In this document: positions 1 to 64,000 of the stretch, one piece after another
Position numbering within the stretch: position 1 is the first letter of the stretch
Layout: every line of letters starts with the position of its first letter
Assembly: GCA_964535515.1 (NCBI GenBank)
Contig: CAZHTA010000005.1
Location: 13-64,012 of the forward strand
Reading direction: 5' to 3'
Source of the DNA: an uncultured Gammaproteobacteria bacterium
Lineage (GTDB): Bacteria; Patescibacteriota; Patescibacteriia; Magasanikbacterales; GWA2-37-8
DNA: 64,000 nucleotides
Notes under the pieces: generated by a model
What the model was told of the DNA's origin: nothing
Database searches by the model: none
The model's input: only the letters and a program-made list of their open reading frames with translations
Position numbers and translations under genes: made by a program

Positions 1-25
1 ATTTTATCGTTGGCCGACTATTATT

Positions 26-328
26 TTGATGTTGCCTATAGAAGTTTTGTATAATTTGGGTTTGTTGGCGATAGCGCTAAAGAATGGTTGGGTTAGTGAA
101 TTATTTAAAGTTTATCATTATTGGTTGCAACCAAAAAATTGGCAAACGTGGAAAAATTTACGTAAGAAAAATCTAGAAGAGCGTTTGTTGTCTGATCGGA
201 CGCTCATCAGTTGGGCGGAGCGTACTGTTGAAATGACGGATGTGGTGGTGCCAATGCCAATTAAGTTGATAGCAGATGCGGTGTTTACAATTTACTATTA
301 TTTCCTTAAAATAGTAGTGTGGTGGTAA
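26..328 (+). CDS. hypothetical small protein (possibly partial; may start upstream of the window)
   Basis: ORF track 100 aa; hydrophobic C-terminus; no recognisable motif. Confidence 0.3.
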   Translation: MMLPIEVLYNLGLLAIALKNGWVSELFKVYHYWLQPKNWQTWKNLRKKNLEERLLSDRTLISWAERTVEMTDVVVPMPIKLIADAVFTIYYYFLKIVVWW

Positions 329-374
329 TGATACCTATGCAGTTTTGTGGTAGGTAGTTTAATTACAATATTCT

Positions 375-1463
375 ATGAAAATACTTGTTTGTGGTGGTGC
401 CGGTTTTATCGGTTCCAACTTTATCCACTATATCCTCGAAACCTTTTCCCACTATGAAGTGGTTAATTTTGATAAATTAACCTATGCGGGTAATTTGGAT
501 AATTTAAAAGATATCGAAGAGAATCTGGCGTATTCTTCTCGTTATACTTTTGTAAAAGGGGATATTTGTGATTATACACTTTTAGCAGAAGTGGTAGAAA
601 AGTATCAGATTGATCATATTATAAACTTCGCAGCTGAAACTCACGTAGATCGTTCAATCTTTGGCGATTGTTCGGAGTTTGTTATGACCAATACTTTTGG
701 TGTCTTGCAGCTTTTGAATATTTGCCGTCATTATAAGATTGAAAAATTTGTTAATGTTTCAACCGATGAGGTGTATGGTACTTTGGCACTAGACTCAACT
801 GACAGATTTACCGAGCAGACTCCAATTTGTCCGAATATGCCGTATGCGGCTGCTAAGGCGGGCGGAGACATGCTTTGTGGGTCATATTTTGTCACTCACA
901 AGGTGCCGGTAGTAGTAACTCATTGTTCTAATAACTACGGTGCATTTCAATATCCGGAAAAGTTGATTCCTTCCTCAGTGTTTCGTTTGTTAAAGAAAAA
1001 GCCAATTTTAATCCATGGCAATGGTCAGAATGTTCGTGATTGGATTCATGTCCGTGATCATTGTCGAGCATTGTATTTAATGTTAGAAAAAGGCGTTCCT
1101 GGTGAGATATATAACGTGGGAGTGGACAACGAACGTAATAACCTAGAAATTGCTAAGATGATTTTACGTTTAATGAATTTGCCTGAGTCAATGATCGAGT
1201 TTGTAGAAGATCGACCAGGCAATGACTTGCGTTATGCGATTGATTCTTCTAAAATACAGAAGATGGGTTGGCAGCCAATATATTCGCGTGAGCAGTTTGA
1301 GGTGGGTATGACAGAGACTATTAATTGGTATTTAACTCACAAAGAGTGGGTAGAGGATTTGTGGGGTAAAGCAGATGATGCCTACAAGATAAACCACGCG
1401 CCAACTGTTGTTAAAAAGCAGGAAGAGCACAAAAAAAAGATATTAGAAGAAGAAGCAATTTAA
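375..1463 (+). CDS. rfbB: dTDP-glucose 4,6-dehydratase (NAD-dependent epimerase/dehydratase family)
   Basis: N-terminal Rossmann GGAGFIGS motif, YxxxK-type SDR core, length 362 aa typical of RmlB. Confidence 0.85.
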   Translation: MKILVCGGAGFIGSNFIHYILETFSHYEVVNFDKLTYAGNLDNLKDIEENLAYSSRYTFVKGDICDYTLLAEVVEKYQIDHIINFAAETHVDRSIFGDCSEFVMTNTFGVLQLLNICRHYKIEKFVNVSTDEVYGTLALDSTDRFTEQTPICPNMPYAAAKAGGDMLCGSYFVTHKVPVVVTHCSNNYGAFQYPEKLIPSSVFRLLKKKPILIHGNGQNVRDWIHVRDHCRALYLMLEKGVPGEIYNVGVDNERNNLEIAKMILRLMNLPESMIEFVEDRPGNDLRYAIDSSKIQKMGWQPIYSREQFEVGMTETINWYLTHKEWVEDLWGKADDAYKINHAPTVVKKQEEHKKKILEEEAI

Positions 1464-1464
1464 T

Positions 1465-1866
1465 ATGCTAGATTTTAAACAGTTACAATTGAAAATTGTT
1501 AAAAATGAAAGAGCGACCTATTCATTCGCAGAATTAAAGGAATTTATCGATTGGGAAGTTAAACGGGTGTATTTTATTCAAGACTGCAAAGAGAATACTG
1601 GTCAACATTGTCACAAGATTGAAAAAGAAATGTTTGTGATGCAACGAGGAAGTTGTGTGGCGATAATCGATCGTGGTAATGGTAAGGAAGATATCCCGTT
1701 TAATGGGCCGGGTGACGCCATTTATGTTGGTAATTATGTCTGGCATGGTTTTAAGAATTTTTCTAGTGATGCGGTTTTACTGGCTTTGTCTTCTACTAAC
1801 TATAGTCCTGATCGTAGTGATTACATTGAAGACTATGAAGAATATTTAAAAGTTAGAAGTAATTAA
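1465..1866 (+). CDS. WxcM/FdtA-like cupin (putative dTDP-4-keto-6-deoxyhexose 3,4-ketoisomerase)
   Basis: 133 aa cupin-sized protein with HxH (GQHCHK) motif, immediately after rfbB with 1-nt spacing. Confidence 0.45.
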   Translation: MLDFKQLQLKIVKNERATYSFAELKEFIDWEVKRVYFIQDCKENTGQHCHKIEKEMFVMQRGSCVAIIDRGNGKEDIPFNGPGDAIYVGNYVWHGFKNFSSDAVLLALSSTNYSPDRSDYIEDYEEYLKVRSN

Positions 1867-1867
1867 T

Positions 1868-2806
1868 ATGGTGATTGATGGTGATCCAAAAAATATTCCA
1901 CCTGAAGTTGTTATGCCGGAGATTAGAAATATAACTATTGAGGGCATCTCTGACGAGGCTAAAACAACCAAGGAATGGTTATTTGCTAATTACCGATTAC
2001 AGGTAATTAGTGCTTTGGATAAGAGCAACTTAATTACCAATGAACGTTGTGATAGTGTAATTAATCGTTGTGAGGAAGTTTTAAATAAAACGATTGATAC
2101 TTTTGCACCACCTATTCAGGAAGAGGTTGTCAGCGCGTTGTTGGATATGATTCGTTTGCACGCTGGTCAAAAAACTCGTCTTAATGGAGAATTGGTAGTT
2201 GAACATTTATTAGAAGTGACAAGTTTGTTGTTTAATATAGTTAAAGATCCTAAACCAGAAGAAGTGGTAGTGGCACTTTTACACGATGCGATTGAAGATC
2301 GATCAAGAGAGATCGTGCGGGCTGCTGATTTTGGTAGCGACGTTCATGTTGCACGTTTTCGTACTGTCCAAGAACAAGCATTGGCAGAAGCACAAATGTC
2401 TTATGTCTATGGAGAAAAAATACAAGAAATGTTATTTAGCTTGACTAAGCCAGATTATAGGAAGGAAGCGATGCGTTTATCTGGTCGTTCGGAATTGGAA
2501 GAAGGGGAATTTGATTTAATGAAGAATAATATATATGTTGATTATTTAAAAAAAGCTTTGGATAATCCCGATGTGGCATTGATTAAGTTGGTTGATTTCA
2601 TTTCTAATGCAATTGATGTTAATGAGATACCGGACAGTGAAAAAGAACGAAGAGAGAAGATAAAAAATAAATATAGCGGTGGTTTTCCGATAGTAATAGA
2701 AAAAATACAAGACCCAGTTTTTTCTGCTCGTTTGAAAGATCCAGAAAAATTAGCTCATCAAGTAGCTACTGTTTTTGAAAGGTCTTATCATCAAGGATTA
2801 CTTTAA
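1868..2806 (+). CDS. HD-domain protein (RelA/SpoT-like metal-dependent phosphohydrolase fold)
   Basis: LLHDAIED motif resembling HD domain; 312 aa; in operon with rfb genes. Confidence 0.4.
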   Translation: MVIDGDPKNIPPEVVMPEIRNITIEGISDEAKTTKEWLFANYRLQVISALDKSNLITNERCDSVINRCEEVLNKTIDTFAPPIQEEVVSALLDMIRLHAGQKTRLNGELVVEHLLEVTSLLFNIVKDPKPEEVVVALLHDAIEDRSREIVRAADFGSDVHVARFRTVQEQALAEAQMSYVYGEKIQEMLFSLTKPDYRKEAMRLSGRSELEEGEFDLMKNNIYVDYLKKALDNPDVALIKLVDFISNAIDVNEIPDSEKERREKIKNKYSGGFPIVIEKIQDPVFSARLKDPEKLAHQVATVFERSYHQGLL

Positions 2807-2823
2807 TTTGTTTTAATTATTCT

Positions 2824-2849
2824 CCGGCCTTAAATAGGCCGGTTTTTTT
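2824..2849 (+). terminator. Rho-independent terminator after HD-domain gene
   Basis: ccggccttaaataggccgg hairpin followed by T7 run. Confidence 0.7.
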
Positions 2850-2859
2850 ATATCAAATA

Positions 2860-2888
2860 TTGACAGAAGTGAGTTTTTTTAGTATAGT
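2860..2888 (+). promoter_or_regulatory. sigma70-like promoter TTGACA-17-TATAGT driving GC-rich ORF
   Basis: ttgaca(2860-2865) 17-nt spacer tatagt(2883-2888); AAGGAGG RBS at 2950-2956 before ATG 2961. Confidence 0.55.
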
Positions 2889-2960
2889 GAGCTGTTCTAC
2901 CCGTGGGGATGGGTGGACATCACGCGACTGGAGTATATCCAGCGCTAGCAAGGAGGAGGC

Positions 2961-3896
2961 ATGAAACTCAGAGAGATTCTGGTGGTCGAAGGGCTTACCA
3001 GGAACATGGGCGAACTTCTCTCGTCGGTGGTCGAGGCCGTGTCGGCTATCGGCTACCTCGAGGGCATGCGGCTGGTCATCGAAGAGTACAAGCCGGCTGC
3101 TGCCAAGCGCCAGCCGCTGGATGGCGTAAACGTGTCGGAAGAGTCGGTCAGGGCCTTTCGCGCCTTTTCGGGTGCTATGACCGCGCTTGCCGAGGGATGC
3201 CACATTCCCGTGGTGCAGGCCCTGTACCTGCACGATGCGGCGAGTGGACTCAGCCGGGGCAACGGCAACCTGCCCGACCAGCAGGTTGAGCTGAATCGGC
3301 ACGCTCTGCTCGTTCTCGGTGGTGTCTCTAGCGTTCTGCGTGGGGACGACTGGTGGTGCGTCTACGAGAAAGTGATGGTCGGCCTCATGGAGGCCGGGCA
3401 CGTCGCTTTCAATGAAGACGTCTTCCGGTCGATCATCGAGTCCATGAAGAAGAACCACGCCAAGGATGCGGCTGGTCGCCAGGCTCATCTGGCCGAGCGG
3501 CTCGCCGAGCAGGATCGCCTAGACGAGGCGATCGAAGTGCTCGCGTCGGTGGAGGGCGACACGTACTCCGCTCCGAACCAGCGTGGGTATGCGCTCGGGC
3601 TCCTGGAGAGGTACAGAGCCGTCGCCGTTACTCGGCGTGGTACGGGCACCTCGCGTGAGCGTCGCGCTCCGTCTCGTCGCAAGAAGGGCAGCGGTGCGAC
3701 CAAGGAAGGCGATCCCGAGCCACCACCAATAATCCGTCATCGCGCTTGGTACGGCACGATTGGCGGTACGTTCATTAGTACTAGGAGGGATAACGTCGTG
3801 GTCCCCACCCACGACTTACTCCAAAAGAGCATCAAATTATTGGTGCTTTTTTGTTTGTTTTTTTTATTTAAAAATGGTATATTATTCCTACTATGA
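2961..3896 (+). CDS. hypothetical protein encoded in GC-rich foreign-like cassette; 3' end appears truncated and reads through into AT-rich backbone/terminator
   Basis: High GC3 codon bias in this frame, canonical SD+ATG; C-terminal 25 aa (LLQKSIKLLVLFCLFFLFKNGILFLL) are translated from AT-rich terminator/promoter sequence. Confidence 0.5.
   Translation: MKLREILVVEGLTRNMGELLSSVVEAVSAIGYLEGMRLVIEEYKPAAAKRQPLDGVNVSEESVRAFRAFSGAMTALAEGCHIPVVQALYLHDAASGLSRGNGNLPDQQVELNRHALLVLGGVSSVLRGDDWWCVYEKVMVGLMEAGHVAFNEDVFRSIIESMKKNHAKDAAGRQAHLAERLAEQDRLDEAIEVLASVEGDTYSAPNQRGYALGLLERYRAVAVTRRGTGTSRERRAPSRRKKGSGATKEGDPEPPPIIRHRAWYGTIGGTFISTRRDNVVVPTHDLLQKSIKLLVLFCLFFLFKNGILFLL
3826..3852 (+). terminator. Rho-independent terminator downstream of GC-rich cassette
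   Basis: agagcatcaa-attat-tggtgct hairpin (one G-U) followed by T-run. Confidence 0.6.
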
Positions 3897-4747
3897 AAAA
3901 ACTTTTAATTTTAGGTTACAAAGGAACTCTTGGTCAGGCTTTGGTGGTGGAGTTTAATTTGCCAGATTACGAGGTAGTTGGGTGGGATCGAGAAGAGGCA
4001 GATATTACATCTTTAGATTTGGAAGATAAAATTGTGGCACTAGCACCGCAGGTGATTATTAATGCCACCGGTTACAATGCGTTAGATAAGGCAGAAAGTG
4101 ATGTTCAAGCCAAAGAAGTTTGTTTTGCAATTAATTCTGAAGCACCTAAGCGACTAGCAGAGATTGCTAAAAAGTTAGACGCGGTATTTGTTAATTATTC
4201 TTCAGACTATGTTTTTAGGGGTGATAAGGAAGAGGGGTATGCTGAAGATGATCTACCAAATCCGATCAATGTCTATGGCGAGTCAAAATATTTGGGAGAA
4301 AAGAATGTTCAATCGGTTGGTGGCAAGTTTTACATTATTCGACCTTCTCGCATTTTTGGTAAACCGGGTATTAGCGAGATGAGCAAGAGAAGTTTTGTTG
4401 ATATTATGGTAAGTAAGAAAAACGAAACCGAAGTAAGGGTGGTTAATGAGGAAAAGGGTAGTCCAACGTATGCTCCGGATTTAGCAAATTTTACTAGGGC
4501 GTTAATTGAAGAAGAAAAACCGTTTGGTATTTATCACGGGTCTAATAGTGGTGCCTGTACTTGGTATGAATGGGCAACAGAGATTTTTAAGATTATTGGT
4601 GCATCACCCAAATTAATACCGATTCCTAGTAGCGAATATCCTCGTCCTACCAAACTTCCACAATTTTCTGAGTTGTTAAATACTAAAATGTCTTTGCAAA
4701 GGCCGTGGCAGGAAGCTTTAAAAGAGTATTTAAAAAATTCCACTTAA
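3893..4747 (+). CDS. rfbD: dTDP-4-dehydrorhamnose reductase
   Basis: RmlD-like N-terminus MKKLLILGYKGTLGQAL, YSSDYVF motif, 284 aa. Confidence 0.75.
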   Translation: MKKLLILGYKGTLGQALVVEFNLPDYEVVGWDREEADITSLDLEDKIVALAPQVIINATGYNALDKAESDVQAKEVCFAINSEAPKRLAEIAKKLDAVFVNYSSDYVFRGDKEEGYAEDDLPNPINVYGESKYLGEKNVQSVGGKFYIIRPSRIFGKPGISEMSKRSFVDIMVSKKNETEVRVVNEEKGSPTYAPDLANFTRALIEEEKPFGIYHGSNSGACTWYEWATEIFKIIGASPKLIPIPSSEYPRPTKLPQFSELLNTKMSLQRPWQEALKEYLKNST

Positions 4748-4762
4748 AGTGGAATTTTTTAG

Positions 4763-4835
4763 TCGGGCTGAGAGGAATCGAACCTCCGGCCTCATCGTCC
4801 CGAACGATGCGCGCTACCAACTGCGCTACAGCCCG
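4763..4835 (-). tRNA. tRNA-Pro (anticodon CGG)
   Basis: Manual cloverleaf fold on minus strand: 7-bp acceptor CGGGCUG/CAGCCCG, D-arm GCGC-AGUUGGUA-GCGC, anticodon loop UUCGGGA, T-arm GGAGG-UUCGAUU-CCUCU. Confidence 0.8.
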
Positions 4836-4840
4836 AATTG

Positions 4841-4913
4841 TCAGGGTAACAAGACTTGAACTTGCGGCCTCATGCACCCCATGCATGCGCTCTACCAACT
4901 GAGCTATACCCTG
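4841..4913 (-). tRNA. tRNA-Pro (anticodon GGG)
   Basis: Manual fold on minus strand: acceptor CAGGGUA/UACCCUG, anticodon stem CAUGC/GCAUG loop AUGGGGU, T-loop UUCAAGU. Confidence 0.75.
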
Positions 4914-5003
4914 AGCATTGCTTGATTCTATCACGTCTTTTCTTGCTTTTCAAGTGGGTGATATTGTGTTAAAATATATCTGTTATTTGTTATATCTAAT
5001 TTT

Positions 5004-6035
5004 ATGAATTTAAAGTCATTTTTTAAAGAAGCGATCAAAAAAGAAGCGTCAGACTTACATTTGGTAGGCGAAGAATTACCAATGTTACGTATTGAAGGAG
5101 AATTGCAACCAATTGAAGAAAAACCTCTCAACAACAAGGAGCTGGAAACAGCTGTTTTTGAAGTGCTGAACAAAGATCAATTAGCACGTTACAAAGAGGA
5201 AATGGAGCTAGATTTTAGTTATGAACAAGAGGGCGTGCGTTTTCGTGTTAATCTTCATCAACAAGAAGAGAAGATTGGTTTGACTGCTCGTTTGATCCCA
5301 GCGGAAATTCCTACGCCAAAGGATTTAAATTTTGAGCCAGTATTATTAGAAGTGCCGAATTTTTTGGATGGATTAGTTTTAGTTACTGGTCCAACCGGCT
5401 GCGGTAAATCAACTACTATTGCGGCAATTATCGAAGAGATTAATAAAAATCGCAAAGCTCACATTGTTACGATTGAAGATCCGATCGAGTTTGTTTTTGA
5501 GGACAAGCAAAGTTTGATTGAACAACGTGAAGTAGGAACTGACACCAAATCTTTTGCTAATGCTCTAAAGCATGTGTTGCGTCAGGATCCGAATGTTATC
5601 TTAGTAGGTGAAATGCGCGACCCAGAGACCATTGCTACCGCATTAACTGCGGCGGAGACTGGTCACTTGGTATTATCAACCTTACATACTTCAAGTGCGG
5701 CCGAAGCGATTGAGCGTATCGTTGATGTCTTTGATGGTTCAAAACAAAAACAGGTTTTGATTCAGTTGGGTGCGGTATTGCGTATGGTGGTGGCACAACA
5801 GCTTTTGCCAGCGAAAGACGGTGGACGTGTGCCAGCACGTGAGATTTTAGTTAATACTCCAGCGGTCGCAAGTATGATTAAAGAAAACAGTATTAATCAG
5901 ATTAAATCAGCGATTCAAACGGGCGGTAAGGATGGTATGATAACAATGGAAAATTCAATTAAGCAACTTCTTAAAGAAGGTTGGGTTACCGAAGAAGTAG
6001 CAGAAAAACGCTCTAGTCGTGCTAAAAAAGTTTAA
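5004..6035 (+). CDS. pilT: type IV pilus retraction ATPase PilT (T2SS/T4P secretion ATPase family)
   Basis: Walker A GPTGCGKST, Asp box, His box, 343 aa, PilT-like N-terminus. Confidence 0.85.
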   Translation: MNLKSFFKEAIKKEASDLHLVGEELPMLRIEGELQPIEEKPLNNKELETAVFEVLNKDQLARYKEEMELDFSYEQEGVRFRVNLHQQEEKIGLTARLIPAEIPTPKDLNFEPVLLEVPNFLDGLVLVTGPTGCGKSTTIAAIIEEINKNRKAHIVTIEDPIEFVFEDKQSLIEQREVGTDTKSFANALKHVLRQDPNVILVGEMRDPETIATALTAAETGHLVLSTLHTSSAAEAIERIVDVFDGSKQKQVLIQLGAVLRMVVAQQLLPAKDGGRVPAREILVNTPAVASMIKENSINQIKSAIQTGGKDGMITMENSIKQLLKEGWVTEEVAEKRSSRAKKV

Positions 6036-7494
6036 AGTAATGTTAAAGAAATATTTTAAAATTATTGCTAAAGTAGCAAAACAAGAAAAAACACCGATAT
6101 ATTTGGTTGGTGGTTTTGTGCGTGATTTTTTAATGGGCAAGACAGAAAAGAAAGATGTGGATTTTGTTGTGGTAGGAAGCGGATTGGAGTTTGCTAAAAA
6201 GTTAGATGAGGCATTAAGCGAAGAAGGCAGTTTGGTAGAGTTTCCCGACTTTGATACCGCTCGCTATGTTATTGGTGAGGGTGAAGAACAGTTGGTGTTA
6301 GAATTTGCTGGTGCTCGATCAGAAAGCTATCGTAGCGAATCGCGTAAACCTCAAGTAGAAGCTTCGACATTAGAAGATGATCTTAAACGTCGCGATTTTA
6401 CAGTTAATGCCATGGCGGTGCCAGTGGAGGCATTCACTGGGCTTCGCAGTCCCACAAAAACAACGATCAAAAAACATTTAGTTGATCCATTTAATGGTCA
6501 GGACGATTTAAAAGAAAAAATATTACGGACACCAATGGATCCGGATATTACTTTTTCTGATGATCCGCTTCGAATGATGCGGGCAATTCGTTTTGCGGGA
6601 CAGTTGAATTTTGCTATCGATCCAAAGACTTTAGAGTCAATTTTTAATAACCGAGAACGGATTAAGATAATTTCGGCTGAGCGGGTGCAAGAGGAATTGG
6701 TTAAAATGATGAAAGTAGAAAAACCATCGATTTGTCTAACCCTTCTTTTCCAAACCCAGCTTTTAGACTTAATTTTACCAGAAGTCTCACGATTAGATGG
6801 GGTAGAGGAAATCTATGGTCATCAGCATAAAAACAATTTGATTCATACTTTTAAAGTGGTGGATAATATTGCAGAACGCACAGACAAGGTGTGGCTACGT
6901 TTGGCGGGATTGTTCCATGACATTGGTAAATCAGATACTAAGCAATTCGTGGAAGGCACAGGTTGGACTTTTTATGCCCATGAACATTTGGGTAGAAAAA
7001 TGACACATCAAATTTGTAAACGTTTGCGTTTTTCTAAAGAACAAACAGCTTACTTAACTAAGTTAGTTCGCTGGCATCAGCAGCCAATTAGTTTGATGGA
7101 TGATGGGATAACCGATTCGGCAGTGCGTCGTTTGATTGTTAATTTGGGAGAAGAATTAGAAGATCTTCTGGTTTTAGGTGTATCTGATATTACTACCGGT
7201 AATCCTTACAAACTTAAAAAGCGTCAGGAAAATTATCTACATCTTAAAAAGCGAATTGAAGAAGTAATGGAAAAAGACAAGCTTCGGGCTTTCCAGTCGC
7301 CTGTTAGAGGGGAAGAAATTATGCAATTGTGTGGTCTTAAACCAGGACCAACGATTGGTAAGATAAAAGAAGCGATTGAAGAAGCGATTCTAGAAGGGGA
7401 AATACCGAATGAATATGAACCCGCGCTAGAATATTTTAATAAAATAAAAGGAGAATATTTAGCTAAGACAGAAGAGTGGGAGCGGATAAAGTAG
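6019..7494 (+). CDS. cca: CCA-adding tRNA nucleotidyltransferase with HD domain
   Basis: PIYLVGGFVRDFLMG...DVDFVV polymerase-beta head motif, HD domain, 491 aa; start may be the downstream Met (overlaps pilT by 17 nt). Confidence 0.8.
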   Translation: MLKKFKVMLKKYFKIIAKVAKQEKTPIYLVGGFVRDFLMGKTEKKDVDFVVVGSGLEFAKKLDEALSEEGSLVEFPDFDTARYVIGEGEEQLVLEFAGARSESYRSESRKPQVEASTLEDDLKRRDFTVNAMAVPVEAFTGLRSPTKTTIKKHLVDPFNGQDDLKEKILRTPMDPDITFSDDPLRMMRAIRFAGQLNFAIDPKTLESIFNNRERIKIISAERVQEELVKMMKVEKPSICLTLLFQTQLLDLILPEVSRLDGVEEIYGHQHKNNLIHTFKVVDNIAERTDKVWLRLAGLFHDIGKSDTKQFVEGTGWTFYAHEHLGRKMTHQICKRLRFSKEQTAYLTKLVRWHQQPISLMDDGITDSAVRRLIVNLGEELEDLLVLGVSDITTGNPYKLKKRQENYLHLKKRIEEVMEKDKLRAFQSPVRGEEIMQLCGLKPGPTIGKIKEAIEEAILEGEIPNEYEPALEYFNKIKGEYLAKTEEWERIK

Positions 7495-7504
7495 TTATGG
7501 ATTG

Positions 7505-7533
7505 TGCCGAGGGTGATTTTGTGGTATGATAAA
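7505..7533 (+). promoter_or_regulatory. sigma70-like promoter TTGTGC-17-TATGAT
   Basis: ttgtgc cgagggtgattttgtgg tatgat upstream of AbrB-like gene. Confidence 0.5.
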
Positions 7534-7553
7534 TATGATTAATCATATTTATA
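7534..7553. promoter_or_regulatory. perfect 20-bp palindrome AAATATGATTAATCATATTT (candidate operator)
   Basis: 10+10 inverted repeat with no spacer located between -10 element and start codon of AbrB/MazE-like gene. Confidence 0.55.
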
Positions 7554-7559
7554 CGTATT

Positions 7560-7787
7560 ATGGCTAAAACAAAAGAAAAAAAGATAGATTGTGGCTTTGG
7601 AACAATCTGTGGAACAACTACCGTGGGTGAACGTGGACAGGTAGTTATTCCTAAGGAAGCGCGAGAAAGATTGAAATTTAAGACGGGGGATCGTTTTTTG
7701 GTTATTGAACATTATGGGAAGATTGTTTTAATACCAGAAAAGGAAATGCGTACTATGATTGAACAAATTACTAAACATTTAAAATGA
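7560..7787 (+). CDS. AbrB/MazE/SpoVT-type swapped-hairpin DNA-binding protein
   Basis: GQVVIPKEARERLKFKTGD matches AbrB-N/SpoVT domain consensus; 75 aa. Confidence 0.6.
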   Translation: MAKTKEKKIDCGFGTICGTTTVGERGQVVIPKEARERLKFKTGDRFLVIEHYGKIVLIPEKEMRTMIEQITKHLK

Positions 7788-7796
7788 TATTAATAT

Positions 7797-9533
7797 ATGA
7801 ACTTAAGTTTTTTACGTACTAAAAAATTCTACCTGATTTTGGGTGGAGTAATTATTGTCGGTTTAATCGGTTGGAATTCTTATCGTAAAGCCAATATGCC
7901 GGTGGAATACGAAACGGTTAAAGTTGAGCGTGGTAATTTGGTACAAACTGTTGAAGTGACTGGTAAGATTGAATCAGTAACCGACCTATCATTACGATTT
8001 GAAATACCAGGTACAGTTGATGCGATAAAGGTAACAGAAAATACTCAAGTAAAAGCAGGTGATTGGTTGGCTAACTTACGTTTAGCAGAATTAAATGCAG
8101 CAGTGGCTCAAGCTAGTGCTAATTTGAATCAAAAGTTGGCAGGTCCGTCGACTGAGGATCGAAGTTACTACAAAGCAGCAGTTGATTCAGCTCGTTCTTC
8201 TTTAGAGCAAACACGTATAGACGCACAGTCTACTATTACTGCCGCGGAAGCTGTTTTAGAGACGGCAAAGAATAATTTAAAATTTGCTGAAGGAGGAGAG
8301 AATAGTCAGATTGTAAACAATGCCTATGACTCCGCCGTAGCGACCTTACAAACAGCTTTGGGCACAATCGATAGTGGTCTTACACAGGCTGATAATATTT
8401 TGGGAGTTGATAGTACTTTGGCTAACGATAGTTTTGAGTCGTATTTGTCAATTCTAGATAGTTCTAAGTTGTCATTTGCTAAAACAAACTATCTCATTGC
8501 CAAATCAGCGCGTGATCAAGTTAGACCTTTAATACTTGCTTTAACTACTGGTAATGATCGAGCAAAAGTTGATAGTGCATTGCCGTTGGCTGAGACAGCG
8601 CTTTCAAAAAATATTACTTTGTTGTCATCGGTTGGTGAGGTATTAACTGCTACTCCGCCAGTTGGTACTTTAACCCAAGCTGTGTTAGATGGACACAAAA
8701 CAACAATTGATGCCGCTCGTACTGCCGCTACCACTCAATATACCAGTGTGATTGTTAGGCGTCAGGCAGTGGCGGATTCAAAAAATAGCTATTCCACATA
8801 TTTGGTAGCATACAATAAAGCAGAAAAAGATTTGTTAAGCGCACAAGATAACGCTAATAATCTGATTGCTTTAAAACAGGCAGTATATGATCAAGCAGTT
8901 GCTAGTTTTGATAGCAAAGTTAATCCACCTCGTGAAATTGATGTGGCTGCTTACCGTGCCATTCTCGCATCGGCGGTGGCTAATCGCGACAAAGCGATTA
9001 TTCGCGCTCCGATTGATGGGTTGGTGACTAAAGTTAACAAGAAAAAAGGTGAATATATTTCTGGTGCGGAAACAATGATTCAATTGTTGTCACCGCATTA
9101 TGAAATTAAAGTGGACATTCCAGAAACTGATATTCCAAAGTTAAAATTGAATGATGCCGCTAAAATTACTTTAGATGCTTTTGGTAAAGATGTTAAATTT
9201 TCTGGGAAAATTGTAAATATTGAACCAGCTTCAACTGAAATTCAGGATGTTGTATATTACAAAGTCACCATTACATTAGACGATACTGAACAGGCGATTA
9301 AACCAGGTATGACAGCAAATGTTACGATTACTACTGCGACACGTGAGAATGTTTTGTTCATCCCGTATCGTACCGTTAAAATTAACGGAGAAAAAACTGT
9401 CCGAGTATTAGAAAACAATCAACCTAAGGATACAGTGGTTAGTATTGGTTTGCGCGCTGATGAAGGGAAGGCCGAAGTGTTGTCCGGTTTAAATGAAGGG
9501 CAAGTTGTTGTGGTGAGTGTAAAAACAAAGTAA
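7797..9533 (+). CDS. HlyD-family periplasmic adaptor (membrane fusion protein) with long coiled coil
   Basis: N-terminal TM, biotinyl-lipoyl-like half domains, Ala/Gln-rich coiled coil, C-terminal beta-barrel; followed by MacB-like ABC genes. Confidence 0.7.
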   Translation: MNLSFLRTKKFYLILGGVIIVGLIGWNSYRKANMPVEYETVKVERGNLVQTVEVTGKIESVTDLSLRFEIPGTVDAIKVTENTQVKAGDWLANLRLAELNAAVAQASANLNQKLAGPSTEDRSYYKAAVDSARSSLEQTRIDAQSTITAAEAVLETAKNNLKFAEGGENSQIVNNAYDSAVATLQTALGTIDSGLTQADNILGVDSTLANDSFESYLSILDSSKLSFAKTNYLIAKSARDQVRPLILALTTGNDRAKVDSALPLAETALSKNITLLSSVGEVLTATPPVGTLTQAVLDGHKTTIDAARTAATTQYTSVIVRRQAVADSKNSYSTYLVAYNKAEKDLLSAQDNANNLIALKQAVYDQAVASFDSKVNPPREIDVAAYRAILASAVANRDKAIIRAPIDGLVTKVNKKKGEYISGAETMIQLLSPHYEIKVDIPETDIPKLKLNDAAKITLDAFGKDVKFSGKIVNIEPASTEIQDVVYYKVTITLDDTEQAIKPGMTANVTITTATRENVLFIPYRTVKINGEKTVRVLENNQPKDTVVSIGLRADEGKAEVLSGLNEGQVVVVSVKTK

Positions 9534-9865
9534 TACTAAAAAGTAAATTAAAAAAACAAAAAATCCCTTTGGTTAAGGAATTGTATGATGAATGGGCACC
9601 AGGAGGAGAAGTGGTGCCAGTGTTCGGACCGCGTCCGATTAATGAGCTAGGCCGGTTTTTCGCCCGCGCGCTAGACACTCAAACACTGACACCACGACTC
9701 CTCTGGTGGTGAGAGAAGAGACTGTGTGTGTAGAAGGGCTTTCCTTCAGGGGGATAACGTATGCGACCGTCATCCACTACTACACGCAGATCTTCCTTCT
9801 CTCAAGCGGGAGCATCTCGACGCGGTTTGGGCATGGGCCGTCTGCGCGTAGGAAGATCTCCCGAG

Positions 9866-9913
9866 TCTGGGAACATGGGGATTTGAACCCCATGAATTCG
9901 TCGATGTTCCCAG
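9866..9913 (-). ncRNA. tRNA-like minihelix (8-bp acceptor stem + 12-nt linker + T-arm GGGGUUCAAAUCCCC, no D or anticodon arm)
   Basis: Minus strand CUGGGAAC-AUCGACGAAUUC-AUGGGGUUCAAAUCCCCAU-GUUCCCAG-A folds as acceptor/T-arm coaxial stack. Confidence 0.3.
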
Positions 9914-9925
9914 GAAAGAATAAGG

Positions 9926-9999
9926 AGCGGGAGACTGGAATTGAACCAGTGGCCTCCACCCTAGCAGGATGGCACTCTGTTTCTCTGAGCTACTCCCGC
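9926..9999 (-). tRNA. atypical tRNA-like gene (anticodon GCU, short variable arm, D-loop lacking GG) - possibly pseudo-tRNA or non-canonical tRNA
   Basis: Manual fold: acceptor GCGGGAG/CUCCCGC, anticodon stem CCAUC/GGUGG loop CUGCUAG, T-arm ACUGG-UUCAAUU-CCAGU; D-loop AGAGAAACA unusual. Confidence 0.45.
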
Positions 10000-10071
10000 G
10001 AAAGTAGTTAAATACTATCAAATATATTAAAAATGTAAAGATTGTGTTGTGGATAAGTAAAATCAATTATT

Positions 10072-10794
10072 ATGCCTTTAATTAAAGTTGAAAATTTAAC
10101 CAAACAATACGAAAACGAAGATGTGATAACACCAGTGTTGCATGGTGTGAGTTTTGAAATTCAAAAAGGGGAGTTTGTGGCCATTATGGGCCCGTCTGGT
10201 TCAGGCAAGTCAACACTAATGCATATCTTGGGTTTTTTGGACAAGCTTAGTGCTGGTAAGTATTTGTTTGATGGAAGGGACGTTAGTGGTTTAAGTGATG
10301 ACCAATTAGCAGAAATGCGCAGTGAGTCCGTGGGTTTTATTTTTCAGGCGTTTAATCTTTTGCCACGTACAACTGTTTTAGAAAATGTAATGTTACCGTT
10401 GGTCTATACCAAGTTGACTCCAGCAGCGCAAAAGTTAAAAGCAAAGCAGGCAATTGTATCAGTTGGTCTAGAACATCGTTTAGAATATTATACTAATCAA
10501 TTATCTGGTGGCGAAAAACAAAGAGTAGCCATTGCGCGTGCTTTAGTTAATAATCCGGCAGTAATTTTTGCTGATGAACCAACTGGCAACTTGGATTCTA
10601 AATCAGGTTTGCAGGTAATGAAAATTTTGCAAGATTTAAATGAGCAGGGTCATACAATTATATTAGTTACGCACGAACGTTATACCGCTGACCATGCTAA
10701 GCGTATTATCCGGGTACGTGACGGCGAAATTGAAGAGGACTCATTGGTGGCTGTTCGTCAAATTGCTGCCACTAACGGTGAGCTTAAAAAGTAG
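10072..10794 (+). CDS. ABC transporter ATP-binding protein (MacB/LolD-like)
   Basis: Walker A GPSGSGKST, signature LSGGEKQRVAIARAL, Walker B, H-loop; 240 aa. Confidence 0.85.
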   Translation: MPLIKVENLTKQYENEDVITPVLHGVSFEIQKGEFVAIMGPSGSGKSTLMHILGFLDKLSAGKYLFDGRDVSGLSDDQLAEMRSESVGFIFQAFNLLPRTTVLENVMLPLVYTKLTPAAQKLKAKQAIVSVGLEHRLEYYTNQLSGGEKQRVAIARALVNNPAVIFADEPTGNLDSKSGLQVMKILQDLNEQGHTIILVTHERYTADHAKRIIRVRDGEIEEDSLVAVRQIAATNGELKK

Positions 10795-10805
10795 CAATAA
10801 ATTTT

Positions 10806-12047
10806 GTGAATTTTCTTGAAAACATCCATGCAGTTTGGCATTTGATTGGTCGTAATAAAATTCGATCATTTTTAACTATGCTTGGGGTCATCGTCGGTAT
10901 CATGTCAGTGATCGTTGTAATGTCGGTGGGGGCGGGAGCACAAAGTTTGATTTTAAATCAAGTAAAAAGCATGGGATCAAATCTGGTTGGTATTTTACCG
11001 GGTAAATCCGATAGTAATGGCCCGCCAGCTTCGGCTATGGGTGTTGTTATTAAAACTTTAACGGCAGCAGATGTTAATTATATAGTAGCGAGCAAAGACT
11101 TTCCGCATATTATTGCTGGTACTGGTTATGTACGGGGGAGTGACACAGTTTCTTGGGGCGACAATAAAACAGATACTAGCTTTGTTGGTGTATCGGCCGG
11201 GTTATTAGAAATTGAAGATACTAATGTTTCGCAAGGAAGATTTTTTTCTGAGGAAGAAGATCGCGTACAAGCGCGGGTAGCGGTAATAGGCAGTGCGGTG
11301 GCAAAAGATCTGTTTGGTGAAAACAATCCATTAGGTCAACAAATTAAAATTAAAAAATCTAGTTTTAGTATTATTGGTGTGATGACTCAACGTGGTAGTA
11401 GCGGTTTTCAAAATCAAGACAATCAGATCTATGTACCAATTAACACCACACAAAAGATATTGCTTGGGATTGATTATGTTAGTTTTGCGCGTTTTAAAAT
11501 TGATGCAGCGGAAAATGTTAATGATAGTATGGGTTATATCACTCAGGTTTTGCGTGAGCGTCATCGTATTGACGACCCAGAAAAGGATGATTTTTCTGTG
11601 CGTTCAATGGCTCAGGGGGTAGAATCGATTATTAAAATTACTGATGCACTAAAAATATTTTTAACCGCAATCGCCGCCATATCTCTTTTGGTTGGTGGAA
11701 TTGGTATTATGAATATTATGCTTGCGGCGGTAGAAGAGCGAACACGCGAGATTGGTTTACGCAAAGCTGTTGGGGCAAAAAATTACAATATTATTGTTCA
11801 ATTTTTGATTGAAACGGTGATGATTACTTTTATCGGGGGCCTTATTGGAATGGCGTTGGGAATTTTAATTTCCGTGACTGTTGCTAAGATTGCTGAGGGC
11901 ATGGGGTATAACTGGGATTTAGTGATTTCGATTTGGTCAATTTTGTTAGCGGGTAGTGTCTCGATTGGGATTGGTTTGTTGTTTGGTATTATTCCGGCGA
12001 AGAGAGCGTCGAAATTAAATCCAATTGAGGCTTTAAGATACGAATAG
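10806..12047 (+). CDS. ABC transporter permease, FtsX/MacB family
   Basis: N-terminal TM, large periplasmic domain, C-terminal 3-TM FtsX-like domain; 413 aa. Confidence 0.8.
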   Translation: MNFLENIHAVWHLIGRNKIRSFLTMLGVIVGIMSVIVVMSVGAGAQSLILNQVKSMGSNLVGILPGKSDSNGPPASAMGVVIKTLTAADVNYIVASKDFPHIIAGTGYVRGSDTVSWGDNKTDTSFVGVSAGLLEIEDTNVSQGRFFSEEEDRVQARVAVIGSAVAKDLFGENNPLGQQIKIKKSSFSIIGVMTQRGSSGFQNQDNQIYVPINTTQKILLGIDYVSFARFKIDAAENVNDSMGYITQVLRERHRIDDPEKDDFSVRSMAQGVESIIKITDALKIFLTAIAAISLLVGGIGIMNIMLAAVEERTREIGLRKAVGAKNYNIIVQFLIETVMITFIGGLIGMALGILISVTVAKIAEGMGYNWDLVISIWSILLAGSVSIGIGLLFGIIPAKRASKLNPIEALRYE

Positions 12048-12048
12048 T

Positions 12049-13299
12049 ATGAAGATGAATTGGTCAGCAGTACAACTTGCCTGGAATGCTCTGAAAGCGA
12101 AAAAAACTCGTTCTATTTTGACTATTGTTGGTATTAGTATTGGTATTGCAATGGTAATTGCCATCATGGCTGCTGGGCGTGGGTTGGATTATTTAATTAT
12201 GGGAGAATTGGAAGTTTTTGGTTCAGATACAGTTAGCATCGAAGTTAAGGTGCCTAGCACAAAAAAGAATTCTAGTGAAAATGCCACGAGTCAGGCACAG
12301 GGCGTCGCCATTACCACTTTAAAGGATAAAGACTTGGAAGATGTTAGTAAAAATCCTGGTATTGTAGCGGCCTATGGATATGTTATGGGGCAAGAGGTGG
12401 CTTCTTACGAAGGTCAAAACAAGACAGTGTTATTAGTAGGTGAAGGGTATAATGTGCGCGAGGTGGAAAAGTTTGATTTGGCAGAAGGAAGGATGTATAC
12501 GCAAGAAGAGCAAGAATCGACGACTCAGGTGGCGGTTTTGGGTTGGGGTGTGAAGGATTATTTTTTCGGTGATAATTCGCCGCTTGGTCAGATGGTGTAT
12601 ATCAAAGGCAAACCTTTTAGAGTTGTTGGTGTGGCAGCAAAACGGGGAGCGGTTTTTTCGATGGACATGGATAACGTGATTTTGTTACCCACTAAAACAA
12701 TGCAAAGAAAGATTTTAGGCACTGATTATTTTCAAGCTATTATTGGTAAATTAAAAGATGTAAATAAGGCTGATGCTACAGTGTTGGATTTGGAAGATGT
12801 TATTCGTGCTAATCATAAAATTGACGATCCAGCAAAAGATGATTTTGCTATTAATACTATGGCCGAGGCAATTGGTATTTTATCAAGTGTAGTCGGAGGT
12901 ATTACTCTGTTGTTAGTAGCGTTGGTTTGTATTTCTTTAGTTGTTGGTGGAGTGGGTATTATGAATATCATGTATGTTTCTGTTACTGAACGAGTTTTTG
13001 AAATTGGCTTAAGAAAAGCTCTGGGAGCGAAAAGCAAAGATATTCTTTGGCAGTTTTTATCTGAAGCTATTATTCTAACTGTGCTTGGTGGTTTGGTTGG
13101 TATTGTTTTGGGGTTAATTTTGGCGCTCATTATATATTTTACCGCTACATATTACGGTCTGTCTTGGATTTATTCGGTTCCGATTTCTTCAATATTTTTA
13201 TCAGTTGGATTTTCCGGCTGTGTCGGCTTGGTTTTTGGTCTTTATCCAGCCAAAAAAGCTGCTAGTTTAGAGCCAATGACCGCACTTCGGAAAGAATAG
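12049..13299 (+). CDS. ABC transporter permease, FtsX/MacB family (second copy)
   Basis: Same architecture as preceding gene, 416 aa, 1-nt intergenic gap. Confidence 0.8.
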   Translation: MKMNWSAVQLAWNALKAKKTRSILTIVGISIGIAMVIAIMAAGRGLDYLIMGELEVFGSDTVSIEVKVPSTKKNSSENATSQAQGVAITTLKDKDLEDVSKNPGIVAAYGYVMGQEVASYEGQNKTVLLVGEGYNVREVEKFDLAEGRMYTQEEQESTTQVAVLGWGVKDYFFGDNSPLGQMVYIKGKPFRVVGVAAKRGAVFSMDMDNVILLPTKTMQRKILGTDYFQAIIGKLKDVNKADATVLDLEDVIRANHKIDDPAKDDFAINTMAEAIGILSSVVGGITLLLVALVCISLVVGGVGIMNIMYVSVTERVFEIGLRKALGAKSKDILWQFLSEAIILTVLGGLVGIVLGLILALIIYFTATYYGLSWIYSVPISSIFLSVGFSGCVGLVFGLYPAKKAASLEPMTALRKE

Positions 13300-13347
13300 G
13301 CAGGGAGTTGATTTTTATCGAAATACAGGATAGTATAGAGGTATTCT

Positions 13348-15144
13348 GTGTTTTTTATGGCTGATACGCAACTTATCAAAGACAAGTTAGATTTGGCGCA
13401 GTTTATTGGTGAATATGTGCAGGTAAAGAAGGCCGGCTCTTACTGGAAAGCCTGCTGCCCGTTTCATCACGAAAAGACGCCATCTTTTATGATTCATCCA
13501 GAACGTCAGTTCTGGCATTGTTTTGGTTGTGCTAAAGGTGGTGATATTTTTTCTTTTGTTCAAGAAATTGAGGGTTTAGATTTTTCGGAAGCATTAAAGT
13601 TGTTAGCTGATCGAGCGGGCGTAAAAATTGACAGTTACCGTAGCGAGATTGATAAGAGTCAAAAGAATCGAATTTTGGAAATCAATCAAAAAGCTGCGTA
13701 TTTTTTCAATCATGTCCTTTCGGAAATGTCACAGTCAAAAGAGGCGCGTGACTATTTAGAGCGTAGGAAATTAAAAGCAGAAACTATCGCGGAATGGGAA
13801 GTTGGATATATTACTGATCAATGGGATTTGTTAACGCAATATTTTTTAAAAAAAGGAATTGGCGTAGATGATTTAGTGGCTTCAGGATTAACGATTAAAA
13901 AAGATAACGCCACTGCTGGTCGTGGTTACTATGATCGTTTTCGCGGGAGGATTATGTTTCCAATTAAAAATGTACACGGCAACGTGGTTGGCTTTACTGG
14001 CCGACAATTAGTAGATAATCCCGATGCCGGTGGTAAATATGTTAATTCACCTCAGACATTGGTGTTTGACAAGTCACGAGTGTTGTATGGATTGGATAAA
14101 GCAAAAATGGAAATCAAAGCAAAGGATTTAGCAGTCATTGTTGAAGGGCAGATGGATGTGATTGCTTGTCACCAGGCTGGTATGAAAAATGTAGTAGCCG
14201 CGTCTGGAACTGCACTAACCCCAGAACAAATACATTTGATTGAGCGATATACCAAAAATATTGCTATGGCATTTGATGCGGACAAGGCGGGGATAAACGC
14301 CGCCAAGCGGGGGATTGATATTGCTTTGAAAGAAGGGATGAACGTGCGAGTTATTCGTTTGCCAGAAGATGCCGGTAAAGATGCCGATGAAGCAATCAAA
14401 AAAGATCCAGCAGTTTGGTTTAAAGCAGTGGAAGATTCCACGGAGATAATGCAGTGGTTTTTTGATATTGTTTTTACTGGTAGAAAGTTAACTTCTCCAA
14501 AAGACCGCCAGGCCGCAAGCGACGAACTTTTGCCGCTTATCGGCCTAATTCCTTATGCCGTAGAAAAAGATTACTGGCTTAAAAAGTTAGCGGAGACAAT
14601 TGGTACGGAGGTGGCGGTTTTGCGTGAAGATTTAAAAAGAATTGCGAACCAGCAGCCGAGCCGTAGTTTTTCTCCGGTTCAAGTAAAGCCAGCACAAGCA
14701 GCAAAACCAGTTAAGTTAACCCACTTAGATTCCTTGCTTGAAAGGTTGTTGATGTTGATTATTAAGTTTCCTGATATTTCTCCGGCAGCGGCCGCTGCTT
14801 TGCCTGAACTCTTAACTACTGAATTAGAGCAATCCAAGCTTTACGAAACTATTAAAAAACAGTATAATGAAAGTAATGATTTTACTACTGCCACACTCTT
14901 GGCCGTTTTGTCTTTACCGGAGTTTTTTGAAGTAGTAGAAATATTAAAATTAAAATCGGAATTGGAATTTTCTGAATGGAATATTGAACAAGCGCGGATT
15001 GAATTAGTTGATGTTACGGGACGCTTAAGAGATGAGGATAAAAGAAGCCGTCGACAAATATTGCAACAGGAAATTAATGTTGCGGAGCAAGCGGGTAATC
15101 AAGAGCGAGTAAAAGAATTATTATCTCAATTTCAAAATTTGTAG
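13348..15144 (+). CDS. dnaG: DNA primase
   Basis: CHC2 zinc finger CPFHHEKTPSF...CFGC, TOPRIM domain EGQMDVI; 598 aa. Confidence 0.85.
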   Translation: MFFMADTQLIKDKLDLAQFIGEYVQVKKAGSYWKACCPFHHEKTPSFMIHPERQFWHCFGCAKGGDIFSFVQEIEGLDFSEALKLLADRAGVKIDSYRSEIDKSQKNRILEINQKAAYFFNHVLSEMSQSKEARDYLERRKLKAETIAEWEVGYITDQWDLLTQYFLKKGIGVDDLVASGLTIKKDNATAGRGYYDRFRGRIMFPIKNVHGNVVGFTGRQLVDNPDAGGKYVNSPQTLVFDKSRVLYGLDKAKMEIKAKDLAVIVEGQMDVIACHQAGMKNVVAASGTALTPEQIHLIERYTKNIAMAFDADKAGINAAKRGIDIALKEGMNVRVIRLPEDAGKDADEAIKKDPAVWFKAVEDSTEIMQWFFDIVFTGRKLTSPKDRQAASDELLPLIGLIPYAVEKDYWLKKLAETIGTEVAVLREDLKRIANQQPSRSFSPVQVKPAQAAKPVKLTHLDSLLERLLMLIIKFPDISPAAAAALPELLTTELEQSKLYETIKKQYNESNDFTTATLLAVLSLPEFFEVVEILKLKSELEFSEWNIEQARIELVDVTGRLRDEDKRSRRQILQQEINVAEQAGNQERVKELLSQFQNL

Positions 15145-15162
15145 TTTAAAGCCATATATAAT

Positions 15163-16578
15163 ATGCCTGGTAAAAGTAAGCCAAAGAAGAAAATTAGCAA
15201 AACAACTGCTAAGGTAGCGAAGAAAGTAAAAGTAAAAAAAGTTGTTAAGGCTAAGAAGATCAAACCGGTAAAGTCGGTAAAAACAGCGAAGAAGAAAGTC
15301 GTTGTCAAAAAGCCAATTAAAGTTTTAAAAAAGAAAGAAAAACAACCTGAGAAGAAACCAGGCCATAAAATTTGGGTTGATAAAAACAAGAGTAAGGATA
15401 AGAGTAAAGAAAAAAACAAGTTTAATAACAATAAATTTAAACATAAACCATACTTGGCTAAACCAGTGGTAATGGAACCAGTGGTCGAACCAGATTTGCA
15501 GGCGATTTGGCGTTTGGTAAGTAAAGGGAGAAACCGCGGTTTTATCACCGAGATTGAACTTAGCGCGCTCATGTCACGACCAGAGTGCTATCTTGATCTT
15601 TATGAAGGGTTGTTAGATGTTTTTGAGAAGAATGGTGTAACTGTTGTTGAAAGTTCACATAATTTGTTAGGTGGTAAAGATTCGCATAGCACAGCCTTAA
15701 AACAATTTCAAGGATCACAACCAGACATGGACATACCGTTTGACTTGGGTGAAATTTCGTCTGATTCTATTCAGATGTATTTGCGTGAGATTGGTAAGAT
15801 TCCACTTTTAAAAACTGAAGAAGAAATCTCATTAGCAAAACGCAAAGAAAAGGGTGACCACGCGGCAGAGCGAAAACTCATCGAAGCCAACTTGCGTTTG
15901 GTTGTTTCGATTGCGAAGAAGTTTGTTGGCAAGAGTCTTTCTTTGTTAGATCTGATTCAAGAAGGCAACATTGGTTTGTTCCGAGCAGTAAAGAAATTTG
16001 ATCATCACAAAGGTTTTAAATTTTCTACCTATGCCACTTGGTGGATTCGTCAGGCTATTACCCGTGCTTTGGCTGATCAGTCCCGCACCATTCGTATTCC
16101 AGTGCATATGGTGGAAACAATTAATCGTTTTCAACAAGTACAACGTCGTTTGATGCAAGATTTAGGGCGTGATCCAACACCAGAAGAATTAGCTGCCGAA
16201 ATGGGTGAAGAAGTGGAAAAGATTAACCATATTATTAAAATTTCTCAAGATACGATTTCTCTTGAGGTGTCAGTTGGTGATGATGACGAAGACACTCAAT
16301 TGGAAGATTTTATTGAAGATGTTAAAAACGTTTCGCCTGATCGTTCGGCTGGTTTACAGATTTTGCGTGATTATGTGCGTGATGCTATCCAGTTTTTATC
16401 TCCACGTGAACAAAAAATCTTGGAGATGCGTTTTGGTTTGTCTGATGGAGTTACTCATACGTTGGAAGAAGTGGGTACAGAATTTGGTGTTACCCGTGAA
16501 CGTATTCGTCAGATTGAGGCTAAAGCTTTAGAAAAAATTCAAACTTCTGATTTAATTAGCAAACTTCGTGATTATTAG
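15163..16578 (+). CDS. rpoD: RNA polymerase sigma-70 factor with Lys-rich N-terminal extension
   Basis: Regions 1.2, 2 ([13 protein letters not shown]), 3 and 4 (helix-turn-helix) recognisable; adjacent to dnaG as in MMS operon. Confidence 0.85.
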
Positions 16579-16587
16579 TTCTCTACT

Positions 16588-17670
16588 ATGAAGATTGTAT
16601 TTTCCGGAGGAGGAACATTGGGACCAGTGGTGCCATTGATTGCAATTGCTGAGGCTTGTCGAGCGGAAGACCCGAAAGTACAGTTAGTTTGGGTCGGCAC
16701 AAAGAATGGTCCGGAGCGTGAAGTAGTGGAACAATATGATATTCCTTTTTTTACCATGACGGCCGGTAAATGGCGCCGGTATTTTTCTTGGTGGAATTTT
16801 TTTGATATTTTCAAAGTTGTTGCGGCTTTTTTTAAGTCCATTGTTTTTATCTGGCAAGAAAAACCCGATCTTTTGATATCGGGTGGTGGTTTTGTTAGTG
16901 TGCCATTGCATTGGGCGGGATGGATTTTGGGTGTTCCTAGCTGGATACATCAACAAGATGTTGAACCAGGATTAGCCAATCGTTTGATGGCCAGTATTGC
17001 TAAAAAAATTACTACGGCTTTGCGTGAAGGGGTAAATAGTTTTCGTACTAAGAAAACTGAGTGGCTAGGTAATCCATCACGTGATTTAAGCGGTGCTGAT
17101 CAGGTTGCGGCACGAGCAAAGTTTGGTATTCCCGAAGGTTCGCCAGTAATTTTTGCATTAGGTGGCGGTACGGGTTCGTCTCGTTTAAACGAAATGATTT
17201 TAGAAGCTTTGCCAGCTTGGCCACGTGATTGGCATGTTATTCATTTGGTTGGTAAAGATCGGCCAAGCGAATTACAACAGCGAGCAGTAGGAGTTTTTCC
17301 TAATTATCATGTTTACAAATTTTTTACTACTGAAATGAAGGAGGCGTATGCTTTGGCGGATGTGGTAATCGCACGTGCTGGGTTTGCAACAATTACCGAA
17401 TTGGCAGCTTTAAGTAAGGCAGCAGTTCTGTTGCCAATGGCTGGTACCCATCAAGAAAAGAATGTGAAAATGTTTACTGATAACAATGCCGTGGTAGCGC
17501 TGAACGAAGTTAATGATAACGGTTTAAAGTTAGCACAGATTGTAAAAGAATTAGTTAACAATCAAGAGTTAAGAATACGTTTAGGAAAAAGATTAAACGA
17601 AGTATTGCCTCGTGCCAACCCTGAACGGATTGTGGAAATAGTGGGTGAATTGGTGGGGGAGGAGAAGTAA
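16588..17670 (+). CDS. murG: MurG-like GT28 glycosyltransferase (undecaprenyl-PP-MurNAc-pentapeptide-UDP-GlcNAc GlcNAc transferase)
   Basis: N-terminal GGGTLGPVVP motif of MurG, C-terminal GT-B fold, 360 aa. Confidence 0.7.
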   Translation: MKIVFSGGGTLGPVVPLIAIAEACRAEDPKVQLVWVGTKNGPEREVVEQYDIPFFTMTAGKWRRYFSWWNFFDIFKVVAAFFKSIVFIWQEKPDLLISGGGFVSVPLHWAGWILGVPSWIHQQDVEPGLANRLMASIAKKITTALREGVNSFRTKKTEWLGNPSRDLSGADQVAARAKFGIPEGSPVIFALGGGTGSSRLNEMILEALPAWPRDWHVIHLVGKDRPSELQQRAVGVFPNYHVYKFFTTEMKEAYALADVVIARAGFATITELAALSKAAVLLPMAGTHQEKNVKMFTDNNAVVALNEVNDNGLKLAQIVKELVNNQELRIRLGKRLNEVLPRANPERIVEIVGELVGEEK

Positions 17671-17694
17671 ATAAAATTAGAAAAAATTTGATTT

Positions 17695-17725
17695 AAAAAT
17701 CCCGATTTAGTCGGGATTTGTTTTT
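17695..17725. terminator. bidirectional Rho-independent terminator between convergent murG and MiaB-family gene
   Basis: aaaaatcccgatttagtcgggatttgttttt hairpin with A/T runs on both sides. Confidence 0.7.
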
Positions 17726-18957
17726 AGATTACTTTTTTCTATTTTTACTTTAAGTATTTTGTTATGTAGATCTTTGTCTGATTTAACTGCAATTTTTAAA
17801 TATTCTGGCGTGTATCCTTCGTAAGAACCGTTTTTACTTTTGTTTTCAAACAACACTGATTTGGTTTGGTTGATGAATTGCTTGGTAAATTGTTTGGCAA
17901 CATTGTTAGCAATGAAAATTAATTCTTTGACACGTTGTTTTTTTGTTTTATCTATCACAGTTTCTTTCATACTCGCGGCTAATGTCCCGGGTCGTGAAGA
18001 AAAAGGGAATACATGCACTTTAGAAAATTGTATTTCTTTAACAAATTGTTTGGTTTGGGCAAAGTCTTTTTCGGTTTCACCAGGAAATCCAATAATGATA
18101 TCCGTGGTAAAAGAAAAAAATGGATAACGGGCGCGCATTTTCTTTGCAATTTCAGCATAATGCTTGGTTGTATATCCACGACGCATGTTTTTTAATACTG
18201 TGTCTGATCCAGATTGGAGAGATAGATGCCAATGGGGCATGAGACGAGTGTTTGGGTAAAGCTTGATTAGTTCCGGTGTGATTAAACGTGGGTCAAGTGA
18301 ACCAAGACGGATTCGTTTGATTTTAGTTTCTTTTAGTATTTTTTTAAGCAACCCAGATAGAGAAGTTCTTTTATCTTTGTATAGACAGATATTCACTCCT
18401 GTTAAAGTAACTTCTTGGTATTTCTTTTTTTCTAGCTCTTTTATTTTTGTAATAATATTTTTAACAGAAACGCTTTGTGTTTTTCCGCGAAAGTGGGGGA
18501 TGATGCAATAGGCACAAGAGAAATTGCAGCCAGTTTGAATTTTAAGAAAAGCACGAGTACGATTGAGTTGAGTGGGTTCTTTTTTGTTTGTGTTGGTTGG
18601 TTCAGATTCAGCTAGGTTCATTACTTGTTCAATGGCAAGTTCGTTGGTTGGAGCAACAAAATCAATTTCTGGTAAATCAGAGTTTTCTACACATCCTAAT
18701 ACGATTACAGTCTTTCCTAATTTTTTGGCCCGGCGGATTATTTCTCTGGTAGTTTGGGAGGCGTTACAAGTAACACCGCAGGCGCGGATAATTGCTACTT
18801 TTTCGGTAGTTAAAAAAGGTACAGTAGTCTGCCCTAATTTTTCTAGATTTTCTTTTAAATCCTCGGTTTCTGCCCAATTTAATTTGCAACCCAAGGTAAA
18901 GTAGGAAATGTTCATAAAATACGTGTGGATTATATCAAAAGGATATTTTTTGAGCAA
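17707..18957 (-). CDS. radical SAM methylthiotransferase, MiaB/RimO/MtaB family
   Basis: MTTase N-domain, CxxxCxxC radical SAM motif (CAYCIIPHFRG), TRAM-like C-terminus; true start likely internal Met (MNISYFTLGC). Confidence 0.75.
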   Translation of the reverse strand: MLKKYPFDIIHTYFMNISYFTLGCKLNWAETEDLKENLEKLGQTTVPFLTTEKVAIIRACGVTCNASQTTREIIRRAKKLGKTVIVLGCVENSDLPEIDFVAPTNELAIEQVMNLAESEPTNTNKKEPTQLNRTRAFLKIQTGCNFSCAYCIIPHFRGKTQSVSVKNIITKIKELEKKKYQEVTLTGVNICLYKDKRTSLSGLLKKILKETKIKRIRLGSLDPRLITPELIKLYPNTRLMPHWHLSLQSGSDTVLKNMRRGYTTKHYAEIAKKMRARYPFFSFTTDIIIGFPGETEKDFAQTKQFVKEIQFSKVHVFPFSSRPGTLAASMKETVIDKTKKQRVKELIFIANNVAKQFTKQFINQTKSVLFENKSKNGSYEGYTPEYLKIAVKSDKDLHNKILKVKIEKSNLKTNPD

Positions 18958-19013
18958 GTAACTTAGTTAAAAGAAAACCCACTCATATTACTATAAGTGG
19001 GTTTATATTTTTT

Positions 19014-19069
19014 AAAACCACCTCCCTTAAGCGACAATGTCTTATCATTTAAGGGAGTCGGGTGGTTTT
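19014..19069 (-). terminator. hairpin terminator downstream of GC-rich cassette 2
   Basis: aaaaccacctcccttaa ... ttaagggag-tcg-ggtggtttt imperfect inverted repeat followed (minus strand) by A/T run. Confidence 0.45.
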
Positions 19070-19156
19070 GAGAATCACGCCCGACATAAGGCAGGTGTGA
19101 TTGTTGGGAAAGGGCAATGGCCTTGGGTTGGGTAGGGCGGAGTAGCCGTCGTGGGT

Positions 19157-19582
19157 CTAGTCGTCCAGCGTGCCCGGTCTGTCGAGCGGAGCGTAGAGAC
19201 CCAGTATGGAGCACTTGAAATCGGGGTCGTCGGGCGGGTTTTGCCCGAAAGCGCTGCGCATCTCGCGCTCTGGGCTCTGGCCGAATGCTCCGGGCCAGTA
19301 CTCGGCCGGAACGCTCAGAGCGCCTTCACGGAAGAAAAGGCGCACGTGACCTTTCATGTCTTCGGATAGGTTGTCCCACGCCGCCTGGTCCGTATCCGCG
19401 AGGGCGGATTCTTCCAGGAGGTGCTCGAGCAGAACCGGAGGCGTCTGCTTTTGCCTTTCTGCCCACTCACGCGCTCGTGCCTTGCTAAAGAACGGGGTGG
19501 TGTAGATATGGTCGCCGTTGAAGAAGCGTCCGTGAGTCGGCAGCACTCCGCATTTGCAGAGTCTGAACGTAATGTCTGCCAT
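19157..19582 (-). CDS. hypothetical protein in GC-rich foreign-like cassette 2
   Basis: 141 aa, strong GC3 bias in this frame, AAGGAGG RBS 6 nt upstream of ATG, no recognisable domain. Confidence 0.5.
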   Translation of the reverse strand: MADITFRLCKCGVLPTHGRFFNGDHIYTTPFFSKARAREWAERQKQTPPVLLEHLLEESALADTDQAAWDNLSEDMKGHVRLFFREGALSVPAEYWPGAFGQSPEREMRSAFGQNPPDDPDFKCSILGLYAPLDRPGTLDD

Positions 19583-19750
19583 CGGTTCCTCCTTACTTAC
19601 CCAGTTGGTTGTCGCCTGTTATAGAGCCTAACACAGGGTGGTATTTTGTTCAAGATGCTTAGTGTTTATGTCTTGTTTTGCGATTTGTAGTTTTTTAATA
19701 TAGGGAGTACAATATATGACAATTAATTATTGCTGTTATTTTAAATAACA

Positions 19751-22700
19751 GTGTTTATTCTTAACCATCGCTCTATGCGTCTCACACGTCTTTTGCGAGC
19801 AGCCCTACTTGGAGTTGGGGTAGCACTTTTTGTGTTACTTTTAGCACCATCAGCAAAGGCTGCTTCAGTGACAGAATTAACTCTGGCACAAGTTCAGTCA
19901 GAAAGTTTGACAATTTTAACTTTTGAAGACAGCAAGATTGATCTGTTGTCAGGTTATTGGGATACAAAAGGAGTAAAGTTTTTTTCTAACAAGGGAAAAG
20001 CAATTTATGTTAGTAGTTATAACCGAGGCGGTGAGGCGACTGCATCAGGAGAGTATGCAATTGCTAATTATGCTGCTTATCCTAGTACCAGCGCTAATGA
20101 TCCGTTATTTATCGAATTTAAAAATCCAGCTAAATCAGTTGGTTTTTATTATGGTAATGGTAGTGGTTCTGAAACGGCGACAATCAGAGTGTATGGTAAA
20201 AACAATGTCTATCTTGGCTCTTTAACCAAAAGTAATGTCACTGATCCAGTAACCAATTTTGTTGGTTTAACTGCCAGTGAGTCAATTACGTATATTTCTT
20301 TAGATTACGGCAATACGTTACTAAGTGAGTCAATTGATAGTCTGGTTTTCTCAGCCGCTCCTTTGCAAGAGAAAACTTGTTCAGAAACTGATGGTGGCAA
20401 TAGTAAGTATTTAAAGGGTAAAAATACTATTTACAACACTGATGGCAGTATTTTCACTTCCTCAGAAGATTATTGTAAAGATTCACAGACGGTTACAGAA
20501 ATTACCTGTAATGGTGGTCAATGGGATATAACGTACGAGACTTGTGATGGTAAATGTCAGGATGGACAATGTGTAAAAGCTAATCCGACCTGCTCTGATA
20601 CTGATAATGGTTTGTTTTACAATGTGTTTGGTAAGACAACTGGCTCGGATGAGGTAACTAAAGTAAATAGCTCATATTCTGATTCTTGTGGTGGATATAT
20701 CGGTGAACAAGGAAAAGATAAAGGTGACTATCTTGCGGAAAAACATTGTAGTGGATCAACGGATGCCCCATATGTGCATACACAGTGGTATAAATGTCCA
20801 AACGGATGCCAGTCGGGTGTTTGTTTAGCAACTCCAGCTGTAACAGCACAAAAGACCTGTTCTGAGACTGACAATGGCAACAACAAGAACTTAAAGGGTA
20901 AAAATACTATTTACAACACCGACGGTAGTGTCCTTACTACTGCCGAAGATTATTGTAGAGACGGACGCACTGTTACAGAAATTACCTGTAATGGTGGTCA
21001 ATGGGATGTAACATACGAGACTTGTGCTGGCAATTGTCAGGAAGGGCAGTGTGTAGTTACTACTGAAGCAAGTAAGCCTGATCTTGGTATGTATGGATTC
21101 CTCACCATCGGTAAAGATCGTCGTGAAGTTAAATGGGGTGAAACCATTACTTTAACACCAGCAGATACAGTTTATGGTACAAAATCCGCCTGGTTTGATG
21201 TATCTTACACTCAAAAGAACTATGGTCTTGCTGCCGCTTATCGATATTACAATTATTTAACTTTTGACGGTAGTCTTTTGGCTTCCAAGTATACTGGTCA
21301 GCTATATATTGACAGTAAGTCTGAAATTAAAGGAAGAGTATTATTCCCATCAAAAGTTGGTGTACATACTTTAAAGATTAAGATTGATAACAATAACGTG
21401 GTTAATGAAGTAAGGGAAGATAATAATGATTTTGAAGTTACGGTTAAATTAGAAGGGTTTGATACACCAAATTACAATTTAAATGCTAAGCCGGTAATTT
21501 ATCAACCAGAATCTAATCAGACTTTAACCAACTATCCACGTCAGGCATTCTTGAGTTGGTCTAGTGTGAAGGATGCTAATAATTACAACATTGAAGTTGC
21601 TTGTGATGTCTGCAATTTCCCAGAATGGACATCAGTACAAAAGACTCAGTCGGCAACTAACTATTCTACTACTCCTCCTTTAGCGGGTGATAATCGTTTC
21701 CGCGCTCGTGTTCAGGGGGTTTACCCAGATGGTAGTACTGGCGCTTGGTCAGAATGGAGATATTTTAAATATGATACTTCCAAATATTCTGACAATGGAC
21801 CGCGTTGTAGTGATGTTAAGGGCGGCAATGTGACCTTCTTGGTTTGTGAAGATTTTGCTGTGGATCATTTTTGGAGTGGATCCAAGATTTACTTGAATAG
21901 TTTTGATAACAATGGTGCTAGTGTAACTTTAAAGAATCTTAGTGGTACTAGTGCTTATTTGGAAAAGGGTAAAATGTACACTTACAATGTCACTAACAAA
22001 CCAGGTAAATATGTTGAAGTAACATATCTTGGTACTGGATCTTGGGGTAGGGCAGTGGTTAAAGTTAATTCCAATACCACCTATGAAAACTCTAATGATT
22101 ACCTATCTCAATCCAAGTGTGTAAATAGTTGGGGTAGTGATGGGTTGTATAGTTTGTGTGTAGGAAAGACTTTGTACCATAACGATGGCTGGACGATTAC
22201 CAATGTACAACAAAACAGTCAATATGTTTGGTTGAAAGTAAAATGGGCAAATAAAACTACCAAACAAATCAAAGTTAAGCTTAACACTATTAAAGAGATA
22301 GACAAACCAGGCGTAGATGAGTCCGTTGAGTTCAGCTATGTTAAATACCAGTCTAAATCTAAAGCTTTAATTAAAGTTAGTACTAACTTTGCTGAATCAG
22401 ATATTGTAGTTGATGAAACCATCCCAAACGAAACGGGTGTTGTCAGTGGTAACATCTATGTTGATTTCGGAGTGGGAGTAAATGACTATCCTGATCACAA
22501 GGATAATAGTAAGACTAAAAATTTAACCTACGGCTACGTAAATATGTACACTGTGGCTGTGGAGGATGGTAAATTTAAAGTTAAAGGTGTAAATCGTAGT
22601 CAGGTTAGCAGTAGTAATAATAACGGAGCGATGTTTAGTGTTACTCCTGGCCAGATAGTTGATTTTGCTGGTTTTAAAACATTGAGTGGTGCAATTAATG

Positions 22701-22876
22701 CTGCTAATAACAAAATCGGCACATCATTTACTGCTCCACCGCCATACAAGAATTTTGGTAATAAGGTGGGTACTCTTTGTCAGACTAATTGGATGGATAT
22801 AAACAATGTGTTGAAAATAGCTTCTGACAATAGTGAATCATGCGCTACTAGCATAAGTACACCATATCAAGATTGA
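19751..22876 (+). CDS. large secreted/surface protein with N-terminal signal anchor and tandem Cys-rich modules
   Basis: 1041 aa, N-terminal hydrophobic segment, repeated ~68-aa 6-Cys module, Asn/Ser/Thr-rich beta-type sequence. Confidence 0.75.
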   Translation: MFILNHRSMRLTRLLRAALLGVGVALFVLLLAPSAKAASVTELTLAQVQSESLTILTFEDSKIDLLSGYWDTKGVKFFSNKGKAIYVSSYNRGGEATASGEYAIANYAAYPSTSANDPLFIEFKNPAKSVGFYYGNGSGSETATIRVYGKNNVYLGSLTKSNVTDPVTNFVGLTASESITYISLDYGNTLLSESIDSLVFSAAPLQEKTCSETDGGNSKYLKGKNTIYNTDGSIFTSSEDYCKDSQTVTEITCNGGQWDITYETCDGKCQDGQCVKANPTCSDTDNGLFYNVFGKTTGSDEVTKVNSSYSDSCGGYIGEQGKDKGDYLAEKHCSGSTDAPYVHTQWYKCPNGCQSGVCLATPAVTAQKTCSETDNGNNKNLKGKNTIYNTDGSVLTTAEDYCRDGRTVTEITCNGGQWDVTYETCAGNCQEGQCVVTTEASKPDLGMYGFLTIGKDRREVKWGETITLTPADTVYGTKSAWFDVSYTQKNYGLAAAYRYYNYLTFDGSLLASKYTGQLYIDSKSEIKGRVLFPSKVGVHTLKIKIDNNNVVNEVREDNNDFEVTVKLEGFDTPNYNLNAKPVIYQPESNQTLTNYPRQAFLSWSSVKDANNYNIEVACDVCNFPEWTSVQKTQSATNYSTTPPLAGDNRFRARVQGVYPDGSTGAWSEWRYFKYDTSKYSDNGPRCSDVKGGNVTFLVCEDFAVDHFWSGSKIYLNSFDNNGASVTLKNLSGTSAYLEKGKMYTYNVTNKPGKYVEVTYLGTGSWGRAVVKVNSNTTYENSNDYLSQSKCVNSWGSDGLYSLCVGKTLYHNDGWTITNVQQNSQYVWLKVKWANKTTKQIKVKLNTIKEIDKPGVDESVEFSYVKYQSKSKALIKVSTNFAESDIVVDETIPNETGVVSGNIYVDFGVGVNDYPDHKDNSKTKNLTYGYVNMYTVAVEDGKFKVKGVNRSQVSSSNNNGAMFSVTPGQIVDFAGFKTLSGAINAANNKIGTSFTAPPPYKNFGNKVGTLCQTNWMDINNVLKIASDNSESCATSISTPYQD
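20373..20575 (+). repeat. intragenic repeat copy 1 (Cys-rich module KTCSETDGGNSKYLKGKNTIYNTDGS...CQDGQCV)
   Basis: About 80-85% nucleotide identity by eye to 20850-21055. Confidence 0.7.
20850..21055 (+). repeat. intragenic repeat copy 2 (Cys-rich module)
   Basis: Near-identical stretch gggtaaaaatactatttacaacac shared with copy 1; degenerate third copy lies between. Confidence 0.7.
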
Positions 22877-22885
22877 TAATTTTAA

Positions 22886-22935
22886 CTACTAAAGTAGTTG
22901 CATAAAGCCTCGTTTAACAGCGGGGCTTTGTGATT
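22886..22935 (+). terminator. two consecutive terminator hairpins after surface-protein gene
   Basis: aactactaaagtagtt palindrome and aagcctcg-tttaacag-cggggctt hairpin followed by T-rich tract. Confidence 0.5.
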
Positions 22936-23018
22936 AAATAGAGTATGTTTAGATATTGCCAGAGACTAAATGAGATGGTAAAATATATTTGTAAATTTGA
23001 AAAAAGTTTTAATTATAT

Positions 23019-23420
23019 ATGGAACCAGAAAAATTTAAGATTTGGTGGGATCAAGATTTAGGTGTTTGTCATGTTGTTTTGTTTGGAGCGCAAGACGAGG
23101 ATAGTGCTCTGTTGGCGGTAGAAAAGGAACAAGAGATGATGGATTTTTTTAGAGAGAACGAAATATCTGATGTTGGCGTTCTTTTTGATATTCGTGAAGC
23201 AGGTAAAGCAACCAAACAGGCTAAAGAAATATTTGCTACATATTTAAAAAAGATAGGAAAAGAATTTCCAGGAGTTCGTATTGCTTATGTAGGAGGGCCA
23301 AGAATTGCTGTTTTGGCCACTTTGTTTATTCACAAGATTGGTGGTATGCGCGGGGCGATTAAATTTTTTAATGATGATGTTCCGGCTTTAAAGTGGCTTA
23401 GTAAAACTCGCATTACGTAG
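23019..23420 (+). CDS. hypothetical protein
   Basis: 133 aa ORF with AT-rich codon usage consistent with backbone; no motif recognised. Confidence 0.45.
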   Translation: MEPEKFKIWWDQDLGVCHVVLFGAQDEDSALLAVEKEQEMMDFFRENEISDVGVLFDIREAGKATKQAKEIFATYLKKIGKEFPGVRIAYVGGPRIAVLATLFIHKIGGMRGAIKFFNDDVPALKWLSKTRIT

Positions 23421-23432
23421 TTAGAGTAAACA

Positions 23433-23502
23433 AAAAAATTGTCCAATCTCCTTGATTTAATTCCAAATTATTTTAGAAGTAAATCATGGTGGACAATTTT
23501 TT
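23433..23502. repeat. palindromic element A: 13-bp terminal inverted repeats AAAAAATTGTCCA/TGGACAATTTTTT flanking 44-nt core containing CTCCTTGATTTAATTC
   Basis: Perfect 13-bp inverted repeat; homologous in architecture and core motif to element at 24074-24144. Confidence 0.6.
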
Positions 23503-23601
23503 GTATTCCTCCTATCATCCCTCCCGTTTTCCCGGGAGGATCAGGTGTGTGTTCGGGTGTGGGGTGGATTGCGACAGAATCGTCGCTCTTGGGGGGGGTA
23601 G

Positions 23602-23970
23602 CTAAGGCTTGGCGGCGTTGACCTCGGCGTTGACCTCCTGCATCCACTGCCCGATGACGGTGAGGGTGACGCCGGTCGAGGTGAGCTTGTTGATCACCAC
23701 CGACATTCCGAAGAGCACGATCGTTTCGGGAGCGAAGCCCTCAGCGTCGCCGTTGGCCCGGGAGTGGTCGAGAACCTCCCGGTAGGTGCCCTTGAAGAGG
23801 TCCTCTTCCGACTGGGACGGCACCCGCAGGTTGCCCACCTCCGTGGGCAAGATGTTGCCGCACTTCGTGCACATGACGACGTATCCGTTTCCGGATTCGC
23901 CGCGCATGACCTTGTGCAGGTGGTTGCACACGCACTCTGGACACCACGCGCTACGCATGAAGAGATACAT
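23602..23970 (-). CDS. zinc-ribbon protein in GC-rich foreign-like cassette 3
   Basis: 122 aa, N-terminal CPEC...CTKC zinc-ribbon, high GC3, promoter-like TTGACA with flanking direct repeats upstream. Confidence 0.5.
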   Translation of the reverse strand: MYLFMRSAWCPECVCNHLHKVMRGESGNGYVVMCTKCGNILPTEVGNLRVPSQSEEDLFKGTYREVLDHSRANGDAEGFAPETIVLFGMSVVINKLTSTGVTLTVIGQWMQEVNAEVNAAKP

Positions 23971-24015
23971 GGTGGGGCATCCCCCGATTTGTTGGTCCGT
24001 AATTTTTTAATCACT

Positions 24016-24042
24016 ATTACAGGAGATTGTCAATATTACAGG
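24016..24042. promoter_or_regulatory. direct repeats TATTACAGG x2 bracketing a minus-strand TTGACA -35 hexamer (candidate operator of zinc-ribbon gene)
   Basis: tattacagg agattgtcaa tattacagg on plus strand; reverse complement gives cctgtaata-TTGACA-atctcctgtaata. Confidence 0.4.
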
Positions 24043-24073
24043 TAATTTTTAAATAAATAATTATTAAAACAAA

Positions 24074-24144
24074 AAACAGTCCATAAACCTCCTTGATTAA
24101 TTCTCAACTTTTATATTAAGAATTAATGTTGGGATGGACTGTTT
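24074..24144. repeat. palindromic element B: 11-bp terminal inverted repeats AAACAGTCCAT/ATGGACTGTTT with nested inner hairpin and CCTCCTTGATTAATTC core
   Basis: Same architecture and core motif as element A; inner inverted repeat ATTAATTCT/AGAATTAAT. Confidence 0.6.
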
Positions 24145-24527
24145 GATGTTCGCGCCGATCCGTGCCTGGGAGTCCGTGCTCCCAGGACTTATTCAATGCT
24201 GCCTATTCGGCAACAACTGGGGGTGGAAGATGGGCGATCTCGTCCATCATATCCAGGTAGATGTGAAGAAGCAGTGACTTCTCCGGCGGACGGGGGCTTT
24301 CGATGCCTCGAATCTTGTCCAAGAACTCCAACTTCGTCATCCTTGTTTCCGACGCGGTTGTTTAATTAAATAGTACACCTTTAAGAGTCGATTGACAATA
24401 ATAAAGTTCGAACCCCTCCCGCCCTCAACCAAAATCACCCACACCGCTTGGAATTGGCAAACTTATTTCGGCTCTAATATCAGCAGAAAACAAAAGAACC
24501 TCGAACATGATTCGAGATTCCATCTTG

Positions 24528-24600
<73 letters not shown>

Positions 24601-24715
24601 AATGGACTTGGCAACTTTTTAATGATATACTATTTTTGTATAAATAGCAAGATTCGCTTGTGGAAAATTGCTAAATTGTTGATTAAAATATTATCATTTA
24701 TTAAATAATAAGTCA

Positions 24716-25294
24716 ATGTTTATGTTAAATAAAAAATATTTACAGGTTTTACGTGGTCAGGTGCTTGGTTATGCGGTTAAACGCCGGGAGGTGATAAAGA
24801 TAGCCGGAGACGCCCAACACCACGCTAAAAGGGCAATTTTTGGCTTCCAGAGGGACGATAAGAAGGCAGGGGAGGAATCCATGCGTTCAGCCAATGCCCT
24901 CTTGCTAGAGCTTAATAAAAAGTTCAAGGGTGATAAAGCACTTTTTGACGAGGGGTCATATTTAGCCGCTACGGAAGAGTATGTTGAAGCATATTTATTT
25001 CAACAATTTTGGTTAGGCAAAGAACTAGGGAAGATAACGGGTCTCATTGTTGATGCTGACACATACATTGGTGGTTTGTGTGATTTACCAGGTGAATTGT
25101 ATCGTTATGCCATTAAATCAGCTACTGCTAAGAATTTTGTTATGGTAGAAAAGTGCTATAAAGTATCCGAGGAGATTATTGGTGAATTAATGGATATGGA
25201 TTTGACTGGGTACAACCGCAACAAGTTTGATCAGGCAAAGGGTGCGTTGCATAAATTAGAACAAGTAGTATACGAAGTGAGTTTGCGTAAGTAA
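24716..25294 (+). CDS. hypothetical all-alpha protein (possibly translin-like)
   Basis: 192 aa; weak resemblance to translin family only; low certainty. Confidence 0.45.
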   Translation: MFMLNKKYLQVLRGQVLGYAVKRREVIKIAGDAQHHAKRAIFGFQRDDKKAGEESMRSANALLLELNKKFKGDKALFDEGSYLAATEEYVEAYLFQQFWLGKELGKITGLIVDADTYIGGLCDLPGELYRYAIKSATAKNFVMVEKCYKVSEEIIGELMDMDLTGYNRNKFDQAKGALHKLEQVVYEVSLRK

Positions 25295-25298
25295 AATT

Positions 25299-26606
25299 AT
25301 GTTGGTGAAGTATTTAAAAAAATTAAAACATTTTTTAATTGCCGTAACAGCATATTGGTATTACGGCCGTCCGGCACGTAAATTAATTGTTGTTGGTGTT
25401 ACTGGCACCAAAGGTAAGTCAACGACTTGTCGGTTAGTTGCTTCGGTTTTAGAAGCGGGTGGTTTTAAGGTTGGTTTGCTTTCAACGGTTGAGTTTCAAA
25501 TTGATGATAAAAGATTTCCTAATGACAAGAAGATGACGATGTTGGGTTTGGGTCAAATTCAAAAGATGTTACGAGAAATGGTTAAAGCCGGTTGTAAATA
25601 TGCGGTAGTAGAAACGTCTTCTGAGGGTATCATGCAATATCGTCATTATGGTTTGAATTATGACATTGCGGTATTTACCAATTTAGGCACAGAACATTCT
25701 GAACGTCATGGTGGTTTTGAAAATTTAAAACAAGATAAAGGAAAAATGTTTGCAGCTTTGAATGTTAAGCGTAAAAAAATTGGTGGTAAGATAGTACCTA
25801 AAGTGATTGTTGTTAATGTTGATGACCAACATTCTGATTACTATTTAAATTTTCTCGCGGATGAGAAGTGGGGCTTTGGTTTAGACGCTAGCAAAGAGAA
25901 GGGGTTAGGAGATCGAACGATTAGGGGTGAAATAGTTGGGAGTGAATCCGGTCGTTCACAGTTTTTAGTTGGTGGTGAAAAATACAGTCTAAATATTATC
26001 GGTGATTTTAATGTTTACAATGCGTTGGCGGCAGTAGCGGTTGGTAAGTCACAAGGGTTAAACCCAATTCAAATTGCCTCTGGACTAGAGAGTGTTAAGC
26101 AAGTTGAAGGGCGGGTGGAATTCGTTGATTGTGGTCAATCTTTTAAAGTGGTAGTTGATTATGCACATGAACCAATGAGTTTGGCAGCTTTGTTTAAAAC
26201 CTTAAAAAGTTTGGTTGCTAAAGATAATGGTAAGGTCATTGCGGTTATCGGTTCTGACGGTGGGGGGAGAGATGTGAGTAAACGTGGGAAAATGGGGAAA
26301 GTGACGGGAGAGATGGCGGATATTGTAGTAGTAACCGATGTAAATTGTTTTGATGAAGATCCAAAGGCGATTGCGGAGATGTTGGCGGCGGGGGCGCGCG
26401 AAGCAGGAAAAGTGGATGGCAAGGATTTGTTTATCGAAGTTGATCGCCGCAAAGGGATAGAACTCGCGATTAAGTTAGCTCATCCAGGGGATGCGGTGGC
26501 AATTACTGCTAAAGGCACTGAACCATGCTTAGTGGTAGCGGGCGGCAAAAGATTACCTTGGGATGATCGAGTAGTTGCTAAAGAAATATTACAATCATTT
26601 AAATAA
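25299..26606 (+). CDS. Mur ligase family protein (MurE/MurF-like ATP-dependent amide ligase)
   Basis: P-loop VTGTKGKSTT typical of Mur ligases, central and C-terminal Mur ligase domains; 435 aa. Confidence 0.65.
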   Translation: MLVKYLKKLKHFLIAVTAYWYYGRPARKLIVVGVTGTKGKSTTCRLVASVLEAGGFKVGLLSTVEFQIDDKRFPNDKKMTMLGLGQIQKMLREMVKAGCKYAVVETSSEGIMQYRHYGLNYDIAVFTNLGTEHSERHGGFENLKQDKGKMFAALNVKRKKIGGKIVPKVIVVNVDDQHSDYYLNFLADEKWGFGLDASKEKGLGDRTIRGEIVGSESGRSQFLVGGEKYSLNIIGDFNVYNALAAVAVGKSQGLNPIQIASGLESVKQVEGRVEFVDCGQSFKVVVDYAHEPMSLAALFKTLKSLVAKDNGKVIAVIGSDGGGRDVSKRGKMGKVTGEMADIVVVTDVNCFDEDPKAIAEMLAAGAREAGKVDGKDLFIEVDRRKGIELAIKLAHPGDAVAITAKGTEPCLVVAGGKRLPWDDRVVAKEILQSFK

Positions 26607-26611
26607 TACAT

Positions 26612-27283
26612 ATGTCTTTAGAAAAAAAGATTCAACTACGTCCAAGTGAAGAGATCAATTTAGTTGTTCGTCGTTCAGGCGCGACTTTTGCTTGGCGATA
26701 TATTTTGGGCTTTGGTATTTTATTTGCCACTGCTTTTTACTTGTTTTGGTTTTTGTCTCAAGGGTGGTGGGGGACAGCAGTTGTTAGTTTGGGTTTTTTA
26801 GTGGGCGTGTATGTGATATTTCATGCTTGGTTTTTTTGGAAAAACAATATGTTGGTGGTAACCGACGAACGGGTGATTGATATTAATCGTTTAGGTTGGT
26901 TTGAGGAATTAATTTCAACTGCCGCTTACAATGATATTAAAGATATCTATCTTCATCGTAAAGGTTTTTTTGCCAGTATTTTTAATTACGCCACCGTGGT
27001 AATTGAAAGCAAAAGCCAGCGGGCGTTATTAGAATTGCCAGCTGTATCTGAGCCAGAGAAGGTTTTGGCTTTGGTGTTGGACAAAAATGATCAGTATGAA
27101 AGTCGTCGGGGTTTACTAAAAAAGCAGGCGGTCTATGAGCGATTTCTACAAATTGTTCCTGAACTTTCAGAAGCAGAGTTGTGTGAGGTGTTAGACTTGG
27201 TTGATTTGCGTTTGGCTAATATGGCTAGTGAAGTGACGGAAGTGCCGATTGAGGTTGATGAAGATGAGGAAGAAGTGGTATAA
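26612..27283 (+). CDS. membrane protein with bacterial PH-like domain, acidic C-terminus
   Basis: Two TM helices then YdbS/bPH-like region; 223 aa. Confidence 0.45.
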   Translation: MSLEKKIQLRPSEEINLVVRRSGATFAWRYILGFGILFATAFYLFWFLSQGWWGTAVVSLGFLVGVYVIFHAWFFWKNNMLVVTDERVIDINRLGWFEELISTAAYNDIKDIYLHRKGFFASIFNYATVVIESKSQRALLELPAVSEPEKVLALVLDKNDQYESRRGLLKKQAVYERFLQIVPELSEAELCEVLDLVDLRLANMASEVTEVPIEVDEDEEEVV

Positions 27284-27332
27284 TTACCACATATTCCTAA
27301 TTGGGGAAATTTTGGTATTTAAGTAATTTGTT

Positions 27333-27740
27333 ATGCCAACCGGAGGGAAAAATCATTGGCAAAAAATATTTGGATCACGCTGGTTTTTACTGGTACTTTT
27401 AGTGGTCGCAATTTTTGTGGCGGTTGCTTATTGTCGTGCTTATTATCGTGATTATCAAGTGCGGCAAGAGATCGCTCGTTTGCAAGACGAAGTTAAAAAA
27501 TTAGAGTCAAAGAAAATTGAGACGATGGAAATTTTGCAATATGTAAAATCTAGTAGTTTTATTGAAGAAAAAGCGCGAACTGAGCTTAATTTGATTAAAC
27601 CAGGCGAGAAGATGGCGATTGTTGCCTCAGGGACTAAAAGTGAGAGTGGTGAGTTAGGCAAAGCCAAGGATTACAGTTCGGATTTGCCTAATCCGACTAA
27701 GTGGTGGCGTTTCTTTTTTGGGGGCTTGCGCAGTAAGTGA
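27333..27740 (+). CDS. FtsB/DivIC-like septum formation initiator
   Basis: Single N-terminal TM followed by coiled coil (IARLQDEVKKLESKKIETMEIL) and ELNLIKPGE motif typical of FtsB family. Confidence 0.55.
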   Translation: MPTGGKNHWQKIFGSRWFLLVLLVVAIFVAVAYCRAYYRDYQVRQEIARLQDEVKKLESKKIETMEILQYVKSSSFIEEKARTELNLIKPGEKMAIVASGTKSESGELGKAKDYSSDLPNPTKWWRFFFGGLRSK

Positions 27741-27787
27741 TAATTTTGTATAATTTAAAAACTTATTAATTAACTTTCATTTTTCCT

Positions 27788-28810
27788 ATGGAGAATCTAG
27801 TACCTAGCACTGATCAGGAGGTTGGTGTTAAACAAAACAAAGAACAGAAGAACATGAAAATGTTTTTGTACGGTTTGGGTGGTATAGTCCTAGTTGCAAT
27901 ATTGGCAGCAGCGGTGGTTGGGGTATATCGTGCCTATGCTAAAGGAGCAACTGATACTTACACTGTGACTGTTGCAAAGATATTACGTTTGCCAGTAATG
28001 AAGATTAATGGTGAAGTTGTACGCTATGGTGAGTTTGCTGATGATATGAAAGCGATTAAGATTATGCGTGAATACGAAAAGGCAAACAATGGTCAGAATG
28101 CTAATTTAACTGACGAACAGTTAACTGATCAAGTGTTGTGGCGTTTAGCTAATGGTGTCTTGGTTAAGCAAGGAACCTTAGAGTACAATTTAAAGATCGA
28201 AAAAGATGATATTGATCGTTTGAAAACTCAGTTGTTGCAGAATTTCAAAAGTACTGATGAGTTAGACAAAGAATTAATGCAGCGCTATGGTTGGGACTTG
28301 GCTACCTATGAAAAGAAAGTAATGAATACTTTTGTTTTGCAATCTAAGTTATCTGATGCCTTGGCAGCAGATGAAAAGTTAAAGGGTCAGGTTAAAGTTC
28401 AGGCACAGGCGGTATTAGACCAAATTAAAGCTGGAGCAGATTTTGCCGCAATGGCAAAACAGTATGGTCAGGATGGTACGAAAGATAACGGTGGTGATCT
28501 AGGATTTTTTGCCGCCGGAGAAATGGTGCCACAGTTTGAAATAGCAGCCTTTGCTTTAAAGCCAGGTGAGATGACCCAAGAATTAGTGGAAACCGATTAT
28601 GGTTATCATATTATTAAAGTAGTAGAGAAAAAGACTGAAAAAGTAAAAGATGAAGCTGGTAAGATGGTTAACAAGGAACAGGTACGTGCTAGTCATATCC
28701 TTTTCCGTTTTCCAGCAGTTGATACATACTTGGATGGTTTGGCAAGAAAGTCAGCAATTCATTTGTATGTGAGAGTGCACAACCCATTCACTGAGGTGTT
28801 GGGGAAATAA
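27788..28810 (+). CDS. peptidyl-prolyl cis-trans isomerase, parvulin (PpiC/SurA/PrsA-like) with N-terminal TM anchor
   Basis: Rotamase motif GGDLGFFAAGEMVPQFE...DYGYHIIKV; 340 aa. Confidence 0.75.
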   Translation: MENLVPSTDQEVGVKQNKEQKNMKMFLYGLGGIVLVAILAAAVVGVYRAYAKGATDTYTVTVAKILRLPVMKINGEVVRYGEFADDMKAIKIMREYEKANNGQNANLTDEQLTDQVLWRLANGVLVKQGTLEYNLKIEKDDIDRLKTQLLQNFKSTDELDKELMQRYGWDLATYEKKVMNTFVLQSKLSDALAADEKLKGQVKVQAQAVLDQIKAGADFAAMAKQYGQDGTKDNGGDLGFFAAGEMVPQFEIAAFALKPGEMTQELVETDYGYHIIKVVEKKTEKVKDEAGKMVNKEQVRASHILFRFPAVDTYLDGLARKSAIHLYVRVHNPFTEVLGK

Positions 28811-28820
28811 CAAGATTAAA

Positions 28821-28845
28821 AACGGGGGCTAAGCCCTCGTTTTGC
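28821..28845 (+). terminator. Rho-independent terminator after parvulin gene
   Basis: acgggggct-aa-gccctcgt hairpin + TTTT. Confidence 0.65.
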
Positions 28846-28846
28846 T

Positions 28847-28917
28847 GCGGGATTAGTACATTGGTAGTATACGTCCTTCCCAAGGATGAGAGGCCAGTTC
28901 GATTCTGGTATCCCGCT
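28847..28917 (+). tRNA. tRNA-Gly (anticodon CCC)
   Basis: Manual fold: acceptor GCGGGAU/AUCCCGC, anticodon stem CGUCC/GGAUG loop UUCCCAA, T-loop UUCGAUU. Confidence 0.75.
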
Positions 28918-28935
28918 CAATTTAGTAAACAAAAA

Positions 28936-28975
28936 AACTACTCCACTTGGGAATAGTTTTTTATTTTTTTTCGCA
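28936..28975 (+). terminator. terminator hairpin with long T-run after tRNA-Gly
   Basis: aaactactcc-acttg-ggaatagttt (one mismatch) followed by ttttttattttttttc. Confidence 0.55.
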
Positions 28976-29132
28976 AAACCGTCTTCGTCAAAAGACAAAA
29001 ATCTTCTGACGGAGCGGGCGGTCTTGCGACAGCCTCAACTCCGTTGGGGGAGTTGTGACTTTGGAAAGAACAACCGGGTAGGAGGGGGGGGTGGACTGGG
29101 AGGCAACTCTATTTGACCGCTACGGCCTCGAT

Positions 29133-29483
29133 CTAGACGATCAGCGTGGTGCCGACGGAGCGGGGGTCGCGGATTTTCCGCACCCTACCTTCCTTGCTGG
29201 TGGCGACGAAGGTGTACGGGCTGGTCCAGGTCCAGACGACCTGGAAGAGGCTCCCTGTCGGCGCCTGTTGGGCGAAGCACATGATGCCGCTGTCCTTACC
29301 GTCGGTCCTGGGGACCAACAGGTCGCCGTCGCGAACGAGCCGGATGTAGGTCTTGAGCTGCGGTCCCGACTCCGGCGAGCTGGGCTTCCGGCTCGTGCGG
29401 AAGAAGGTCACGTCGGGCGGCAGCTTGAACAGGGCGCCCTTTTGGAACGGGAACGACGAGGTCGGGGTCGGTTGGTCGGACAT
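29133..29483 (-). CDS. hypothetical protein in GC-rich foreign-like cassette 4
   Basis: 116 aa, high GC3, GGAGGA RBS 5 nt upstream of ATG, minus-strand TTGACA-17-TAATAT promoter at about 29548-29576. Confidence 0.5.
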   Translation of the reverse strand: MSDQPTPTSSFPFQKGALFKLPPDVTFFRTSRKPSSPESGPQLKTYIRLVRDGDLLVPRTDGKDSGIMCFAQQAPTGSLFQVVWTWTSPYTFVATSKEGRVRKIRDPRSVGTTLIV

Positions 29484-29524
29484 GGTAATCCTCCAGAGAT
29501 GCTTGCTCTCACACCAACTGCGGT

Positions 29525-29806
29525 ATGAGTGTTGGTGAGGATATTAATGCTTTTTTTACAATTTGTCAATATTTCCCATTGCGGTTAATGTATTTTTTTG
29601 ATAAAATATTAATGCTTATGAAGACAAAAATAAATCAGAAGCAACAAGAAGAACTACAAAAACTAGAGAAGTGGTTTGATTTGGAGTTAATAAAATTAAA
29701 GAAAAAGCGAATCGAGATTTTAAAGCGTTATGATAAAAAAAGGTCATTGTTGTTTCAGAATAAAATATTAAAACATATTAGTGGTATAAAGACAGAAACA
29801 TATTAA
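29525..29806 (+). CDS. small Lys/Glu-rich coiled-coil protein (true start probably internal Met near 29614)
   Basis: ORF track 93 aa; first third overlaps minus-strand promoter of cassette 4, so a downstream start is more plausible. Confidence 0.4.
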   Translation: MSVGEDINAFFTICQYFPLRLMYFFDKILMLMKTKINQKQQEELQKLEKWFDLELIKLKKKRIEILKRYDKKRSLLFQNKILKHISGIKTETY

Positions 29807-29808
29807 AT

Positions 29809-32800
29809 ATGCCAGATGAAGTAGAGGACAACCAAGAGTTGGCGGTTGAACAGGATGGTGCACCTATAGAAATATTTGAGGGTCCATTCACTAATGAGAC
29901 TGAAGTTGATTTTGAAAATTTAAGAGCTGGGGCTGAGGTTGCTGAAGAAACTGCTAGGCAAGCAGAAGATTTTGTTATACAAAATCAAGACAAACCAGAG
30001 TTTGTCGAAGAAGTGCAAGCGATGGTTGAAGTAAAGACTGAGGCCAAAGAAATCAAATCTGGGTTTTTGCGTGGGTTAGATAAGATTTTTGGTGGCGTAA
30101 AGGAGAAGCTTAAGGGAGGTTTAGAAAAATCAGTTAAGGTTGATGATGAAAAAGTTATTGCTAGTTTGCACGCGAAATTAAATAAACTTCAGGTTGCTTT
30201 GCTTACAAAGAAGACTGATTTTTTGAAAAAAGTTGCTAAAAAATTAGGGACGAAATATTATTCAATACCAAAAAAAGAAGAAGAAAAAGCAATGACGGAA
30301 TTTTCTTATGGCAAAGAAAGTGGGGATGAATTTTTGGAATTACTTGATTTACATAAAAAAGCAGAAAAAAGTGACTATAAAAAATGGGAAAAAGCGGAAG
30401 AAGTTCTTTTGAGGGTTGCCAGGGACTTGATTTACAGCGCTTTAAGAAAGGGAAATCTAGAAGCAGCGTTAAGATTGTATGACCGATTGCCTGATTTGTT
30501 GGGTCTTAGTGAGATTTCAGAGAGGATAGTAATGTTTGTAGATGATCAATTCAAAGAAGAATATGATAAAAATGAAGGATATTTTGATTCAGAGAAAGCT
30601 CGTTTTGAGAACAAAAGAAAAGCGCGGATAAATTTCTTTAAAGATAAATTAAAATTTCGTCCAGATTTACGATTTTCAACATTTTTTATTAATGATCCGT
30701 ATTATCGAGGAGGTGGATTGGAATGCGTTGATGATGCTCAGCTGGGTGTTTTTAAAGATATTATTATCAAAGGCAATCGTGATTGTATATTAGCAAAATT
30801 TTCACCAACTGAAAAAATGACCGAAGAGGAGGTTGACAGGTTGTTCGAAGCGTATAGGAGGTTTGATAAAAACAAAATATTAAATAATATTGATCGTTTA
30901 AAAAGCAGAGTTGAAAAGTTGACTGATGCGGAGAGAGATGATGTAATTTTGCCTTTAATCGAAAATGGTGCGTGTTTGAACAATCCGGGTTTTGAACAGT
31001 ATTTACGTTTTTTCCCACTGACTAAAGCACAGACACGAGAGTTTGTTCACAAATTTTGGGATTATTATGAACCGTCAGATAATAAAACTAAAGATGAAGA
31101 CAAAAGAAAATGTATTGAACATTTGTCAATTAATTTTCCACAGATCTTTTTATTTGATTCAAATTTGGAAAAGATGAGTAATGTTTTTGAGTGGCCGTTA
31201 ACGGCAATAGATCAAAAGAAAGTGATTAGATATTGTTCTGGCGGTTTAGATGAAAGAGGAAATCTTAATGGGGATATTGATAATTTAAAGATGGTTATTG
31301 ATCGTAACAAAGAAGACTGTTCAGGATTGGGGGATATAGAAAGAGAAAATGCGTTATTAACTTATGTAAATTTACACCGAAGTTTTGGTTCGATTGATTA
31401 TGAACGTTTGTTTGGCGCTCTAGATAAAGCATCAGATGATGTTAGGGGAAAAATAATTCTAGAACTTAAAACTAAAAGGGCTTTAGAGGTTGTAGTTTTA
31501 GGTTTTGAATTTTTAAAACCCGAAGAACAAAAAAGCTTTTTAAGTTCTGATATGTTGGATGCACGCAAGCTTTTGGGCGTGTTTTATAATGGTGATAGTA
31601 GTGTTGATGGTGTTATGTATATAATTAATGGTTTGCATTTGTCAAATACAGAAAAGAAAAATATATATAGCCATTTGTTTGGTGATCTTACGAGTATTGA
31701 TCAAATAAAGTTGCTTAATACTTTTTATAAATATACAAATTCTAAAAAAGAATTAGAAGATTATTTGTCAGCCAATATTTCTGGGGTGTTAGGAAATTTA
31801 GATTTACTCGGTTATTTATCAAGTATTGGTAATGGGATTTATCCGGATATTGATTCGTTAAGTGCTGAAGATAGAGATTTTTTGACGTTAGCGCAAAATT
31901 TTCGAGCTTCGAAAAATCAACGTGATCTTTGGACGAGAATTGATCATGATGGTATAAACAGAGTTGAATGTAATGAAGGAGAGGTTGTGGCCACAAAAAA
32001 GGCAGATAGATTTGAAAGTAGAGTTTTAGCAAAAATTTTAGATGAAATGGGGTTGTCCACAGTCGAAAGAGATAAGCTTATAAATACGTTGATCTCTAGC
32101 CCTATCAGTGTTAGTGAGAGGTGTTGTGGTAAGCTCTCGGAATATTCGTCGGCTGAATTTTTTGATATCACTTTATTATCACAAGATAAGGGTGGAATTT
32201 TAACAAATGAACAATTTAATAAAATGGTGGATGGATTGTTGGTAAGCAGGCCAGATACTGTTTATGAAATATATATTGAAATTGGTGCTACTGCAGAAGA
32301 GAAAAAGCGATTGGCATTGGCGTTAGTAGAACATAATCCAAAATATTTATTGTCTCTTCATTTAAAAGGCGGAGATGTTTTGGAATTGATTTCTTTTTTA
32401 CCTCATCAAAAACGTTTAGACGCGATTAAAGAAATGGAAGTCGAAGAGCTTGTGAGTATTTTAGGTCAAGGACAGGGAGTAGTTTTTGGCCAGTTTGATC
32501 AAAGCGAGAGAGGCGCGGTTGTAGACAAACTATCGAAAGACAAACCGGAATTTATTTATGTTCTATACGAGAGTGTAGGTGTAATTTCTTCGGAAGAAAA
32601 AAAACAATTAGCGGAATCTTTTTTAAAGGTTAATCCTGTATATTTATTTCAAAAATATGTTGAGGGTAGTGATGGGATGGGTATAATTTATGGTTTGGAA
32701 AATTTGGATGAGATAATAGATAAGGTTGCGGAGTTTGACCCAGCTTTGGTGTTTATACATCGCAAGTTTTTGAATCTTGATGAAAAAAGACGTTTAGAGT

Positions 32801-34938
32801 TAATGAGACAAATGAGTCCTGATAAGCTAGTTTGGGTTTGTGTCGCAGAGGATGGTACAGAAAAAGATCCGCTTGAACAATATGAGCGAGACGAAATATT
32901 GCTTAAGTTATTAGATGGGTACCCAGAATTCGTTTATAATATGTATGTGCAGATTGGTAAAATAACACCAGAGCAGAGTCGGGGGTTAGCTGCTTCATTT
33001 TTATTACACAAACCCGAGTATCTTCTCCGGCTTTTTGTGTCAGGTCAAGATACGCTTGATGTATTTAATAATTCTTTTAATAGGAACGAATTAGTAGATA
33101 AGTTTATTGCGGTTTATCCAAGTTTAGTTTTTGAACATAGGGGTAAATTAAATCTTAGTGCGGAAAAGCGTATTGCGTTAATTGCATATATGCATCCTAG
33201 AGATATTGCCAATGTTATTCTTAATGTTAACGATGAAGGAAATAAATTTGCTAGTTTTGAGCAATATGAAAAAGATGCTATTTTAAGTAGATTTTTTAAT
33301 CAGGCTGCTGGGGAGTTCGTTAATTGTCGTAAAGAGTTTGGTTTGGGTGACTTAGATGGTATTCTTAAGATTAGGGATTTAAATATTTTTGGTGCTTATG
33401 AAGAGAAGATAAGTGCTGAAGTTCGTGAAAACATGGTGATCAGAACACAACAATTGTTATGTGCGGCGACTTTTTCAGATAGTATCGGGGATAAAAACTA
33501 TGAGTATTTTGATCAATTTGAAGTTGATGAAAATGAAAGTAAGAATTCAGTATTTTTTCGTGAATTTGTTGAGAAATATCCAATTGGTAACAAGGGGAAA
33601 ACCATTCTTGTTTTGTGTGCGGCTAAAGCATTTGAGGCTGGCGCTACTGCCGGTGAGGTGGTCGCCAACATTAGGCATGAGGTGGAATCTTATGAAAAGG
33701 TTATTGATAGATATGCGAGCTTAGATATTCCGACTGGTTTGCGTGCGTCTATGGGGACAGAATATGAAATTACGAAACCTAATAGTGAGGGCCACCGAGA
33801 AAGATTTGGAATGGACCTGAAGTCTAATATCATGAGTCTTAGTATGTTAGCGGAGGTGGGTCAGGGTCGTGATGCAGTACATGAAATTGCTACAAAACCG
33901 ACTGACAATCCGGCTTTGCTTTTGGCGGAAATGCATTTATTGCAAGAATTAGGATTTATTGATTTAAACTTTAATGAATATACTAAAGGGAGCCGCGGTT
34001 ATCATTTAACTATTGGTGGCGCACACGGTTTGCGAAACAGCAGGGATACTCGTTTTCTGTTAAATACATTAGTTATGTCTGGTTGGGCAGGTATAAACGC
34101 TGGTAAAGTAATTGGCGCTGTAAGCAGTGGTAGAAACATCCCGATTAGAGACCGTGGTTTTGGTGGAGTTCAAGTATTTAAGGGTGATACGCAATCAACC
34201 GAACTACGTAGTGTGTCTATTGATGCTTGGGAACCGTTTGAAAGAACGATTTTGACTAGTTATTTCTCTAGTATTGCTATTCAGACAATGAATAAATATT
34301 GTCCGGTTGAAGATTTGAAGGACTTTCTTGATGATCCAAGATTGTTGTCTGATTGGAGTGATAATTTTATTAGTAATCGTTCGTTGTCGGGAAGTGATTT
34401 GGAGGAGAGTAGCAAAATAGTAGAGATTGTTGGTGCATGGGTAAAATTGATGAGTGATGCAAAAGCAGCGGTAGATTACCATAATGAAAATTTTCCAACC
34501 GAAGCTTATAATGAAGAAGTTTATCGACAGATGGATGAGGCGACCATGGGAGAGAACTTTGAAAAAAAATTAGATATTGATCCAGCAGAGTTGTTTAGTG
34601 ATTTAACTCCGGAGTTTATTAATCGTTTGACGATGATTACTAATTTGTTTATTAAGCCATCTTTGAAAAGTGGCGGAGACACCGTAAATGCTGCGGCAAT
34701 ATTGTCAACTACTAAGATTGGTAAAAAGAATGGTGAAGAGTACGTGGAAGAAAGCCGGAGAACCCAATATAGTTCAATGTTTGATAGAGGTGAAAGTCGA
34801 CAGGGGTATTATTATGTTCAAAATGGCAGTCAGGAAATGATTATTCATAAAATTCAACAGTTATTGTTAGAGTTTAATCAGCGAATGCAGAAGGTTTTAT
34901 CGCGTTCGAATGCTGCTGTAATAGCGAAGGCGGCTTAA
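29809..34938 (+). CDS. giant protein (1709 aa) with internal ~100-aa repeats; function unknown
   Basis: Long uninterrupted ORF with backbone-like codon usage; three repeats of module ...PEF(V/I)Y..Y..(I/V)G.I..E....LA.SFL...P.YL... Confidence 0.8.
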   Translation: MPDEVEDNQELAVEQDGAPIEIFEGPFTNETEVDFENLRAGAEVAEETARQAEDFVIQNQDKPEFVEEVQAMVEVKTEAKEIKSGFLRGLDKIFGGVKEKLKGGLEKSVKVDDEKVIASLHAKLNKLQVALLTKKTDFLKKVAKKLGTKYYSIPKKEEEKAMTEFSYGKESGDEFLELLDLHKKAEKSDYKKWEKAEEVLLRVARDLIYSALRKGNLEAALRLYDRLPDLLGLSEISERIVMFVDDQFKEEYDKNEGYFDSEKARFENKRKARINFFKDKLKFRPDLRFSTFFINDPYYRGGGLECVDDAQLGVFKDIIIKGNRDCILAKFSPTEKMTEEEVDRLFEAYRRFDKNKILNNIDRLKSRVEKLTDAERDDVILPLIENGACLNNPGFEQYLRFFPLTKAQTREFVHKFWDYYEPSDNKTKDEDKRKCIEHLSINFPQIFLFDSNLEKMSNVFEWPLTAIDQKKVIRYCSGGLDERGNLNGDIDNLKMVIDRNKEDCSGLGDIERENALLTYVNLHRSFGSIDYERLFGALDKASDDVRGKIILELKTKRALEVVVLGFEFLKPEEQKSFLSSDMLDARKLLGVFYNGDSSVDGVMYIINGLHLSNTEKKNIYSHLFGDLTSIDQIKLLNTFYKYTNSKKELEDYLSANISGVLGNLDLLGYLSSIGNGIYPDIDSLSAEDRDFLTLAQNFRASKNQRDLWTRIDHDGINRVECNEGEVVATKKADRFESRVLAKILDEMGLSTVERDKLINTLISSPISVSERCCGKLSEYSSAEFFDITLLSQDKGGILTNEQFNKMVDGLLVSRPDTVYEIYIEIGATAEEKKRLALALVEHNPKYLLSLHLKGGDVLELISFLPHQKRLDAIKEMEVEELVSILGQGQGVVFGQFDQSERGAVVDKLSKDKPEFIYVLYESVGVISSEEKKQLAESFLKVNPVYLFQKYVEGSDGMGIIYGLENLDEIIDKVAEFDPALVFIHRKFLNLDEKRRLELMRQMSPDKLVWVCVAEDGTEKDPLEQYERDEILLKLLDGYPEFVYNMYVQIGKITPEQSRGLAASFLLHKPEYLLRLFVSGQDTLDVFNNSFNRNELVDKFIAVYPSLVFEHRGKLNLSAEKRIALIAYMHPRDIANVILNVNDEGNKFASFEQYEKDAILSRFFNQAAGEFVNCRKEFGLGDLDGILKIRDLNIFGAYEEKISAEVRENMVIRTQQLLCAATFSDSIGDKNYEYFDQFEVDENESKNSVFFREFVEKYPIGNKGKTILVLCAAKAFEAGATAGEVVANIRHEVESYEKVIDRYASLDIPTGLRASMGTEYEITKPNSEGHRERFGMDLKSNIMSLSMLAEVGQGRDAVHEIATKPTDNPALLLAEMHLLQELGFIDLNFNEYTKGSRGYHLTIGGAHGLRNSRDTRFLLNTLVMSGWAGINAGKVIGAVSSGRNIPIRDRGFGGVQVFKGDTQSTELRSVSIDAWEPFERTILTSYFSSIAIQTMNKYCPVEDLKDFLDDPRLLSDWSDNFISNRSLSGSDLEESSKIVEIVGAWVKLMSDAKAAVDYHNENFPTEAYNEEVYRQMDEATMGENFEKKLDIDPAELFSDLTPEFINRLTMITNLFIKPSLKSGGDTVNAAAILSTTKIGKKNGEEYVEESRRTQYSSMFDRGESRQGYYYVQNGSQEMIIHKIQQLLLEFNQRMQKVLSRSNAAVIAKAA

Positions 34939-34948
34939 TTATTATTGT

Positions 34949-35353
34949 ATGAGCAGAAGAGAGTTTCCATCATATTTAAGGTTAGTACAACCAGATGAAG
35001 TACCTAGTACTAATCCTGATAGTTTGCCAGTTTCTAATTTTAGTTCGGTAGATATTTTAAATTTGCCCGATGATACAGTAAATGACATGTATAAAAGATA
35101 TTCTACTTTTCCGGTTGCATTTGATTTTTTAAATCGATTAAGTGATTGGGAATTAAAAAGAGGTTTGTCTAAAACAGATAAGGGGATATTGTTTGTTATG
35201 GCTATGACCGCACAGTCACTTAATAATACGGGTTTATTTAGTGCTTTGAGAGCTTTTATAGTTAAAGGTGAACCGCTTATAGAAAATAATCTAGTTGAAT
35301 TTGGTGGTAAAATTAAGGACTATTTATTAAATTTAAAAATTGAAAAAGAGTAA
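34949..35353 (+). CDS. hypothetical protein
   Basis: 134 aa ORF immediately after giant gene. Confidence 0.45.
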   Translation: MSRREFPSYLRLVQPDEVPSTNPDSLPVSNFSSVDILNLPDDTVNDMYKRYSTFPVAFDFLNRLSDWELKRGLSKTDKGILFVMAMTAQSLNNTGLFSALRAFIVKGEPLIENNLVEFGGKIKDYLLNLKIEKE

Positions 35354-35380
35354 TTATTTTAATATTTTATTATAAACCTT

Positions 35381-37318
35381 ATGGACGAAAATCAAATCCA
35401 ATCAAATACTTTGGTTAGTGAACCGGTTGTGGCAGAAGCTCCTCCCGTAGTTGTGATGCAGGATGTGCCGGTGGTTAAGAAAAAGAATGTTTTAAATTCT
35501 GCTCTTTTTCCGCTTTTAGCGTTTCTTTTGATTGGTTTGGTATATATGGCAGTTTATGCTTTTATAAAGCCCGTAGCTAAAGATATTGTTAACGAGACAA
35601 TCGCTAAAATATTTAAAAATTACGGGATGTATTTTGGTTGGGTTTTTGCTTTGTTGTCTTTGGTGATAATGTATGTTTTGTATTTAATTAAAAAAATAGT
35701 TAGATTAGGTAAATTTCAAATAACTAATCCGATTATTTTAATTGCATCACTTTTGCCTTGGTATTTTTTTGCTAAACAGTTGCTTTTTCATGAAAAACGT
35801 TATACGGATATTGCCCGAGGGATAATCACTTATGTTGGCTTGCCATTACTGTGGGTGGTATATATTGTGGCGGGCATAGCTTTAGTTTGGTTTGTTGTTC
35901 TGGCGATTGTGAAATTACTCAAAAGAAAAGATTTGGCAAATAAAGCGGCTTTAGTGTTGTTTGTTGTTTTTGCCCCGTTTGTTTTAACAGGTTGTGTTGG
36001 TGATCTTCAAGCAATGTTGTGTGATTTTTTACCTGATAGCGATCATTGTTTTCAAGGAGCAGCTGTCCAAGAAGGGGACGCAGATGGTTGTGAAAAAGTT
36101 TCGGGAGAGAAATTTAAGGATGTTGGCTCTAATCCACCACGTGACAAGTGTTATTTGCAGATTGCAGAAAATACCGGTGATTTGGAAGCTTGTAAAAAAA
36201 TTAAAGGTGGGCCAATGTCATATGATAAAGATGAATGTATTTTAAGCACCTCTTTGGCCTATGAAAATCCAGCGGGTTGTAAATTGTTGTCGGGAGCGAA
36301 TAAAACAAAATGTTTATCGGAGTTTGGCATGCGTACTACCTACGACAAAGTTTTGGAGGTAGACGACCAGATTCAAATTTTAAAAGATAGTTTAAAAAAT
36401 GGTTCAGATGCGGAAATGGAAAAGCAGTTAAAAGGTTTGGAAGAAAAACGAACTGACATGCTTGGGGTGATGACAAAAATCAATCGTACGGAATATGAAA
36501 AAATGAGTGATCCAACGAATCGAGAAATTATTGGTGATTTTGCTGTTGGTGATATTGATAGTGCTACTAAAGAAAAACTTTTAGCCTTTAATGCTTCGTT
36601 AAAGAAGCAGGGGCTAGCTTTGACCGCAAGTCAGTATGATTCTTTTAAAGAATACTATAAATTTGTGAATGATCCTGATAATGATATTGAGAAGATGAAT
36701 GATTCGGAGATTGTAAAGAATCGTTGGAATGAAAAAGTTGGTAATGTAGTTGATGCAATGAAATTTTGGAAAACTAATGATACCAAAGCTGAGGAAAGTG
36801 CTGATCAGCAATTACGTTTTTATCAACGCATGTTAGAGCGTCAGGCGGCTATTGCCAAAGGGATGAGTGATTTGCAACAGGATGTCGATAGGAATATGGA
36901 TATGGTAATTGAAGCAGGCAAAGACAAAGCCAAGGATATTTTGAAAGACAAGGTGATTGAGGGTTTGTTTGGCGAAATTACTGGTAAAACTGTTGGTATT
37001 ACTACAGCGGTATTAGGTGAAGCAATAGACACGGTTAAAGCCGAAGCCAAATCAGCTGAGTTTAGAGGCTTGGTAAATGCCTATAACTCTGGCATGTCTG
37101 AAGAAGTGGGTAAATTTGGCGGTGATGTTGAAAAGGCACATGCGGAAGTTATTAAGAAATTGATGGCTGATCCATATACATATGCAAGTGGCAATTCGTT
37201 TGCTAAGTATGGTAACTTAATAGAAAATAAAGATTGCGATGGTACTAATCCGCATTGTTTAAATAAAGAGGTATTTTGGAAGGCGATGAAAAAGTCGTAT
37301 AAATATCAACATCAATAG
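35381..37318 (+). CDS. multi-pass membrane protein with Cys-rich and coiled-coil extracytoplasmic region
   Basis: 645 aa, about 6 N-terminal hydrophobic helices, Cys-rich segment, Lys/Glu-rich C-terminal half. Confidence 0.55.
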   Translation: MDENQIQSNTLVSEPVVAEAPPVVVMQDVPVVKKKNVLNSALFPLLAFLLIGLVYMAVYAFIKPVAKDIVNETIAKIFKNYGMYFGWVFALLSLVIMYVLYLIKKIVRLGKFQITNPIILIASLLPWYFFAKQLLFHEKRYTDIARGIITYVGLPLLWVVYIVAGIALVWFVVLAIVKLLKRKDLANKAALVLFVVFAPFVLTGCVGDLQAMLCDFLPDSDHCFQGAAVQEGDADGCEKVSGEKFKDVGSNPPRDKCYLQIAENTGDLEACKKIKGGPMSYDKDECILSTSLAYENPAGCKLLSGANKTKCLSEFGMRTTYDKVLEVDDQIQILKDSLKNGSDAEMEKQLKGLEEKRTDMLGVMTKINRTEYEKMSDPTNREIIGDFAVGDIDSATKEKLLAFNASLKKQGLALTASQYDSFKEYYKFVNDPDNDIEKMNDSEIVKNRWNEKVGNVVDAMKFWKTNDTKAEESADQQLRFYQRMLERQAAIAKGMSDLQQDVDRNMDMVIEAGKDKAKDILKDKVIEGLFGEITGKTVGITTAVLGEAIDTVKAEAKSAEFRGLVNAYNSGMSEEVGKFGGDVEKAHAEVIKKLMADPYTYASGNSFAKYGNLIENKDCDGTNPHCLNKEVFWKAMKKSYKYQHQ

Positions 37319-37332
37319 AAAATTGAAATATT

Positions 37333-38034
37333 ATGAATAAAAAATATATAATATTTATTATGGTCATAGCTATTTTAATTGGTGTAGCATTACTTGTGTT
37401 AGTTTTTTCGATGATGGGATCAGATAAAGAAGTTACTAATACACCGGTAACAAAAGTAGAAAATTTTAGCGAACCTATTCCAGAACCTGTTGTGGAGCCT
37501 GTGGTTCCAGTGGTTGTTGCACCTGTTGTTTCGTCAACAAATTTAGTAATTAATGAAAATACAATGCCAGTTGTTAAAATAAAAACAAACAAAGGAGACA
37601 TTACGTTAGAACTTTTTTCTGAAGACGTGCCAAAGACGGTGGAGAATTTTATTACTTTAGCTAAAAAAGGTTTTTATGATGGTGTAATTTTTCATCGGGT
37701 AATCAGTGGTTTTATGATTCAAGGCGGTGATCCAACAGGTACGGGCACGGGTGGTCCAGGGTATCGGTTTGATGATGAATTGAATTCACAAACACCTTCA
37801 TACAAGCGTGGTTATGTGCGTGGTACTTTAGCAATGGCTAACGCCGGTCCAAATACTAATGGTAGCCAGTTTTTTATCATGCACAAAGACTACCCACTAC
37901 CTAATGCCTATACTATTTTTGGGCGGGTGACAAAGGGAATAGAAGTAGTTGATGCGATTGCGGCTGAAGCTGTTGATTCGTCCGATCGTCCGCTAGAAGA
38001 CGTGGTAATGACAAAGGTAGAGGTAAAGCTTTAA
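37333..38034 (+). CDS. ppiB: cyclophilin-type peptidyl-prolyl cis-trans isomerase with N-terminal membrane anchor
   Basis: FHRVISGFMIQGGDP...GPNTNGSQFFI cyclophilin signature; 233 aa. Confidence 0.85.
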   Translation: MNKKYIIFIMVIAILIGVALLVLVFSMMGSDKEVTNTPVTKVENFSEPIPEPVVEPVVPVVVAPVVSSTNLVINENTMPVVKIKTNKGDITLELFSEDVPKTVENFITLAKKGFYDGVIFHRVISGFMIQGGDPTGTGTGGPGYRFDDELNSQTPSYKRGYVRGTLAMANAGPNTNGSQFFIMHKDYPLPNAYTIFGRVTKGIEVVDAIAAEAVDSSDRPLEDVVMTKVEVKL

Positions 38035-38036
38035 AT

Positions 38037-38064
38037 TTGACAGGGTTTTTGTTGGTGGTATAAT
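38037..38064 (+). promoter_or_regulatory. strong sigma70-like promoter TTGACA-16-TATAAT
   Basis: ttgaca(38037-42) gggtttttgttggtgg tataat(38059-64). Confidence 0.6.
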
Positions 38065-38121
38065 GTGAGTATGCTTAATAAAAAGTATCAATTTTTAAAG
38101 GCACACAAAAGAAAGAAATCA

Positions 38122-38149
38122 GAATTTCCCTGTTGGGAAATTTTTTTTA
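38122..38149 (+). terminator. terminator hairpin 1 in leader region
   Basis: aatttccc-tgtt-gggaaatt + T8. Confidence 0.65.
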
Positions 38150-38171
38150 TAACCAACAATATTAATTCACT

Positions 38172-38199
38172 AAATCCTCCGTTTCCCGGAGGATTTTTT
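38172..38199 (+). terminator. terminator hairpin 2 in leader region
   Basis: aaatcctccg-tttccc-ggaggat + T6. Confidence 0.65.
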
Positions 38200-38239
38200 A
38201 AATTTTAAAATTATGACATAAAATATCAATCAATAATTT

Positions 38240-38264
38240 GACGGCTAATGGCCGTCTGTTTTTT
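38240..38264 (+). terminator. terminator hairpin 3 in leader region
   Basis: gacggc-taat-ggccgtc + tgtttttt. Confidence 0.6.
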
Positions 38265-38288
38265 AGAAAATAATTTAATTAAAAAACT

Positions 38289-39293
38289 ATGGATACATCA
38301 GTTATTAAATTAACCGATCGAGTTTTGCAAGGCGCACGAGAATATTTGATTCAGAATGGTTATACGGAAGTCGTAACACCGCGCATTGTTAAGGCATCAG
38401 GTGCTTGTGAGAATATCAACACTTTGTTTGAGGTTTCATCAGATAAGGATGATCGTTGGTTTGATGGTCACAAAAGTTATTTGGCACAAACTGGTCAGTT
38501 GTATCTTGAGGCTTTAGTGCCAAAGTTAGGTTGTGTATATTGTGTTGGTCCTAGTTTTCGTGCGGAGCCGAAGGTAGACAAAAGGCATTTAACGGAGTTT
38601 TTGATGATTGAGATTGAACATCCAGGTGGTTTTGATCGGTTATTAGAATATATCGAAGGCATGCTTTATCATGTAGCGCAAATAGTTGCAAATGACCCAA
38701 AGGCAGTTGACGTCTATGGTATTACAGATGAAACTATTGTCCGATTAGCTTCGTGCACTAAAGTGTTTACTAAACTTACCTATGACCAAGCAATTAATAA
38801 GTTAAAGAGTTTGGGCGAAAAAATTGAATGGGGCGATGATATATCTTCAGCACAAGAGAGTGTCTTAGTATGGGAGAATAAAAATCAGCCGTTGTTTATT
38901 ACCAGATTTCCTGATCCGATGTGGAAGTTCGATAAGGATATTGAAGTGGAAAAATTTTTTAACATGTTGCCCGACCCGGAAAATCCGGGTCGTGTTTTAT
39001 CTGCTGATTTAATCTTGCCTTTTGGTGGGGAAGCAGTAGGTTCAGCAGCACGAGCGCATGAGGCCGATGTTCTGCGGGCAAGATTGGAGAACTCAAGAAT
39101 GTTTAAGCGTTTAGTGGAACGAGGGGGAAGCATTGAAGACTTTGAGTGGTATATTAACCAAGTTGAAACGAACGGTGCTGTACCACACGCAGGTTGTGGT
39201 TTTGGTATGGCCAGAGTAATACAATGGTTAAAAGGGGAGACTGATATTCGTAAGGCTGTGGCGTTTCCTTCTAACAAAGAGATTTTAGTATAG
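38289..39293 (+). CDS. class II aminoacyl-tRNA synthetase catalytic-core homolog lacking anticodon-binding domain (AsnA-like aspartate-ammonia ligase, archaeal AS-AR type)
   Basis: Motif 2-like GPSFRAEP, motif 3-like GCGFGMARVIQWL; 334 aa with no N-terminal OB fold. Confidence 0.55.
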   Translation: MDTSVIKLTDRVLQGAREYLIQNGYTEVVTPRIVKASGACENINTLFEVSSDKDDRWFDGHKSYLAQTGQLYLEALVPKLGCVYCVGPSFRAEPKVDKRHLTEFLMIEIEHPGGFDRLLEYIEGMLYHVAQIVANDPKAVDVYGITDETIVRLASCTKVFTKLTYDQAINKLKSLGEKIEWGDDISSAQESVLVWENKNQPLFITRFPDPMWKFDKDIEVEKFFNMLPDPENPGRVLSADLILPFGGEAVGSAARAHEADVLRARLENSRMFKRLVERGGSIEDFEWYINQVETNGAVPHAGCGFGMARVIQWLKGETDIRKAVAFPSNKEILV

Positions 39294-39342
39294 TATTAGT
39301 TGGCGGTTATTAGTTTGGGTTAAATGTTAGGGTAGTTATAGG

Positions 39343-39375
39343 AAAAAATCCGCTTGTTTTAAAGCGGATTTTTTG
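39343..39375 (+). terminator. Rho-independent terminator
   Basis: aaaaaatccgctt-gtttta-aagcggatttttt. Confidence 0.7.
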
Positions 39376-39404
39376 TTAATATTACTACGTTAATATATTT
39401 TTAT

Positions 39405-41336
39405 ATGCGTTTTAGATTATTATCATTTTTAGGCTTGTTGTTTGTTTTTGGTGGGTTGGTATTTGTTGGGCCAGTTAAGGTGGTTGAAAATCGTAGTTAT
39501 TTTTATGATGGTATAGATGTTGAAGCGGTGGTGAATCAAGATACTACGGTAGATATTAGAGAAAGGCAATCGTACGTTTTTGTAGGCGAATATCATAAGG
39601 GATGGAGAAGTATTCCTTTGCGTAAAATTGATGCGATTACCAATATTCAGGTTTTAGATGGTGTGACCAATCAACCGTTGACGTATTCTTGGCGTACTTT
39701 AGAAAAAACTGATCCAGCAAGTTGGGGTAAATATACCTACCGTCGTAACGGTGGTAATGTGGAGATTGAATGGTATTACAATGCCAAAGACGAACAAAAG
39801 ACCTGGATAATTGAATACAAAGCGCATGGTGCATTAGAGTTTTTAAAAGATAATGATAGGTTCTATTGGAATTTATTTACTGATTATGAAGTACCAGTAG
39901 AAGCGGCGAGTGTTAAAGTATATTTACCAGAAAATGCTAATTTGTCAGTCGCGGGTTGGGAAATATATCCATCAGGGGGCGTGGCGGCAGTTTCTTCATT
40001 TGACAGTAGTCAGGGTTATTTTTATGCTTCTGGCGAAAATTTTCCTCCTCAGGGCATGTTGACAGTGAATCTTTTCTGGCCAAAGGGAGCGGTAAACCGT
40101 TCAGCATATTGGTCAGATTTTTGGAAATTAAAGTATGGTTATATTATCTCAATATTTTTATTAATATTAACTTTTTCAATTGCTATTATCCGCTGGTTAA
40201 TGGTTGAACGTTTAGTTAAAGGGCGAGGTACAATTGTGCCGCAGTATGAACCACCAAAAGGAATGTCTCCGGCGGAAATGCAAGTAGTGTTAAAAGAGAG
40301 TGTGAATAGTCGAGCGCTGGCAGCGACGATTATAGACTTGGCAGTGAGGGGCTATGTAAAAATTGAAGAAGAGCCACCAACTGCTTGGCATAAAATGTTG
40401 GCGAAAGCAACGGTTGGTCTGTTTGCTGCTATTTTTATCTTACTTTTTATTGGTATTTGGTATTTTGGATCAGGAAATTCTATTAGTTTGTTTTTTGTTG
40501 CAGTAGCAGCGCTTATTTGTTTTATCATATTGCAGAAGTTTAAAACCGGACGTTACGGGCGTGATTATCGAATTGTTAAAACTGAAAAGGATAATAGTGG
40601 TTTAAAGGATTATGAGAAGAAATATTTGGATGCACTTTTTTGGTATGGAAGTGAATATTTTTCTACTCGCGAAATGCGTTCGTCTTCTAGTTCTTCTCGA
40701 GCGGCGGCGATGCAAAAAAATATTTTAGAATTGCGAGAAGATATTTACAAATCAGTTGACCCGGATAACAAGTTTTATGAAGTCTCACCGTTAAAAGAAA
40801 AAATCAAATGGGGTGTTTGGATTTTGTCTGGGATTATTATTGTTATTTGTTTGTCTGCGGGAGGAAGTTGGTTTTTTAGTTTAGCACAATATTGGTACAT
40901 TGTTTTTTCTTTAGTAATATTTGGTTCTTGTTTATTTGTATATTTTAAATACGAAGCTCGTTTAAGTCAGGCGGGTAGAGAGCTTAAAGAAGAGATCTTA
41001 GGCTTTAAAATGTATTTGTATTCTGCCGAACGGTATCGTTTGCAAAATCTTACGCCCGATATTTTCGAGAAGTATTTACCATACGCAATGGTGTTTAAGA
41101 TCGAAAAACAGTGGGCAAAGACTTTTGTTTCGAGAGACGTTAGCCAGCCTTCTTGGTATTATACTGGGTATTATGGTTCGGATTCCTCGGTACCGTCAGT
41201 AGCCACATTTTCGGCTACTGCCTTTAGCGCTAGTTTTGTTTCATCTTTTCCCGCCTCCTTTTCAGGTTGGTCGGGGGGGGGGTGGGGGGGGTTTTGGGGG
41301 GGGGGGGGGGGGGGTGGGGGAGGCGGTGCAAGTTAG
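39405..41336 (+). CDS. DUF2207-like membrane protein with Gly-rich C-terminus
   Basis: Signal/TM, extracytoplasmic beta-rich N-domain, several TMs, C-terminal GGGWGGFWGGGGGG tail as seen in DUF2207 family; poly-G DNA tract 41270-41330. Confidence 0.6.
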   Translation: MRFRLLSFLGLLFVFGGLVFVGPVKVVENRSYFYDGIDVEAVVNQDTTVDIRERQSYVFVGEYHKGWRSIPLRKIDAITNIQVLDGVTNQPLTYSWRTLEKTDPASWGKYTYRRNGGNVEIEWYYNAKDEQKTWIIEYKAHGALEFLKDNDRFYWNLFTDYEVPVEAASVKVYLPENANLSVAGWEIYPSGGVAAVSSFDSSQGYFYASGENFPPQGMLTVNLFWPKGAVNRSAYWSDFWKLKYGYIISIFLLILTFSIAIIRWLMVERLVKGRGTIVPQYEPPKGMSPAEMQVVLKESVNSRALAATIIDLAVRGYVKIEEEPPTAWHKMLAKATVGLFAAIFILLFIGIWYFGSGNSISLFFVAVAALICFIILQKFKTGRYGRDYRIVKTEKDNSGLKDYEKKYLDALFWYGSEYFSTREMRSSSSSSRAAAMQKNILELREDIYKSVDPDNKFYEVSPLKEKIKWGVWILSGIIIVICLSAGGSWFFSLAQYWYIVFSLVIFGSCLFVYFKYEARLSQAGRELKEEILGFKMYLYSAERYRLQNLTPDIFEKYLPYAMVFKIEKQWAKTFVSRDVSQPSWYYTGYYGSDSSVPSVATFSATAFSASFVSSFPASFSGWSGGGWGGFWGGGGGGGGGGAS

Positions 41337-41397
41337 AATTGACTAGTAAGCGGTTTTGAGTTAAAATTCTTCTGTTTTATACTTGCTTGTAATTTCT

Positions 41398-41468
41398 GCC
41401 CTCTTTGTTCAGTGGTAGAACAGTGGTATCGTAAACCACAAACATCAGTTCGATTCTGATAGAGGGCT
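41398..41468 (+). tRNA. tRNA-Thr (anticodon CGU)
   Basis: Manual fold: acceptor GCCCUCU/AGAGGGC, D-arm GUUC-AGUGGUA-GAAC, anticodon loop AUCGUAA, T-arm AUCAG-UUCGAUU-CUGAU. Confidence 0.8.
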
Positions 41469-41582
41469 CATTTAAAATTTCGCTTAATAGCGGAGTTTTT
41501 TATTTTCCACAAACCCTTGCTTTTTTTGTTGTTTATGATAGGGTTATTAAAGAAATTTGGGAATATATTTCCCTTAATTTGC

Positions 41583-41602
41583 ATTTGCACGCTCGTGCAA
41601 AT
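41583..41602. promoter_or_regulatory. 9-bp perfect inverted repeat ATTTGCACG-ct-CGTGCAAAT adjacent to TTGAC hexamers upstream of pepT (candidate operator)
   Basis: Palindrome seen directly; overlaps putative promoter ttgaccgatatttgaca. Confidence 0.45.
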
Positions 41603-41689
41603 GTTGACCGATATTTGACAATTCATTACGGAAACGGAAGAGGGAGTTAGTGCTAGTGCTGGAGCGAAAACTGTTTGGGGGAGGAATAG

Positions 41690-42943
41690 ATGTTGATTCC
41701 ACGCGAACGCATGCTCGAAAGGTTCATGCGCTACGTGCGCATGGACACCCAGTCGGTTGAGGGAGCGGAGTGCTACCCCTCGACCGAGAAGCAGAAGACC
41801 TTGCTGCGGCTGTTGGTCGACGAACTGAAGGCGCTGGGCCTCGCCGATGCGGCCATGGACGAGTGGGGCTACGTCTTCGCGACGTTGCCGTCGAACTTGC
41901 CGGCCGACCAGGCCGCCAAGTTGCCGGCCATCGGTTTCTTGGCGCACGTCGACACGTCGCCGGAAACGAGCGGCACGGACGTGAAGCCGGTGATCTGGAG
42001 GCACTACGATGCGGGCACCAACCTCGTGTTGCCCGGCGACCATTCCCAGGTGATCACCTGGGACGGTAACCCCGTGCTGCAGCGATACGTCGGGCAGGAC
42101 ATCATCACCAGCGACGGCACCACCCTGCTGAGCGCGGATGATAAGGCGGGCATCGCCGAAATCATGACCGCCATCGAGGTGCTGTTGGCGAATCCTGACA
42201 TCCCGCGCCCCACCATCCGTGTGGCGTTCACGCCCGACGAAGAGGTCGGTATGGGTACTGCCCATTTCGATCTCGCGAAGTTCGGCGTGCAGGCCGCCTA
42301 TACCCTCGACGGCGGCGAAATCGGTGAGGTTGAATGCGAGACATTCAACGCTTACCTCGCGACCTTCACGGTCGTCGGCAACAACTGCCACCCCGGCTAC
42401 GCCAAGGGGAAGATGGTCAACGCCATTCGTCCCATGGCAGCTATCGTCGAGGCCTTGTCCGACCAGCCTGCACCCGAGACCACCGAGGGTCGCCAGGCTT
42501 ACCTGCACCCGTACGATCTCAAGGGTGAAGTTGCCAAGGCTACGCTCAAGGTGCTCATCCGCAGCTTCGATGAAGCAGGTATCGAGTCGCGCAAGATGTT
42601 CCTCGCGGGCGTGCGCGATCGCGTAGCGGCGGCGTTCCCTCAGGCGAACATCGTTCTCGAGATGGTCGAGCAGTACAAGAACATGAAGGTCTACGTGGAT
42701 CAGGATCCGCGTGTCATGGCCTTCGCCACGGAAGCCATCATCAAGGCTGGTCTCCAGCCGATCACACGCGAGATCCGCGGCGGTACGGATGGCTCGAAGT
42801 TGTCCGAGAAAGGACTGCCTTGCCCCAACCTGTTCGCGGGTGGGCACAACTTCCACTCGAAGTTGGAGTTCATCCCGGTGCAGTCTATGGAGAAGGCCGT
42901 GGAGGTCGTGGTCTACCTGGTCGAGCGCTGGGCCAACGCCTGA
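41690..42943 (+). CDS. pepT: peptidase T (tripeptide aminopeptidase, M20B family) in GC-rich foreign-like cassette 5
   Basis: Strong collinear similarity to E. coli PepT recalled from memory (HVDTSP, GADDKAGIAEIM, AFTPDEEVG, IRGGTDG, GLPCPNLF, GGHNFH); high GC3; GGGGGAGG RBS. Confidence 0.8.
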   Translation: MLIPRERMLERFMRYVRMDTQSVEGAECYPSTEKQKTLLRLLVDELKALGLADAAMDEWGYVFATLPSNLPADQAAKLPAIGFLAHVDTSPETSGTDVKPVIWRHYDAGTNLVLPGDHSQVITWDGNPVLQRYVGQDIITSDGTTLLSADDKAGIAEIMTAIEVLLANPDIPRPTIRVAFTPDEEVGMGTAHFDLAKFGVQAAYTLDGGEIGEVECETFNAYLATFTVVGNNCHPGYAKGKMVNAIRPMAAIVEALSDQPAPETTEGRQAYLHPYDLKGEVAKATLKVLIRSFDEAGIESRKMFLAGVRDRVAAAFPQANIVLEMVEQYKNMKVYVDQDPRVMAFATEAIIKAGLQPITREIRGGTDGSKLSEKGLPCPNLFAGGHNFHSKLEFIPVQSMEKAVEVVVYLVERWANA

Positions 42944-43198
42944 TCATCCCGTCTCAGCCGTTTCTGGCTAAACACTTACCACATTGGAGGGAAATGGTGT
43001 GGCACAGTGCGATTCATTCGCCAAGCTATTCCCCTCTAAATGAAGATTTTGATTTAAGTCTTTATTTAGAGGATAGTTTGGAAATATTAATAAGACCATT
43101 TGTATAAATTACGAGTGGTTTTTTATTTATACACATCCTTTGGTTTGGTAGGTTTTCTACTTCTCCTTTTTTGTGATATAATTTAAATACTATCGCTT

Positions 43199-43879
43199 AT
43201 GATTAAATTACAGGGAGTAACCAAACTTTATACCACTACCTCAATTGCCTTGAGGGATATTAGTATTAATATTGGGGCGGGGGAGTTTGTTTCTATTATC
43301 GGACAAAGTGGTAGTGGTAAAACTACGTTAGCTAAACTTTTGATTGCGGAAGAGCGACCGACTAAAGGGGTCATTCATATTGGTGATTGGGATCTAACAA
43401 AAATCACTTCTAATGAAATTCCTTTTTTACGTCGTCAGATCGGAATGATTTTTCAGGATTACAAACTTTTACCAAAGAAAACTGTTTATGAAAACGTTTC
43501 TTTTGCGTTAGAGGTTTCCGGAGAAGATAGTCATCGTATTAATCAGGTGGTTCCGCAGCTGCTCGAGATTGTTGGTTTGTCAAAAAAACATGACCGTTAT
43601 CCTTTTCAGTTATCTGGTGGTGAACAACAGCGTGTGGCGATCGCTCGTTCGCTAGCGCATCGTCCAAAGATTATCGTAGCGGATGAACCAACTGGTAATT
43701 TGGATACAATTAACACTGAAGAGATAATTCAAATTTTGAAAAAAATTAACGAGTTTGGTACTACGGTTATGTTGTTAACACATAATCGCGAAGTGGTTAA
43801 CAGTCTGCGTCGGAGAGTAATTACTTTACATGGTGGTGAGATTATTATGGATCAAAGTGAGGGTAAATATGTGCTTTAA
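43199..43879 (+). CDS. ftsE: cell-division ABC ATPase FtsE
   Basis: Walker [10 protein letters not shown], signature [15 protein letters not shown], 226 aa, followed by ftsX. Confidence 0.8.
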
Positions 43880-43882
43880 AAT

Positions 43883-44791
43883 ATGATATCATTTTGGCGA
43901 GTGTTAAAATTTGCGTTTCAAGATTTAGGCCGTAATTTAGGCATGTCTTTCATGACAGTTTTTATTTTAGTCTTGATGTTGTTGTCTTTTAATACTCTCT
44001 GGTCAGTGGAAATCTTAACTAAACAGGCGGTTAGCACAGTTAAGGATCAAATTAATGTTAGTATATATTTTTCGGCTGATGCTAAAGATAAAGAGGTGGA
44101 GGATACCAAAAGTTATCTTTCTGGTTTCCCTGAAGTAGTTCAGGTTGATTTGCGTAGTCGTGAAGAAGTGTTGCAGCTTTTTAAAGATCGCCATAGTTTA
44201 AGTAAGGAAGTTTTGCAGGCATTAGAAGAGTTGGGTGGTAATCCTTTTGGTCCAACTGTAATTGTAAAAACAAAAGAACCGGGGGATTACAAAAAGATTG
44301 TAGAGGCACTGAACGCTCCAGAGTACAAAGATTTGATTGAAGCCAAAAGTTTTGATGAGCATGCAGATGCGATTGATAAGATTCAGAATATTACTAACCG
44401 AATCGAAGGGGCGGGGATGGGTTTAACTATTTTGTTTGCTCTAATTTCATTTTTAGTTATCTTTAACACTGTGAGGGTGGCAATTAACAGCCAGCGGTTT
44501 GAGATTGGAATCAAGCGGTTAGTGGGGGCAAGTAATTGGTTTATTCGTGGCCCGTATTTGATCGTTTCAGTAGTCTTAACTTTGGTTAGTGTGGGTATTA
44601 CGGCAATTATCCTTAAATTTGCTTTAAAATGGGTGGATCACTATTTATCCGTGGTCTTTTCTGGTGGATTCTCCTTGACAAATTATTACAATTCGCATAT
44701 TCTGTACGTGTTTGGCGTGCAGATTATAGTGGTCCTGGTTTTGACAGTGGCTTCTAGTATCCTAGCAATGCGCCGACAGTTGAAGATATAA
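43883..44791 (+). CDS. ftsX: cell-division permease FtsX
   Basis: N-terminal TM, periplasmic domain, C-terminal 3 TM FtsX domain; 302 aa. Confidence 0.75.
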   Translation: MISFWRVLKFAFQDLGRNLGMSFMTVFILVLMLLSFNTLWSVEILTKQAVSTVKDQINVSIYFSADAKDKEVEDTKSYLSGFPEVVQVDLRSREEVLQLFKDRHSLSKEVLQALEELGGNPFGPTVIVKTKEPGDYKKIVEALNAPEYKDLIEAKSFDEHADAIDKIQNITNRIEGAGMGLTILFALISFLVIFNTVRVAINSQRFEIGIKRLVGASNWFIRGPYLIVSVVLTLVSVGITAIILKFALKWVDHYLSVVFSGGFSLTNYYNSHILYVFGVQIIVVLVLTVASSILAMRRQLKI

Positions 44792-44810
44792 AATGCAATT
44801 TTATAAATAT

Positions 44811-44881
44811 TCGGGGATCGTCTAATGGCAGGACAGCGCCCTTTGAAGGCGCTTATCTTGGTTCGAATCCAAGTCCCCGAA
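44811..44881 (+). tRNA. tRNA-Gln (anticodon UUG)
   Basis: Manual fold: acceptor UCGGGGA/UCCCCGA, short D-stem, anticodon stem GCGCC/GGCGC loop CUUUGAA, T-arm CUUGG-UUCGAAU-CCAAG. Confidence 0.7.
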
Positions 44882-44883
44882 CT

Positions 44884-45144
44884 ATGTGGTTACTTTTCTT
44901 CGTAGGTATAGTAGAAATGGTGATTATTACCGCCTGGACTAAGGTGGTTTCTGATACCAAGGTTATAGCGAGTGGAGTTATAACTGTGATTAATATCATT
45001 ATTTGGTATTATGTTTTGCGTATATTCGTAGAGAATATTGAAAATATTTACTTTTTAGTTGTTTATATTGCTGGTTGTGCTTTAGGCACCATGGTTACCA
45101 CTTATTATTACAAACAGCAAGAAAAAAAGAATGTTATAAAATAA
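44884..45144 (+). CDS. small hydrophobic membrane protein
   Basis: 86 aa, two to three predicted TM segments; starts 3 nt after tRNA-Gln so expression uncertain. Confidence 0.35.
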   Translation: MWLLFFVGIVEMVIITAWTKVVSDTKVIASGVITVINIIIWYYVLRIFVENIENIYFLVVYIAGCALGTMVTTYYYKQQEKKNVIK

Positions 45145-45331
45145 TAGCTTAACCAAGCTGTTATTTTTTTATACCTGAATGGGATATTGTGATTATTACA
45201 GTCTCTGTTTAAACAAAAAATCACTTTATAATAAGTGGTTTGATGTTTGTTTAAATGAATCTGTGTGGAACCGGCGCGCCTATCCACACAGAGGCGGAAG
45301 AAGTGCGCCGGGTCCTAGGCCTTGTACGTCG

Positions 45332-45586
45332 TCACGCGGTCTTCTGCTCGGGGTAGTACCCCGTGTCGAACATCGCGTCGATGATGTCCGCCGGCACCAC
45401 GTCCTCCATGCGGATGAACGGTCCCGGCGGTGGGAGGTAGATTCCTCGCTTCCTCTCGAATCCAACAGCCAGGAGGAGGCTGCGGAATTCGTCGCATGCG
45501 GGCACGGGCACCGCCATGTCGTTGACATCGACTGCGATTGCGCCGATAGGATCGTTCGGTTCGAAGAGGTTCGTGGCGTCGTCCAT
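45332..45586 (-). CDS. hypothetical small acidic protein in GC-rich foreign-like cassette 6
   Basis: 84 aa from MDDATNLFEP; high GC3; TGGAGG RBS 6 nt upstream; hairpin ctgtgtgga...ccacacag just after stop. Confidence 0.45.
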   Translation of the reverse strand: MDDATNLFEPNDPIGAIAVDVNDMAVPVPACDEFRSLLLAVGFERKRGIYLPPPGPFIRMEDVVPADIIDAMFDTGYYPEQKTA

Positions 45587-45735
45587 GACACCCTCCAAAA
45601 AAGTTACTAATAGTAGACTGTCATATTTTATCAACAAAGTCAATATTTAGTCTAATAATTTTATTGTTTTCCATGGTGTGGAATGGTGTAAGTAAGGTTG
45701 CTTTAAACCTTGTTTTTTGTTAAAATATTAATACT

Positions 45736-46437
45736 ATGAATAAAATTGAAATTGTTTTTAATAACCAAAAAATTAAGGGTATTTGGCGTGATGAGGCAGA
45801 CGAGAGTGTTTGGGCGGAAATATTTAAATGGCGTGAATATCGCATCGCTGAGGAAATAATAAAAAGCGAGGGTGCAGTGGTTTTAGATGTCGGTGCTCAT
45901 GCCGGTTTTTTTGCTTTGTATTGTTTGTCTTTAAATGGTACTGTCAAAATTTTTAGTGTTGAGCCAGAAGAGAATAATTTGGCAACAATGAAAGATAATT
46001 TGAAATTAAACGATAGCCTTAAAAAAGTCTCTGTTATTCCGGGCGCGCTTTCATTGGTTGAAGGCGAGTGTTTTTTAAAGGTTTCCGAAGATAATCACAA
46101 TCACCATCTTTTGGGTAATGATGAAAATGATGAAGGTGTAGTTAAAGTGGCAGGTTTTAGCTTGCTTGGCTTGTTAAAGAAGAATAAGGTTAAAAAGATT
46201 GATTTATTAAAAATGGACATTGAGGGCGGGGAATTTGATTTAATAGAAAGTTGGGGGGCAGAGGAGTGGGGGGTAATATCTAATTTAATCTTTGAATATC
46301 ACGAAACCTCTAATCATAAAAAAGAGACCTTACTAGAAGTTTTACGTCAGAGTGGTTTTGGTGTACAGGTGTTTCCTTCCAAATTTGATAAAACAATGGG
46401 AATAATTTTTGCTAATAACAAAAGAATTAAAAAATAA
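45736..46437 (+). CDS. FkbM-family SAM-dependent methyltransferase
   Basis: VLDVGAHAGFF SAM-binding motif I and FkbM-like core; 233 aa. Confidence 0.7.
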   Translation: MNKIEIVFNNQKIKGIWRDEADESVWAEIFKWREYRIAEEIIKSEGAVVLDVGAHAGFFALYCLSLNGTVKIFSVEPEENNLATMKDNLKLNDSLKKVSVIPGALSLVEGECFLKVSEDNHNHHLLGNDENDEGVVKVAGFSLLGLLKKNKVKKIDLLKMDIEGGEFDLIESWGAEEWGVISNLIFEYHETSNHKKETLLEVLRQSGFGVQVFPSKFDKTMGIIFANNKRIKK

Positions 46438-47770
46438 CAATATGGACCACGAAGCTTGGGTAGTTGCAGTGGATATGGGTTACGGCCATCAGCGCGCCGC
46501 TTACCCTTTGCGCCATTTGTCTCCTACTGGTAAAGTAATTATTGCTAATAATTACGAAGGTATCCCTAAAAGCGATCGTTTGGTTTGGAAAAAGTCACAA
46601 GATTTTTATGAGTTTTTTTCTCGTACCAAAACTTGGCCAATAATTGGCAATTGGATGTTCAAGACTTTTATTGATAATCCACAACGTATTAGTAAGTTTT
46701 ACCCACGACGTGATTTATCTAAACCGAATTTTCAGTTGAGCTACAATTATCGTTTGATTAAAGCTGGATGGGGGAAGGATTTAATTAATTTTTTTAATAA
46801 AAAAGACATCCCTCTCATCACCACTTTCTTTGCGGTTGCTTTTTTTGCAGCAGAACACAAGTTTAAAAATGAGATTTACTGTGTTGTTTGTGATAGCGAT
46901 TGTAGTCGTACTTGGGCGCCACTTAACCCTTCTAAGAGCCGAATAAAATATCTTGCGCCTTGTCGTCGGGTAGTGGAACGGTTAAAACTTTATGGTGTAC
47001 CAGAAAAGAATATATTTTTGACTGGTTTTCCTTTGCCTGAAGAAAATTTAGGGGGCAAGAGTTTGGGTATTTTAAAAGCTGATTTAGCAGAGCGCATCGT
47101 TAATCTTGACCCTGATCGCCACTATCGTCAGAAGTATATGGGTACAGTAAAACAGTTTTTGCAGGGAGTAAAAGAAGATGAGCGCCACGTGCATCCTTTA
47201 ACTTTAACGTTTGCAGTAGGTGGAGCGGGTGCGCAGCGTAATTTGGCTTTAACAATCTTAGGAAGTTTAAAGGAAAAGATATTAAACCATGAGATTAATT
47301 TGAATTTAGTTGCTGGTTCTAGAAATGATGTATATTTATACTTCAAACATCAGGCGGAAAAAATGGGGTTAGACAAGAATTTAGGGGATAATCTGAATAT
47401 TATTTTTGCTGTTGATAAGGAAGATTATTTTGCTATGTTTAATGAAGTTTTGCGTACTACTGATATTTTGTGGACAAAACCAAGTGAGTTGGTGTTTTAT
47501 ACCGCTTTAGGATTGCCGGTTATTATCGCTCCACCTTTGGGTTCACAAGAGGATTTTAACAAGATTTGGCTTAAGACAATTGGGGCTGGTATTTCTCAGG
47601 GCGACCAAAATTATGCGAACGAGTGGTTATTTGATTGGATAAAGAGTGGCTGGTTGGCGGAAGCAGCGATGGCTGGGTTTTTGGATGGTCGTCAATTTGG
47701 TGTGCAAAATATGGTTGATGTAGTTTTCCATGGCGTTACTGAACCAGCTAAGGATTATCAGTTGTTATAG
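46409..47770 (+). CDS. putative GT-B glycosyltransferase (MGDG synthase/UgtP-like N-terminal motif)
   Basis: N-terminal DMGYGHQRAAYPL resembles Gly-rich MGDG-synthase/GT28 N-domain motif; 453 aa; low certainty. Confidence 0.4.
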   Translation: MLITKELKNNNMDHEAWVVAVDMGYGHQRAAYPLRHLSPTGKVIIANNYEGIPKSDRLVWKKSQDFYEFFSRTKTWPIIGNWMFKTFIDNPQRISKFYPRRDLSKPNFQLSYNYRLIKAGWGKDLINFFNKKDIPLITTFFAVAFFAAEHKFKNEIYCVVCDSDCSRTWAPLNPSKSRIKYLAPCRRVVERLKLYGVPEKNIFLTGFPLPEENLGGKSLGILKADLAERIVNLDPDRHYRQKYMGTVKQFLQGVKEDERHVHPLTLTFAVGGAGAQRNLALTILGSLKEKILNHEINLNLVAGSRNDVYLYFKHQAEKMGLDKNLGDNLNIIFAVDKEDYFAMFNEVLRTTDILWTKPSELVFYTALGLPVIIAPPLGSQEDFNKIWLKTIGAGISQGDQNYANEWLFDWIKSGWLAEAAMAGFLDGRQFGVQNMVDVVFHGVTEPAKDYQLL

Positions 47771-47796
47771 GGAATGTTTATTGTGTTGTATTAAAT

Positions 47797-47825
47797 CAAA
47801 ATACCGGTTTCAGCCGGTATTTTGA
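47797..47825 (+). terminator. Rho-independent terminator
   Basis: aaataccgg-tttcag-ccggtattt + tgatttgg. Confidence 0.6.
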
Positions 47826-47930
47826 TTTGGAGAAATATATTTTTTGGTATGTTGTGATACAAGATATTTTTTCTTTACGTATTTTGTGGTATAATTATAT
47901 TAGTTACTTTTTGTTTCAAACAATCAAACT

Positions 47931-49610
47931 ATGGACAATATCTTTTTACAGATGACAGCGTTGCTCGGGATCACCGTCGGCGTGTCTTTTTTGATTCGTT
48001 TGTTACGCCAACCGTTAATTATTGCCTATATTATTACGGGGATTGCTTGCGGGCCACTTTTCCTTAATCTTTTGCGTGGGCAGGAGGCAACATACAATAT
48101 TTTTGCTCAATTTGGTGTTGTTTTGCTTTTGTTTATTATTGGTTTGAACTTGAATGTTCACCATTTAAAACATATTGGGAAAATTTCTGTGATAGCTGGC
48201 TTTGCTCAGTTTTTCTTTACAGCAATAATTGGGACACTTCTTTTATTAACATTTAAATTGAGTCTGGTAACGGCATTGTTTTTGGCAGTAGCGATTACTT
48301 TTTCAAGTACGATCATTATAATGCGTCTGTTGACTGACAAGAAGGACACGGAGACTATTTATGGCAAACACACGGTTGGTTTGCTCCTGGTTCAGGATAT
48401 TATTGCTATTTTGATTATGATTTTCTTGGGCGTACTAAAGAGTGGCGGTAACGATCAATTAACTTATACTTTAGTTATTTTATTTGTTAAAGGGGTTTTT
48501 GCGGTAATAGCAGTTGTTGTTTTGTCAAAATACTTGTTGCCAACTATTTTAGAGAAAGTTTCTGGTTCAAGTGAATTATTATTTATTTTTACAATTGCTT
48601 GGTGTTTTGGTCTGTCGAGCTTGTTATTCTTACTTGGTTTTTCTTTGGAGATTGGGGCAATTGCCGCTGGTTTATCGCTTAGTACTTCTCCATATCAACC
48701 GCAAATTATCAGTCGTCTTAAGCCGTTGCGGGATTTCTTTTTAGTTTTATTTTTTATCGTACTTGGAAGTACGATGAGCGTTTCTTCTTTTTCATCAATT
48801 TGGTTACCGGGCATTATTTTGTCTTTATTTATTTTAATCGGTAATCCGCTTATCTTGTATTTTGTATTTCGGAGCCTTAGCTTTACCAGAAGAAACAGTT
48901 TTTTGATTGGTTTAGCGGCCGCTCAAGTTAGTGAATTTGGTTTTATTATACTTTTTACTGGTGAACAAACCGGACACGTAGTTGGTCAAGAAGTGGCAAT
49001 TTTTACCTTTGTTGCCTTGGTAACAATATTTTTCTCTTCATATTTGATAATTTACAATGAGAGGATTTATCAGTGGATGTTGCCTTGGTTTAAACTATTT
49101 GGGCCAGATAAATATTTAGATAAACGCCACAAACATTTGCCACTTTATGATGTTTGGGTAATTGGGTATCATCGTATTGGTTATAGTATTTGTGAGGCGC
49201 TTTTGGCAATTAAAGCCAAGTTTGTGGTAATTGACTTTGATCCAGCGGCGATTAAAAAAATACATACAAAAAATATTCCTGCCATTTTTGGTGATGTAGC
49301 AGATATTGAATTTTTAGAAGATTTGAAATTTAAAAATACTAAATTGGTTGTTATGACTATTCCGGCAGCCGATGATCAGGTTAATATGATAAAGCATTTG
49401 TCGGCTATTAAAAGCGATGCGATAATTATTGCTAATGCGTACCACCGAGTTGATGCAGAATTGTTATATCGTGCTGGTGCACATTATGTTTTGATGCCAT
49501 ATATTTTAGGTGGTGATTGGGCGGCTAATATATTAAAAGGACAAAAATGGACTAAAAAGAATTTTGAGAAATTGAAGGTAGAGCAGAAAAAGATATTGAG
49601 TTTAAAGTAA
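47931..49610 (+). CDS. Kef-type (CPA2) cation:proton antiporter with C-terminal RCK/TrkA-N domain
   Basis: About 12 TM N-terminal domain, C-terminal Rossmann VIGYHRIGYSI; 559 aa. Confidence 0.8.
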   Translation: MDNIFLQMTALLGITVGVSFLIRLLRQPLIIAYIITGIACGPLFLNLLRGQEATYNIFAQFGVVLLLFIIGLNLNVHHLKHIGKISVIAGFAQFFFTAIIGTLLLLTFKLSLVTALFLAVAITFSSTIIIMRLLTDKKDTETIYGKHTVGLLLVQDIIAILIMIFLGVLKSGGNDQLTYTLVILFVKGVFAVIAVVVLSKYLLPTILEKVSGSSELLFIFTIAWCFGLSSLLFLLGFSLEIGAIAAGLSLSTSPYQPQIISRLKPLRDFFLVLFFIVLGSTMSVSSFSSIWLPGIILSLFILIGNPLILYFVFRSLSFTRRNSFLIGLAAAQVSEFGFIILFTGEQTGHVVGQEVAIFTFVALVTIFFSSYLIIYNERIYQWMLPWFKLFGPDKYLDKRHKHLPLYDVWVIGYHRIGYSICEALLAIKAKFVVIDFDPAAIKKIHTKNIPAIFGDVADIEFLEDLKFKNTKLVVMTIPAADDQVNMIKHLSAIKSDAIIIANAYHRVDAELLYRAGAHYVLMPYILGGDWAANILKGQKWTKKNFEKLKVEQKKILSLK

Positions 49611-49622
49611 ATTGTAGATATT

Positions 49623-49653
49623 AAAAAATTCCGATTAAAATCGGAATTTTTTT
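49623..49653. terminator. bidirectional terminator between convergent genes
   Basis: aaaaattccgatt-aaa-atcggaattttt flanked by A and T runs. Confidence 0.7.
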
Positions 49654-49663
49654 GTATTTGCGT

Positions 49664-50107
49664 TTATTGTAAATTAGCTACAAAGTAAGGGGTCAAATAT
49701 TGTTTTTTGTCAGGGCTATGTTTAAGATTAAATATTTGAGTACCATCTTTGCCGCAATTGCGTATTATTTTTTCTGGACCACCTGGGTGTTGTGGAATGT
49801 ATGATGTGACATTGTATATTTTTCCGTCAATTACCATCCAGCAATCATTAGCGTTATTATGTTTGCTTACTTCAGCCAAGTTGTACACCACAGTATTTTG
49901 TTTTGGTGCTGCGGTAGGTGTTGGTGCAACGATGGTTGGAGGAGGAGTGTTCGATGGCGCAACATTTTGTGTAGTAGTTGTGCTTTCTGTTGGAACAACT
50001 ACTTTGGTGGGTGTTTGAGCTATTTGTTGAGTTGTTGTGCCGCAGCCACTTAAGAATATGGTTGTAAATGCAATTAAGGTAAGTATTTTAAAATGAGAAT
50101 TTTTCAT
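49664..50107 (-). CDS. cytochrome b5-like heme-binding domain lipoprotein
   Basis: Lipobox LSGCG, Thr/Pro-rich linker, C-terminal b5 motif HPGG; 147 aa. Confidence 0.7.
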   Translation of the reverse strand: MKNSHFKILTLIAFTTIFLSGCGTTTQQIAQTPTKVVVPTESTTTTQNVAPSNTPPPTIVAPTPTAAPKQNTVVYNLAEVSKHNNANDCWMVIDGKIYNVTSYIPQHPGGPEKIIRNCGKDGTQIFNLKHSPDKKQYLTPYFVANLQ

Positions 50108-51422
50108 AATATATATTTGATTTATTAATTCCTAGACTAATTAATTGTTTTTTTAGAGACATCATCATTCCTGATGGCCCGCAGATGTATGCTTCGCGCG
50201 AACCAATATCAGGTACGAGGCAAGAAATACAGACTTCATTTATTAATTTGAATTTACTGTCGCTTTCTTCTTCGCTGGTGATATAGTGTACTTTTAAATT
50301 GTTGGAATATTTTTTTGCTAAGTCTTCCAGCTCTTGTTTGAAGATAATCTGGTTGGTTCTGCGAGCGCTATATAATAGTACCAAATTTTTATTGTTTTTT
50401 GCAAGTTGTTCAATTAAAGCGCGTATTGGTGTTATCCCCACACCGCCAGCAATCAGGAGGATTTTGTCTTTTTGTTTTTCTTTTTCGGTAAATATTCCAT
50501 TAGGTCCGTCGATTATTACTTTTGTTCCTATTGAGATGTCTTTTAATGTCGCACTGGAGTCGCCGAGATTTTTAACCGTTATTCTTAGATATTCTTTTCC
50601 TGGTATATCAGAAAAAGAATAAGGGTGGGATTCTGGCCAGATTTTTTTGTTTAGGAAGCGGAAGATGCCAAATTGTCCAGCCTTGTAAGAGAATTCGTTT
50701 ATTTTGTTTCCTTTAATATATATTGATGTTGTATCGATAGTTTCGGTAACTATTTTATCGACATAAAATTGATGTTTTTTGAAGAGGTAAATTTGCCAAA
50801 AGAATCGATAGAAAACAAAGTTAATACCAGTGAACACATAGAGTAAAATCCAATAGGCAGCAAAAAGGTGGTTAGTGTTTAAATCAAAGCCAGATTCTAG
50901 TTGATGGCTGTAAGCTAATAAAATTGCTAAGTATGAAATCAGGTGAACATAATACCAGTTCTCATATTTCATTCTTTTCTTTACCAAAGTGATTGACCCG
51001 ATGATTGTTATAATAAACAATATCAAAGAAATTGTAGCAGGTAAGAGCTCTTCCCAGTTAGTAAGGAAATCCCAAAATTGTCCAATCCAGCTTAATTCAT
51101 ATATCTGGGCATAGCCAGCAAGGAGTAGTAGGAAATGCAAAACGATTAGTAAAAAAGCTCCTATGCCTAGCCAGTGGTGGGCTAAAGATAGCCTATCAAG
51201 CCCAAATATTTTTTCAATCCACTTTACTCGGCCAATTACTAATAGTTGGACTAAGATAAAATATACAGCCAACAAACCGGCGATTCTACCAAAAACAATT
51301 AAGACGGTCGATGGGCTAGGACTGTTTAATAATGATTTTCCCGAGATTGCCCACCAGAAAGAAACAATAATTAGCAAGTTTACTGAAAACAAAATATAGA
51401 GTAATGATTTTTTCATAGCCAT
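50088..51422 (-). CDS. ferric-reductase-like transmembrane oxidoreductase with FAD/NAD(P)-binding domain
   Basis: Six-TM ferric reductase domain with paired His, HPYSF FAD motif, GGVGITP NAD motif; 444 aa. Confidence 0.7.
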   Translation of the reverse strand: MAMKKSLLYILFSVNLLIIVSFWWAISGKSLLNSPSPSTVLIVFGRIAGLLAVYFILVQLLVIGRVKWIEKIFGLDRLSLAHHWLGIGAFLLIVLHFLLLLAGYAQIYELSWIGQFWDFLTNWEELLPATISLILFIITIIGSITLVKKRMKYENWYYVHLISYLAILLAYSHQLESGFDLNTNHLFAAYWILLYVFTGINFVFYRFFWQIYLFKKHQFYVDKIVTETIDTTSIYIKGNKINEFSYKAGQFGIFRFLNKKIWPESHPYSFSDIPGKEYLRITVKNLGDSSATLKDISIGTKVIIDGPNGIFTEKEKQKDKILLIAGGVGITPIRALIEQLAKNNKNLVLLYSARRTNQIIFKQELEDLAKKYSNNLKVHYITSEEESDSKFKLINEVCISCLVPDIGSREAYICGPSGMMMSLKKQLISLGINKSNIYYEKFSF

Positions 51423-51425
51423 TTT

Positions 51426-51875
51426 CTAGAAGCCGCGTTCGTTTTTAATTTTCTTTAAAATATTGAGCGGGCTTTCTTTGCAGAAGTTTCCAATGTAGGT
51501 TTTAACTAAGTTTTTCTTTAGAACAGCGGGTAGGGCTTTTTCTAGTTCTTTAATAATGGTATCTGGTGCGAACAAATAAACAAGATCAATTTTTTGTTCA
51601 GTTGATAATCTTTTTGTTTCTTCTTTAAAACTTTTAACAAAGTCTCGTCGTGCTGCCTTTTTTATTTTTTCAGTTATGGCACCGGTTTCAAAAGCCACTG
51701 AACCACGACGAGAAGAGTCTTCGCGATCAGAAAATTTAGTTTTTTCTAATTTAAAATGGAAGACGCCGCTGATCATGCTGTTTTGGGCAAGGAAGAAGTC
51801 GGCTTCTTCTGTGCCAGTTACCAAAATTAATCCAGTTTTGTTTTTGAACTGTATTAGCGTAGATGGTATTTTCAT
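51426..51875 (-). CDS. hypothetical protein, first gene of ferric-reductase operon
   Basis: 149 aa; 3-nt gap to next gene. Confidence 0.45.
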   Translation of the reverse strand: MKIPSTLIQFKNKTGLILVTGTEEADFFLAQNSMISGVFHFKLEKTKFSDREDSSRRGSVAFETGAITEKIKKAARRDFVKSFKEETKRLSTEQKIDLVYLFAPDTIIKELEKALPAVLKKNLVKTYIGNFCKESPLNILKKIKNERGF

Positions 51876-51985
51876 ATTTAATTAAATATTAAATTATGTT
51901 TTAGGTTGTGTTTTTTGGTCAAAACACATATAATTAGTATACCAGAATTGATTTAAATTAGCTACTGGTTTTTAAAGATGATTTT

Positions 51986-52483
51986 ATGCGTACTGCCAAT
52001 CGAAAACCCGGGAAATTTAGCATTCTTAAGCCAGACCCAGTTTTAACTAAAGAAAAGTTTGGGGAGCTAGAAAGTAAATTAGAAAAATTGAAAAAGGCTA
52101 AACCAGGGGCAGCGGTTGAAGTCGCCCGTTTAGCTGAATTGGGTGATTTTTCGGAAAATGTTGAATATCAGATGGCTAAAGGTAAACTACGAGGAATTAA
52201 CAATGCTATTTTAAATTTAGAAAACCAACTGCACGAAGCGGTGGTGGTTAAAGAACATAAACCGTCTGGGGTTGTACAAATTGGTAGTACTGTGACCGTC
52301 GCTCGGGGCGGGGAAGAAAAAGTATATAAAATCTTAGGATCAGTTGAATCTGACCCTAATAAAGGGGTGATTTCTTACAATTCTCCGATCGGTGAGGCTT
52401 TAATGGGATGTGAGGCAGGGGAGAAAGTACTAGTAAAATTAGCAGATCGAGAAGTTGAGTATATGGTGGTAAAGATAGAGTAA
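51986..52483 (+). CDS. greA: transcription elongation factor GreA
   Basis: N-terminal coiled-coil with acidic tip region, C-terminal FKBP-like domain; 165 aa. Confidence 0.8.
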   Translation: MRTANRKPGKFSILKPDPVLTKEKFGELESKLEKLKKAKPGAAVEVARLAELGDFSENVEYQMAKGKLRGINNAILNLENQLHEAVVVKEHKPSGVVQIGSTVTVARGGEEKVYKILGSVESDPNKGVISYNSPIGEALMGCEAGEKVLVKLADREVEYMVVKIE

Positions 52484-52505
52484 TTCTTGTCTTTGTTATC
52501 ACGCA

Positions 52506-52534
52506 TTGACTTTTTATTGTTTTTGTGGTATACT
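52506..52534 (+). promoter_or_regulatory. sigma70-like promoter TTGACT-17-TATACT with long 5' UTR for cspA
   Basis: ttgact(52506-11) 17 nt tatact(52529-34); about 85-nt leader. Confidence 0.55.
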
Positions 52535-52620
52535 AATTCTACAAAAATATCCTTGGAAACCTCGTCGACTTTCTTCAACGGATATATAAAATTTTGTAAT
52601 TATTTATTAGTTTTTCTCGT

Positions 52621-52821
52621 ATGAAAGGTACTATCAAAAGTATTATTGCTGAGAAGCATTTCGGCTTCATCACACCAGAAGATGGCTCAAAGGACGTTTT
52701 CTTCCACGAAAGCGGTCTTACAGAAGTTCAATTCTCTGAATTGAAATCTGGCGATGTTGTCAGCTTCGATGTAGAGCAATCTGAAAAGGGTCCTCGCGCT
52801 ATCAACGTTGTTCGCGCTTAA
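52621..52821 (+). CDS. cspA: cold-shock protein (CspA family)
   Basis: RNP1 KGFGFI-like (HFGFITPEDG) and RNP2 VFFHES motifs; 66 aa. Confidence 0.9.
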   Translation: MKGTIKSIIAEKHFGFITPEDGSKDVFFHESGLTEVQFSELKSGDVVSFDVEQSEKGPRAINVVRA

Positions 52822-52839
52822 GTCTTTTTCGAAAGCATT

Positions 52840-52879
52840 AACACCAGGCACTATTTTAGTGCCTGGTGTTTTGTTTTTT
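52840..52879 (+). terminator. Rho-independent terminator after cspA
   Basis: aacaccaggcac-tatttta-gtgcctggtgtt + ttgtttttt. Confidence 0.75.
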
Positions 52880-52966
52880 ATTGACAAAAGGCTAAAAATA
52901 TGAGATTATGTCGTTGTAGCGAACCTTTTTAAAGGCTCGCTATTCATATCAATTAAAGAAATAAGT

Positions 52967-54418
52967 ATGGCAGAAGACGTAATTTTACGTTTTGATAATG
53001 TAACATTTGAGTATGCTGATAAAAAACCGGTTTTAGACGAGGTTTTTTTTGGTGTACGTAAAGGTGCGAAGATAACCTTAATGGGGCAAAATGGCGCTGG
53101 GAAAAGTACAATATTTAAATTGATTAAACAAGAATTAAAGCCAACCAAAGGTAAGGTGTTTATTACTAACGAAGCTAGCATTGCCACCGCGTTACAAATG
53201 GTTGAAAAGCAAGACTTAAACTTAACGGTGGAGCAATATTTTGCTAAATCTTTCCATAGTGTTCCGGGCAATATTAAGAGTCAGATAAGCAAAGTAATGA
53301 ATGCGGTTAATTTAGCTGTACCAATTGATTTGAAAGTAGGGGATTTATCTGGCGGTCAACAAGCAAGACTTTTGCTCGCTTATGCCCTTATTCAGAATCC
53401 AGATATCTTGCTTTTGGATGAGCCTACAAACAACCTGGATAGGGATGGTATCGACCATTTGATACAGTTTTTAGTAATGTACGACAAAACAGTAATGGTG
53501 ATTTCCCACGATGCTGACTTCTTGAATTGTTTTACTGAAGGAGTGGTTTATCTTGATGTTTTTACTAAAAAAGTAGAAACATATGTTGGTGATTACTATT
53601 CTGTGGTAGAAGAAATTAAAAGCAGAATTGAAAGAGAGATAAAGAAGAATGCTCAGTTAGAAAAAGAAATTAAAGACAACAAAGAGAAGGTTAACTTTTT
53701 TGCTCACAAGGGTGGTAAGATGCGTAAATTAGCAAGTAAGTTAAAAGAAGAGGTGGAAGATTTGGAAGAAAATAAAGTGGATGTTCGTAGAGAAGACAAG
53801 ACTATTAGAGAATTTACTATTCCCGCTCAGGGTATTGTTGGTAATGTAGTGGTAATCAAATCGGTAAAAGTAATTAAGAATCATGAGTCAGAAACTAAAG
53901 ATGTAGATATATTATTAAGGCAAAGAGATCGTCTTTTAATCTCTGGACCGAATGGTATTGGTAAAAGCACGTTGTTGCGTTCTTTGATAAGCGGTACTAG
54001 TGAAGGTGCAACTATCTTAAAAGATACTCGTGTTGGCTATTATAGCCAGGATTTTGCCACTTTAGATTACAATCAAACAGTTTTTGATTCTTTAAAAAGT
54101 GTATTAACCGCAGAAACCGATATCCAAGAGATGCGCTCGGTGGCGGCTGGTTTTTTGATTACCGGTGAGTTAATGGGGTTAAATATTTCTCATTTATCCG
54201 AAGGTCAAAAAGGACTATTGTCTTTTGCTCGATTGGTATTGATGCGGCCGGGTCTTTTGGTGTTGGACGAGCCTACTAACCACATCAATTTTCGCCATAT
54301 TCCCGTTATTGCTAAGGCAATAAACGAATTTGATGGTGCTATCATCCTCATTAGTCATATGCCAGATTTTGTCAAAGAAATTGAGTTTAATAACGAACTT
54401 GACCTTGGGAAGCTCTAA
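52967..54418 (+). CDS. ABC-F family ATPase (two tandem ABC domains, no TM domain)
   Basis: Two Walker A (GQNGAGKST, GPNGIGKST), two signature motifs (LSGGQQARL, LSEGQKGLL), inter-domain linker; 483 aa. Confidence 0.75.
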   Translation: MAEDVILRFDNVTFEYADKKPVLDEVFFGVRKGAKITLMGQNGAGKSTIFKLIKQELKPTKGKVFITNEASIATALQMVEKQDLNLTVEQYFAKSFHSVPGNIKSQISKVMNAVNLAVPIDLKVGDLSGGQQARLLLAYALIQNPDILLLDEPTNNLDRDGIDHLIQFLVMYDKTVMVISHDADFLNCFTEGVVYLDVFTKKVETYVGDYYSVVEEIKSRIEREIKKNAQLEKEIKDNKEKVNFFAHKGGKMRKLASKLKEEVEDLEENKVDVRREDKTIREFTIPAQGIVGNVVVIKSVKVIKNHESETKDVDILLRQRDRLLISGPNGIGKSTLLRSLISGTSEGATILKDTRVGYYSQDFATLDYNQTVFDSLKSVLTAETDIQEMRSVAAGFLITGELMGLNISHLSEGQKGLLSFARLVLMRPGLLVLDEPTNHINFRHIPVIAKAINEFDGAIILISHMPDFVKEIEFNNELDLGKL

Positions 54419-54498
54419 AAGCAGCCTGGCTATTGATTTTTATTAAGATTTGTGCTAAACTAATGGAAATTACATTTTAAGTAATTCAAATATATCGT

Positions 54499-55155
54499 AT
54501 GGGTAATTATAATCGAGACAACGGAAGATCTAGTGGCGGCGGTGGACGCGGTGGTTTTGGTGGTCCAAGTAGATCATTTGGCGGTGGTGGACGGTCATTT
54601 GGCGGTGGTGGTAGATCGTTCGGTGGTGGTAGAGATGGTGGTAAGCCAGCTATGCACAAAGCTACTTGTAGTGAATGTGGTTCTAGTTGTGAGCTTCCTT
54701 TCAAGCCTACCGGCGACAGACCTGTTTTTTGCAGCACATGTTTTGGTAAGCAGCAAGACGGTGGTGGCAGCGCTAGACCATCTAGTTTTGGTGGTGAAAG
54801 ACGCGAAAGACCTCGTTTTGAAGACAAACAAATGCATGATGCTACTTGTGGCAAATGTGGTAAAGAATGCCAAGTACCTTTTAGACCAATGGCTGGTAAA
54901 TCAGTTTTTTGTAATGATTGTTTTGAAAAGGGTGGAAGTAAAGATTCTGGTGAAGTCATGGAACAATTAAAAGCTTTACATGTTAAAGTTGACAAGTTGA
55001 TGGCTTTTTTAAATCCAAAGGCTCCAGTAGAAAAAGCTGAGAAGGTAGAGGTGAAAAAAGAAGTAGCTGTTAAAAAAGAGGTTGTAAAGGAAAAGAAAGA
55101 AAAAGTAAAAGCAAAAGCTGCTCCAAAAAAAGTAGCAGCTAAGAAGAAGAAATAA
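54499..55155 (+). CDS. Gly/Arg-rich protein with two CxxC-x16-17-CxxC zinc-ribbon repeats and Lys-rich C-terminus
   Basis: GGGRSFGGGG repeats; CSECGSSC...FCSTCF and CGKCGKEC...FCNDCF; KKEVAVKKEVVKEKKEK tail; 218 aa. Confidence 0.55.
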   Translation: MGNYNRDNGRSSGGGGRGGFGGPSRSFGGGGRSFGGGGRSFGGGRDGGKPAMHKATCSECGSSCELPFKPTGDRPVFCSTCFGKQQDGGGSARPSSFGGERRERPRFEDKQMHDATCGKCGKECQVPFRPMAGKSVFCNDCFEKGGSKDSGEVMEQLKALHVKVDKLMAFLNPKAPVEKAEKVEVKKEVAVKKEVVKEKKEKVKAKAAPKKVAAKKKK

Positions 55156-55170
55156 AAAACAAAATTTTTT

Positions 55171-55245
55171 AAAACCCCGACTGTAAAAAGTTGGGGTTTT
55201 TGTTAAAAAAACACCCTCCACATAAGTGAGGGTGTTTGATTTTGT
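55171..55245 (+). terminator. two tandem terminator hairpins
   Basis: aaaacccc-gactgtaaaaagt-tggggtttt and acaccctc-cacataagt-gagggtgt + T-rich. Confidence 0.65.
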
Positions 55246-55493
55246 AGGTTTAAGCTTGTTCGCTTGTAGTATCTTCGGTCGGTGGAGTAGCAGGTTCGAC
55301 TGGAGCGTCACTAGGGGTTGGGGTAGCAGTAGTTTCTTCTCCGTCAAGATTGTTGAACACCATAGTGTACAATGTTAGTTAATAATCTGCCAACTAGTGG
55401 TAGCTAACATTGGCGATAGTTTAACAGAAAATGTTGCTTGTGTCAACGCTGAGCTTTTGTTTGTGTGATTAGAGTGTGCGATGTTTTGTTTTT

Positions 55494-56810
55494 TTATACA
55501 AACAACAACCAGACTGAACTCGCAATTACAATTGAGACAGCGGCTACTAAAAATTTTAAAGCAAATTTTCGGTCACCTTGTAGGTAAGAGTAAGTGGTTT
55601 TACTTAACAAGTTGGTGGCATTAACCAACAAGAAAGTAATTAAAGCAAATTTGAAAGTAATTGTTTGTCCAGCCATTTCTGCTAAGTTCACTAGGATTGC
55701 GTCGATACCAGCAAAAGAAGCAATAATTGAACTGATAATAAAACCAGATTGACCAAATAGAATTAAGCAGATTTTTGTTACAATTTTTACGATAATCAAG
55801 ATGCCGGCAAATTTTAGCGCTGGCATTAAAGAAAATATTTTACCAGCAGTTAATTCTACCTCTTTTTCTTGTTTGTTAGGTTCTTTCTTTCTTAAGAAAA
55901 TTATGGAAATTAAACCAGCAGTGAGAATCATGATAATAATGCTGGGTGCGATAGAGACAAGCCATCGTGGGTTAAGAGGTCCAACTAATAAAAATATTTG
56001 TAAGAAGCTTGCGAGATTAGCTAAAACTGCTGCTCCAACCAAATGATTAATGAAATTGGTTTTTTTACTCTTTTGCGCCAGAGATTGTGTGGCGGAAGTA
56101 GAAGAAACAAAACCAGCGATGAAACTGGTTAACGCAAAGCCTTTTTTGCTACCGACGAACTTACTCAAGAGATATCCGAATACATCAATACCTGTGATCA
56201 ACACCACAACTAACCAGATTTTTCGTGGGTTTATTAAATCAAGAGTATTAAATTTACCTAAATCAACATTAAAACCTTGTAAAATTGATGATAAGACTGG
56301 AATATCTTTTAATTTGTAGGCAATGTCTGGTAAAAATGGTAATACCACTAATGCGATAATAGCATAGCTAATAAAGGCCTGGAGTTCTTGTCTAGAAACA
56401 CCAGCTACGATTTGGCTGGTTTTAGATTTTAAAGACAGAATAAACATTAATATGACAAAGATAGCAATAATTATTTGGATTGGGATGATGTCTAATACTA
56501 ATAACAAACCAATTAAGAAGGTTATGATAACCGATAGCTCGCTAGTGATCCCAAAGTCGTGGGTGGTAGAAGAACCGACAATGTAGTAAGAAATTAGTAA
56601 GATTAAAAATCCAGCGGCCATTAAAAGCGCTAATGAAGAAAAATCATTAGTAAAAAATATGCCAACTAAAGCACCAATTAAAGCAATTAAAGAATAGGTG
56701 CGCATGCCGCCGATTCCACCGTTGCCTTGGTTGCTACCTTCGCGTTCTAAGCCAATTGTTGCACCAAAGACAATTGCTAATATTAATTTTATAAATAGTC
56801 CGGTAAACAT
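55494..56810 (-). CDS. MgtC/SapB-family N-terminal domain plus DUF4010-like polytopic membrane protein
   Basis: N-terminus IVFGATIGLEREGSNQGNGGIGGMRTYSLIALIGAL matches MgtC family signature; about 12 TM; 438 aa. Confidence 0.6.
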   Translation of the reverse strand: MFTGLFIKLILAIVFGATIGLEREGSNQGNGGIGGMRTYSLIALIGALVGIFFTNDFSSLALLMAAGFLILLISYYIVGSSTTHDFGITSELSVIITFLIGLLLVLDIIPIQIIIAIFVILMFILSLKSKTSQIVAGVSRQELQAFISYAIIALVVLPFLPDIAYKLKDIPVLSSILQGFNVDLGKFNTLDLINPRKIWLVVVLITGIDVFGYLLSKFVGSKKGFALTSFIAGFVSSTSATQSLAQKSKKTNFINHLVGAAVLANLASFLQIFLLVGPLNPRWLVSIAPSIIIMILTAGLISIIFLRKKEPNKQEKEVELTAGKIFSLMPALKFAGILIIVKIVTKICLILFGQSGFIISSIIASFAGIDAILVNLAEMAGQTITFKFALITFLLVNATNLLSKTTYSYLQGDRKFALKFLVAAVSIVIASSVWLLFV

Positions 56811-56830
56811 AAATTAAACAATATTAGTTA

Positions 56831-57634
56831 TTATGAATTTTTAGGATAGGGGATCGGGAACAATCCTTTTGCTTTGAAAGCATTAGTTTTTTCTCCGTTA
56901 ATCGTTAATTTGGCGTAAAAATTAAATTTTTCTACATTTACTAAATCTTCGGGGTTAAACCCGAATCCGCTTCCTACTTGTTTGGCGGTGCGACCGTCGG
57001 CAGTAAAACAAATGACATGATCAACTACATCAAAGAGTTGTTGTAAATCATCATCAGAATAGTGACTGATTGATTGGTCAGAAAAATGACATTTGATTCC
57101 GTATTCTTTGTTTGCAGCGATATCGTATTCTTTGTTTACGAAATTATGGAATTCATCGATAAAAAGAGATGTGTTGTTCAAATCACTTTTTAATTTATAA
57201 TATTCATTTAATATGTACGTTCCGATTTCACGAGCAACATGGCTGCCGATTATCTGATAGCTTATTTTGCATAATATGAATTTACCATTTTTAATTTCCG
57301 TTAAGTCAATTTCTTGCTTAAATTTGTTTATATTAAATTCGGCATCTCCTTTGTCTGCTTCAAATATGATTACGTTGTCTTTGTTTGCATATTGCAATAC
57401 GTCGTTGATAAGGTCCCCGTATGGATCGATAAAGAGTCCACCTCTCGAATTTACTAAGTCTGAGATTAATAAAGTTTCTAACAAAACACTTTTACCGGTG
57501 CCACTTCTTCCTAATACAAGCATGTTTCCTTTTCTGTCTTCTTGGCTTAATCCAAAAGTGCTCCCATCATCAGTTACTCCGATTGCTAGGGCGTCATCTG
57601 TTAAAACATCAGTAATTATTTTTGGCTCTGCCAT
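56831..57634 (-). CDS. P-loop NTPase of HerA/VirB4/TraG-like (DUF87/AAA_10) type
   Basis: Walker A GRSGTGKS, Walker B LFIDEFH; 267 aa; family assignment uncertain. Confidence 0.45.
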   Translation of the reverse strand: MAEPKIITDVLTDDALAIGVTDDGSTFGLSQEDRKGNMLVLGRSGTGKSVLLETLLISDLVNSRGGLFIDPYGDLINDVLQYANKDNVIIFEADKGDAEFNINKFKQEIDLTEIKNGKFILCKISYQIIGSHVAREIGTYILNEYYKLKSDLNNTSLFIDEFHNFVNKEYDIAANKEYGIKCHFSDQSISHYSDDDLQQLFDVVDHVICFTADGRTAKQVGSGFGFNPEDLVNVEKFNFYAKLTINGEKTNAFKAKGLFPIPYPKNS

Positions 57635-57637
57635 ATT

Positions 57638-57913
57638 TTATATATTAGTTAAATTAATTAGTTTTAGTTTGTTTTCTCTTGTTAGTTTTTTCATTTGACT
57701 TTCTGCCTTAGAAACAGAAGAGCGGTTACGGAATTTTTTTGAATATACAAGTTTTACTGGTCGACGCGCTCGGGTATATTTTGCCCCGAGCTGGGAGGTG
57801 TTGTGTTCTTTAACTCTTCGATCCAGATTAACAGTAATGCCAGTGTATAATGTTTTATCGGCACATTCAAGAATGTATAGGTGATACATATTATTCAATC
57901 GTTCGTCTGCCAA
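57638..57913 (-). CDS. GIY-YIG nuclease family protein (UPF0213-like)
   Basis: YHLYILECADKTLYTGIT...RRVKEHN GIY-YIG motif; 91 aa. Confidence 0.8.
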   Translation of the reverse strand: MADERLNNMYHLYILECADKTLYTGITVNLDRRVKEHNTSQLGAKYTRARRPVKLVYSKKFRNRSSVSKAESQMKKLTRENKLKLINLTNI

Positions 57914-58307
57914 CTTTTATTTGTGATCGTATTTTTTTGGATTCGATCCTTCTTAGTTTAGAAGCTTTGGTCGGCCGGGTAGGTTGACGTTTTTTTGGTA
58001 TATGTAAAGCTTTGGTTACTAATGTTTGAAGTCGGGAAGTCGCTAAAATACGGTTTTGCGGCTGTGAACGTTCTTCCTCTGAGGTAATTACTATTTCACC
58101 ATAATTACTGATCCTATTGGCCAATTTTGACCGTACACGAGCCTTTTCTTCTGGGGTTAAAATATGTGAATGATCCACTGACCAATGGACAGTTGCTTTG
58201 GTTGAAGTTTTGTTAACATTTTGTCCTCCCGCACCAGATGAGCGAGCAAAGCTCACCTTAATCTCATTCGCTGGTATGTGAATAGGGGAGGTGGTATTTT
58301 TTAACAT
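57891..58307 (-). CDS. arfB: alternative ribosome-rescue factor ArfB (peptidyl-tRNA hydrolase, RF-1 domain with GGQ)
   Basis: SSGAGGQNVNKTSTKA GGQ motif, basic C-terminal tail; 138 aa. Confidence 0.8.
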   Translation of the reverse strand: MLKNTTSPIHIPANEIKVSFARSSGAGGQNVNKTSTKATVHWSVDHSHILTPEEKARVRSKLANRISNYGEIVITSEEERSQPQNRILATSRLQTLVTKALHIPKKRQPTRPTKASKLRRIESKKIRSQIKVGRRTIE

Positions 58308-58423
58308 ATGTTAACTTTAGACTACTGAGATTAATTATATCATTTTTATAGGAAAATCATAGGATTTGTGAATTAGGTCGTGATATTGTACAATTCAGTA
58401 GGTATTTTAATTATATTAAATTT

Positions 58424-58876
58424 ATGCAAGAAGAACGTTTTAAATTAAGAGCGTCAGTACATATTCTTTTTCTTAAGGAGGACCAACTACTACTTTCTTT
58501 GAGAAAAAATATTAGCTCTGATGGTTTATATGGAGTGGTGGCCGGTCATTTGGATGGCGGAGAGTCAGTAACACAAACGATTATACGAGAAGCCAGAGAA
58601 GAAGCGGATGTAGAAATTGGTTTGGGTGATTTTGAAATAGCAACTGTTTGTCACAGTCTGATTTCACAGAGTAAAATAGAATACATCCAATTTTATGTTA
58701 TTTGCAGGAGCTGGCAGGGGGAGATAAAAAACAAGGAATTAGGCAAATGCGGTGAGTTGAAATTTTTCCCGATTAATTCATTGCCAGAAAACATGGTGCC
58801 GTATGTAAGAGATGGTATAGAAAAAACATTGGCGGGTGTTAAATATTATGAATATGGATGGAATGGGGAACAGTAA
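58424..58876 (+). CDS. NUDIX hydrolase
   Basis: Nudix box GHLDGGESVTQTIIREAREEADVEI; 150 aa. Confidence 0.8.
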   Translation: MQEERFKLRASVHILFLKEDQLLLSLRKNISSDGLYGVVAGHLDGGESVTQTIIREAREEADVEIGLGDFEIATVCHSLISQSKIEYIQFYVICRSWQGEIKNKELGKCGELKFFPINSLPENMVPYVRDGIEKTLAGVKYYEYGWNGEQ

Positions 58877-58887
58877 GGTGAAAAAAA

Positions 58888-59229
58888 TTAAGTATGCAAC
58901 AAACAAGCGCACGGTTTTTGTTTTAATATTTCTTTTTGTTCTTTAATTGTGTTAATAAAAACACTTTGGCTTTTTAAGCCGGTAGCCAATTTTTTATCGA
59001 GCGGGGTATGGTGAGAATAACCGCGGTTAGCGAATTCTCTTATTAGTGCTTCATGTCGTAGGTAAAGAGCGTGTTGTTTGCCTACCCAACGTAAGGTCTC
59101 TGGATGGTGCGAATAACCACCTTTACCTTTATGTTTGGTTAAAATATTCCAAAGGCCATGAAGTTCTCGGTGTTCGGCGAGTAAATGTTTGTGGCATAAA
59201 TGCTTTGGATGTATGTCCCAGACACGCAT
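58888..59229 (-). CDS. hypothetical protein, possibly pyrimidine-dimer DNA glycosylase (Pyr_excise-like) family
   Basis: N-terminus MRVWDIHPKHLCHKHLLAEHRELHG resembles bacterial denV-like family members; recalled from memory, low certainty. Confidence 0.4.
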   Translation of the reverse strand: MRVWDIHPKHLCHKHLLAEHRELHGLWNILTKHKGKGGYSHHPETLRWVGKQHALYLRHEALIREFANRGYSHHTPLDKKLATGLKSQSVFINTIKEQKEILKQKPCACLLHT

Positions 59230-59230
59230 A

Positions 59231-59884
59231 TTATTTTATTTTGGGTTGGTTAAAAATGTTTTTCTTGCCCTTGCCGATAATTTTTGTATTATTGCCATTA
59301 ATTAATATTGCCTGTTCGTCAGTTAAGGATATGATTTTATATTTTGTATTTTTAGCTTCTTCTTTAACAATCGGATATGACTTTTTGTCGAGATGGGCTG
59401 TTACTAAAAATGGGACGAAATTAAAACTTTTCAAATTTTTAAGTCCGATTAAGTTTTCATCCACATTTTTCCAAGTCGCAGCTTCGATTGTCGGCGCCGC
59501 GATATAGCTGCCGGCGCTTAATCCGACATAGACGCCGTCTTTCTTTACAAAATCTTTTATTATTTTATAAAGACCAGTTTCTTTAATTCTGGATAAATAC
59601 TCAAAAGTATTTCCTCCAAAAACAAAAATTACGTCAGTATCCGTTAGTTCTTTTTTGTTTACCTTCCTATCTAGTTGGAAAAAGGTAATATTTTTTTCTG
59701 GTATTTTGATTCCATTAAATTGGATGAGCTGTTTTAAAATGTATTTATTTCTTTTAAGATATTTGATCGGGGTGATAACTAAAAAAATTTTAATTTCAGC
59801 GGGTTTTTTATTAACTAGTTTTAATAATTCCTTGCCGATAGCAGGATTTTCCCCCCAACCAGCGGATGTAAGAAGTAGTTTCAT
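59231..59884 (-). CDS. peptidase S51 (dipeptidase E-like) family protein
   Basis: IFVFGGNTFEYL and GLSAGS catalytic Ser region typical of S51; 217 aa. Confidence 0.65.
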   Translation of the reverse strand: MKLLLTSAGWGENPAIGKELLKLVNKKPAEIKIFLVITPIKYLKRNKYILKQLIQFNGIKIPEKNITFFQLDRKVNKKELTDTDVIFVFGGNTFEYLSRIKETGLYKIIKDFVKKDGVYVGLSAGSYIAAPTIEAATWKNVDENLIGLKNLKSFNFVPFLVTAHLDKKSYPIVKEEAKNTKYKIISLTDEQAILINGNNTKIIGKGKKNIFNQPKIK

Positions 59885-59901
59885 ATAAATTGTCAGTTTA
59901 A

Positions 59902-61104
59902 TTAAGTGGTTATAGACTTGTTTCTCAAAAACATTATTAAACTAATCGCCCCTAAAACAAAAATAATTATTCCCGAAAGGCTTAGTGCTTGACTTAAGCT
60001 ATATATATCAACAAACCATCCTATAAATGGTGTGATTATTGCGAAAAATGTTTTTTCTATTAAACTTTTGACTGATAATATTGTGGCTCTAATACTCGAA
60101 TCAGTTAGTTGGTGTACGTAATCAGAAATAATTACTTCGGAAAACCCTCTTACAAATTGAAGTAAAAAAGCAAAACTAAAGCTAAAAAGATATATAAAAT
60201 TACTCATCAACAAAAAGCTTGAACCGGTAAGTACGAGCAACAAAACAAGAGAATGTTTTTGGCCCATTTTTTCCTCAAGTATATGAGAATATTTTGAACT
60301 TATTGCTGCGACCAAATTAAACCCAGCAAAAACCACCCCGAAGTAAATTACATCTAATCCTGATAATTTAAAATATGGTTGATATAGAAAATATGCAATA
60401 TTTATGAATCCGATTGTAATGGCCGAATAAGCTAGTAGCCATCTCATTTTTTTATTTTTTAATACTGATAATTTTATTATTTTAAATAAGTCAAAAAGAT
60501 AATTTTTTGTTAAAATTGTTTTATATCTTTGTGGTTCTGTAAGGGATAAGGAAAGGGGAATGAGTAGTAGCATAAAAGGTATCATCGCATAGAACGGATA
60601 TCTATAATCAAACTTACCGAGTAGTCCGCCAATAATACTTGCGAAAGCTGTTCCGATAGAATAGTAAAAAACAATATTTCCCCATATTTTTTTATACTGC
60701 CCTTCTTTTCTAAGATCTTTTAATGTGTCATAAACAAAAGCTGAGTCTGCGCCAGAAATAAAGACACCTGCCAATGCCCATAAAGTAACTGCGAGTAAGA
60801 AATGATAAAAATTTGTTGATATTGCAAAAATAAACATTGCTAGCGCTGAAAAAACACCTGTAATCGTAAGGGCAATTTTTCTTCCAAAAATATCAGCAAA
60901 GTATCCTGTAGGTATTTCTAAAACTACAAACAATATTGAAGATAAAGATTGTAGTATCATTATCTGTGTTAGTGATAGCCCGTTATTTTGATAGAACAGA
61001 ACAATAATTGGTGTAAAGAACATTAGGCTATACAAAACAACATACAAGTATATTTTCCAAATGTTGCTTTCTAATTTCATTAAATTGAGATTATGATTTT
61101 CCAT
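59902..61104 (-). CDS. MFS transporter
   Basis: 12 predicted TM, GRK-like motif between TM2-3; 400 aa. Confidence 0.8.
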   Translation of the reverse strand: MENHNLNLMKLESNIWKIYLYVVLYSLMFFTPIIVLFYQNNGLSLTQIMILQSLSSILFVVLEIPTGYFADIFGRKIALTITGVFSALAMFIFAISTNFYHFLLAVTLWALAGVFISGADSAFVYDTLKDLRKEGQYKKIWGNIVFYYSIGTAFASIIGGLLGKFDYRYPFYAMIPFMLLLIPLSLSLTEPQRYKTILTKNYLFDLFKIIKLSVLKNKKMRWLLAYSAITIGFINIAYFLYQPYFKLSGLDVIYFGVVFAGFNLVAAISSKYSHILEEKMGQKHSLVLLLVLTGSSFLLMSNFIYLFSFSFAFLLQFVRGFSEVIISDYVHQLTDSSIRATILSVKSLIEKTFFAIITPFIGWFVDIYSLSQALSLSGIIIFVLGAISLIMFLRNKSITT

Positions 61105-61130
61105 ATATTACGGTATCGTGCCATATTGTA

Positions 61131-62105
61131 TTATCGCAATAACTGTAGTGTAATTTTTATCATTCGTTCTTTGTTCTTCGGTTCACTTTCTGCGACCAGT
61201 AGTGTCAAAGCGGTAAGTGCAGCGGGGGACATAGCAGCTAGATTAAATATTCCGGTTTTTTTCAAAAACCAAATAAAAGCATAAGCCCCGCTTCTTTTAT
61301 TGCCATCAATAAAAGGGTGGTTTTTAATCATAAAGTACAATAAGTGGGCGGCTTTTTCTTCGATGGTAGGGTACATGGGTTTTCCGCCGAAAGATTGCAT
61401 AACATTACCGACGATACCTTCTATATTATTTTTTTGTCTTTCTACTCCGAATAGTTCAGATGCTTCACCTCTTTTTGTTAACGCAACCTTAAAATCAACC
61501 AACGTTTTTATTAGGTGTTCTGTAGTAAGATTGACAGAACGCCTAGTGGTGCCAGTGGTTACCAATTTGTCTTTGTCGTAAGCATCAATGGAAAGCCAAG
61601 TTGCCGAAAAAGCATTAATTAATTCTAGTACGCTTTTTTGGTCAACAACACCATCTGGGGGTAGTAAAACTTTTAGATTTTCCACCACTTTCATGAATTC
61701 AGAATAATTATTTTTGATTTGTGAACGATTGACAGTGAACCCCTTGGTGATATGCTCGCGGAGGGTTTTTGTTGCCCATTGGCGAAATTTTGTACCGACG
61801 ATCGAGTTTATTCTATACCCAACAGCAATTAATATATCGAGATTATAAATATCAATTTCACGACGCACTCGTCTCCCTGACTCATTTTGAACTAGTTCCA
61901 TTTTGGAACTAGTTGAGGATTTTTGTAGTTCTTCCTCCTTATATATATTTTGAATGTGTTTTGTAATTGCTTGTGGGTTTACCCCAAACATTTTGGCCAT
62001 TTGCATCCGGTTTGCCCATAGAGTTTCTTTCTTAAAATCGCCCTTCAATTCAATCGCTCCAGTTTTTGTTTGGTATAGAACTGTTTGATTTTTTATTTTT
62101 TTCAT
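61131..62105 (-). CDS. Fic/DOC family protein with N-terminal RhuM-like domain
   Basis: Fic motif HPFIDGNKRSG; N-terminal MKKIKNQTVLYQT...AKMFGVNPQAITKHIQNI resembles RhuM family; 324 aa. Confidence 0.8.
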   Translation of the reverse strand: MKKIKNQTVLYQTKTGAIELKGDFKKETLWANRMQMAKMFGVNPQAITKHIQNIYKEEELQKSSTSSKMELVQNESGRRVRREIDIYNLDILIAVGYRINSIVGTKFRQWATKTLREHITKGFTVNRSQIKNNYSEFMKVVENLKVLLPPDGVVDQKSVLELINAFSATWLSIDAYDKDKLVTTGTTRRSVNLTTEHLIKTLVDFKVALTKRGEASELFGVERQKNNIEGIVGNVMQSFGGKPMYPTIEEKAAHLLYFMIKNHPFIDGNKRSGAYAFIWFLKKTGIFNLAAMSPAALTALTLLVAESEPKNKERMIKITLQLLR

Positions 62106-62142
62106 AGTTTTATTGTAAATTTTAATGCATGATTATTATACA

Positions 62143-62170
62143 AAAAATCGCCAGGTTTGGCGATTTTGTG
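62143..62170 (-). terminator. Rho-independent terminator for gene 62252-62956
   Basis: Minus strand aaatcgccaaacctggcgatttttt. Confidence 0.65.
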
Positions 62171-62251
62171 ATATATGCTCCCCGGGTCGGTTGCGAAATA
62201 TAAATAACTGTATGTGTTAGGGCTTTTTCGGAGGTCTTATTGAGGGGTTTG

Positions 62252-62956
62252 TTACGGGAGCGGGTCGGTATGAGTTTGGCCAGGTTTACTAATCATCATT
62301 ACTATTTTGTGAGAATCTGGAATTGGAATTAACTGGTCAGGGGCCAATTCAAATTTACATTTTAACACACCATACTTAAGAATTTTCTCGGCTTTATTAA
62401 AGTATTGATTAAAGTCAATATTTATCATTGAAGCAAATTCTCTTTCTGGTGTATCGAAATATAGAACAGGCATAGGTGTGTCTTTGTAATCTTTTATTTG
62501 ACTTTTTATCTCTGTCTTTGGCGGAACAAAAAGATCAATTTCTAATTCTTTTTCAATTTTTTGAATCTGAATTATATAAAATACATTACCACTTTCCAAA
62601 TTTACCACTTTAGTAATCCAATAACCTCTATCCAAAAAAACAGATGTTCCTTTGCTATTAACTAAAATTTGTACTTCTTTATTTATACCAACATCAATTC
62701 GTAAACCCACGTTGTAAAGGGATTGTTTTTTTGTATTAATAACATTTAGTGTATGTTTTTCTTTGTAATTAGTATTATTGATAATTTTGCTTTGGCTAAT
62801 TTGTATTGGATTAAATTTATCAGTAAAATATTCATATACAGATGGAAATTGTAGTATACCAATAATGGTAGCTAAAAAACCTAGAATAGCAAGTAAGGTA
62901 AACATAATTTTTTTTAATGATTTTATAAATTTTACTTTTATCTTTTCGACTCTCAT
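62252..62956 (-). CDS. hypothetical protein with N-terminal TM anchor
   Basis: 234 aa, single N-terminal hydrophobic helix. Confidence 0.45.
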   Translation of the reverse strand: MRVEKIKVKFIKSLKKIMFTLLAILGFLATIIGILQFPSVYEYFTDKFNPIQISQSKIINNTNYKEKHTLNVINTKKQSLYNVGLRIDVGINKEVQILVNSKGTSVFLDRGYWITKVVNLESGNVFYIIQIQKIEKELEIDLFVPPKTEIKSQIKDYKDTPMPVLYFDTPEREFASMINIDFNQYFNKAEKILKYGVLKCKFELAPDQLIPIPDSHKIVMMISKPGQTHTDPLP

Positions 62957-62971
62957 TTTTTATTTAAGATA

Positions 62972-62998
62972 AAACAAACGAGAGCGACTCGTTTGTGT
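62972..62998 (-). terminator. terminator hairpin downstream of PG-binding protein gene
   Basis: caaacgag-agcgac-tcgtttg palindrome flanked by T/A runs. Confidence 0.55.
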
Positions 62999-63076
62999 TT
63001 TAGGCAAGCAGAACCCAAACGGGTCGCTTTTACGTATTTACTTGGCTCGGGGTTGCGGACGATGTTCGAACTGAGG

Positions 63077-63934
63077 TTACTTTGAATTGATTATTTTTCT
63101 AGTAATCGGTCCAAAGTATCCAATCACTGGTTTAATATTATTAGCTTTCTGAAATTTAATTAATGCTGATCTAGTCGCCGAACCGAATTTATTTGTTTCA
63201 AATCCAACAGAACCAGGTTGACCAGATTTAGCGAGTATATACCCATTAGCGTTAAGCCATTTCTGAAGCTCTTTAACATCAACACCAATTACACCAGTGC
63301 TAAGATTATGATTAAAAATAAATTTTGTTGTTGATGTGTTTATTGTTGATATTATATTTTTTTTCTTAATCTCTTCTACATCAAACAATGATCTGATTGT
63401 AAGCTCGGCTCTGTTTGTCCAAATATTGACAAATTTAACTTCAATATCCTTGACTTTATCCCCATCCAAATCCACTTGACCTATCTCTCCAAGTTTTAGT
63501 TTAACTATTTGGGGTGTAGACTGAATAGTTAGTTGTATAATATTTAATGCAAGATCTAAATCACTAATAACAAGTTGATGATTTTGAAGTATCTTGTTGC
63601 CACTAACAATAATACTAAAATTAGCTTTAGAATTAATATAAGATAAATAATTAATGCCATCAAGACCAATACTACCGATATCACCAGTTTTACCCATGGA
63701 TCCATATTTGTCTGTAGTTCCAACCCCTACACCAGCTGGTGTTGATACTACGCCACCACCACAACTCGACGTTGACTTTATAATTGTTGCAACATCAGTC
63801 TCTACACCATCACCATTTCTATATTTTACAGAATAATTATATATATTTCCACATGATAAGTTTGAATCTGTCCAATTATTTGTTTGAATCCACCCTGAAT
63901 TAGCATTAGAACTTGAAAAATAATAACCAGACAA
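63077..63934 (-). CDS. secreted protein with C-terminal peptidoglycan-binding (PG_binding_1-like) domain
   Basis: C-terminal ELQKWLNANGY...GFETNKFGSATRSALIKFQKANNI; N-terminal Ser/Asn-rich; may extend upstream toward window end. Confidence 0.55.
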   Translation of the reverse strand: MSGYYFSSSNANSGWIQTNNWTDSNLSCGNIYNYSVKYRNGDGVETDVATIIKSTSSCGGGVVSTPAGVGVGTTDKYGSMGKTGDIGSIGLDGINYLSYINSKANFSIIVSGNKILQNHQLVISDLDLALNIIQLTIQSTPQIVKLKLGEIGQVDLDGDKVKDIEVKFVNIWTNRAELTIRSLFDVEEIKKKNIISTINTSTTKFIFNHNLSTGVIGVDVKELQKWLNANGYILAKSGQPGSVGFETNKFGSATRSALIKFQKANNIKPVIGYFGPITRKIINSK

Positions 63935-64000
63935 ACCACTATTACTGTTTAGAAAACTACCAACTGTTAAGGTGACGCTATTTAAAGTTGCGGAGGCAGA

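Follow-up and report, generated by a model that had tools for sequence, protein, structure and literature searches.

Genomic context of the cassette

The locus lies in a 64-kb stretch of DNA, the whole of which was analyzed and is here called the window, with an overall GC content of 38% and a strongly positive GC skew. In it an ORF of 141 codons on the minus strand (19157..19582; start ATG 19582-19580, stop 19159-19157), the product of which is soluble and ~16 kDa in size, sits between two divergent genes, namely mtaB, a member of the MiaB family, and a gene for a surface protein with a CARDB domain. The window is chromosomal, carrying rmlB/rmlD, a T2SSE-family ATPase, a CCA-adding enzyme, MacAB-like transporters, dnaG, rpoD, murG and mtaB, along with a Mur ligase, PPIases, a tRNA synthetase, ftsEX, greA and seven tRNAs. 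None of its ORFs of at least 150 aa contains an integrase, transposase, recombinase or phage structural domain, and no plasmid genes were found near the 141-aa gene. The nearest named relatives of MtaB (~54-60% identity) come from Patescibacteria, mostly from Candidatus Magasanikbacteria, and on this basis the host is assigned to the Patescibacteria (CPR), close to the Magasanikbacteria; a genome collection searched with MtaB returned only relatives of 29-31% identity and no close reference genome. The CPR/Patescibacteria, whose genomes are tiny, rely on other cells, and the genes that they import and keep are informative on their lifestyle.

A preliminary description of this DNA had recognized the ORF as GC-rich with a high GC3, and this was borne out: its GC content is 0.61 and its GC3 0.73, and the product has the sequence quoted there and is identical to a protein annotated at NCBI on a contig of 64,764 bp. 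By codon position its GC content is 0.64/0.46/0.73, as against 0.42/0.34/0.29 in mtaB and 0.43/0.42/0.28 in the surface-protein gene. Thus both the codon usage and the nucleotide composition of the gene are atypical for the host, as in single-gene islets. The GC-rich patch around the ORF extends over ~19001-19650 (~630 bp).

Transcription and translation signals

Upstream of the ORF, on the minus strand, we find a putative promoter (19625..19653) comprising TTGAAC at 19653-19648, a 17-nt spacer and the extended -10-like element TGT-TAGGCT at 19633-19625; an alternative -10 hexamer, TATAAC, can be read at 19623-19618. It is too weak to be called by a consensus scanner. An ortholog of the gene is present at the same locus, divergent from the same surface-protein gene, on L001, a Logan contig of 1 kb from another sample, run ERR14064755, and an independent assembly, which ends inside the 141-aa gene. 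There the promoter is kept as TTGATC-17-TGTTAGACT and TATAAT, and the 5' region as a whole is conserved (z=15.9). From the sequence and this conservation we infer that TTGAAC-17-TGT-TAGGCT is a weak promoter of the cassette's own. The 5' leader (19583..19624, minus strand) contains the Shine-Dalgarno sequence AAGGAGG at 19594-19588, as noted previously and as also found in L001, although the spacer to the ATG is AACCG, i.e. 5 nt rather than the 6 nt first counted. Folding of the leader (19583-19624) uncovered no unusual structure (z=+1.3).

The minus-strand RNA of 18965-19160 is predicted to fold into three stem-loops in series 3' of the stop codon (z=-7.2). The first (19073..19102, minus strand; AAUCACACC…GGCGUGAUU) lies within a C-rich 3' UTR (C 0.34, G 0.18). 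A C-rich 3'-UTR motif, CCACCC, was considered as a signal of the islets and dropped, as it merely tracks the window-wide GC skew. The second and large stem-loop (19014..19069, minus strand), the middle one of the three, closes the GC-rich foreign segment on its 3' side, with UUUU and then an A-run after it; its predicted folding energy is -27 kcal/mol (z=-6.0), and 0/200 shuffles fold as well. In intrinsic (Rho-independent) terminators a short loop tops a GC-rich stem, and a U-run comes directly after it. The large hairpin, with its internal bulge, nested helix and a tail of UUUU only, is not called a terminator by the scanner. Instead, the only one of the three stem-loops called by the consensus scan is the third, a canonical intrinsic terminator (18966..19004, minus strand) made of an AT-rich 13-bp stem at 19004-18975 and UUUUCUUUU (-17.5 kcal/mol, z=-5.7). 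Hence the hairpin with which the preliminary description closed the unit is there and is stable, but the canonical terminator is the next hairpin (18975-19004), which belongs to host sequence as set out below. Rfam yields no family at the gathering threshold and, at a permissive threshold, only sub-threshold hairpin look-alikes.

The mtaB promoter sits downstream of this terminator: promoter, leader and start (18915..18957, minus strand) comprise TTGCTC at 18957-18952, a spacer of 17 nt, TATAAT at 18934-18929 and an ATG at 18915, which is the true start and gives a 402-aa product in agreement with the NCBI annotation. On the other side, the divergent surface-protein gene has a promoter-like site and start (19685..19777, plus strand), with TTGTAG-17-TACAAT at 19685-19713 and an ATG at 19775, in a region conserved in both L001 and L017, the latter a related contig from run SRR22388334 whose MtaB is 82% identical. 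It had been suggested that the cassette occupies what should be the promoter region of its divergent neighbors. This is accurate as to position, given that the pair is only 143 bp apart in L017, but not as to a loss of promoters: judged by sequence, the control regions of the neighbors are separated, and not destroyed, by the cassette, the mtaB promoter and the promoter-like site of the surface-protein gene both being intact. A -35 motif, ATATTGACA, was also examined as a boundary signal of the islets and rejected; it belongs to ordinary host promoter architecture and is seen, for example, before tRNA-Thr.

A protein-coding gene under purifying selection

The length of the ORF is within the range of chance, as a longest ORF of at least 141 codons arises in 6% of Markov simulations of the island composition (P=0.06); hence the coding call rests on homologs, dN/dS and codon periodicity, all three of which support it. 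Comparison with the L001 ortholog over 78 alignable codons gave dS=0.76, dN=0.18 and dN/dS=0.23, with 16/13/24 changes at codon positions 1/2/3 and a significant synonymous excess (Fisher p=1.5e-5). The 141-aa ORF is a real protein-coding gene under purifying selection. The flanking surface-protein gene, compared between the same two sequences, shows dS=0.36, dN=0.024 and ω=0.07, so that the cassette evolves faster than its flank in both dS (0.76 vs 0.36; p=0.02) and dN (0.18 vs 0.024; p=7e-9). The doubled dS is compatible with an accessory gene in the course of amelioration.

These data also bear on the extremely improbable proposal that no protein gene exists here at all, the patch being a structured GC-rich RNA with a chance ORF or an assembly chimera. 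The chance-compatible length of the ORF and the strongly structured 3' region speak for it; against them stand the dN/dS of 0.23 with its excess of third-position changes, the existence of protein-level homologs at very different nucleotide compositions, a confident AlphaFold2 model and the lack of any Rfam family. As for a mis-join, which had been named as a way in which the cassette could prove illusory, the transition from AT-rich to GC-rich DNA at the 5' end is identical in place in L001, and the independent assembly that spans it rules out a chimera at this junction.

A very small family with a predicted fold of its own

When 1.84 billion representatives were scanned exhaustively with phmmer, only six clusters of relatives of the 141-aa protein were recovered (E=8e-39 to 3e-15), to which a metagenome scan added one more member, L014, for ~7 clusters in all. 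No relative was detected in a species-representative genome collection or in IMG/VR, and tblastn against 50,697 phage and 72,556 plasmid records produced no match. The protein had initially been described as free of any recognizable motif, and the searches agree: neither it nor any of the 7 family members matches Pfam, NCBIfam, PHROGs or PADLOC, and the family profile, run against the sequences of the PDB, found nothing better than noise (CueR, E=0.22).

Structure prediction, which had been proposed as a check, gave with the 7-sequence alignment a confident AlphaFold2 model of the 141-aa protein (pLDDT 86, pTM 0.78), and a longer paralog, the second family member to be modeled, is predicted to have the same topology (pLDDT 79, pTM 0.78). 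In these models an N-terminal β-hairpin leads into a helical core, and the C-terminal tail is ordered. Foldseek found no match for either model in the PDB or BFVD (best E ~0.9-2.4, TM below 0.3). On the strength of these models the family is predicted to be structurally novel, a very small and uncharacterized group with a confident predicted fold that lacks structural relatives.

The product is soluble and acidic (pI 5.0, GRAVY -0.53), and the two sequence features pointed out at the outset, a CxC pair and an acidic C-terminus, are indeed present as C9 and C11 and as the terminal …GTLDD. Together with H17 and C124, these two cysteines are the only Cys/His residues that are invariant in all full-length members. 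C9, C11 and H17 form a CxC-x5-H motif on the N-terminal hairpin and C124 is located on the C-terminal tail. Hence, C9/C11/H17/C124 make up a probable structural Cys3His zinc site that would link the N-terminal hairpin to the C-terminal tail. Further invariant motifs are R19, F32-S33, R38, AWDxLxExxK, WPG, NPPxxP and LYxxD…TL. We tentatively suggest that the product might be a small zinc-stabilized accessory protein with a binding or regulatory role, rather than an enzyme or a mobility protein, though we hold this to be only a possible assignment. The family, with a predicted fold without relatives and a probable Cys3His site, could be a target of structural and functional work.

State of the locus in relatives

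In L017 the same divergent neighbors are 143 bp apart, separated by an AT-rich spacer and without the cassette; the start of the surface protein there reads MRLTRFLRAALFG…. In L018, a more distant contig from run SRR27197509 (MtaB 72% identical, syntenic for mtaB-murG), a different GC-rich gene occupies the same position in the same orientation, encoding a 155-aa protein with a PG_binding_1 domain (GC 0.56-0.62). The locus is conserved and polymorphic for presence and absence, being occupied in L001, empty in L017 and filled with other cargo in L018, as expected of an islet. Local alignment shows that 19012-18913 of the window, with the AT-rich terminator hairpin, the promoter of mtaB and its leader, is significantly conserved in L018 (z=8.6, 0/500 shuffles). 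The terminator at 18966-19004 is therefore orthologous in a relative with other cargo, which indicates that the canonical terminator is host sequence and that only the GC-rich cargo differs. Orthology of the cassette promoter with the mtaB promoter of L017 or with the cassette promoter of L018 is not supported (z=1.2 and 1.7, respectively), and the region upstream of mtaB in L017 aligns significantly with neither flank of the cassette. On these comparisons the 141-aa gene is accessory and lies in a re-used slot upstream of mtaB, the difference from L017 being compatible with either an insertion or a deletion.

Other islets in the window and the origin of the DNA

The cassette is one of ~8 short GC-rich patches (56-62% GC) in the window, spread over 43 kb, each with one ORF and an imperfect hairpin behind it. 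No repeat family or terminal inverted repeats common to the islets were found in the window. The islet proteins show no similarity to one another or to the companion ORFs in L004, L005 and L018, and the other islet proteins of the window have no match among plasmids. Behind islets 4 and 5, which are adjacent, stand duplicated copies of a terminator module. The foreign DNA of several islets starts a few nt past a host-type -10 hexamer and stops just before a host-type terminator. This window-wide pattern, with many GC-rich single genes, each framed by a promoter and a terminator of host type, and with evidence for the re-use of slots, is the more unusual aspect of the region.

The origin of one of these islets can be traced. 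The PepT islet (41690-42943) has a GC3 of 0.83, and the closest relatives of its product, at 68-75% identity, are native genes with a GC3 of 0.98 in genomes of 71% GC, where they lie in a conserved synteny (M23 peptidase-HIT-…-PepT-HSP20-RibF). These relatives point clearly to derivation of the PepT islet from a ~71%-GC lineage, which demonstrates that the present lineage imports and ameliorates high-GC genes. For the 141-aa gene it had been proposed to check whether the closest relatives come from high-GC taxa, and here the outcome was negative. Searches of 1.8 billion representatives, species-representative genomes, metagenome contigs and the phage, plasmid and IMG/VR collections uncovered no high-GC homolog, and every relative lies on a low- to mid-GC contig of 29-48% GC. 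Most family copies are GC-elevated over their own flanks: gene GC3 and flank GC are 0.59 and 0.40 in L005, 0.69 and 0.42 for the first paralog in L009, 0.66 and 0.42 for the second, and 0.75 and 0.48 in L014. The copies in L004 (0.34 and 0.39) and L010 (0.23 and 0.29) have a host-like GC3, which shows that the protein can do without GC-rich codons. No synteny is shared between the loci of the family members. Thus, a high-GC donor is directly supported only for the PepT islet, and the 141-aa gene may have been transferred from one patescibacterium to another. The transfer of individual genes and small islands, hundreds of them, has been described in groundwater Patescibacteria, mostly as exchanges among Patescibacteria (PMC12455944).

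Taken together, we regard it as quite probable that the ~630 bp of GC-rich DNA (~19014-19640) between the surface-protein gene and mtaB are a horizontally acquired and partly ameliorated single-gene islet. The earlier view of the unit as a complete, compositionally foreign single-gene cassette is supported, in particular by its GC3 of 0.73 against 0.28-0.29 in its neighbors and by the empty site in L017. Under this reading the islet would have become fixed in one lineage of a low-GC patescibacterial chromosome, where the weak host-type promoter at 19653-19625 would drive monocistronic transcription and the strong Shine-Dalgarno sequence the translation of the ORF. The two GC-rich 3' stem-loops would stabilize or pause the transcript, which would end at the pre-existing host terminator at 19004-18966 and so insulate the downstream mtaB promoter. 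The DNA would probably have come from a source of >60% GC, either directly or via other Patescibacteria, and would now be ameliorating under the AT-biased mutation of the host.

The distribution of the family also lends something to a different scenario, by which the gene is native and vertically inherited, its GC content having been kept high by selection or biased repair and its absence from L017 being a secondary deletion, with no high-GC donor involved. All family members are on low- or mid-GC contigs and none is in a high-GC genome, as this scenario would have it. Moreover, the more distant L018 has an orthologous terminator and mtaB promoter, and it is the closer L017 that differs, which makes a deletion in L017 plausible. 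We nevertheless consider native descent unlikely, as a GC3 of 0.73 is far outside the codon usage of the host (0.28) and copies with a GC3 of 0.23 and 0.34 conserve the same protein. Further, the family is extremely patchy, with ~7 clusters in 1.8 billion representatives and no shared synteny, and seven other GC-rich islets occur in the same 64 kb, one of them of demonstrable high-GC origin.

If the cassette is a horizontally acquired islet, it exemplifies the horizontal transfer of single genes, an ordinary process that is unusually clear here. The locus offers an unusually clean natural example, with occupied, empty and alternatively occupied sites, purifying selection, visible amelioration and, in PepT, a traceable donor lineage. 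The presence of ~8 GC-rich single-gene units in 64 kb suggests that in this lineage capture across phyla is more frequent than HGT surveys based on MAGs report. The packaging of the islets throughout the window and the re-use of slots further leave a small probability that the lineage has a dedicated route by which foreign GC-rich genes are systematically captured as units shaped like transcripts, as opposed to random illegitimate recombination filtered by selection. This reading draws on the islet edges at host-type -10 hexamers and terminators, the re-used slot upstream of mtaB and the duplicated terminators of islets 4 and 5. The route could be a competence-driven uptake of short fragments into re-usable expression slots or an RNA-mediated (retro-) integration of foreign mRNAs. 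Were it to exist, the 141-aa family, which shows an elevated GC content in at least five different low-GC hosts and lacks a high-GC home, would be a cargo circulating within it.

Comparison with known systems

Integron cassettes are recombined at attC sites, in which R'' (RYYYAAC) and R' (GTTRRRY) cores surround an imperfect palindrome, and are linked to intI, attI and a tandem array. The present cassette resembles them in that an imperfect inverted repeat comes after its single ORF and that the cargo of the slot differs between strains. It differs in the lack of attC cores, of intI and attI, and of an array within the window, and in having a putative promoter of its own. Accordingly, a cassette of a site-specific mobile system, be it integron-like with 19014-19069 as its attC or the passenger of a transposon or MITE, has in its favor the recurrent ORF-and-hairpin layout of the islets, the other cargo upstream of mtaB in L018 and the duplicated terminator modules after islets 4 and 5. 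We judge such an origin highly improbable, because a search of both strands in and around 18990-19110 recovered neither core, the two cores do not occur together in the 3' region of any islet, and the window ORFs of at least 150 aa lack integrase, transposase and recombinase domains. In addition, the islets are dispersed rather than arrayed, share no repeats or terminal inverted repeats, and have putative promoters of their own.

In the concept of Hendrix and Juhala, a phage moron is an extra gene of deviant composition that lies between conserved genes and brings its own promoter and terminator. The anatomy of the cassette is close to this, in that a putative promoter, a Shine-Dalgarno sequence, a small ORF and a hairpin or terminator of deviant GC content stand between two otherwise adjacent genes; composition and terminator are as in morons, and the putative promoter is weak and recognized by its conservation in L001. 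Unlike a moron, the unit resides in a bacterial chromosome among dnaG, rpoD, murG, mtaB and a Mur ligase, with no prophage and no phage homology. An origin as a moron, or as what is left of a degraded prophage or of an inserted plasmid, would fit its independence as a promoter-ORF-terminator unit, its composition unlike that of its neighbors, its small size and its fast evolution, traits that are classic for morons. This is very improbable all the same, as no phage or plasmid genes are nearby and the protein has no match in PHROGs, the phage (50,697) and plasmid (72,556) records, IMG/VR or BFVD.

At the level of the protein, small zinc-ribbon and zinc-knuckle proteins, which are mini-domains stabilized by Cys/His-bound metal, share with the 141-aa family an N-terminal β-hairpin with CxC…H and a distal Cys, all invariant, an arrangement as in structural zinc sites. 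The family is set apart from them by the lack of a Pfam zinc-finger match and of a structural neighbor, and by a putative fourth ligand that is ~110 residues away, unlike in a classical contiguous ribbon.

The closest counterpart of the cassette as a horizontally acquired unit is provided by the single-gene islets of Patescibacteria (PMC12455944, mSystems 2025). It departs from these in its extreme contrast (GC3 0.73 vs 0.28), in the density of ~8 islets in 64 kb, in the organization of the islets as separate promoter-to-terminator units and in that no donor was found. It is like them in that a streamlined chromosome carries one accessory gene whose composition is atypical, with presence/absence variation and no mobility genes, and for those islets the authors of that study infer that uptake is probably by competence or pili (PMC12455944).

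Additional GC-rich islets and their boundaries

Besides the cassette encoding the 141-aa protein, the window contains seven islets with a GC content of 56-62%, as against 38% for the window as a whole (2901-3850, 9601-9920, 23501-24000, 24151-24350, 29001-29550, 41601-43050 and 45251-45600). Most of these contain a single ORF with high GC3, the products being of 122, 45, 116, 103 and ~280 aa, together with the 417-aa tripeptidase PepT; the 122-aa protein displays a zinc ribbon of the form CPxC…CxxC. Five of the seven islet ORFs run antisense to the predominant gene direction, and each islet is furnished with a promoter and a terminator of the host type. Comparisons of the seven islets' proteins with one another recovered no relatedness, and a plasmid search with these proteins returned no matches. 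The patch at 9601-9920 (GC ~56%) adjoins a tRNA-Ser gene (9924-9999) and yielded neither a convincing ORF nor an Rfam family; either islet degradation or an unknown RNA may account for it.

For islets 1, 4, 5 and 6, the start of the GC-rich DNA lies only a few nucleotides past the -10 hexamer of a host-type promoter (TTGACA-17-TAnnnT; boundaries at 2860-2900, 23990-24030, 24345-24385 and 29540-29575, respectively), and its end right before a host-type terminator. As the GC-rich DNA is thus bounded by these two elements, the foreign segment in these islets corresponds approximately to the transcribed region. The adjacent islets 4 and 5 are each followed by an AT-rich module of ~85 nt, comprising a long-loop hairpin and a terminator (23425-23520 and 24060-24155), with CTCCTTGATTWAATTC in the hairpin loop. 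These modules are homologous copies with 77% column identity, which suggests that the terminator was duplicated upon addition of the second cassette.

Genomic setting of the 141-aa family and of mtaB

One contig with homologs of the 141-aa protein (L009) encodes two paralogs 1.2 kb apart (8001-8510 and 9699-10220), with NUDIX and ArfB-like genes between them. In the loci L005-L008 the family member lies within a 1.3-kb GC-elevated patch (L005 2294-3553) that also includes two other small GC-rich ORFs, encoding a 73-aa protein and a 44-aa Gly/Asp/Cys-rich peptide. In L018, a relative found via MtaB, the region upstream of mtaB (200-790) is occupied by a different GC-rich gene (GC 0.56-0.62) for a 155-aa PG_binding_1 protein, flanked by a tRNA and by the orthologous terminator and mtaB promoter.

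Other features of the window

The gene for the CARDB-domain surface protein (1033 aa) contains an internal 204-nt direct repeat (20372-20575 and 20852-21055; 81% identity). An extraordinary poly-G tract, GGGGGGGGGGTGGGGGGGGTTTTGGGGGGGGGGGGGGGGGGGTGGGGGAGG (41270-41332), lies at the 3' end of a DUF2207 membrane-protein ORF (39405-41336) immediately upstream of tRNA-Thr; its predicted product is a poly-Gly tail, and the tract may be slippage-prone or form a G-quadruplex. From 1 kb to ~56 kb the GC skew stays strongly positive (0.15-0.4), dropping to ~0 beyond that point, and gene orientation shifts from mostly plus to mostly minus at about 50-55 kb; this change (~50000-57000) may mark a replication origin or terminus. 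The distal, AT-rich portion of the window encodes a RhuM-family protein with a Fic/DOC domain (61131-62105, minus strand), a possible toxin or AMPylase.

Origin of the PepT islet

The islet encoding PepT, an M20 tripeptidase (41690-42943, plus strand), lies directly after tRNA-Thr and is a clear case of cross-phylum horizontal transfer into a Patescibacteria genome. Its nearest relatives (L015 4766-6016 and L016 10001-11254; 68-78% identity) are native, syntenic genes in 71%-GC genomes, where their GC3 is 0.98, versus 0.83 in the window.

Follow-up and report, generated by a model that had tools for sequence, protein, structure and literature searches.

Tandem GC-rich cassettes beside a tRNA-Lys gene in a Magasanikbacteria genome, with long hairpins that probably act as intrinsic terminators

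A canonical intrinsic terminator has a stem of 5 to 14 bp and a loop of 3 to 8 nt. The attC sites of integron cassettes are palindromes of 57 to 141 nt with the cores R'' (RYYYAAC) and R' (GTTRRRY), and IntI is not required for a CALIN. The moron of Hendrix and Juhala is reportedly a gene that lies between two genes, has its own promoter and terminator, and deviates in base composition. The locus analyzed here can be compared with each of these systems. It is part of a 64-kb stretch of one contig (the window; 38 to 38.5% GC) from a Magasanikbacteria (CPR) genome and contains two related palindromes, element A (23433-23502) and element B (24074-24144). As judged from their sequence and surroundings, these palindromes are most likely unusually long transcription stop signals and not mobile or recombination sites. 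We give a probability of roughly 60% to the reading in which the region consists of tandem promoter-gene-terminator cassettes and A and B are long intrinsic terminators.

Under this reading, positions 23433 to 24400 would hold two tandem minus-strand cassettes, independently transcribed and acquired horizontally from high-GC organisms, that sit between a resident gene and a tRNA-Lys gene of the AT-rich Magasanikbacteria genome. Each cassette would run from an AT-rich sigma70-type promoter and an SD sequence through a GC-rich ORF and a GC-rich 3' UTR to a long, AT-rich, two-tier hairpin and a U-tract. The resident gene (23019-23420, plus strand; 133 aa, weak DUF7793 match, GC3 of 0.28) is AT-rich and convergent with the cassettes, and its stop codon lies 13 nt from the start of element A. 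On the other side, tRNA-Lys(UUU) (24527-24600, minus strand), with its short terminator (24495-24521, minus strand), is a conserved anchor adjoining the cassettes.

The window has about eight islands of 55 to 62% GC, mostly adjoining tRNA genes (tRNA-Lys, Gly, Thr, Gln, Pro, and Ser). The two blocks beside tRNA-Lys have sharp edges, with composition junctions at about 23503, 23996, 24145, and 24360, and GC contents of 60 to 63% (zinc-ribbon gene) and about 50% (mini-ORF). Such a sharp jump in composition could point to an assembly chimera in which high-GC reads were joined into a CPR contig, as could the fact that the exact zinc-ribbon protein was found in one contig only in the collection searched. 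We consider a chimera highly improbable. Each block is short and exactly fills the space from a promoter-like site to a terminator of the AT-rich, resident type, with the gene in the correct orientation and an SD present. The same architecture recurs in assemblies independent of this one (L034, L080, and L007/L013, an orthologous pair), and this one contig has eight GC-rich blocks, all at intergenic positions.

The zinc-ribbon ORF (23602-23970, minus strand; 62% GC) encodes a 122-aa protein composed of a zinc ribbon (CxxC-x20-CxxC) and helices. Its GC content by codon position is 0.56/0.41/0.89, and the GC3 of 0.89, compared with about 0.3 in resident genes, identifies it as a real coding sequence. 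A single homologue was found among 1.8 billion representative proteins (35% identity, E = 3e-9). This homologue keeps all four Cys residues of the zinc ribbon (4/4) and is encoded in cassette L080, likewise an island (62% GC) within an AT-rich contig (35% GC). The only Pfam match, to a CPxCG zinc finger, was below threshold, and a PDB profile search returned only designed helical proteins. A single-sequence AlphaFold prediction had a pLDDT of 53 and was therefore too poor for a fold search.

The 5' UTR and promoter-like region of this gene (23971-24042, minus strand) contain a GGGGG SD-like hairpin and the promoter-like site TTGACA (24028-24033)-N14-TGaTTAAAA, with the putative -10 at 24005-24010, in minus sense. 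This site was read from the sequence; a consensus promoter scan did not call it. The L080 cassette carries TTGACA-N14-TGcTTAAAT, its 3' UTR includes a conserved hairpin, and its terminator has a T-tract. The 3' UTR of the zinc-ribbon gene (23503-23601, minus strand) is GC-rich and C-rich and contains two GGAGG motifs and two hairpins: GCGACGATTCTGTCGC (23571-23586), conserved at 14 of 16 positions in L080, the single homologous cassette, and CCTCCCG-GGAAAA-CGGGAGG (23520-23539).

A first, sequence-only reading of this DNA had noted direct repeats flanking the TTGACA and called them operator-like. The repeat itself is real: CCTGTAATA occurs twice, as TATTACAGG on the plus strand, at 24015-24023 and 24034-24042. 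On its own it is not above chance, with 18 9-mer repeats spaced 10 to 30 nt apart in the window (8.2 +/- 2.9 in shuffles), and the homologous cassette L080 has no direct repeat of this type. For these two reasons, we rejected the operator hypothesis. In L009, one cassette promoter has a similar ACCTNTAA repeat nearby, which is only suggestive with regard to an operator.

The second GC-rich block contains a 45-aa ORF (24203-24340, minus strand), as had been pointed out from the sequence. With GC contents of 0.61/0.30/0.67 at the three codon positions, this mini-ORF is plausibly coding; no homologue of it was found. Upstream of it (24341-24398, minus strand) are an SD (AAGGA) and a promoter-like TTGTCA-17-TACTAT, the latter called by a consensus scan. 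Its GC-rich 3' UTR (24145-24202, minus strand) has the hairpin CCTGGGAG-CACGGA-CTCCCAGG (24165-24186). The earlier view that the GC-rich blocks are discrete cassettes with their own expression signals is thus supported.

The origin of these cassettes can be considered together with that of the other islands. The PepT gene of a sister island (41690-42943; GC3 of 0.83) has best homologues with 68 to 78% identity, and the two that we looked up lie in conserved synteny in contigs of 70 to 72% GC. In the closest relative, L034, this gene is missing at the same site past tRNA-Thr. Because the closest PepT relatives are found in chromosomes of 70 to 72% GC, at least the PepT island came by horizontal transfer. 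For the zinc-ribbon and 45-aa genes, no homologue was found in any high-GC contig, which counts against a high-GC origin and would be surprising had the genes been transferred recently; where they came from, and in which direction, remains putative for both.

Similar cassette units are present in L034, L007/L013, L009, and L011. The tRNA-linked sites are variable across Magasanikbacteria, and the window and L034 have the same sites with different cassette content. An orthologous cassette common to L007 and L013, two genomes with 76% DNA identity, points to stable inheritance. Its GC3 of 0.76 to 0.79 fits slow amelioration from about 0.9 by a rough estimate, and we dropped the idea that high GC is actively maintained.

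Phages and plasmids (tblastn, blastn) gave no match, viral contigs contained no relatives of four GC-rich ORFs, PADLOC reported nothing, and PHROGs yielded two marginal matches only (E = 0.003 and 0.009), both of unknown function. A phage or plasmid origin of the cassettes was rejected on these grounds. Exact-protein look-ups of three window proteins, aimed at further assemblies of this strain, gave no match. Scanning 29 window ORFs revealed no recombinase domain; no recombinase, integrase, or HUH transposase was apparent on reading the other window translations; and no repeat of the tRNA-Lys 3' end occurs within the window. An integrative island at tRNA-Lys was rejected for lack of both a recombinase and a tRNA 3'-end repeat in the window.

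Elements A and B have the anatomy originally attributed to them, namely, perfect terminal inverted repeats of 11 to 13 bp around a core of about 45 nt with an AATTC motif, a nested inner hairpin, and the same orientation on either side of the zinc-ribbon ORF. The arms of A (AAAAAATTGTCCA/TGGACAATTTTTT) are 13 bp long with 44 nt between them, and those of B (AAACAGTCCAT/ATGGACTGTTT) are 11 bp long with 49 nt between them; the two elements are about 640 bp apart. Both enclose an AT-rich inner stem of about 9 to 14 bp (13 to 14 bp in B) and the common motif CTCCTTGATT(T)AATTC. On the minus strand, the two tiers are followed by UUUUUUUGUUU in A and UUUUUUGUUUU in B, and the RNA directly after the hairpin reads U7GUUU and U6GUUUU, respectively.

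RNA folding of both strands favored the minus strand. The predicted energies of the minus-strand RNA were -25.8 to -28.6 kcal/mol for A and -26.1 to -31.5 kcal/mol for B, with z-scores of -6.4 and -7.1, and 0 of 200 shuffles folded as well. Plus-strand folding was weaker (-24.3 and -26.0 kcal/mol, compared with -28.6 and -31.5 for the minus strand), and three G.U pairs of the minus-strand RNA correspond to C.A mismatches in the plus-strand RNA. The two elements are homologous and structured but only about 70% alike, with compensatory changes in the stems that suggest structural selection instead of a recent transposition.

The placement of the two hairpins is that of intrinsic terminators. In both, a stable stem-loop stands directly before a U-rich tract and downstream of a stop codon. 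The elements lie 59 to 130 nt after the stop codons of minus-strand GC-rich ORFs, A being 100 nt past 23602-23970 and B 59 nt past the stop of 24203-24340. Their size departs from the canonical one, with 44 to 49 nt between the outer arms, two tiers, and a span of about 66 to 80 nt, and a consensus terminator scan missed both. In the minus-strand RNA, A and B would most likely act as Rho-independent terminators and probably also as 3'-end stabilizers. Element A may in addition stop the convergent resident gene at 23019-23420 (plus strand), making it bidirectional, and element B may shield the zinc-ribbon promoter from read-through as an insulator. The apparent bracketing of the zinc-ribbon gene arises because two tandem minus-strand cassettes each end in their own 3' hairpin and U-tract.

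We searched for further copies with a covariance model built from element A. On the window, also when unfiltered, the model found B first (E = 1e-5) and then a short terminator at 28924-28972, which has the AAAAAA...TTTTTTTGTTTACT frame in common with A and is without the inner 42 nt. Further matches in the window were ordinary intergenic bidirectional terminators only. A motif search and both model searches revealed no third copy in the 64 kb, which are one contig of the source genome. In 712 kb of Magasanikbacteria loci, the model matched only B, related long hairpins of L034, and ordinary terminators, and a pattern scan of a metagenome collection gave no copy of A or B. On the terminator reading, A and B are paralogous forms of the standard frame of terminators in this genome (AAAAAA-stem...stem-UUUUUUGUUU) to which an inner stem has been added. 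The sequence-only reading had stated that its proposal would fall if the elements had no further copies or were simple terminators, and the evidence leans that way, with termination itself a prediction.

That proposal had likened the palindromes to cassette-boundary sites or MITE-like repeats. MITE-like or REP-like mobile repeats that landed on either side of the zinc-ribbon gene could account for terminal inverted repeats of 11 to 13 bp, an element length near 70 nt, and the presence of two related copies at a distance of 640 bp. We judge this very unlikely, since there are only two copies in the 64 kb, even with the unfiltered model, and all nine matches of the metagenome scan were to unrelated coding sequence. 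There is also no target-site duplication at the flanks (gagtaaac-A-gtattcc and ttaaaac-B-gatgttc), and the would-be terminal inverted repeats are the A-run, stem, and T-run of the local terminator frame. The limited similarity of A and B and their compensatory stem changes argue in the same direction.

The alternative that A and B are DNA recombination sites, attC-like or used by a single-strand recombinase, in an integron- or CALIN-like array beside tRNA-Lys has more features to draw on. The elements are two similar, imperfect palindromes of 70 to 80 nt in the same orientation, each 3' of a small ORF that is an orphan and foreign in composition, and the same tRNA-linked sites hold different cassettes in the window and in L034. 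Long hairpins with A-run and T-run flanks were identified at three places in the window (A, B, and 19014-19069) and three in L034 (7144, 14525, and 16920), and all six stand at the 3' end of a GC-rich cassette. The length, bulges, position, and orientation of A and B fit an attC palindrome, and the same features also fit a terminator. On reading either strand of A and B, we found no GTTRRRY or RYYYAAC cores; none of the five candidates (GTTTACT, GTATTCC, GTTTTAA, GTTTGAT, and GTTCGCG) fits GTTRRRY. No integrase or HUH transposase is encoded among the window ORFs checked, both cassettes appear to have promoters of their own, which is not typical of cassettes in integrons, and the hairpins end in U-tracts within a frame shared with ordinary terminators. 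In addition, comparison of the PepT island with L034 placed the breakpoints in AT-rich sequence with ATTTA microhomology only, outside any hairpin. We therefore find recombination sites quite unlikely and prefer long terminators.

If A and B are terminators, the extra inner stem needs a separate explanation, because resident genes have short hairpins. The inner sequence common to both elements (CTCCTTGATTWAATTC, AAGGAG) exceeds what the structure requires. The minus strand of A has the SD-like AAGGAGA (extended SD AAGGAGAU) and that of B has AAGGAGGTTTATG (extended SD AAGGAGGU), both partly in stems. In several genomes, GGAGG occurs 10 times in the 3' UTRs of GC-rich cassettes, with 1.0 +/- 1.0 expected, and 0 times in 801 nt of resident 3' regions. 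This roughly 10-fold excess hints at a function beyond termination.

One such function would be that of a regulatory RNA acting through the sequestered AAGGAG(G), whether as a riboregulator, as proposed from the sequence, as a ribosome-binding 3' UTR stabilizer, or as a small RNA; A and B might hold 30S subunits or pair with CCUCC-containing cassette leaders. A perfect extended SD half-paired in each hairpin, the enrichment of GGAGG, and the better folding of the minus-strand RNA are in keeping with this idea. The SD-like sequence in the stems is borne out, and the riboregulator is not: there is no conserved start codon or ORF, the ATG in B opens an ORF of 6 codons, and A has no ATG. Small ORFs after the SD-like motifs have only 6 to 16 codons and are unconserved between A and B, and SD-led small ORFs were rejected as too short and unconserved. 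Both elements also lie past genes, B being upstream of the next promoter. Rfam at gathering thresholds reported tRNAs only, and E-value mode added only sub-threshold look-alikes of miRNA hairpins; a known family (riboswitch, sRNA, or leader) was rejected for want of an Rfam match. Two copies are too few for a covariation data set, and the excess of GGAGG could have been left over from ribosome-binding sites that lay downstream in the donors. Taken together, these points make a regulatory RNA unlikely.

A bolder interpretation is that the GC-rich units form a distinct CPR gene-capture module at tRNA-flanked hot spots. Foreign high-GC genes, possibly taken from hosts, would receive promoters of the resident type and SD-sequestering long hairpins and would be installed or exchanged at these sites, and hairpin and GGAGG would serve as a recombination or microhomology junction or as a device for expressing and stabilizing badly codon-adapted mRNAs. 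In its favor, both known members of the zinc-ribbon family are islands in AT-rich contigs, both have a common promoter layout and 3' UTR hairpin, and related genomes carry different cassettes at the same sites; these findings suit a cassette lineage in circulation better than separate, random acquisitions. We hold the gene-capture module to be unlikely.

If the terminator reading is right, the palindromes are ordinary, being long variants of the organism's terminators. It would also mean that an ultra-small, AT-rich CPR genome repeatedly keeps small foreign high-GC genes as self-contained units beside tRNAs. PepT, traceable to a 70% GC lineage, bears on how episymbionts with reduced genomes gain genes, possibly from their hosts. 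Two cautions for annotation follow: the GC-rich islands consist mostly of orphan ORFs with many spurious overlapping ORFs, and long hairpins are missed by standard terminator finders. The GGAGG excess in cassette 3' UTRs offers a modest lead that can be tested.

Compared with known systems, A and B resemble intrinsic bidirectional terminators in having a hairpin preceded by an A-tract and followed by a U-tract, so that they can work on both strands. They likewise follow stop codons, lie between convergent genes, and have flanks in common with the genome's other terminators. They differ in being 66 to 72 nt long and two-tiered, with 44 to 49 nt between the outer arms and an SD-like AAGGAG(G), and in that the long form occurs only behind foreign GC-rich genes in the 85 kb of the window and L034. 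Like integron cassettes and CALINs, the units are small, mostly orphan ORFs with imperfect 3' palindromes, in tandem and in the same orientation; unlike them, they are without R'/R'' cores and integrase and have promoters of their own and U-tract ends. Like tRNA-linked genomic islands, they adjoin tRNAs at variable sites, whereas the units are tiny (0.2 to 1.7 kb) and have neither an integrase nor a repeat of the tRNA-Lys 3' end.

The cassettes are also close to phage morons and genomic islets, being intergenic, autonomous promoter-gene-terminator units of sharply different composition (60 to 63% versus 38% GC; GC3 of 0.89, and 0.67 for the mini-ORF, versus about 0.3), with cargo that, as in morons, is mostly of unknown function. 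Their promoters and terminators are assigned from sequence consensus, and a homologue in the donor lineage is found for the sister PepT island and not for the zinc-ribbon gene or mini-ORF. In contrast to morons, they reside in a CPR chromosome rather than a prophage and cluster beside tRNA genes, and only their ORF and UTRs are of foreign composition, the regulatory parts being AT-rich like the resident genome.

Rereading of the region confirmed the sequence features described in the sequence-only reading. The arms of element A (23433 to 23502; AAAAAATTGTCCA/TGGACAATTTTTT) match perfectly over 13 bp and enclose 44 nt; those of element B (24074 to 24144; AAACAGTCCAT/ATGGACTGTTT) match perfectly over 11 bp and enclose 49 nt. 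Each element contains an inner AT-rich stem of 9 to 14 bp and the motif CTCCTTGATT(T)AATTC. Folding of the minus-strand RNA gave -28.6 kcal/mol for A and -31.5 kcal/mol for B (z = -6.4 and -7.1 versus shuffled controls). Beside a common GUCCA/UGGAC core, compensatory changes at two positions distinguish the outer stems: A has two U-A pairs, and B has C-G and A-U pairs. Three G·U pairs in the minus-strand RNA are C·A mismatches in plus-strand RNA, which fits a function of A and B in the cassette transcripts.

On the minus strand, tRNA-Lys and its short terminator are followed by a promoter, the 45-aa ORF (24203 to 24340), a GC-rich 3' untranslated region (UTR), and B. Next come an AT-rich spacer, a promoter, the zinc-ribbon ORF (23602 to 23970), a GC-rich 3' UTR, A, and the end of the convergent resident gene (23019 to 23420, plus strand). 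U7GUUU and U6GUUUU lie immediately 3' of A and B, respectively. In this order, each element closes a transcription unit. The bracketing of the zinc-ribbon gene noted previously is therefore only apparent, as two cassettes lie in tandem, each ending in its own element. A riboregulatory role is not supported, because A and B are positioned 3' of a gene and the SD-like (ribosome-binding-site) motif does not lead into a conserved ORF.

With only A as its source, a covariance model was run on 712 kb of Magasanikbacteria loci and on the window, and it matched B in both (E = 1e-4 and 1e-5, respectively). The model also matched two long hairpins at L034, the locus of the closest relative, both 3' of GC-rich cassettes, and a short terminator at 28924 to 28972, behind tRNA-Gly and GC-rich island 5, which has the same AAAAAA...UUUUUUUGUUUACU frame as A without the inner 42 positions. 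With filters off, it returned essentially the window's list of ordinary intergenic terminators. A search for further copies, suggested when the elements were likened to MITEs, found no third A/B-type copy in the 64 kb; in the metagenome collection, all nine matches to the pattern were unrelated coding sequence. A MITE identity is not supported, since the tests of copy number and target-site duplication both failed; neither is an attC-like one, as A and B fail the core-site test and no integrase was found among the window ORFs checked. From sequence and predicted fold, we conclude that A and B are probably paralogous, extended members of the lineage's bidirectional intrinsic terminators. We consider it reasonably likely (about 0.6) that the palindromes are long intrinsic terminators of the cassettes rather than boundary sites, MITEs, or riboregulators. 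The cassette idea holds in the sense that these are horizontally acquired, self-contained expression units.

Some features go beyond a plain terminator. Hairpins of resident genes are short, with loops of 3 to 6 nt; the long two-tier hairpins observed (A, B, and 19014 to 19069 in the window; 7144, 14525, and 16920 at L034) all follow GC-rich cassettes. These usually pair CCNCC with a GGAGG-like stretch, GGAGG often being on the 3' side. GGAGG occurs 10 times in 1,837 nt of cassette 3' UTRs (window, L009, L011, L034, and L080) versus 1.0 ± 1.0 in shuffled sequence, a roughly 10-fold excess, and is absent from the 801 nt of 3' regions counted for resident genes. Candidate explanations are relics of a donor's next-gene ribosome-binding sites, integration microhomology, or a role in mRNA stability.

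On sequence likeness, related loci identify the genome as Magasanikbacteria (CPR/Patescibacteria), with L034 as the closest species representative (Mur ligase 82% identical); neighbors read from translations include DnaG, RpoD, MurG, Mur ligase, and FtsEX. Base composition (38.5% GC overall) delimits about eight sharply bounded islands of 52 to 62% GC, most adjoined by tRNA genes: 2881 to 3840, 9571 to 10020, 19041 to 19640, 23503 to 23995, 24145 to 24360, 28960 to 29540, 41641 to 43040, and 45230 to 45620. Besides the A and B cassettes, five (2881 to 3840, 19041 to 19640, 28960 to 29540, 41641 to 43040, and 45230 to 45620; 55 to 62% GC) each carry a high-GC3 ORF, an SD, and promoter-like and terminator-like AT-rich flanks, and most adjoin tRNA genes (Pro, Gly, Thr, and Gln). 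GC at codon positions 1/2/3 is 0.56/0.41/0.89 in the zinc-ribbon ORF, 0.53/0.52/0.91 in the ORF at 29133 to 29483 (minus strand), and 0.61/0.41/0.83 in the M20 peptidase, versus a GC3 of ~0.3 in resident genes; the pattern is absent from overlapping ORFs in other frames. We read the GC-rich ORFs as genuine genes with a foreign make-up. Their cargo is mixed, comprising PepT, a MobA-like NTP transferase, a KGG stress protein, and many orphans.

The PepT (M20) peptidase ORF (41690 to 42943) lies within an island at 41473 to 43128. Its best homologues are 68 to 78% identical, and the two looked up reside on contigs of 70 to 72% GC in conserved chromosomal synteny. At L034, ftsE directly follows tRNA-Thr and the island is absent; relative to L034, ~1.65 kb is inserted after tRNA-Thr, AT-rich promoter and terminator parts included, with only ATTTA microhomology at the junctions. 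The high-GC synteny and the absence at L034 show, by sequence comparison, horizontal acquisition from a high-GC lineage into a CPR genome, which is the natural reading for the remaining islands.

A word-indexed search of 5.8 billion clusters matched the zinc-ribbon protein only to itself. Exhaustive HMMER searching against 1.8 billion representatives yielded a single true homologue (35% identical over 95 residues, E = 3e-9), whose full ORF aligns end to end with all four Cys and two His kept; the searches yielded no functional assignment. The homologue is a 62% GC island on L080, a short AT-rich contig (2.7 kb, ~35% GC), beside an IS3-family transposase (462 to 1708; HTH_Tnp_2 and rve domains). 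Both cassettes have the promoter layout TTGACA-N14-TGnTTAAA and, ~15 nt past the stop, a 16-nt 3' UTR hairpin, GCGACGAKTCWGTCGC (window, 23571 to 23586; L080, about 2518 to 2533), conserved at 14/16 positions despite a protein identity of only 35%. Beyond it lie GGAGG motifs, followed by an AT-rich hairpin carrying T6GTTT. The 45-aa ORF, a plausible gene, comes with a promoter-like site and an SD and shows moderate periodicity by codon position; a homologue search found none.

The operator-like CCTGTAATA repeat flanking TTGACA is present, but 9-mer repeats at such spacing number 18 in the window versus 8.2 ± 2.9 in shuffled sequence. At L009 (13295 to 13345), direct repeats ACACCTATAA (twice) and CACCTGTAAC surround the -35 box in the promoter of a GC-rich cassette and are similar to the CCTGTAATA repeats and to ATAGTACACCT at window 24371 to 24381. 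The likeness is suggestive of a putative operator common to L009 and window cassettes. Several cassette promoters in different genomes also follow the pattern TTGACA/TTGAAC-N17-TAGGCT (or TAGTCT), sharing this unusual -10 box: window 19620 to 19660 (minus), L009 about 13325 to 13360, and L013 about 330 to 370 (minus).

An orthologous GC-rich cassette encoding a small membrane protein occurs at L007 (1147 to 1368, minus) and L013 (44 to 325, minus), with a GC-rich two-tier hairpin 3' of it. An assembly chimera as the source of the GC-rich blocks is unlikely, because independent assemblies repeat the same architecture and this cassette is orthologous in genomes 76% identical in DNA. Given that divergence, with GC3 still 0.76 to 0.79 (versus 0.38 in Mur ligase), cassettes can be old and vertically inherited.

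Among Magasanikbacteria, content is highly variable around tRNA-Lys, at the tRNA-Gly/tRNA-Thr junction (6 nt to 12.5 kb between the genes across loci L002 to L054), and after tRNA-Gln, where the window and L034 carry different GC-rich cassettes. These sites are apparent insertion hot spots. A literature search found no paper on variable tRNA-linked GC-rich cassette sites of Magasanikbacteria; we rate novelty as low for A and B and modest for their context. At 24406 to 24427 (plus), between the mini-cassette (45-aa ORF) promoter and tRNA-Lys, GTTCGAACCCCTCCCGCCCTCA resembles the stretch of a GC-rich tRNA from the T-loop to the 3' end. No tRNA in the window matches it, and it may be left over from an att site or from donor DNA. 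Within another GC-rich block (9571 to 9920), immediately downstream of tRNA-Ser, a tRNA-like minihelix (9867 to 9911, minus) combines an 8-bp acceptor-like stem with a GGGGTTCAAATCCCC T-arm and gives a subthreshold Rfam tRNA-like match (mascRNA, E = 0.05). At L034 (9125 to 9145), ~85 nt downstream of tRNA-Lys, a partial direct duplicate of that gene's 3' end (tggtgatccggctgagattt) would be the kind of scar left by tRNA-gene integration.

Follow-up and report, generated by a model that had tools for sequence, protein, structure and literature searches.

A giant protein from a Patescibacteria-type genome with a predicted glutamine synthetase-fold ligase domain at its C-terminus

What could be the function of a 1709-residue protein with internal repeats, and do the genes packed around it serve the same function? 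This question is raised by a locus in a 64,000-nucleotide stretch of DNA from an uncultured bacterium (contig CAZHTA010000005.1), hereafter called the window. The initial annotation had proposed a dedicated surface/secretion module. Our analysis points to a cytoplasmic multi-part protein ending in a predicted carboxylate-amine ligase of the glutamine synthetase (GS) fold, a reading to which we assign a probability of about 0.65.

Gene arrangement

The open reading frames reported earlier all exist, and their coordinates and strand were confirmed (Table 1). Five genes follow each other on the + strand with successive gaps of 2, 10, 27 and 14 nt; the last three bear out the tight packing described for the downstream genes. 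Terminator-like hairpins occur after the cyclophilin gene (38121-38196) and none was found in the five-gene run ahead of 38121. The 645-aa gene is adjacent and possibly co-transcribed. The initial annotation described the composition as backbone-like; the GC content is 35%, compared with 38.5% across the window, which is slightly AT-rich but not foreign. The upstream mini-protein has an open reading frame as described, but its first ~30 codons overlap a promoter-like AT-rich stretch, and translation more likely begins at an ATG further on (29618 or 29624), for a product of ~60 aa.

Table 1. Genes of the locus, regions of the giant protein and predicted active-site elements, in window nucleotides and giant-protein residues; conservation refers to the 125 relatives covering the whole C-terminal domain.
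Feature	Nucleotides	Strand	Residues	Remarks
ORF upstream of giant gene	29525-29806	+		93 aa as listed; K/E/L-rich
Giant-protein ORF	29809-34938	+		1709 aa
N-terminal region	29809-32235	+	1-809	acidic start
Three tandem protein repeats	32236-33294	+		unit ~126 aa
Repeat r1			810-910	shortened copy, ~28-aa deletion, E=3e-9
Repeats r2, r3			908-1036, 1034-1162	full copies
Conserved C-terminal domain	33418-34938	+	~1204-1709 plus stop	family-defining
Predicted catalytic core	33745-34239	+	1313-1477	six strands of the model
Predicted S1			G-T-E1318-Y-E1320	GhExE, both E in 125/125
Predicted S2/S3			D1355, E1359	D in 86%, E in 125/125
Predicted S4			H1399	H in 125/125
Predicted S5			R1447, R1449	R/K in 95%
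Predicted S6 and start of next helix			E1465-L-R1467, D1472, E1475	E-x-[RK] in 125/125
Downstream soluble-protein ORF	34949-35353	+		134 aa
Membrane-protein ORF	35381-37318	+		645 aa
Cyclophilin ORF	37333-38034	+		233 aa; Pfam PF00160, 1.2e-48

The C-terminal domain

The C-terminal 400 residues, whose examination the initial annotation had suggested, proved the right place to look. The C-terminal domain (~460-500 aa) defines the family and is the only widely conserved part of the giant protein. A search of 1.8 billion proteins returned 173 representative relatives at E≤1e-3, 133 of them at ≤1e-30, and all 173 matched residues ~1200-1700. The whole domain was covered by 125 relatives, in each of which it ended at most 16 residues from the C-terminus; nearly all relatives are 1000-1850 aa long and carry the domain at the extreme C-terminus. 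Informatively named relatives from species-representative genomes were 100% Patescibacteria (Doudna-, Nomura-, Magasanik-, Falkow- and Kerfeldbacteria, Paceibacterota and Microgenomates), which agrees with the earlier description of a giant, largely uncharacterised CPR-type protein. A pattern-limited scan gave 33 species genomes with a family gene, and the viral contigs searched held no relative of the domain. Among the genomes searched, the family is restricted to the CPR/Patescibacteria type. Sequence-profile searches of Pfam, NCBIfam, PHROGs, PADLOC and the PDB with the domain were all empty, and Pfam and PHROGs models missed all 23 family members tested.

An AlphaFold model of residues 1245-1709, built from 23 diverse members, was confident, with a pLDDT of 85 and a pTM of 0.90. 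The top 27 Foldseek matches in the PDB were all GS-fold carboxylate-amine ligases, although the scores were weak (E ~1e-3, TM-scores ~0.25, 260-350 aligned columns, rmsd 8-12 Å). GS entries 5dm3 and 4lnn ranked best (probability 0.98-1.0, E~2e-3); YbdK (1tt4 and 1r8g) and PafA (4bjr) were also among these 27, and GCL and creatine kinase came after them. An earlier, weaker model of the domain likewise placed GS first. The likeness to the GS fold is confined to the core. The C-terminal half of the predicted domain is helical. Sequence methods gave no link with any known ligase family: hhalign comparisons were non-significant (E=0.26-0.86), whether made with the amidoligase of phage tf, with E. 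coli YbdK or with eight aligned amidoligases.

The initial annotation had recognised no motif in the protein, yet the domain contains the set GhExE, HEIAT.P, GYHLTIGG and ELR. Using the motif definitions of the superfamily (PMC2588565), the catalytic motifs could be mapped on the six strands of the predicted core, with helices following S3 and S6. Two deviations were found. The strand-4 motif is H-x-[T/S/N] in the family against [HD]-x-[NH] in the superfamily definition, and the strand-6 Asp lies at +7 instead of +5. The invariance of five residues in 125 relatives argues for a working active site and not a pseudo-enzyme. We predict that the domain is a GS-fold enzyme which uses ATP to form amide bonds; its catalytic activity is inferred from the superfamily. 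The proteins make up a new and unannotated family inside an enzyme superfamily that is already known, and their giant architecture is unusual.

Four known systems resemble the domain in different ways. GS itself (types I and II) gave the best Foldseek E-values, and its metal/ATP ligand set (E-x-E, acidic hairpin, His, E-x-R) is found on equivalent strands; in our model the segment ahead of strand 1 is helical, where GS has a beta-grasp N-domain, there is no Pfam Gln-synt_C match, and nothing points to ring oligomers. The GS-like amidoligases of phages and bacteria (Amidoligase_2, PF12224; e.g. Pseudomonas phage tf gp21) have the same predicted fold, and phage 'Amidoligase enzyme' proteins accounted for the majority of the named best-ranking BFVD matches (probability up to 1.0). 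Both have a GhExE-type first strand ('GFEVELEG' in phage tf, 'GTEYEIT' in the giant protein), both lack the beta-grasp N-domain and both are predicted to carry out ATP-dependent amide ligation, but a sequence relationship is undetectable (hhalign E=0.26). Moreover, phage amidoligases are proteins of 290-520 aa whose genes have those of glutamine amidotransferase and further COOH-NH2 ligases next to them, in contrast to a domain that ends 1000-1850-aa proteins in CPR chromosomes. YbdK/GCS2 matches the fold (probability 0.97 for 1tt4, 0.66-0.69 for 1r8g) and also has helical regions after the core. Its 'GQHVHVG' pairs with the His strand of the domain in a non-significant hhalign alignment (E=0.43); the strand-4 motif is H-x-H in YbdK and H-x-T in the domain, there is no Pfam GCS2 match, and YbdK is a stand-alone enzyme of ~370 aa. 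PafA/Dop, the actinobacterial Pup ligase and depupylase, represent a GS-fold ligase system acting on proteins. PafA (4bjr) matched the fold with a probability of 0.94 over 484 aligned columns, and as with PafA a very small protein is encoded beside the ligase in relatives of the giant protein. A sequence match is absent, however, PafA (~480 aa) lacks a giant extension, and proteasome and Mpa/ARC genes were not found near the giant-gene loci. Neither a C-terminal Gly-Gly-Gln/Glu nor any other C-terminal residue is conserved among the microproteins.

The N-terminal region and the small neighbouring proteins

The N-terminal ~1200 residues, repeats included, are almost without relatives anywhere. 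No known domain was found in residues 1-809, for which the sole, weak relatives were P0023 (E=3.5e-11, residues 115-387) and P0032. The internal repeats reported earlier are real, r2 and r3 sharing 37% identity (E=1e-27), but the unit is ~126 aa instead of ~100. The core motif is PEF[IV]Y..Y..[IV]G.I[ST].E....LA.SFL...P.YL, and a fourth copy is represented by its initial ~30 residues at ~1140-1170. The best 40-aa diagonal score of the repeats was 88, compared with at most 46 in 10 shuffles. At the DNA level the repeat region of the gene contains no tandem repeat, and the duplication is therefore old. An exhaustive search of the 1.8 billion representative proteins found no relatives of the repeats, and the similarity to enzymes lies C-terminal to them; homology to a known enzyme spanning the repeats, a possibility raised earlier, was thus not seen. 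Across the family the N-terminal regions sort into clusters of 32, 27, 18 and 17 members that show no relationship to one another, at least 15 of 112 members contain unrelated internal repeats, and no Pfam domain was found in the N-terminal regions of six representatives.

The search for export signals suggested earlier gave none: the giant protein lacks a signal peptide as well as transmembrane segments, and its highest 19-residue Kyte-Doolittle mean of 1.27 leaves no hydrophobic segment. The 93-aa and 134-aa proteins also lack both. The proteins of the giant family are apparently cytoplasmic.

The only recurrent neighbours are a ~135-aa downstream protein and, elsewhere, an upstream microprotein of 40-60 aa. 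An open reading frame of ~130-150 aa lies 3-13 nt past the giant gene in eight related loci (L002, L003, L004, L007, L027, L030, L032 and L033), with a 3-nt overlap of the giant-gene end in L032. An HMM of this family built without the window matched the 134-aa protein (E=1e-4), its only non-training match among all open reading frames of the window and loci. The 134-aa soluble protein is a conserved partner in the clade nearest to the giant protein of the window; it occurs in ~9 of 35 loci and had no matches in Pfam, NCBIfam or PADLOC. The microprotein is encoded directly upstream of the giant gene in 11 related loci (L001, L002, L004-L006, L008-L010, L012, L024 and L029), a position taken in the window by the 93-aa frame. 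Since the microprotein-family HMM missed this frame and shuffle tests were mixed, it is not demonstrably a member.

Proposed function and alternatives

By analogy with the superfamily, the domain would bind Mg-ATP through its invariant acidic and His residues (E1318, E1320, D1355, E1359, H1399 and E1465-x-R1467, with R1447 and R1449). It would then phosphorylate a substrate carboxylate to an acyl-phosphate, and attack by an amine would yield an amide or isopeptide bond. The ~1200 residues at the N-terminus form a fast-evolving extension, prone to repeat expansion and different between sub-clades; its role is probably to bring in or place a macromolecule, as substrate or as partner, and not to take part in the chemistry. 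The 134-aa protein would be a dedicated partner, adaptor or substrate, and the upstream microprotein of relatives would play a similar linked role. That the ligase acts on a protein or peptide is a guess, which even within this reading we rate as less likely than not; the neighbouring genes point to no particular substrate.

An unlikely alternative is a small-molecule metabolic ligase (gamma-glutamyl or amino-acid/amine; YbdK-, GCL- or PuuA-like) with a regulatory or structural N-terminal region. The nearest solved folds (GS, YbdK, GCL) use small molecules, and all catalytic motifs are intact. However, no small-molecule ligase of this superfamily is known to have a ~1200-aa, rapidly diverging and repeat-prone extension. 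The sparseness of the family, which counts 173 representative clusters and, in the pattern-limited scan, 33 species genomes, suggests an accessory function over core metabolism, and the small dedicated partner frames recurring on both flanks also speak against this reading.

It is rather improbable that the domain is another or inactive GS-fold protein, such as a Dop-like amidase/deamidase, a phosphotransferase or a pseudo-enzyme binding module in a structural protein. The GS fold does include the hydrolase Dop and guanido kinases (PMC2588565), creatine kinase was among the weaker Foldseek matches, and strand 4 has no second N/H in its motif. On the other hand, GhExE is described as specific for the ligase superfamily as against guanido kinases (PMC2588565), and the five residues are invariant across 125 sequences of only 30-45% identity. 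From sequence, a ligase and a hydrolase are indistinguishable.

We doubt even more that the giant protein is an effector or toxin which modifies a target inside a cell that hosts the CPR bacterium or competes with it, with the 134-aa protein as immunity factor. The order of a giant protein with a C-terminal enzyme domain and, immediately after it, a small soluble one is reminiscent of toxin-immunity pairs, and the fast-evolving N-terminal region could mean an arms race; but polymorphic toxins vary at the C-terminus and are conserved at the N-terminus, the reverse of this family, the giant protein has no trafficking domain, export signal or PADLOC match, and the partner is limited to a minority of loci.

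Least likely of all is the surface/secretion module, in which the anchored cyclophilin and the Cys-rich 645-aa membrane protein would work together with an exported or surface-displayed giant protein: the one-strand packing up to the hairpins, the two membrane-protein neighbours and the type IV pilus genes ~1.7 kb downstream of relative L002 favour it, but the export signals are missing from the giant, 93-aa and 134-aa proteins, the conserved part has a cytoplasmic-type ATP-dependent enzyme fold by prediction and is no adhesin or secretion component, and neither the giant protein nor six family representatives contain a Pfam trafficking or adhesin domain. The synteny comparison proposed earlier also went against it, as no homologue of the 645-aa protein or of the cyclophilin was found within ±10 kb of 34 related family-gene loci; both are adjacent but not conserved neighbours. 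The 645-aa product is a membrane protein as described, with five hydrophobic segments followed by a nine-Cys segment (residues 205-311, spacing 9-20) and a long polar region; the CxxC motifs ascribed to it are absent (zero found). The cyclophilin (Pfam 1e-48) does carry the N-terminal membrane anchor noted earlier.

Predicted fold and catalytic motifs of the C-terminal domain

The C-terminal domain of the giant protein (residues ~1204-1709 of 1709) was modeled with AlphaFold. A first model based on 8 sequences was mediocre (pLDDT 69), with glutamine synthetases already first when it was searched with Foldseek. A second model of residues 1245-1709, based on 23 diverse members, reached a pLDDT of 85 and a pTM of 0.90. 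Structure prediction of this region, which the initial annotation had proposed, thus gave a confident model with GS-fold proteins as top matches. The best 27 matches in the PDB were all GS-fold carboxylate-amine ligases (GS, YbdK, and PafA). The GS structures 5dm3 and 4lnn came first (probability 0.98-1.0, E ~2e-3, down to 1.9e-3), YbdK (1tt4, 1r8g) and the Pup ligase PafA (4bjr) were also among the 27, and glutamate-cysteine ligases and creatine kinase appeared lower in the list. Among the named top matches to predicted structures of viral proteins, phage 'Amidoligase enzyme' proteins formed the majority. Foldseek TM-scores were low (~0.25), indicating that the likeness is restricted to the catalytic core.

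The model strands and a 125-sequence family alignment were compared with the published superfamily definition (Iyer, Burroughs and Aravind 2008, PMC2588565). It describes a core of six strands in the sheet order 2-3-1-4-6-5, with helices conserved after both strand 3 and strand 6, and a saddle shape whose concave face holds the active site. The motifs are GhExE or Ex[EH] on S1, acidic residues on S2 and S3, [HD]x[NH] on S4, an Arg on S5 plus one in the preceding loop, and Ex[RK]x2D on S6. The enzymes carry out ATP-dependent ligation via an acyl-phosphate intermediate. According to the same paper, the GhExE signature sets the ligases of this fold apart from the guanido kinases, and PafA itself departs from the canonical motifs (PMC2588565).

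The predicted domain has the six core strands (1313-1321, 1352-1353, 1358-1361, 1397-1404, 1446-1449 and 1463-1470) as well as the helices after S3 (1368-1380) and S6 (1474-1497). The GhExE sequence is present on S1, with E1318 and E1320 in 125/125 sequences, Y1319 in 121/125 and G1316 in 114/125; ten more have Trp at 1316 in probably mistranslated code-25 sequences, and h is M, I, L, V or T. Acidic residues on S2 and S3 are D1355 (107/125, 86%) and E1359 (125/125), within G-x-D-A-V-H-E-I-A-T-[KR]-P. On S4 the first half of the canonical motif is retained as H1399 (125/125), whereas the Asn/His at +2 is replaced by Thr (75, including the window protein), Ser (41) or Asn (9). S5 reads I-[RH]1447-x-[RK]1449, with Arg (68) or Lys (51) at 1449 in 95% of the 125 sequences and Arg (77) or His (24) at 1447; the loop position R1442 is Arg in 57 of the 76 sequences ungapped there. 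S6 carries E1465 (125/125) followed by Arg (81) or Lys (44) at 1467, again in every sequence. The Asp of this motif, D1472 (122/125, 98%), lies at +7 instead of the canonical +5 and is followed by E1475 (124/125, 99%), both at the start of the helix after S6. The initial annotation had recognized no motif in the giant protein, but these motifs occupy its C-terminal quarter. [quoted passage not shown] A further conserved element, G1260-x-K1262-G1263-x-T1265 (K 94%, G 87%), at a helix start ~55 residues before S1, is not a Walker A motif.

Sequence comparisons with named families gave no assignment. Neither the window proteins nor as many as 30 family members gave a match for the domain in Pfam, NCBIfam, PHROGs or PADLOC. 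The PDB, queried by sequence with a single protein and with two profiles, yielded nothing save a chance SAM-synthase match (E=2.5). The Amidoligase_2 model (PF12224) matched neither the window protein nor 30 other members at E≤10, and the PHROGs amidoligase families were likewise unmatched. For GCS2/YbdK (PF04107) there was no Pfam or NCBIfam match. Alignment with hhalign was non-significant (E=0.26-0.86) against phage tf amidoligase (Amidoligase_2), E. coli YbdK (E=0.43) and an alignment of 8 phage amidoligases assembled for this comparison (E=0.26 with the 125-sequence family alignment). The family was accordingly kept out of both Amidoligase_2 and GCS2. It also differs from glutamine synthetase proper, since no Gln-synt_C Pfam match was obtained and no N-terminal beta-grasp domain is predicted, residues 1245-1305 before S1 being modeled as helical.

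Family distribution and the N-terminal extension

A word-indexed search with the whole giant protein returned only itself and one relative, P0002 (1778 aa), with homology limited to residues 1204-1697 (37% identity). Such searches yielded 2, 6 and 6 matches and were nearly blind to the family, so an exhaustive search was needed. HMMER, run with residues 511-1709 on 1.84 billion representative proteins, found 173 matches at E≤1e-3, 133 of them at ≤1e-30. All fell on the last ~500 residues of the giant protein and none on the repeats. In the 125 members with a complete domain, at most 16 residues lie between its end and the C-terminus, and most of these proteins are 1000-1850 aa long. The family comprises at least 173 sequence clusters, covered by none of Pfam, NCBIfam, PHROGs and PADLOC.

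A scan by pattern matching, with each GTDB species represented by a single genome, located 33 loci. All informatively named records among them are Patescibacteria (Doudna-, Nomura-, Magasanik-, Falkow- and Kerfeldbacteria, Paceibacterota and Microgenomates); we suspect that the title 'uncultured Gammaproteobacteria' of many third-party assemblies is a submitter default. A phage or mobile origin of the family was rejected, as a search of IMG/VR viral contigs yielded no relatives. Three proteins, P0133, P0119 and P0118, have Trp at nearly all conserved Gly columns, e.g. 'SIWLEYEV' and 'WSRWLHITCWWEYW'. A probable explanation is an origin in lineages using code 25 (UGA = Gly, Gracilibacteria/Absconditabacteria) and a translation that read UGA as Trp; accordingly, the family probably reaches into recoded CPR lineages. 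A 3390-aa ORF in a Microgenomates genome (L035:890-11062) resembles the ligase core weakly and only in part (29% over query residues 146-310, E=5e-11); it may represent a more distant or degenerate branch.

The internal repeats reported in the initial annotation exist, with a unit of ~126 aa rather than ~100. Copies 908-1036 and 1034-1162 share 37% identity (E=1e-27). A third, shorter copy lies at ~810-910 (E=3e-9), and ~30 residues of a fourth follow the two full copies. The best 40-residue diagonal scored 88 in the giant protein and at most 46 across ten shuffles. No repeat was visible at the DNA level of the giant gene, which indicates that the duplication is old.

The N-terminal regions of the family split into mutually unrelated clusters (32, 27, 18 and 17 members), and among them the window protein's own N-terminus had only two weak relatives. 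Six representatives of different clusters contained no Pfam domains. Internal repeats occurred in at least 15 of 112 members, with unrelated periods from 34 to 407 aa. The repeats of the giant protein are thus a single lineage's form of a general feature, a variable, repeat-prone N-terminal extension; the invariant element of the family is the predicted C-terminal ligase, and the N-terminal ~1000 residues are remodeled per lineage. How far these extensions differ is illustrated by P0007 (749 aa), which has an N-terminal array of ~36-aa repeats, 'ERVQEAAVKGIIHCL..GDIV.AK.IREEFGVS'. Weak winged-helix/HTH Pfam matches (GntR 6e-5, HTH_11 9e-4) from one member of the 8-sequence alignment are tentatively attributed to the P0007 repeats.

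Gene neighborhood and proposed function

Features in and around the giant-protein locus
Feature	Coordinates	Strand	Remarks
Upstream genes	24716-28810		Mur-ligase-like protein without N-terminal domain; bPH_2 membrane protein; DivIC; PrsA/SurA-like PPIase
tRNA-Gly(ccc)	28847-28918		adjoins 116-aa ORF
Terminator-like hairpin, 116-aa ORF	28962-28932
116-aa ORF	29133-29483	-	flanks 28932-29569; 65.5% GC (window 38.5%); GC3 91.5%; GGAGG Shine-Dalgarno 7 nt before ATG
Promoter-like site, 116-aa ORF	29569-29541
Upstream ORF, 93 aa as listed	29525-29806	+	ORF call
Giant gene, 1709 aa	29809-34938	+	ORF call
G1260-x-K1262-G1263-x-T1265 region	33574-33591 to 33603		residues 1256-1261 to residue 1265
Downstream partner, 134 aa	34949-35353	+	ORF call
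Membrane protein, 645 aa	35381-37318	+	five hydrophobic segments
Cyclophilin, 233 aa	37333-38034	+	N-terminal hydrophobic anchor; Pfam PF00160, 1.2e-48
First terminator-like hairpins on 3' side	38121-38196		after cyclophilin
Downstream genes	38289-41336		334-aa class II aaRS-like protein (catalytic core only); DUF2207 membrane protein with poly-Gly tail

The ORFs described in the initial annotation are present (93, 1709, 134, 645 and 233 aa); all five lie on the forward strand, separated by 2, 10, 27 and 14 nt. The tight packing noted for the downstream genes, ending with an anchored cyclophilin, was borne out by the last three of these gaps. Since the first terminator-like hairpins lie beyond the cyclophilin gene, co-transcription of all five genes is possible. 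The first ~30 codons of the 93-aa ORF overlap an AT-rich promoter-like stretch, so its true start is probably an internal ATG at 29618 or 29624. The 645-aa protein is a membrane protein as described, but the CxxC-rich segment ascribed to it is not there: within residues 195-330, nine Cys occur at 205-311 at intervals of 9-20, with no CxxC. A lipobox-like 'LTGC' (residues 202-205) follows its fifth hydrophobic segment. Genes flanking the locus are of cell-envelope and housekeeping types.

Homologues of the window neighbors were sought across 35 related loci. The 645-aa protein, the cyclophilin, the PrsA-like isomerase, the Mur ligase and others did not recur. Linkage of the membrane protein and cyclophilin to the giant gene was rejected, and the two look like incidental neighbors in a compact genome. 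A soluble ORF of ~130-150 aa was found downstream of the giant gene in eight loci (L002, L003, L004, L007, L027, L030, L032 and L033), at a distance of 3-13 nt, or as a 3-nt overlap in L032. An HMM built from these eight ORFs matched the window's 134-aa ORF (E=1e-4), its sole non-training match among all ORFs of the window and loci. When the loci are ordered by identity to the window's domain, five of these eight are near the top. In 11 loci a microprotein of 40-60 aa directly precedes the giant gene; its N-terminus is rich in Lys, and it carries the motif L..[IL][IL].[DN]Y[KR].[ED]L..L. The window's 93-aa ORF has the same position and a similar composition; the similarity was not significant and homology to the microprotein family was not demonstrated. 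No fusion of the microprotein or 134-aa partner into other family members was found. At L002:2950-7787 the giant gene is split into two ORFs (668 and 663 aa) flanked by both partners (56 aa upstream, 137 aa downstream), and a type IV pilus cluster (PilM, PilO, T2SSE, T2SSF, pilin) starts ~1.7 kb further on.

CPR/Patescibacteria have small genomes in which a large share of the genes, those for large proteins included, lacks an assigned function. For this giant 'hypothetical' there is now an enzyme hypothesis with E1318, E1320, E1359, H1399, E1465 and R1467 as predicted catalytic residues. By analogy with the superfamily, the domain would bind Mg-ATP through the invariant Glu/His/Arg set, activate a carboxylate as acyl-phosphate and couple it to an amine. 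The long, rapidly diverging N-terminal region would most plausibly recruit a partner or substrate, and the small dedicated neighbors may indicate that the substrate is a protein or peptide, or that an adaptor is involved. We consider, at a probability of only about one in eight, a CPR-specific protein- or peptide-conjugation system, pupylation-like and independently evolved. In such a system the giant GS-fold ligase would select targets through its variable N-terminal scaffold, and the microprotein and the ~135-aa protein would be the amide- or isopeptide-joined tag, substrate or adaptor. With a protein or peptide substrate this would be new prokaryotic conjugation chemistry. The system is not of a new kind, as the enzyme superfamily is well known. 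The architecture, a ~460-aa GS-fold ligase ending a variable protein of 1000-1850 aa, was seen here only in CPR-type genomes, and our literature searches turned up no account of it.

As an alternative, the enzyme may be a small-molecule ligase with a decorative extension, in which case the family would extend the GS-fold ligase superfamily only modestly. Other alternatives are that the domain is a pseudo-enzyme or a hydrolase resembling Dop. The family differs from the PafA/Dop pupylation system in that its domain was unmatched by Pfam Pup_ligase, that the upstream microproteins end in residues unrelated to one another and not in the conserved GGQ/GGE of a Pup-like partner, and that proteasome or ARC genes were absent from the neighborhoods examined around family genes. 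The giant protein might also act as an effector, with immunity conferred by the 134-aa protein. Polymorphic toxins have an N-terminal trafficking or export domain and a variable C-terminal toxin, whereas in this family the C-terminus is conserved and the N-terminus variable, and neither an export signal nor a trafficking domain was found here. The dedicated surface/secretion module of the initial annotation fares worst of these alternatives: the signal-peptide search and synteny comparison it had proposed revealed no signal peptide or hydrophobic segment in the giant protein, which we therefore take to be cytoplasmic, and recurrence of only the two small ORFs.

A high-GC ORF beside the locus

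The GC-rich stretch upstream of the locus was considered as an Rfam RNA, for which no family reached the gathering score; the stretch is protein-coding. Its base composition, with a strongly GC-biased third codon position, identifies the 116-aa ORF as a genuine coding gene of high-GC origin. Searches of Pfam and PADLOC and tblastn against phages and plasmids were all empty. The exact protein sequence was absent from a collection of ~15 billion proteins in which neighboring ORFs of the same contig are present. The ORF looks like a recent horizontal acquisition next to a tRNA.
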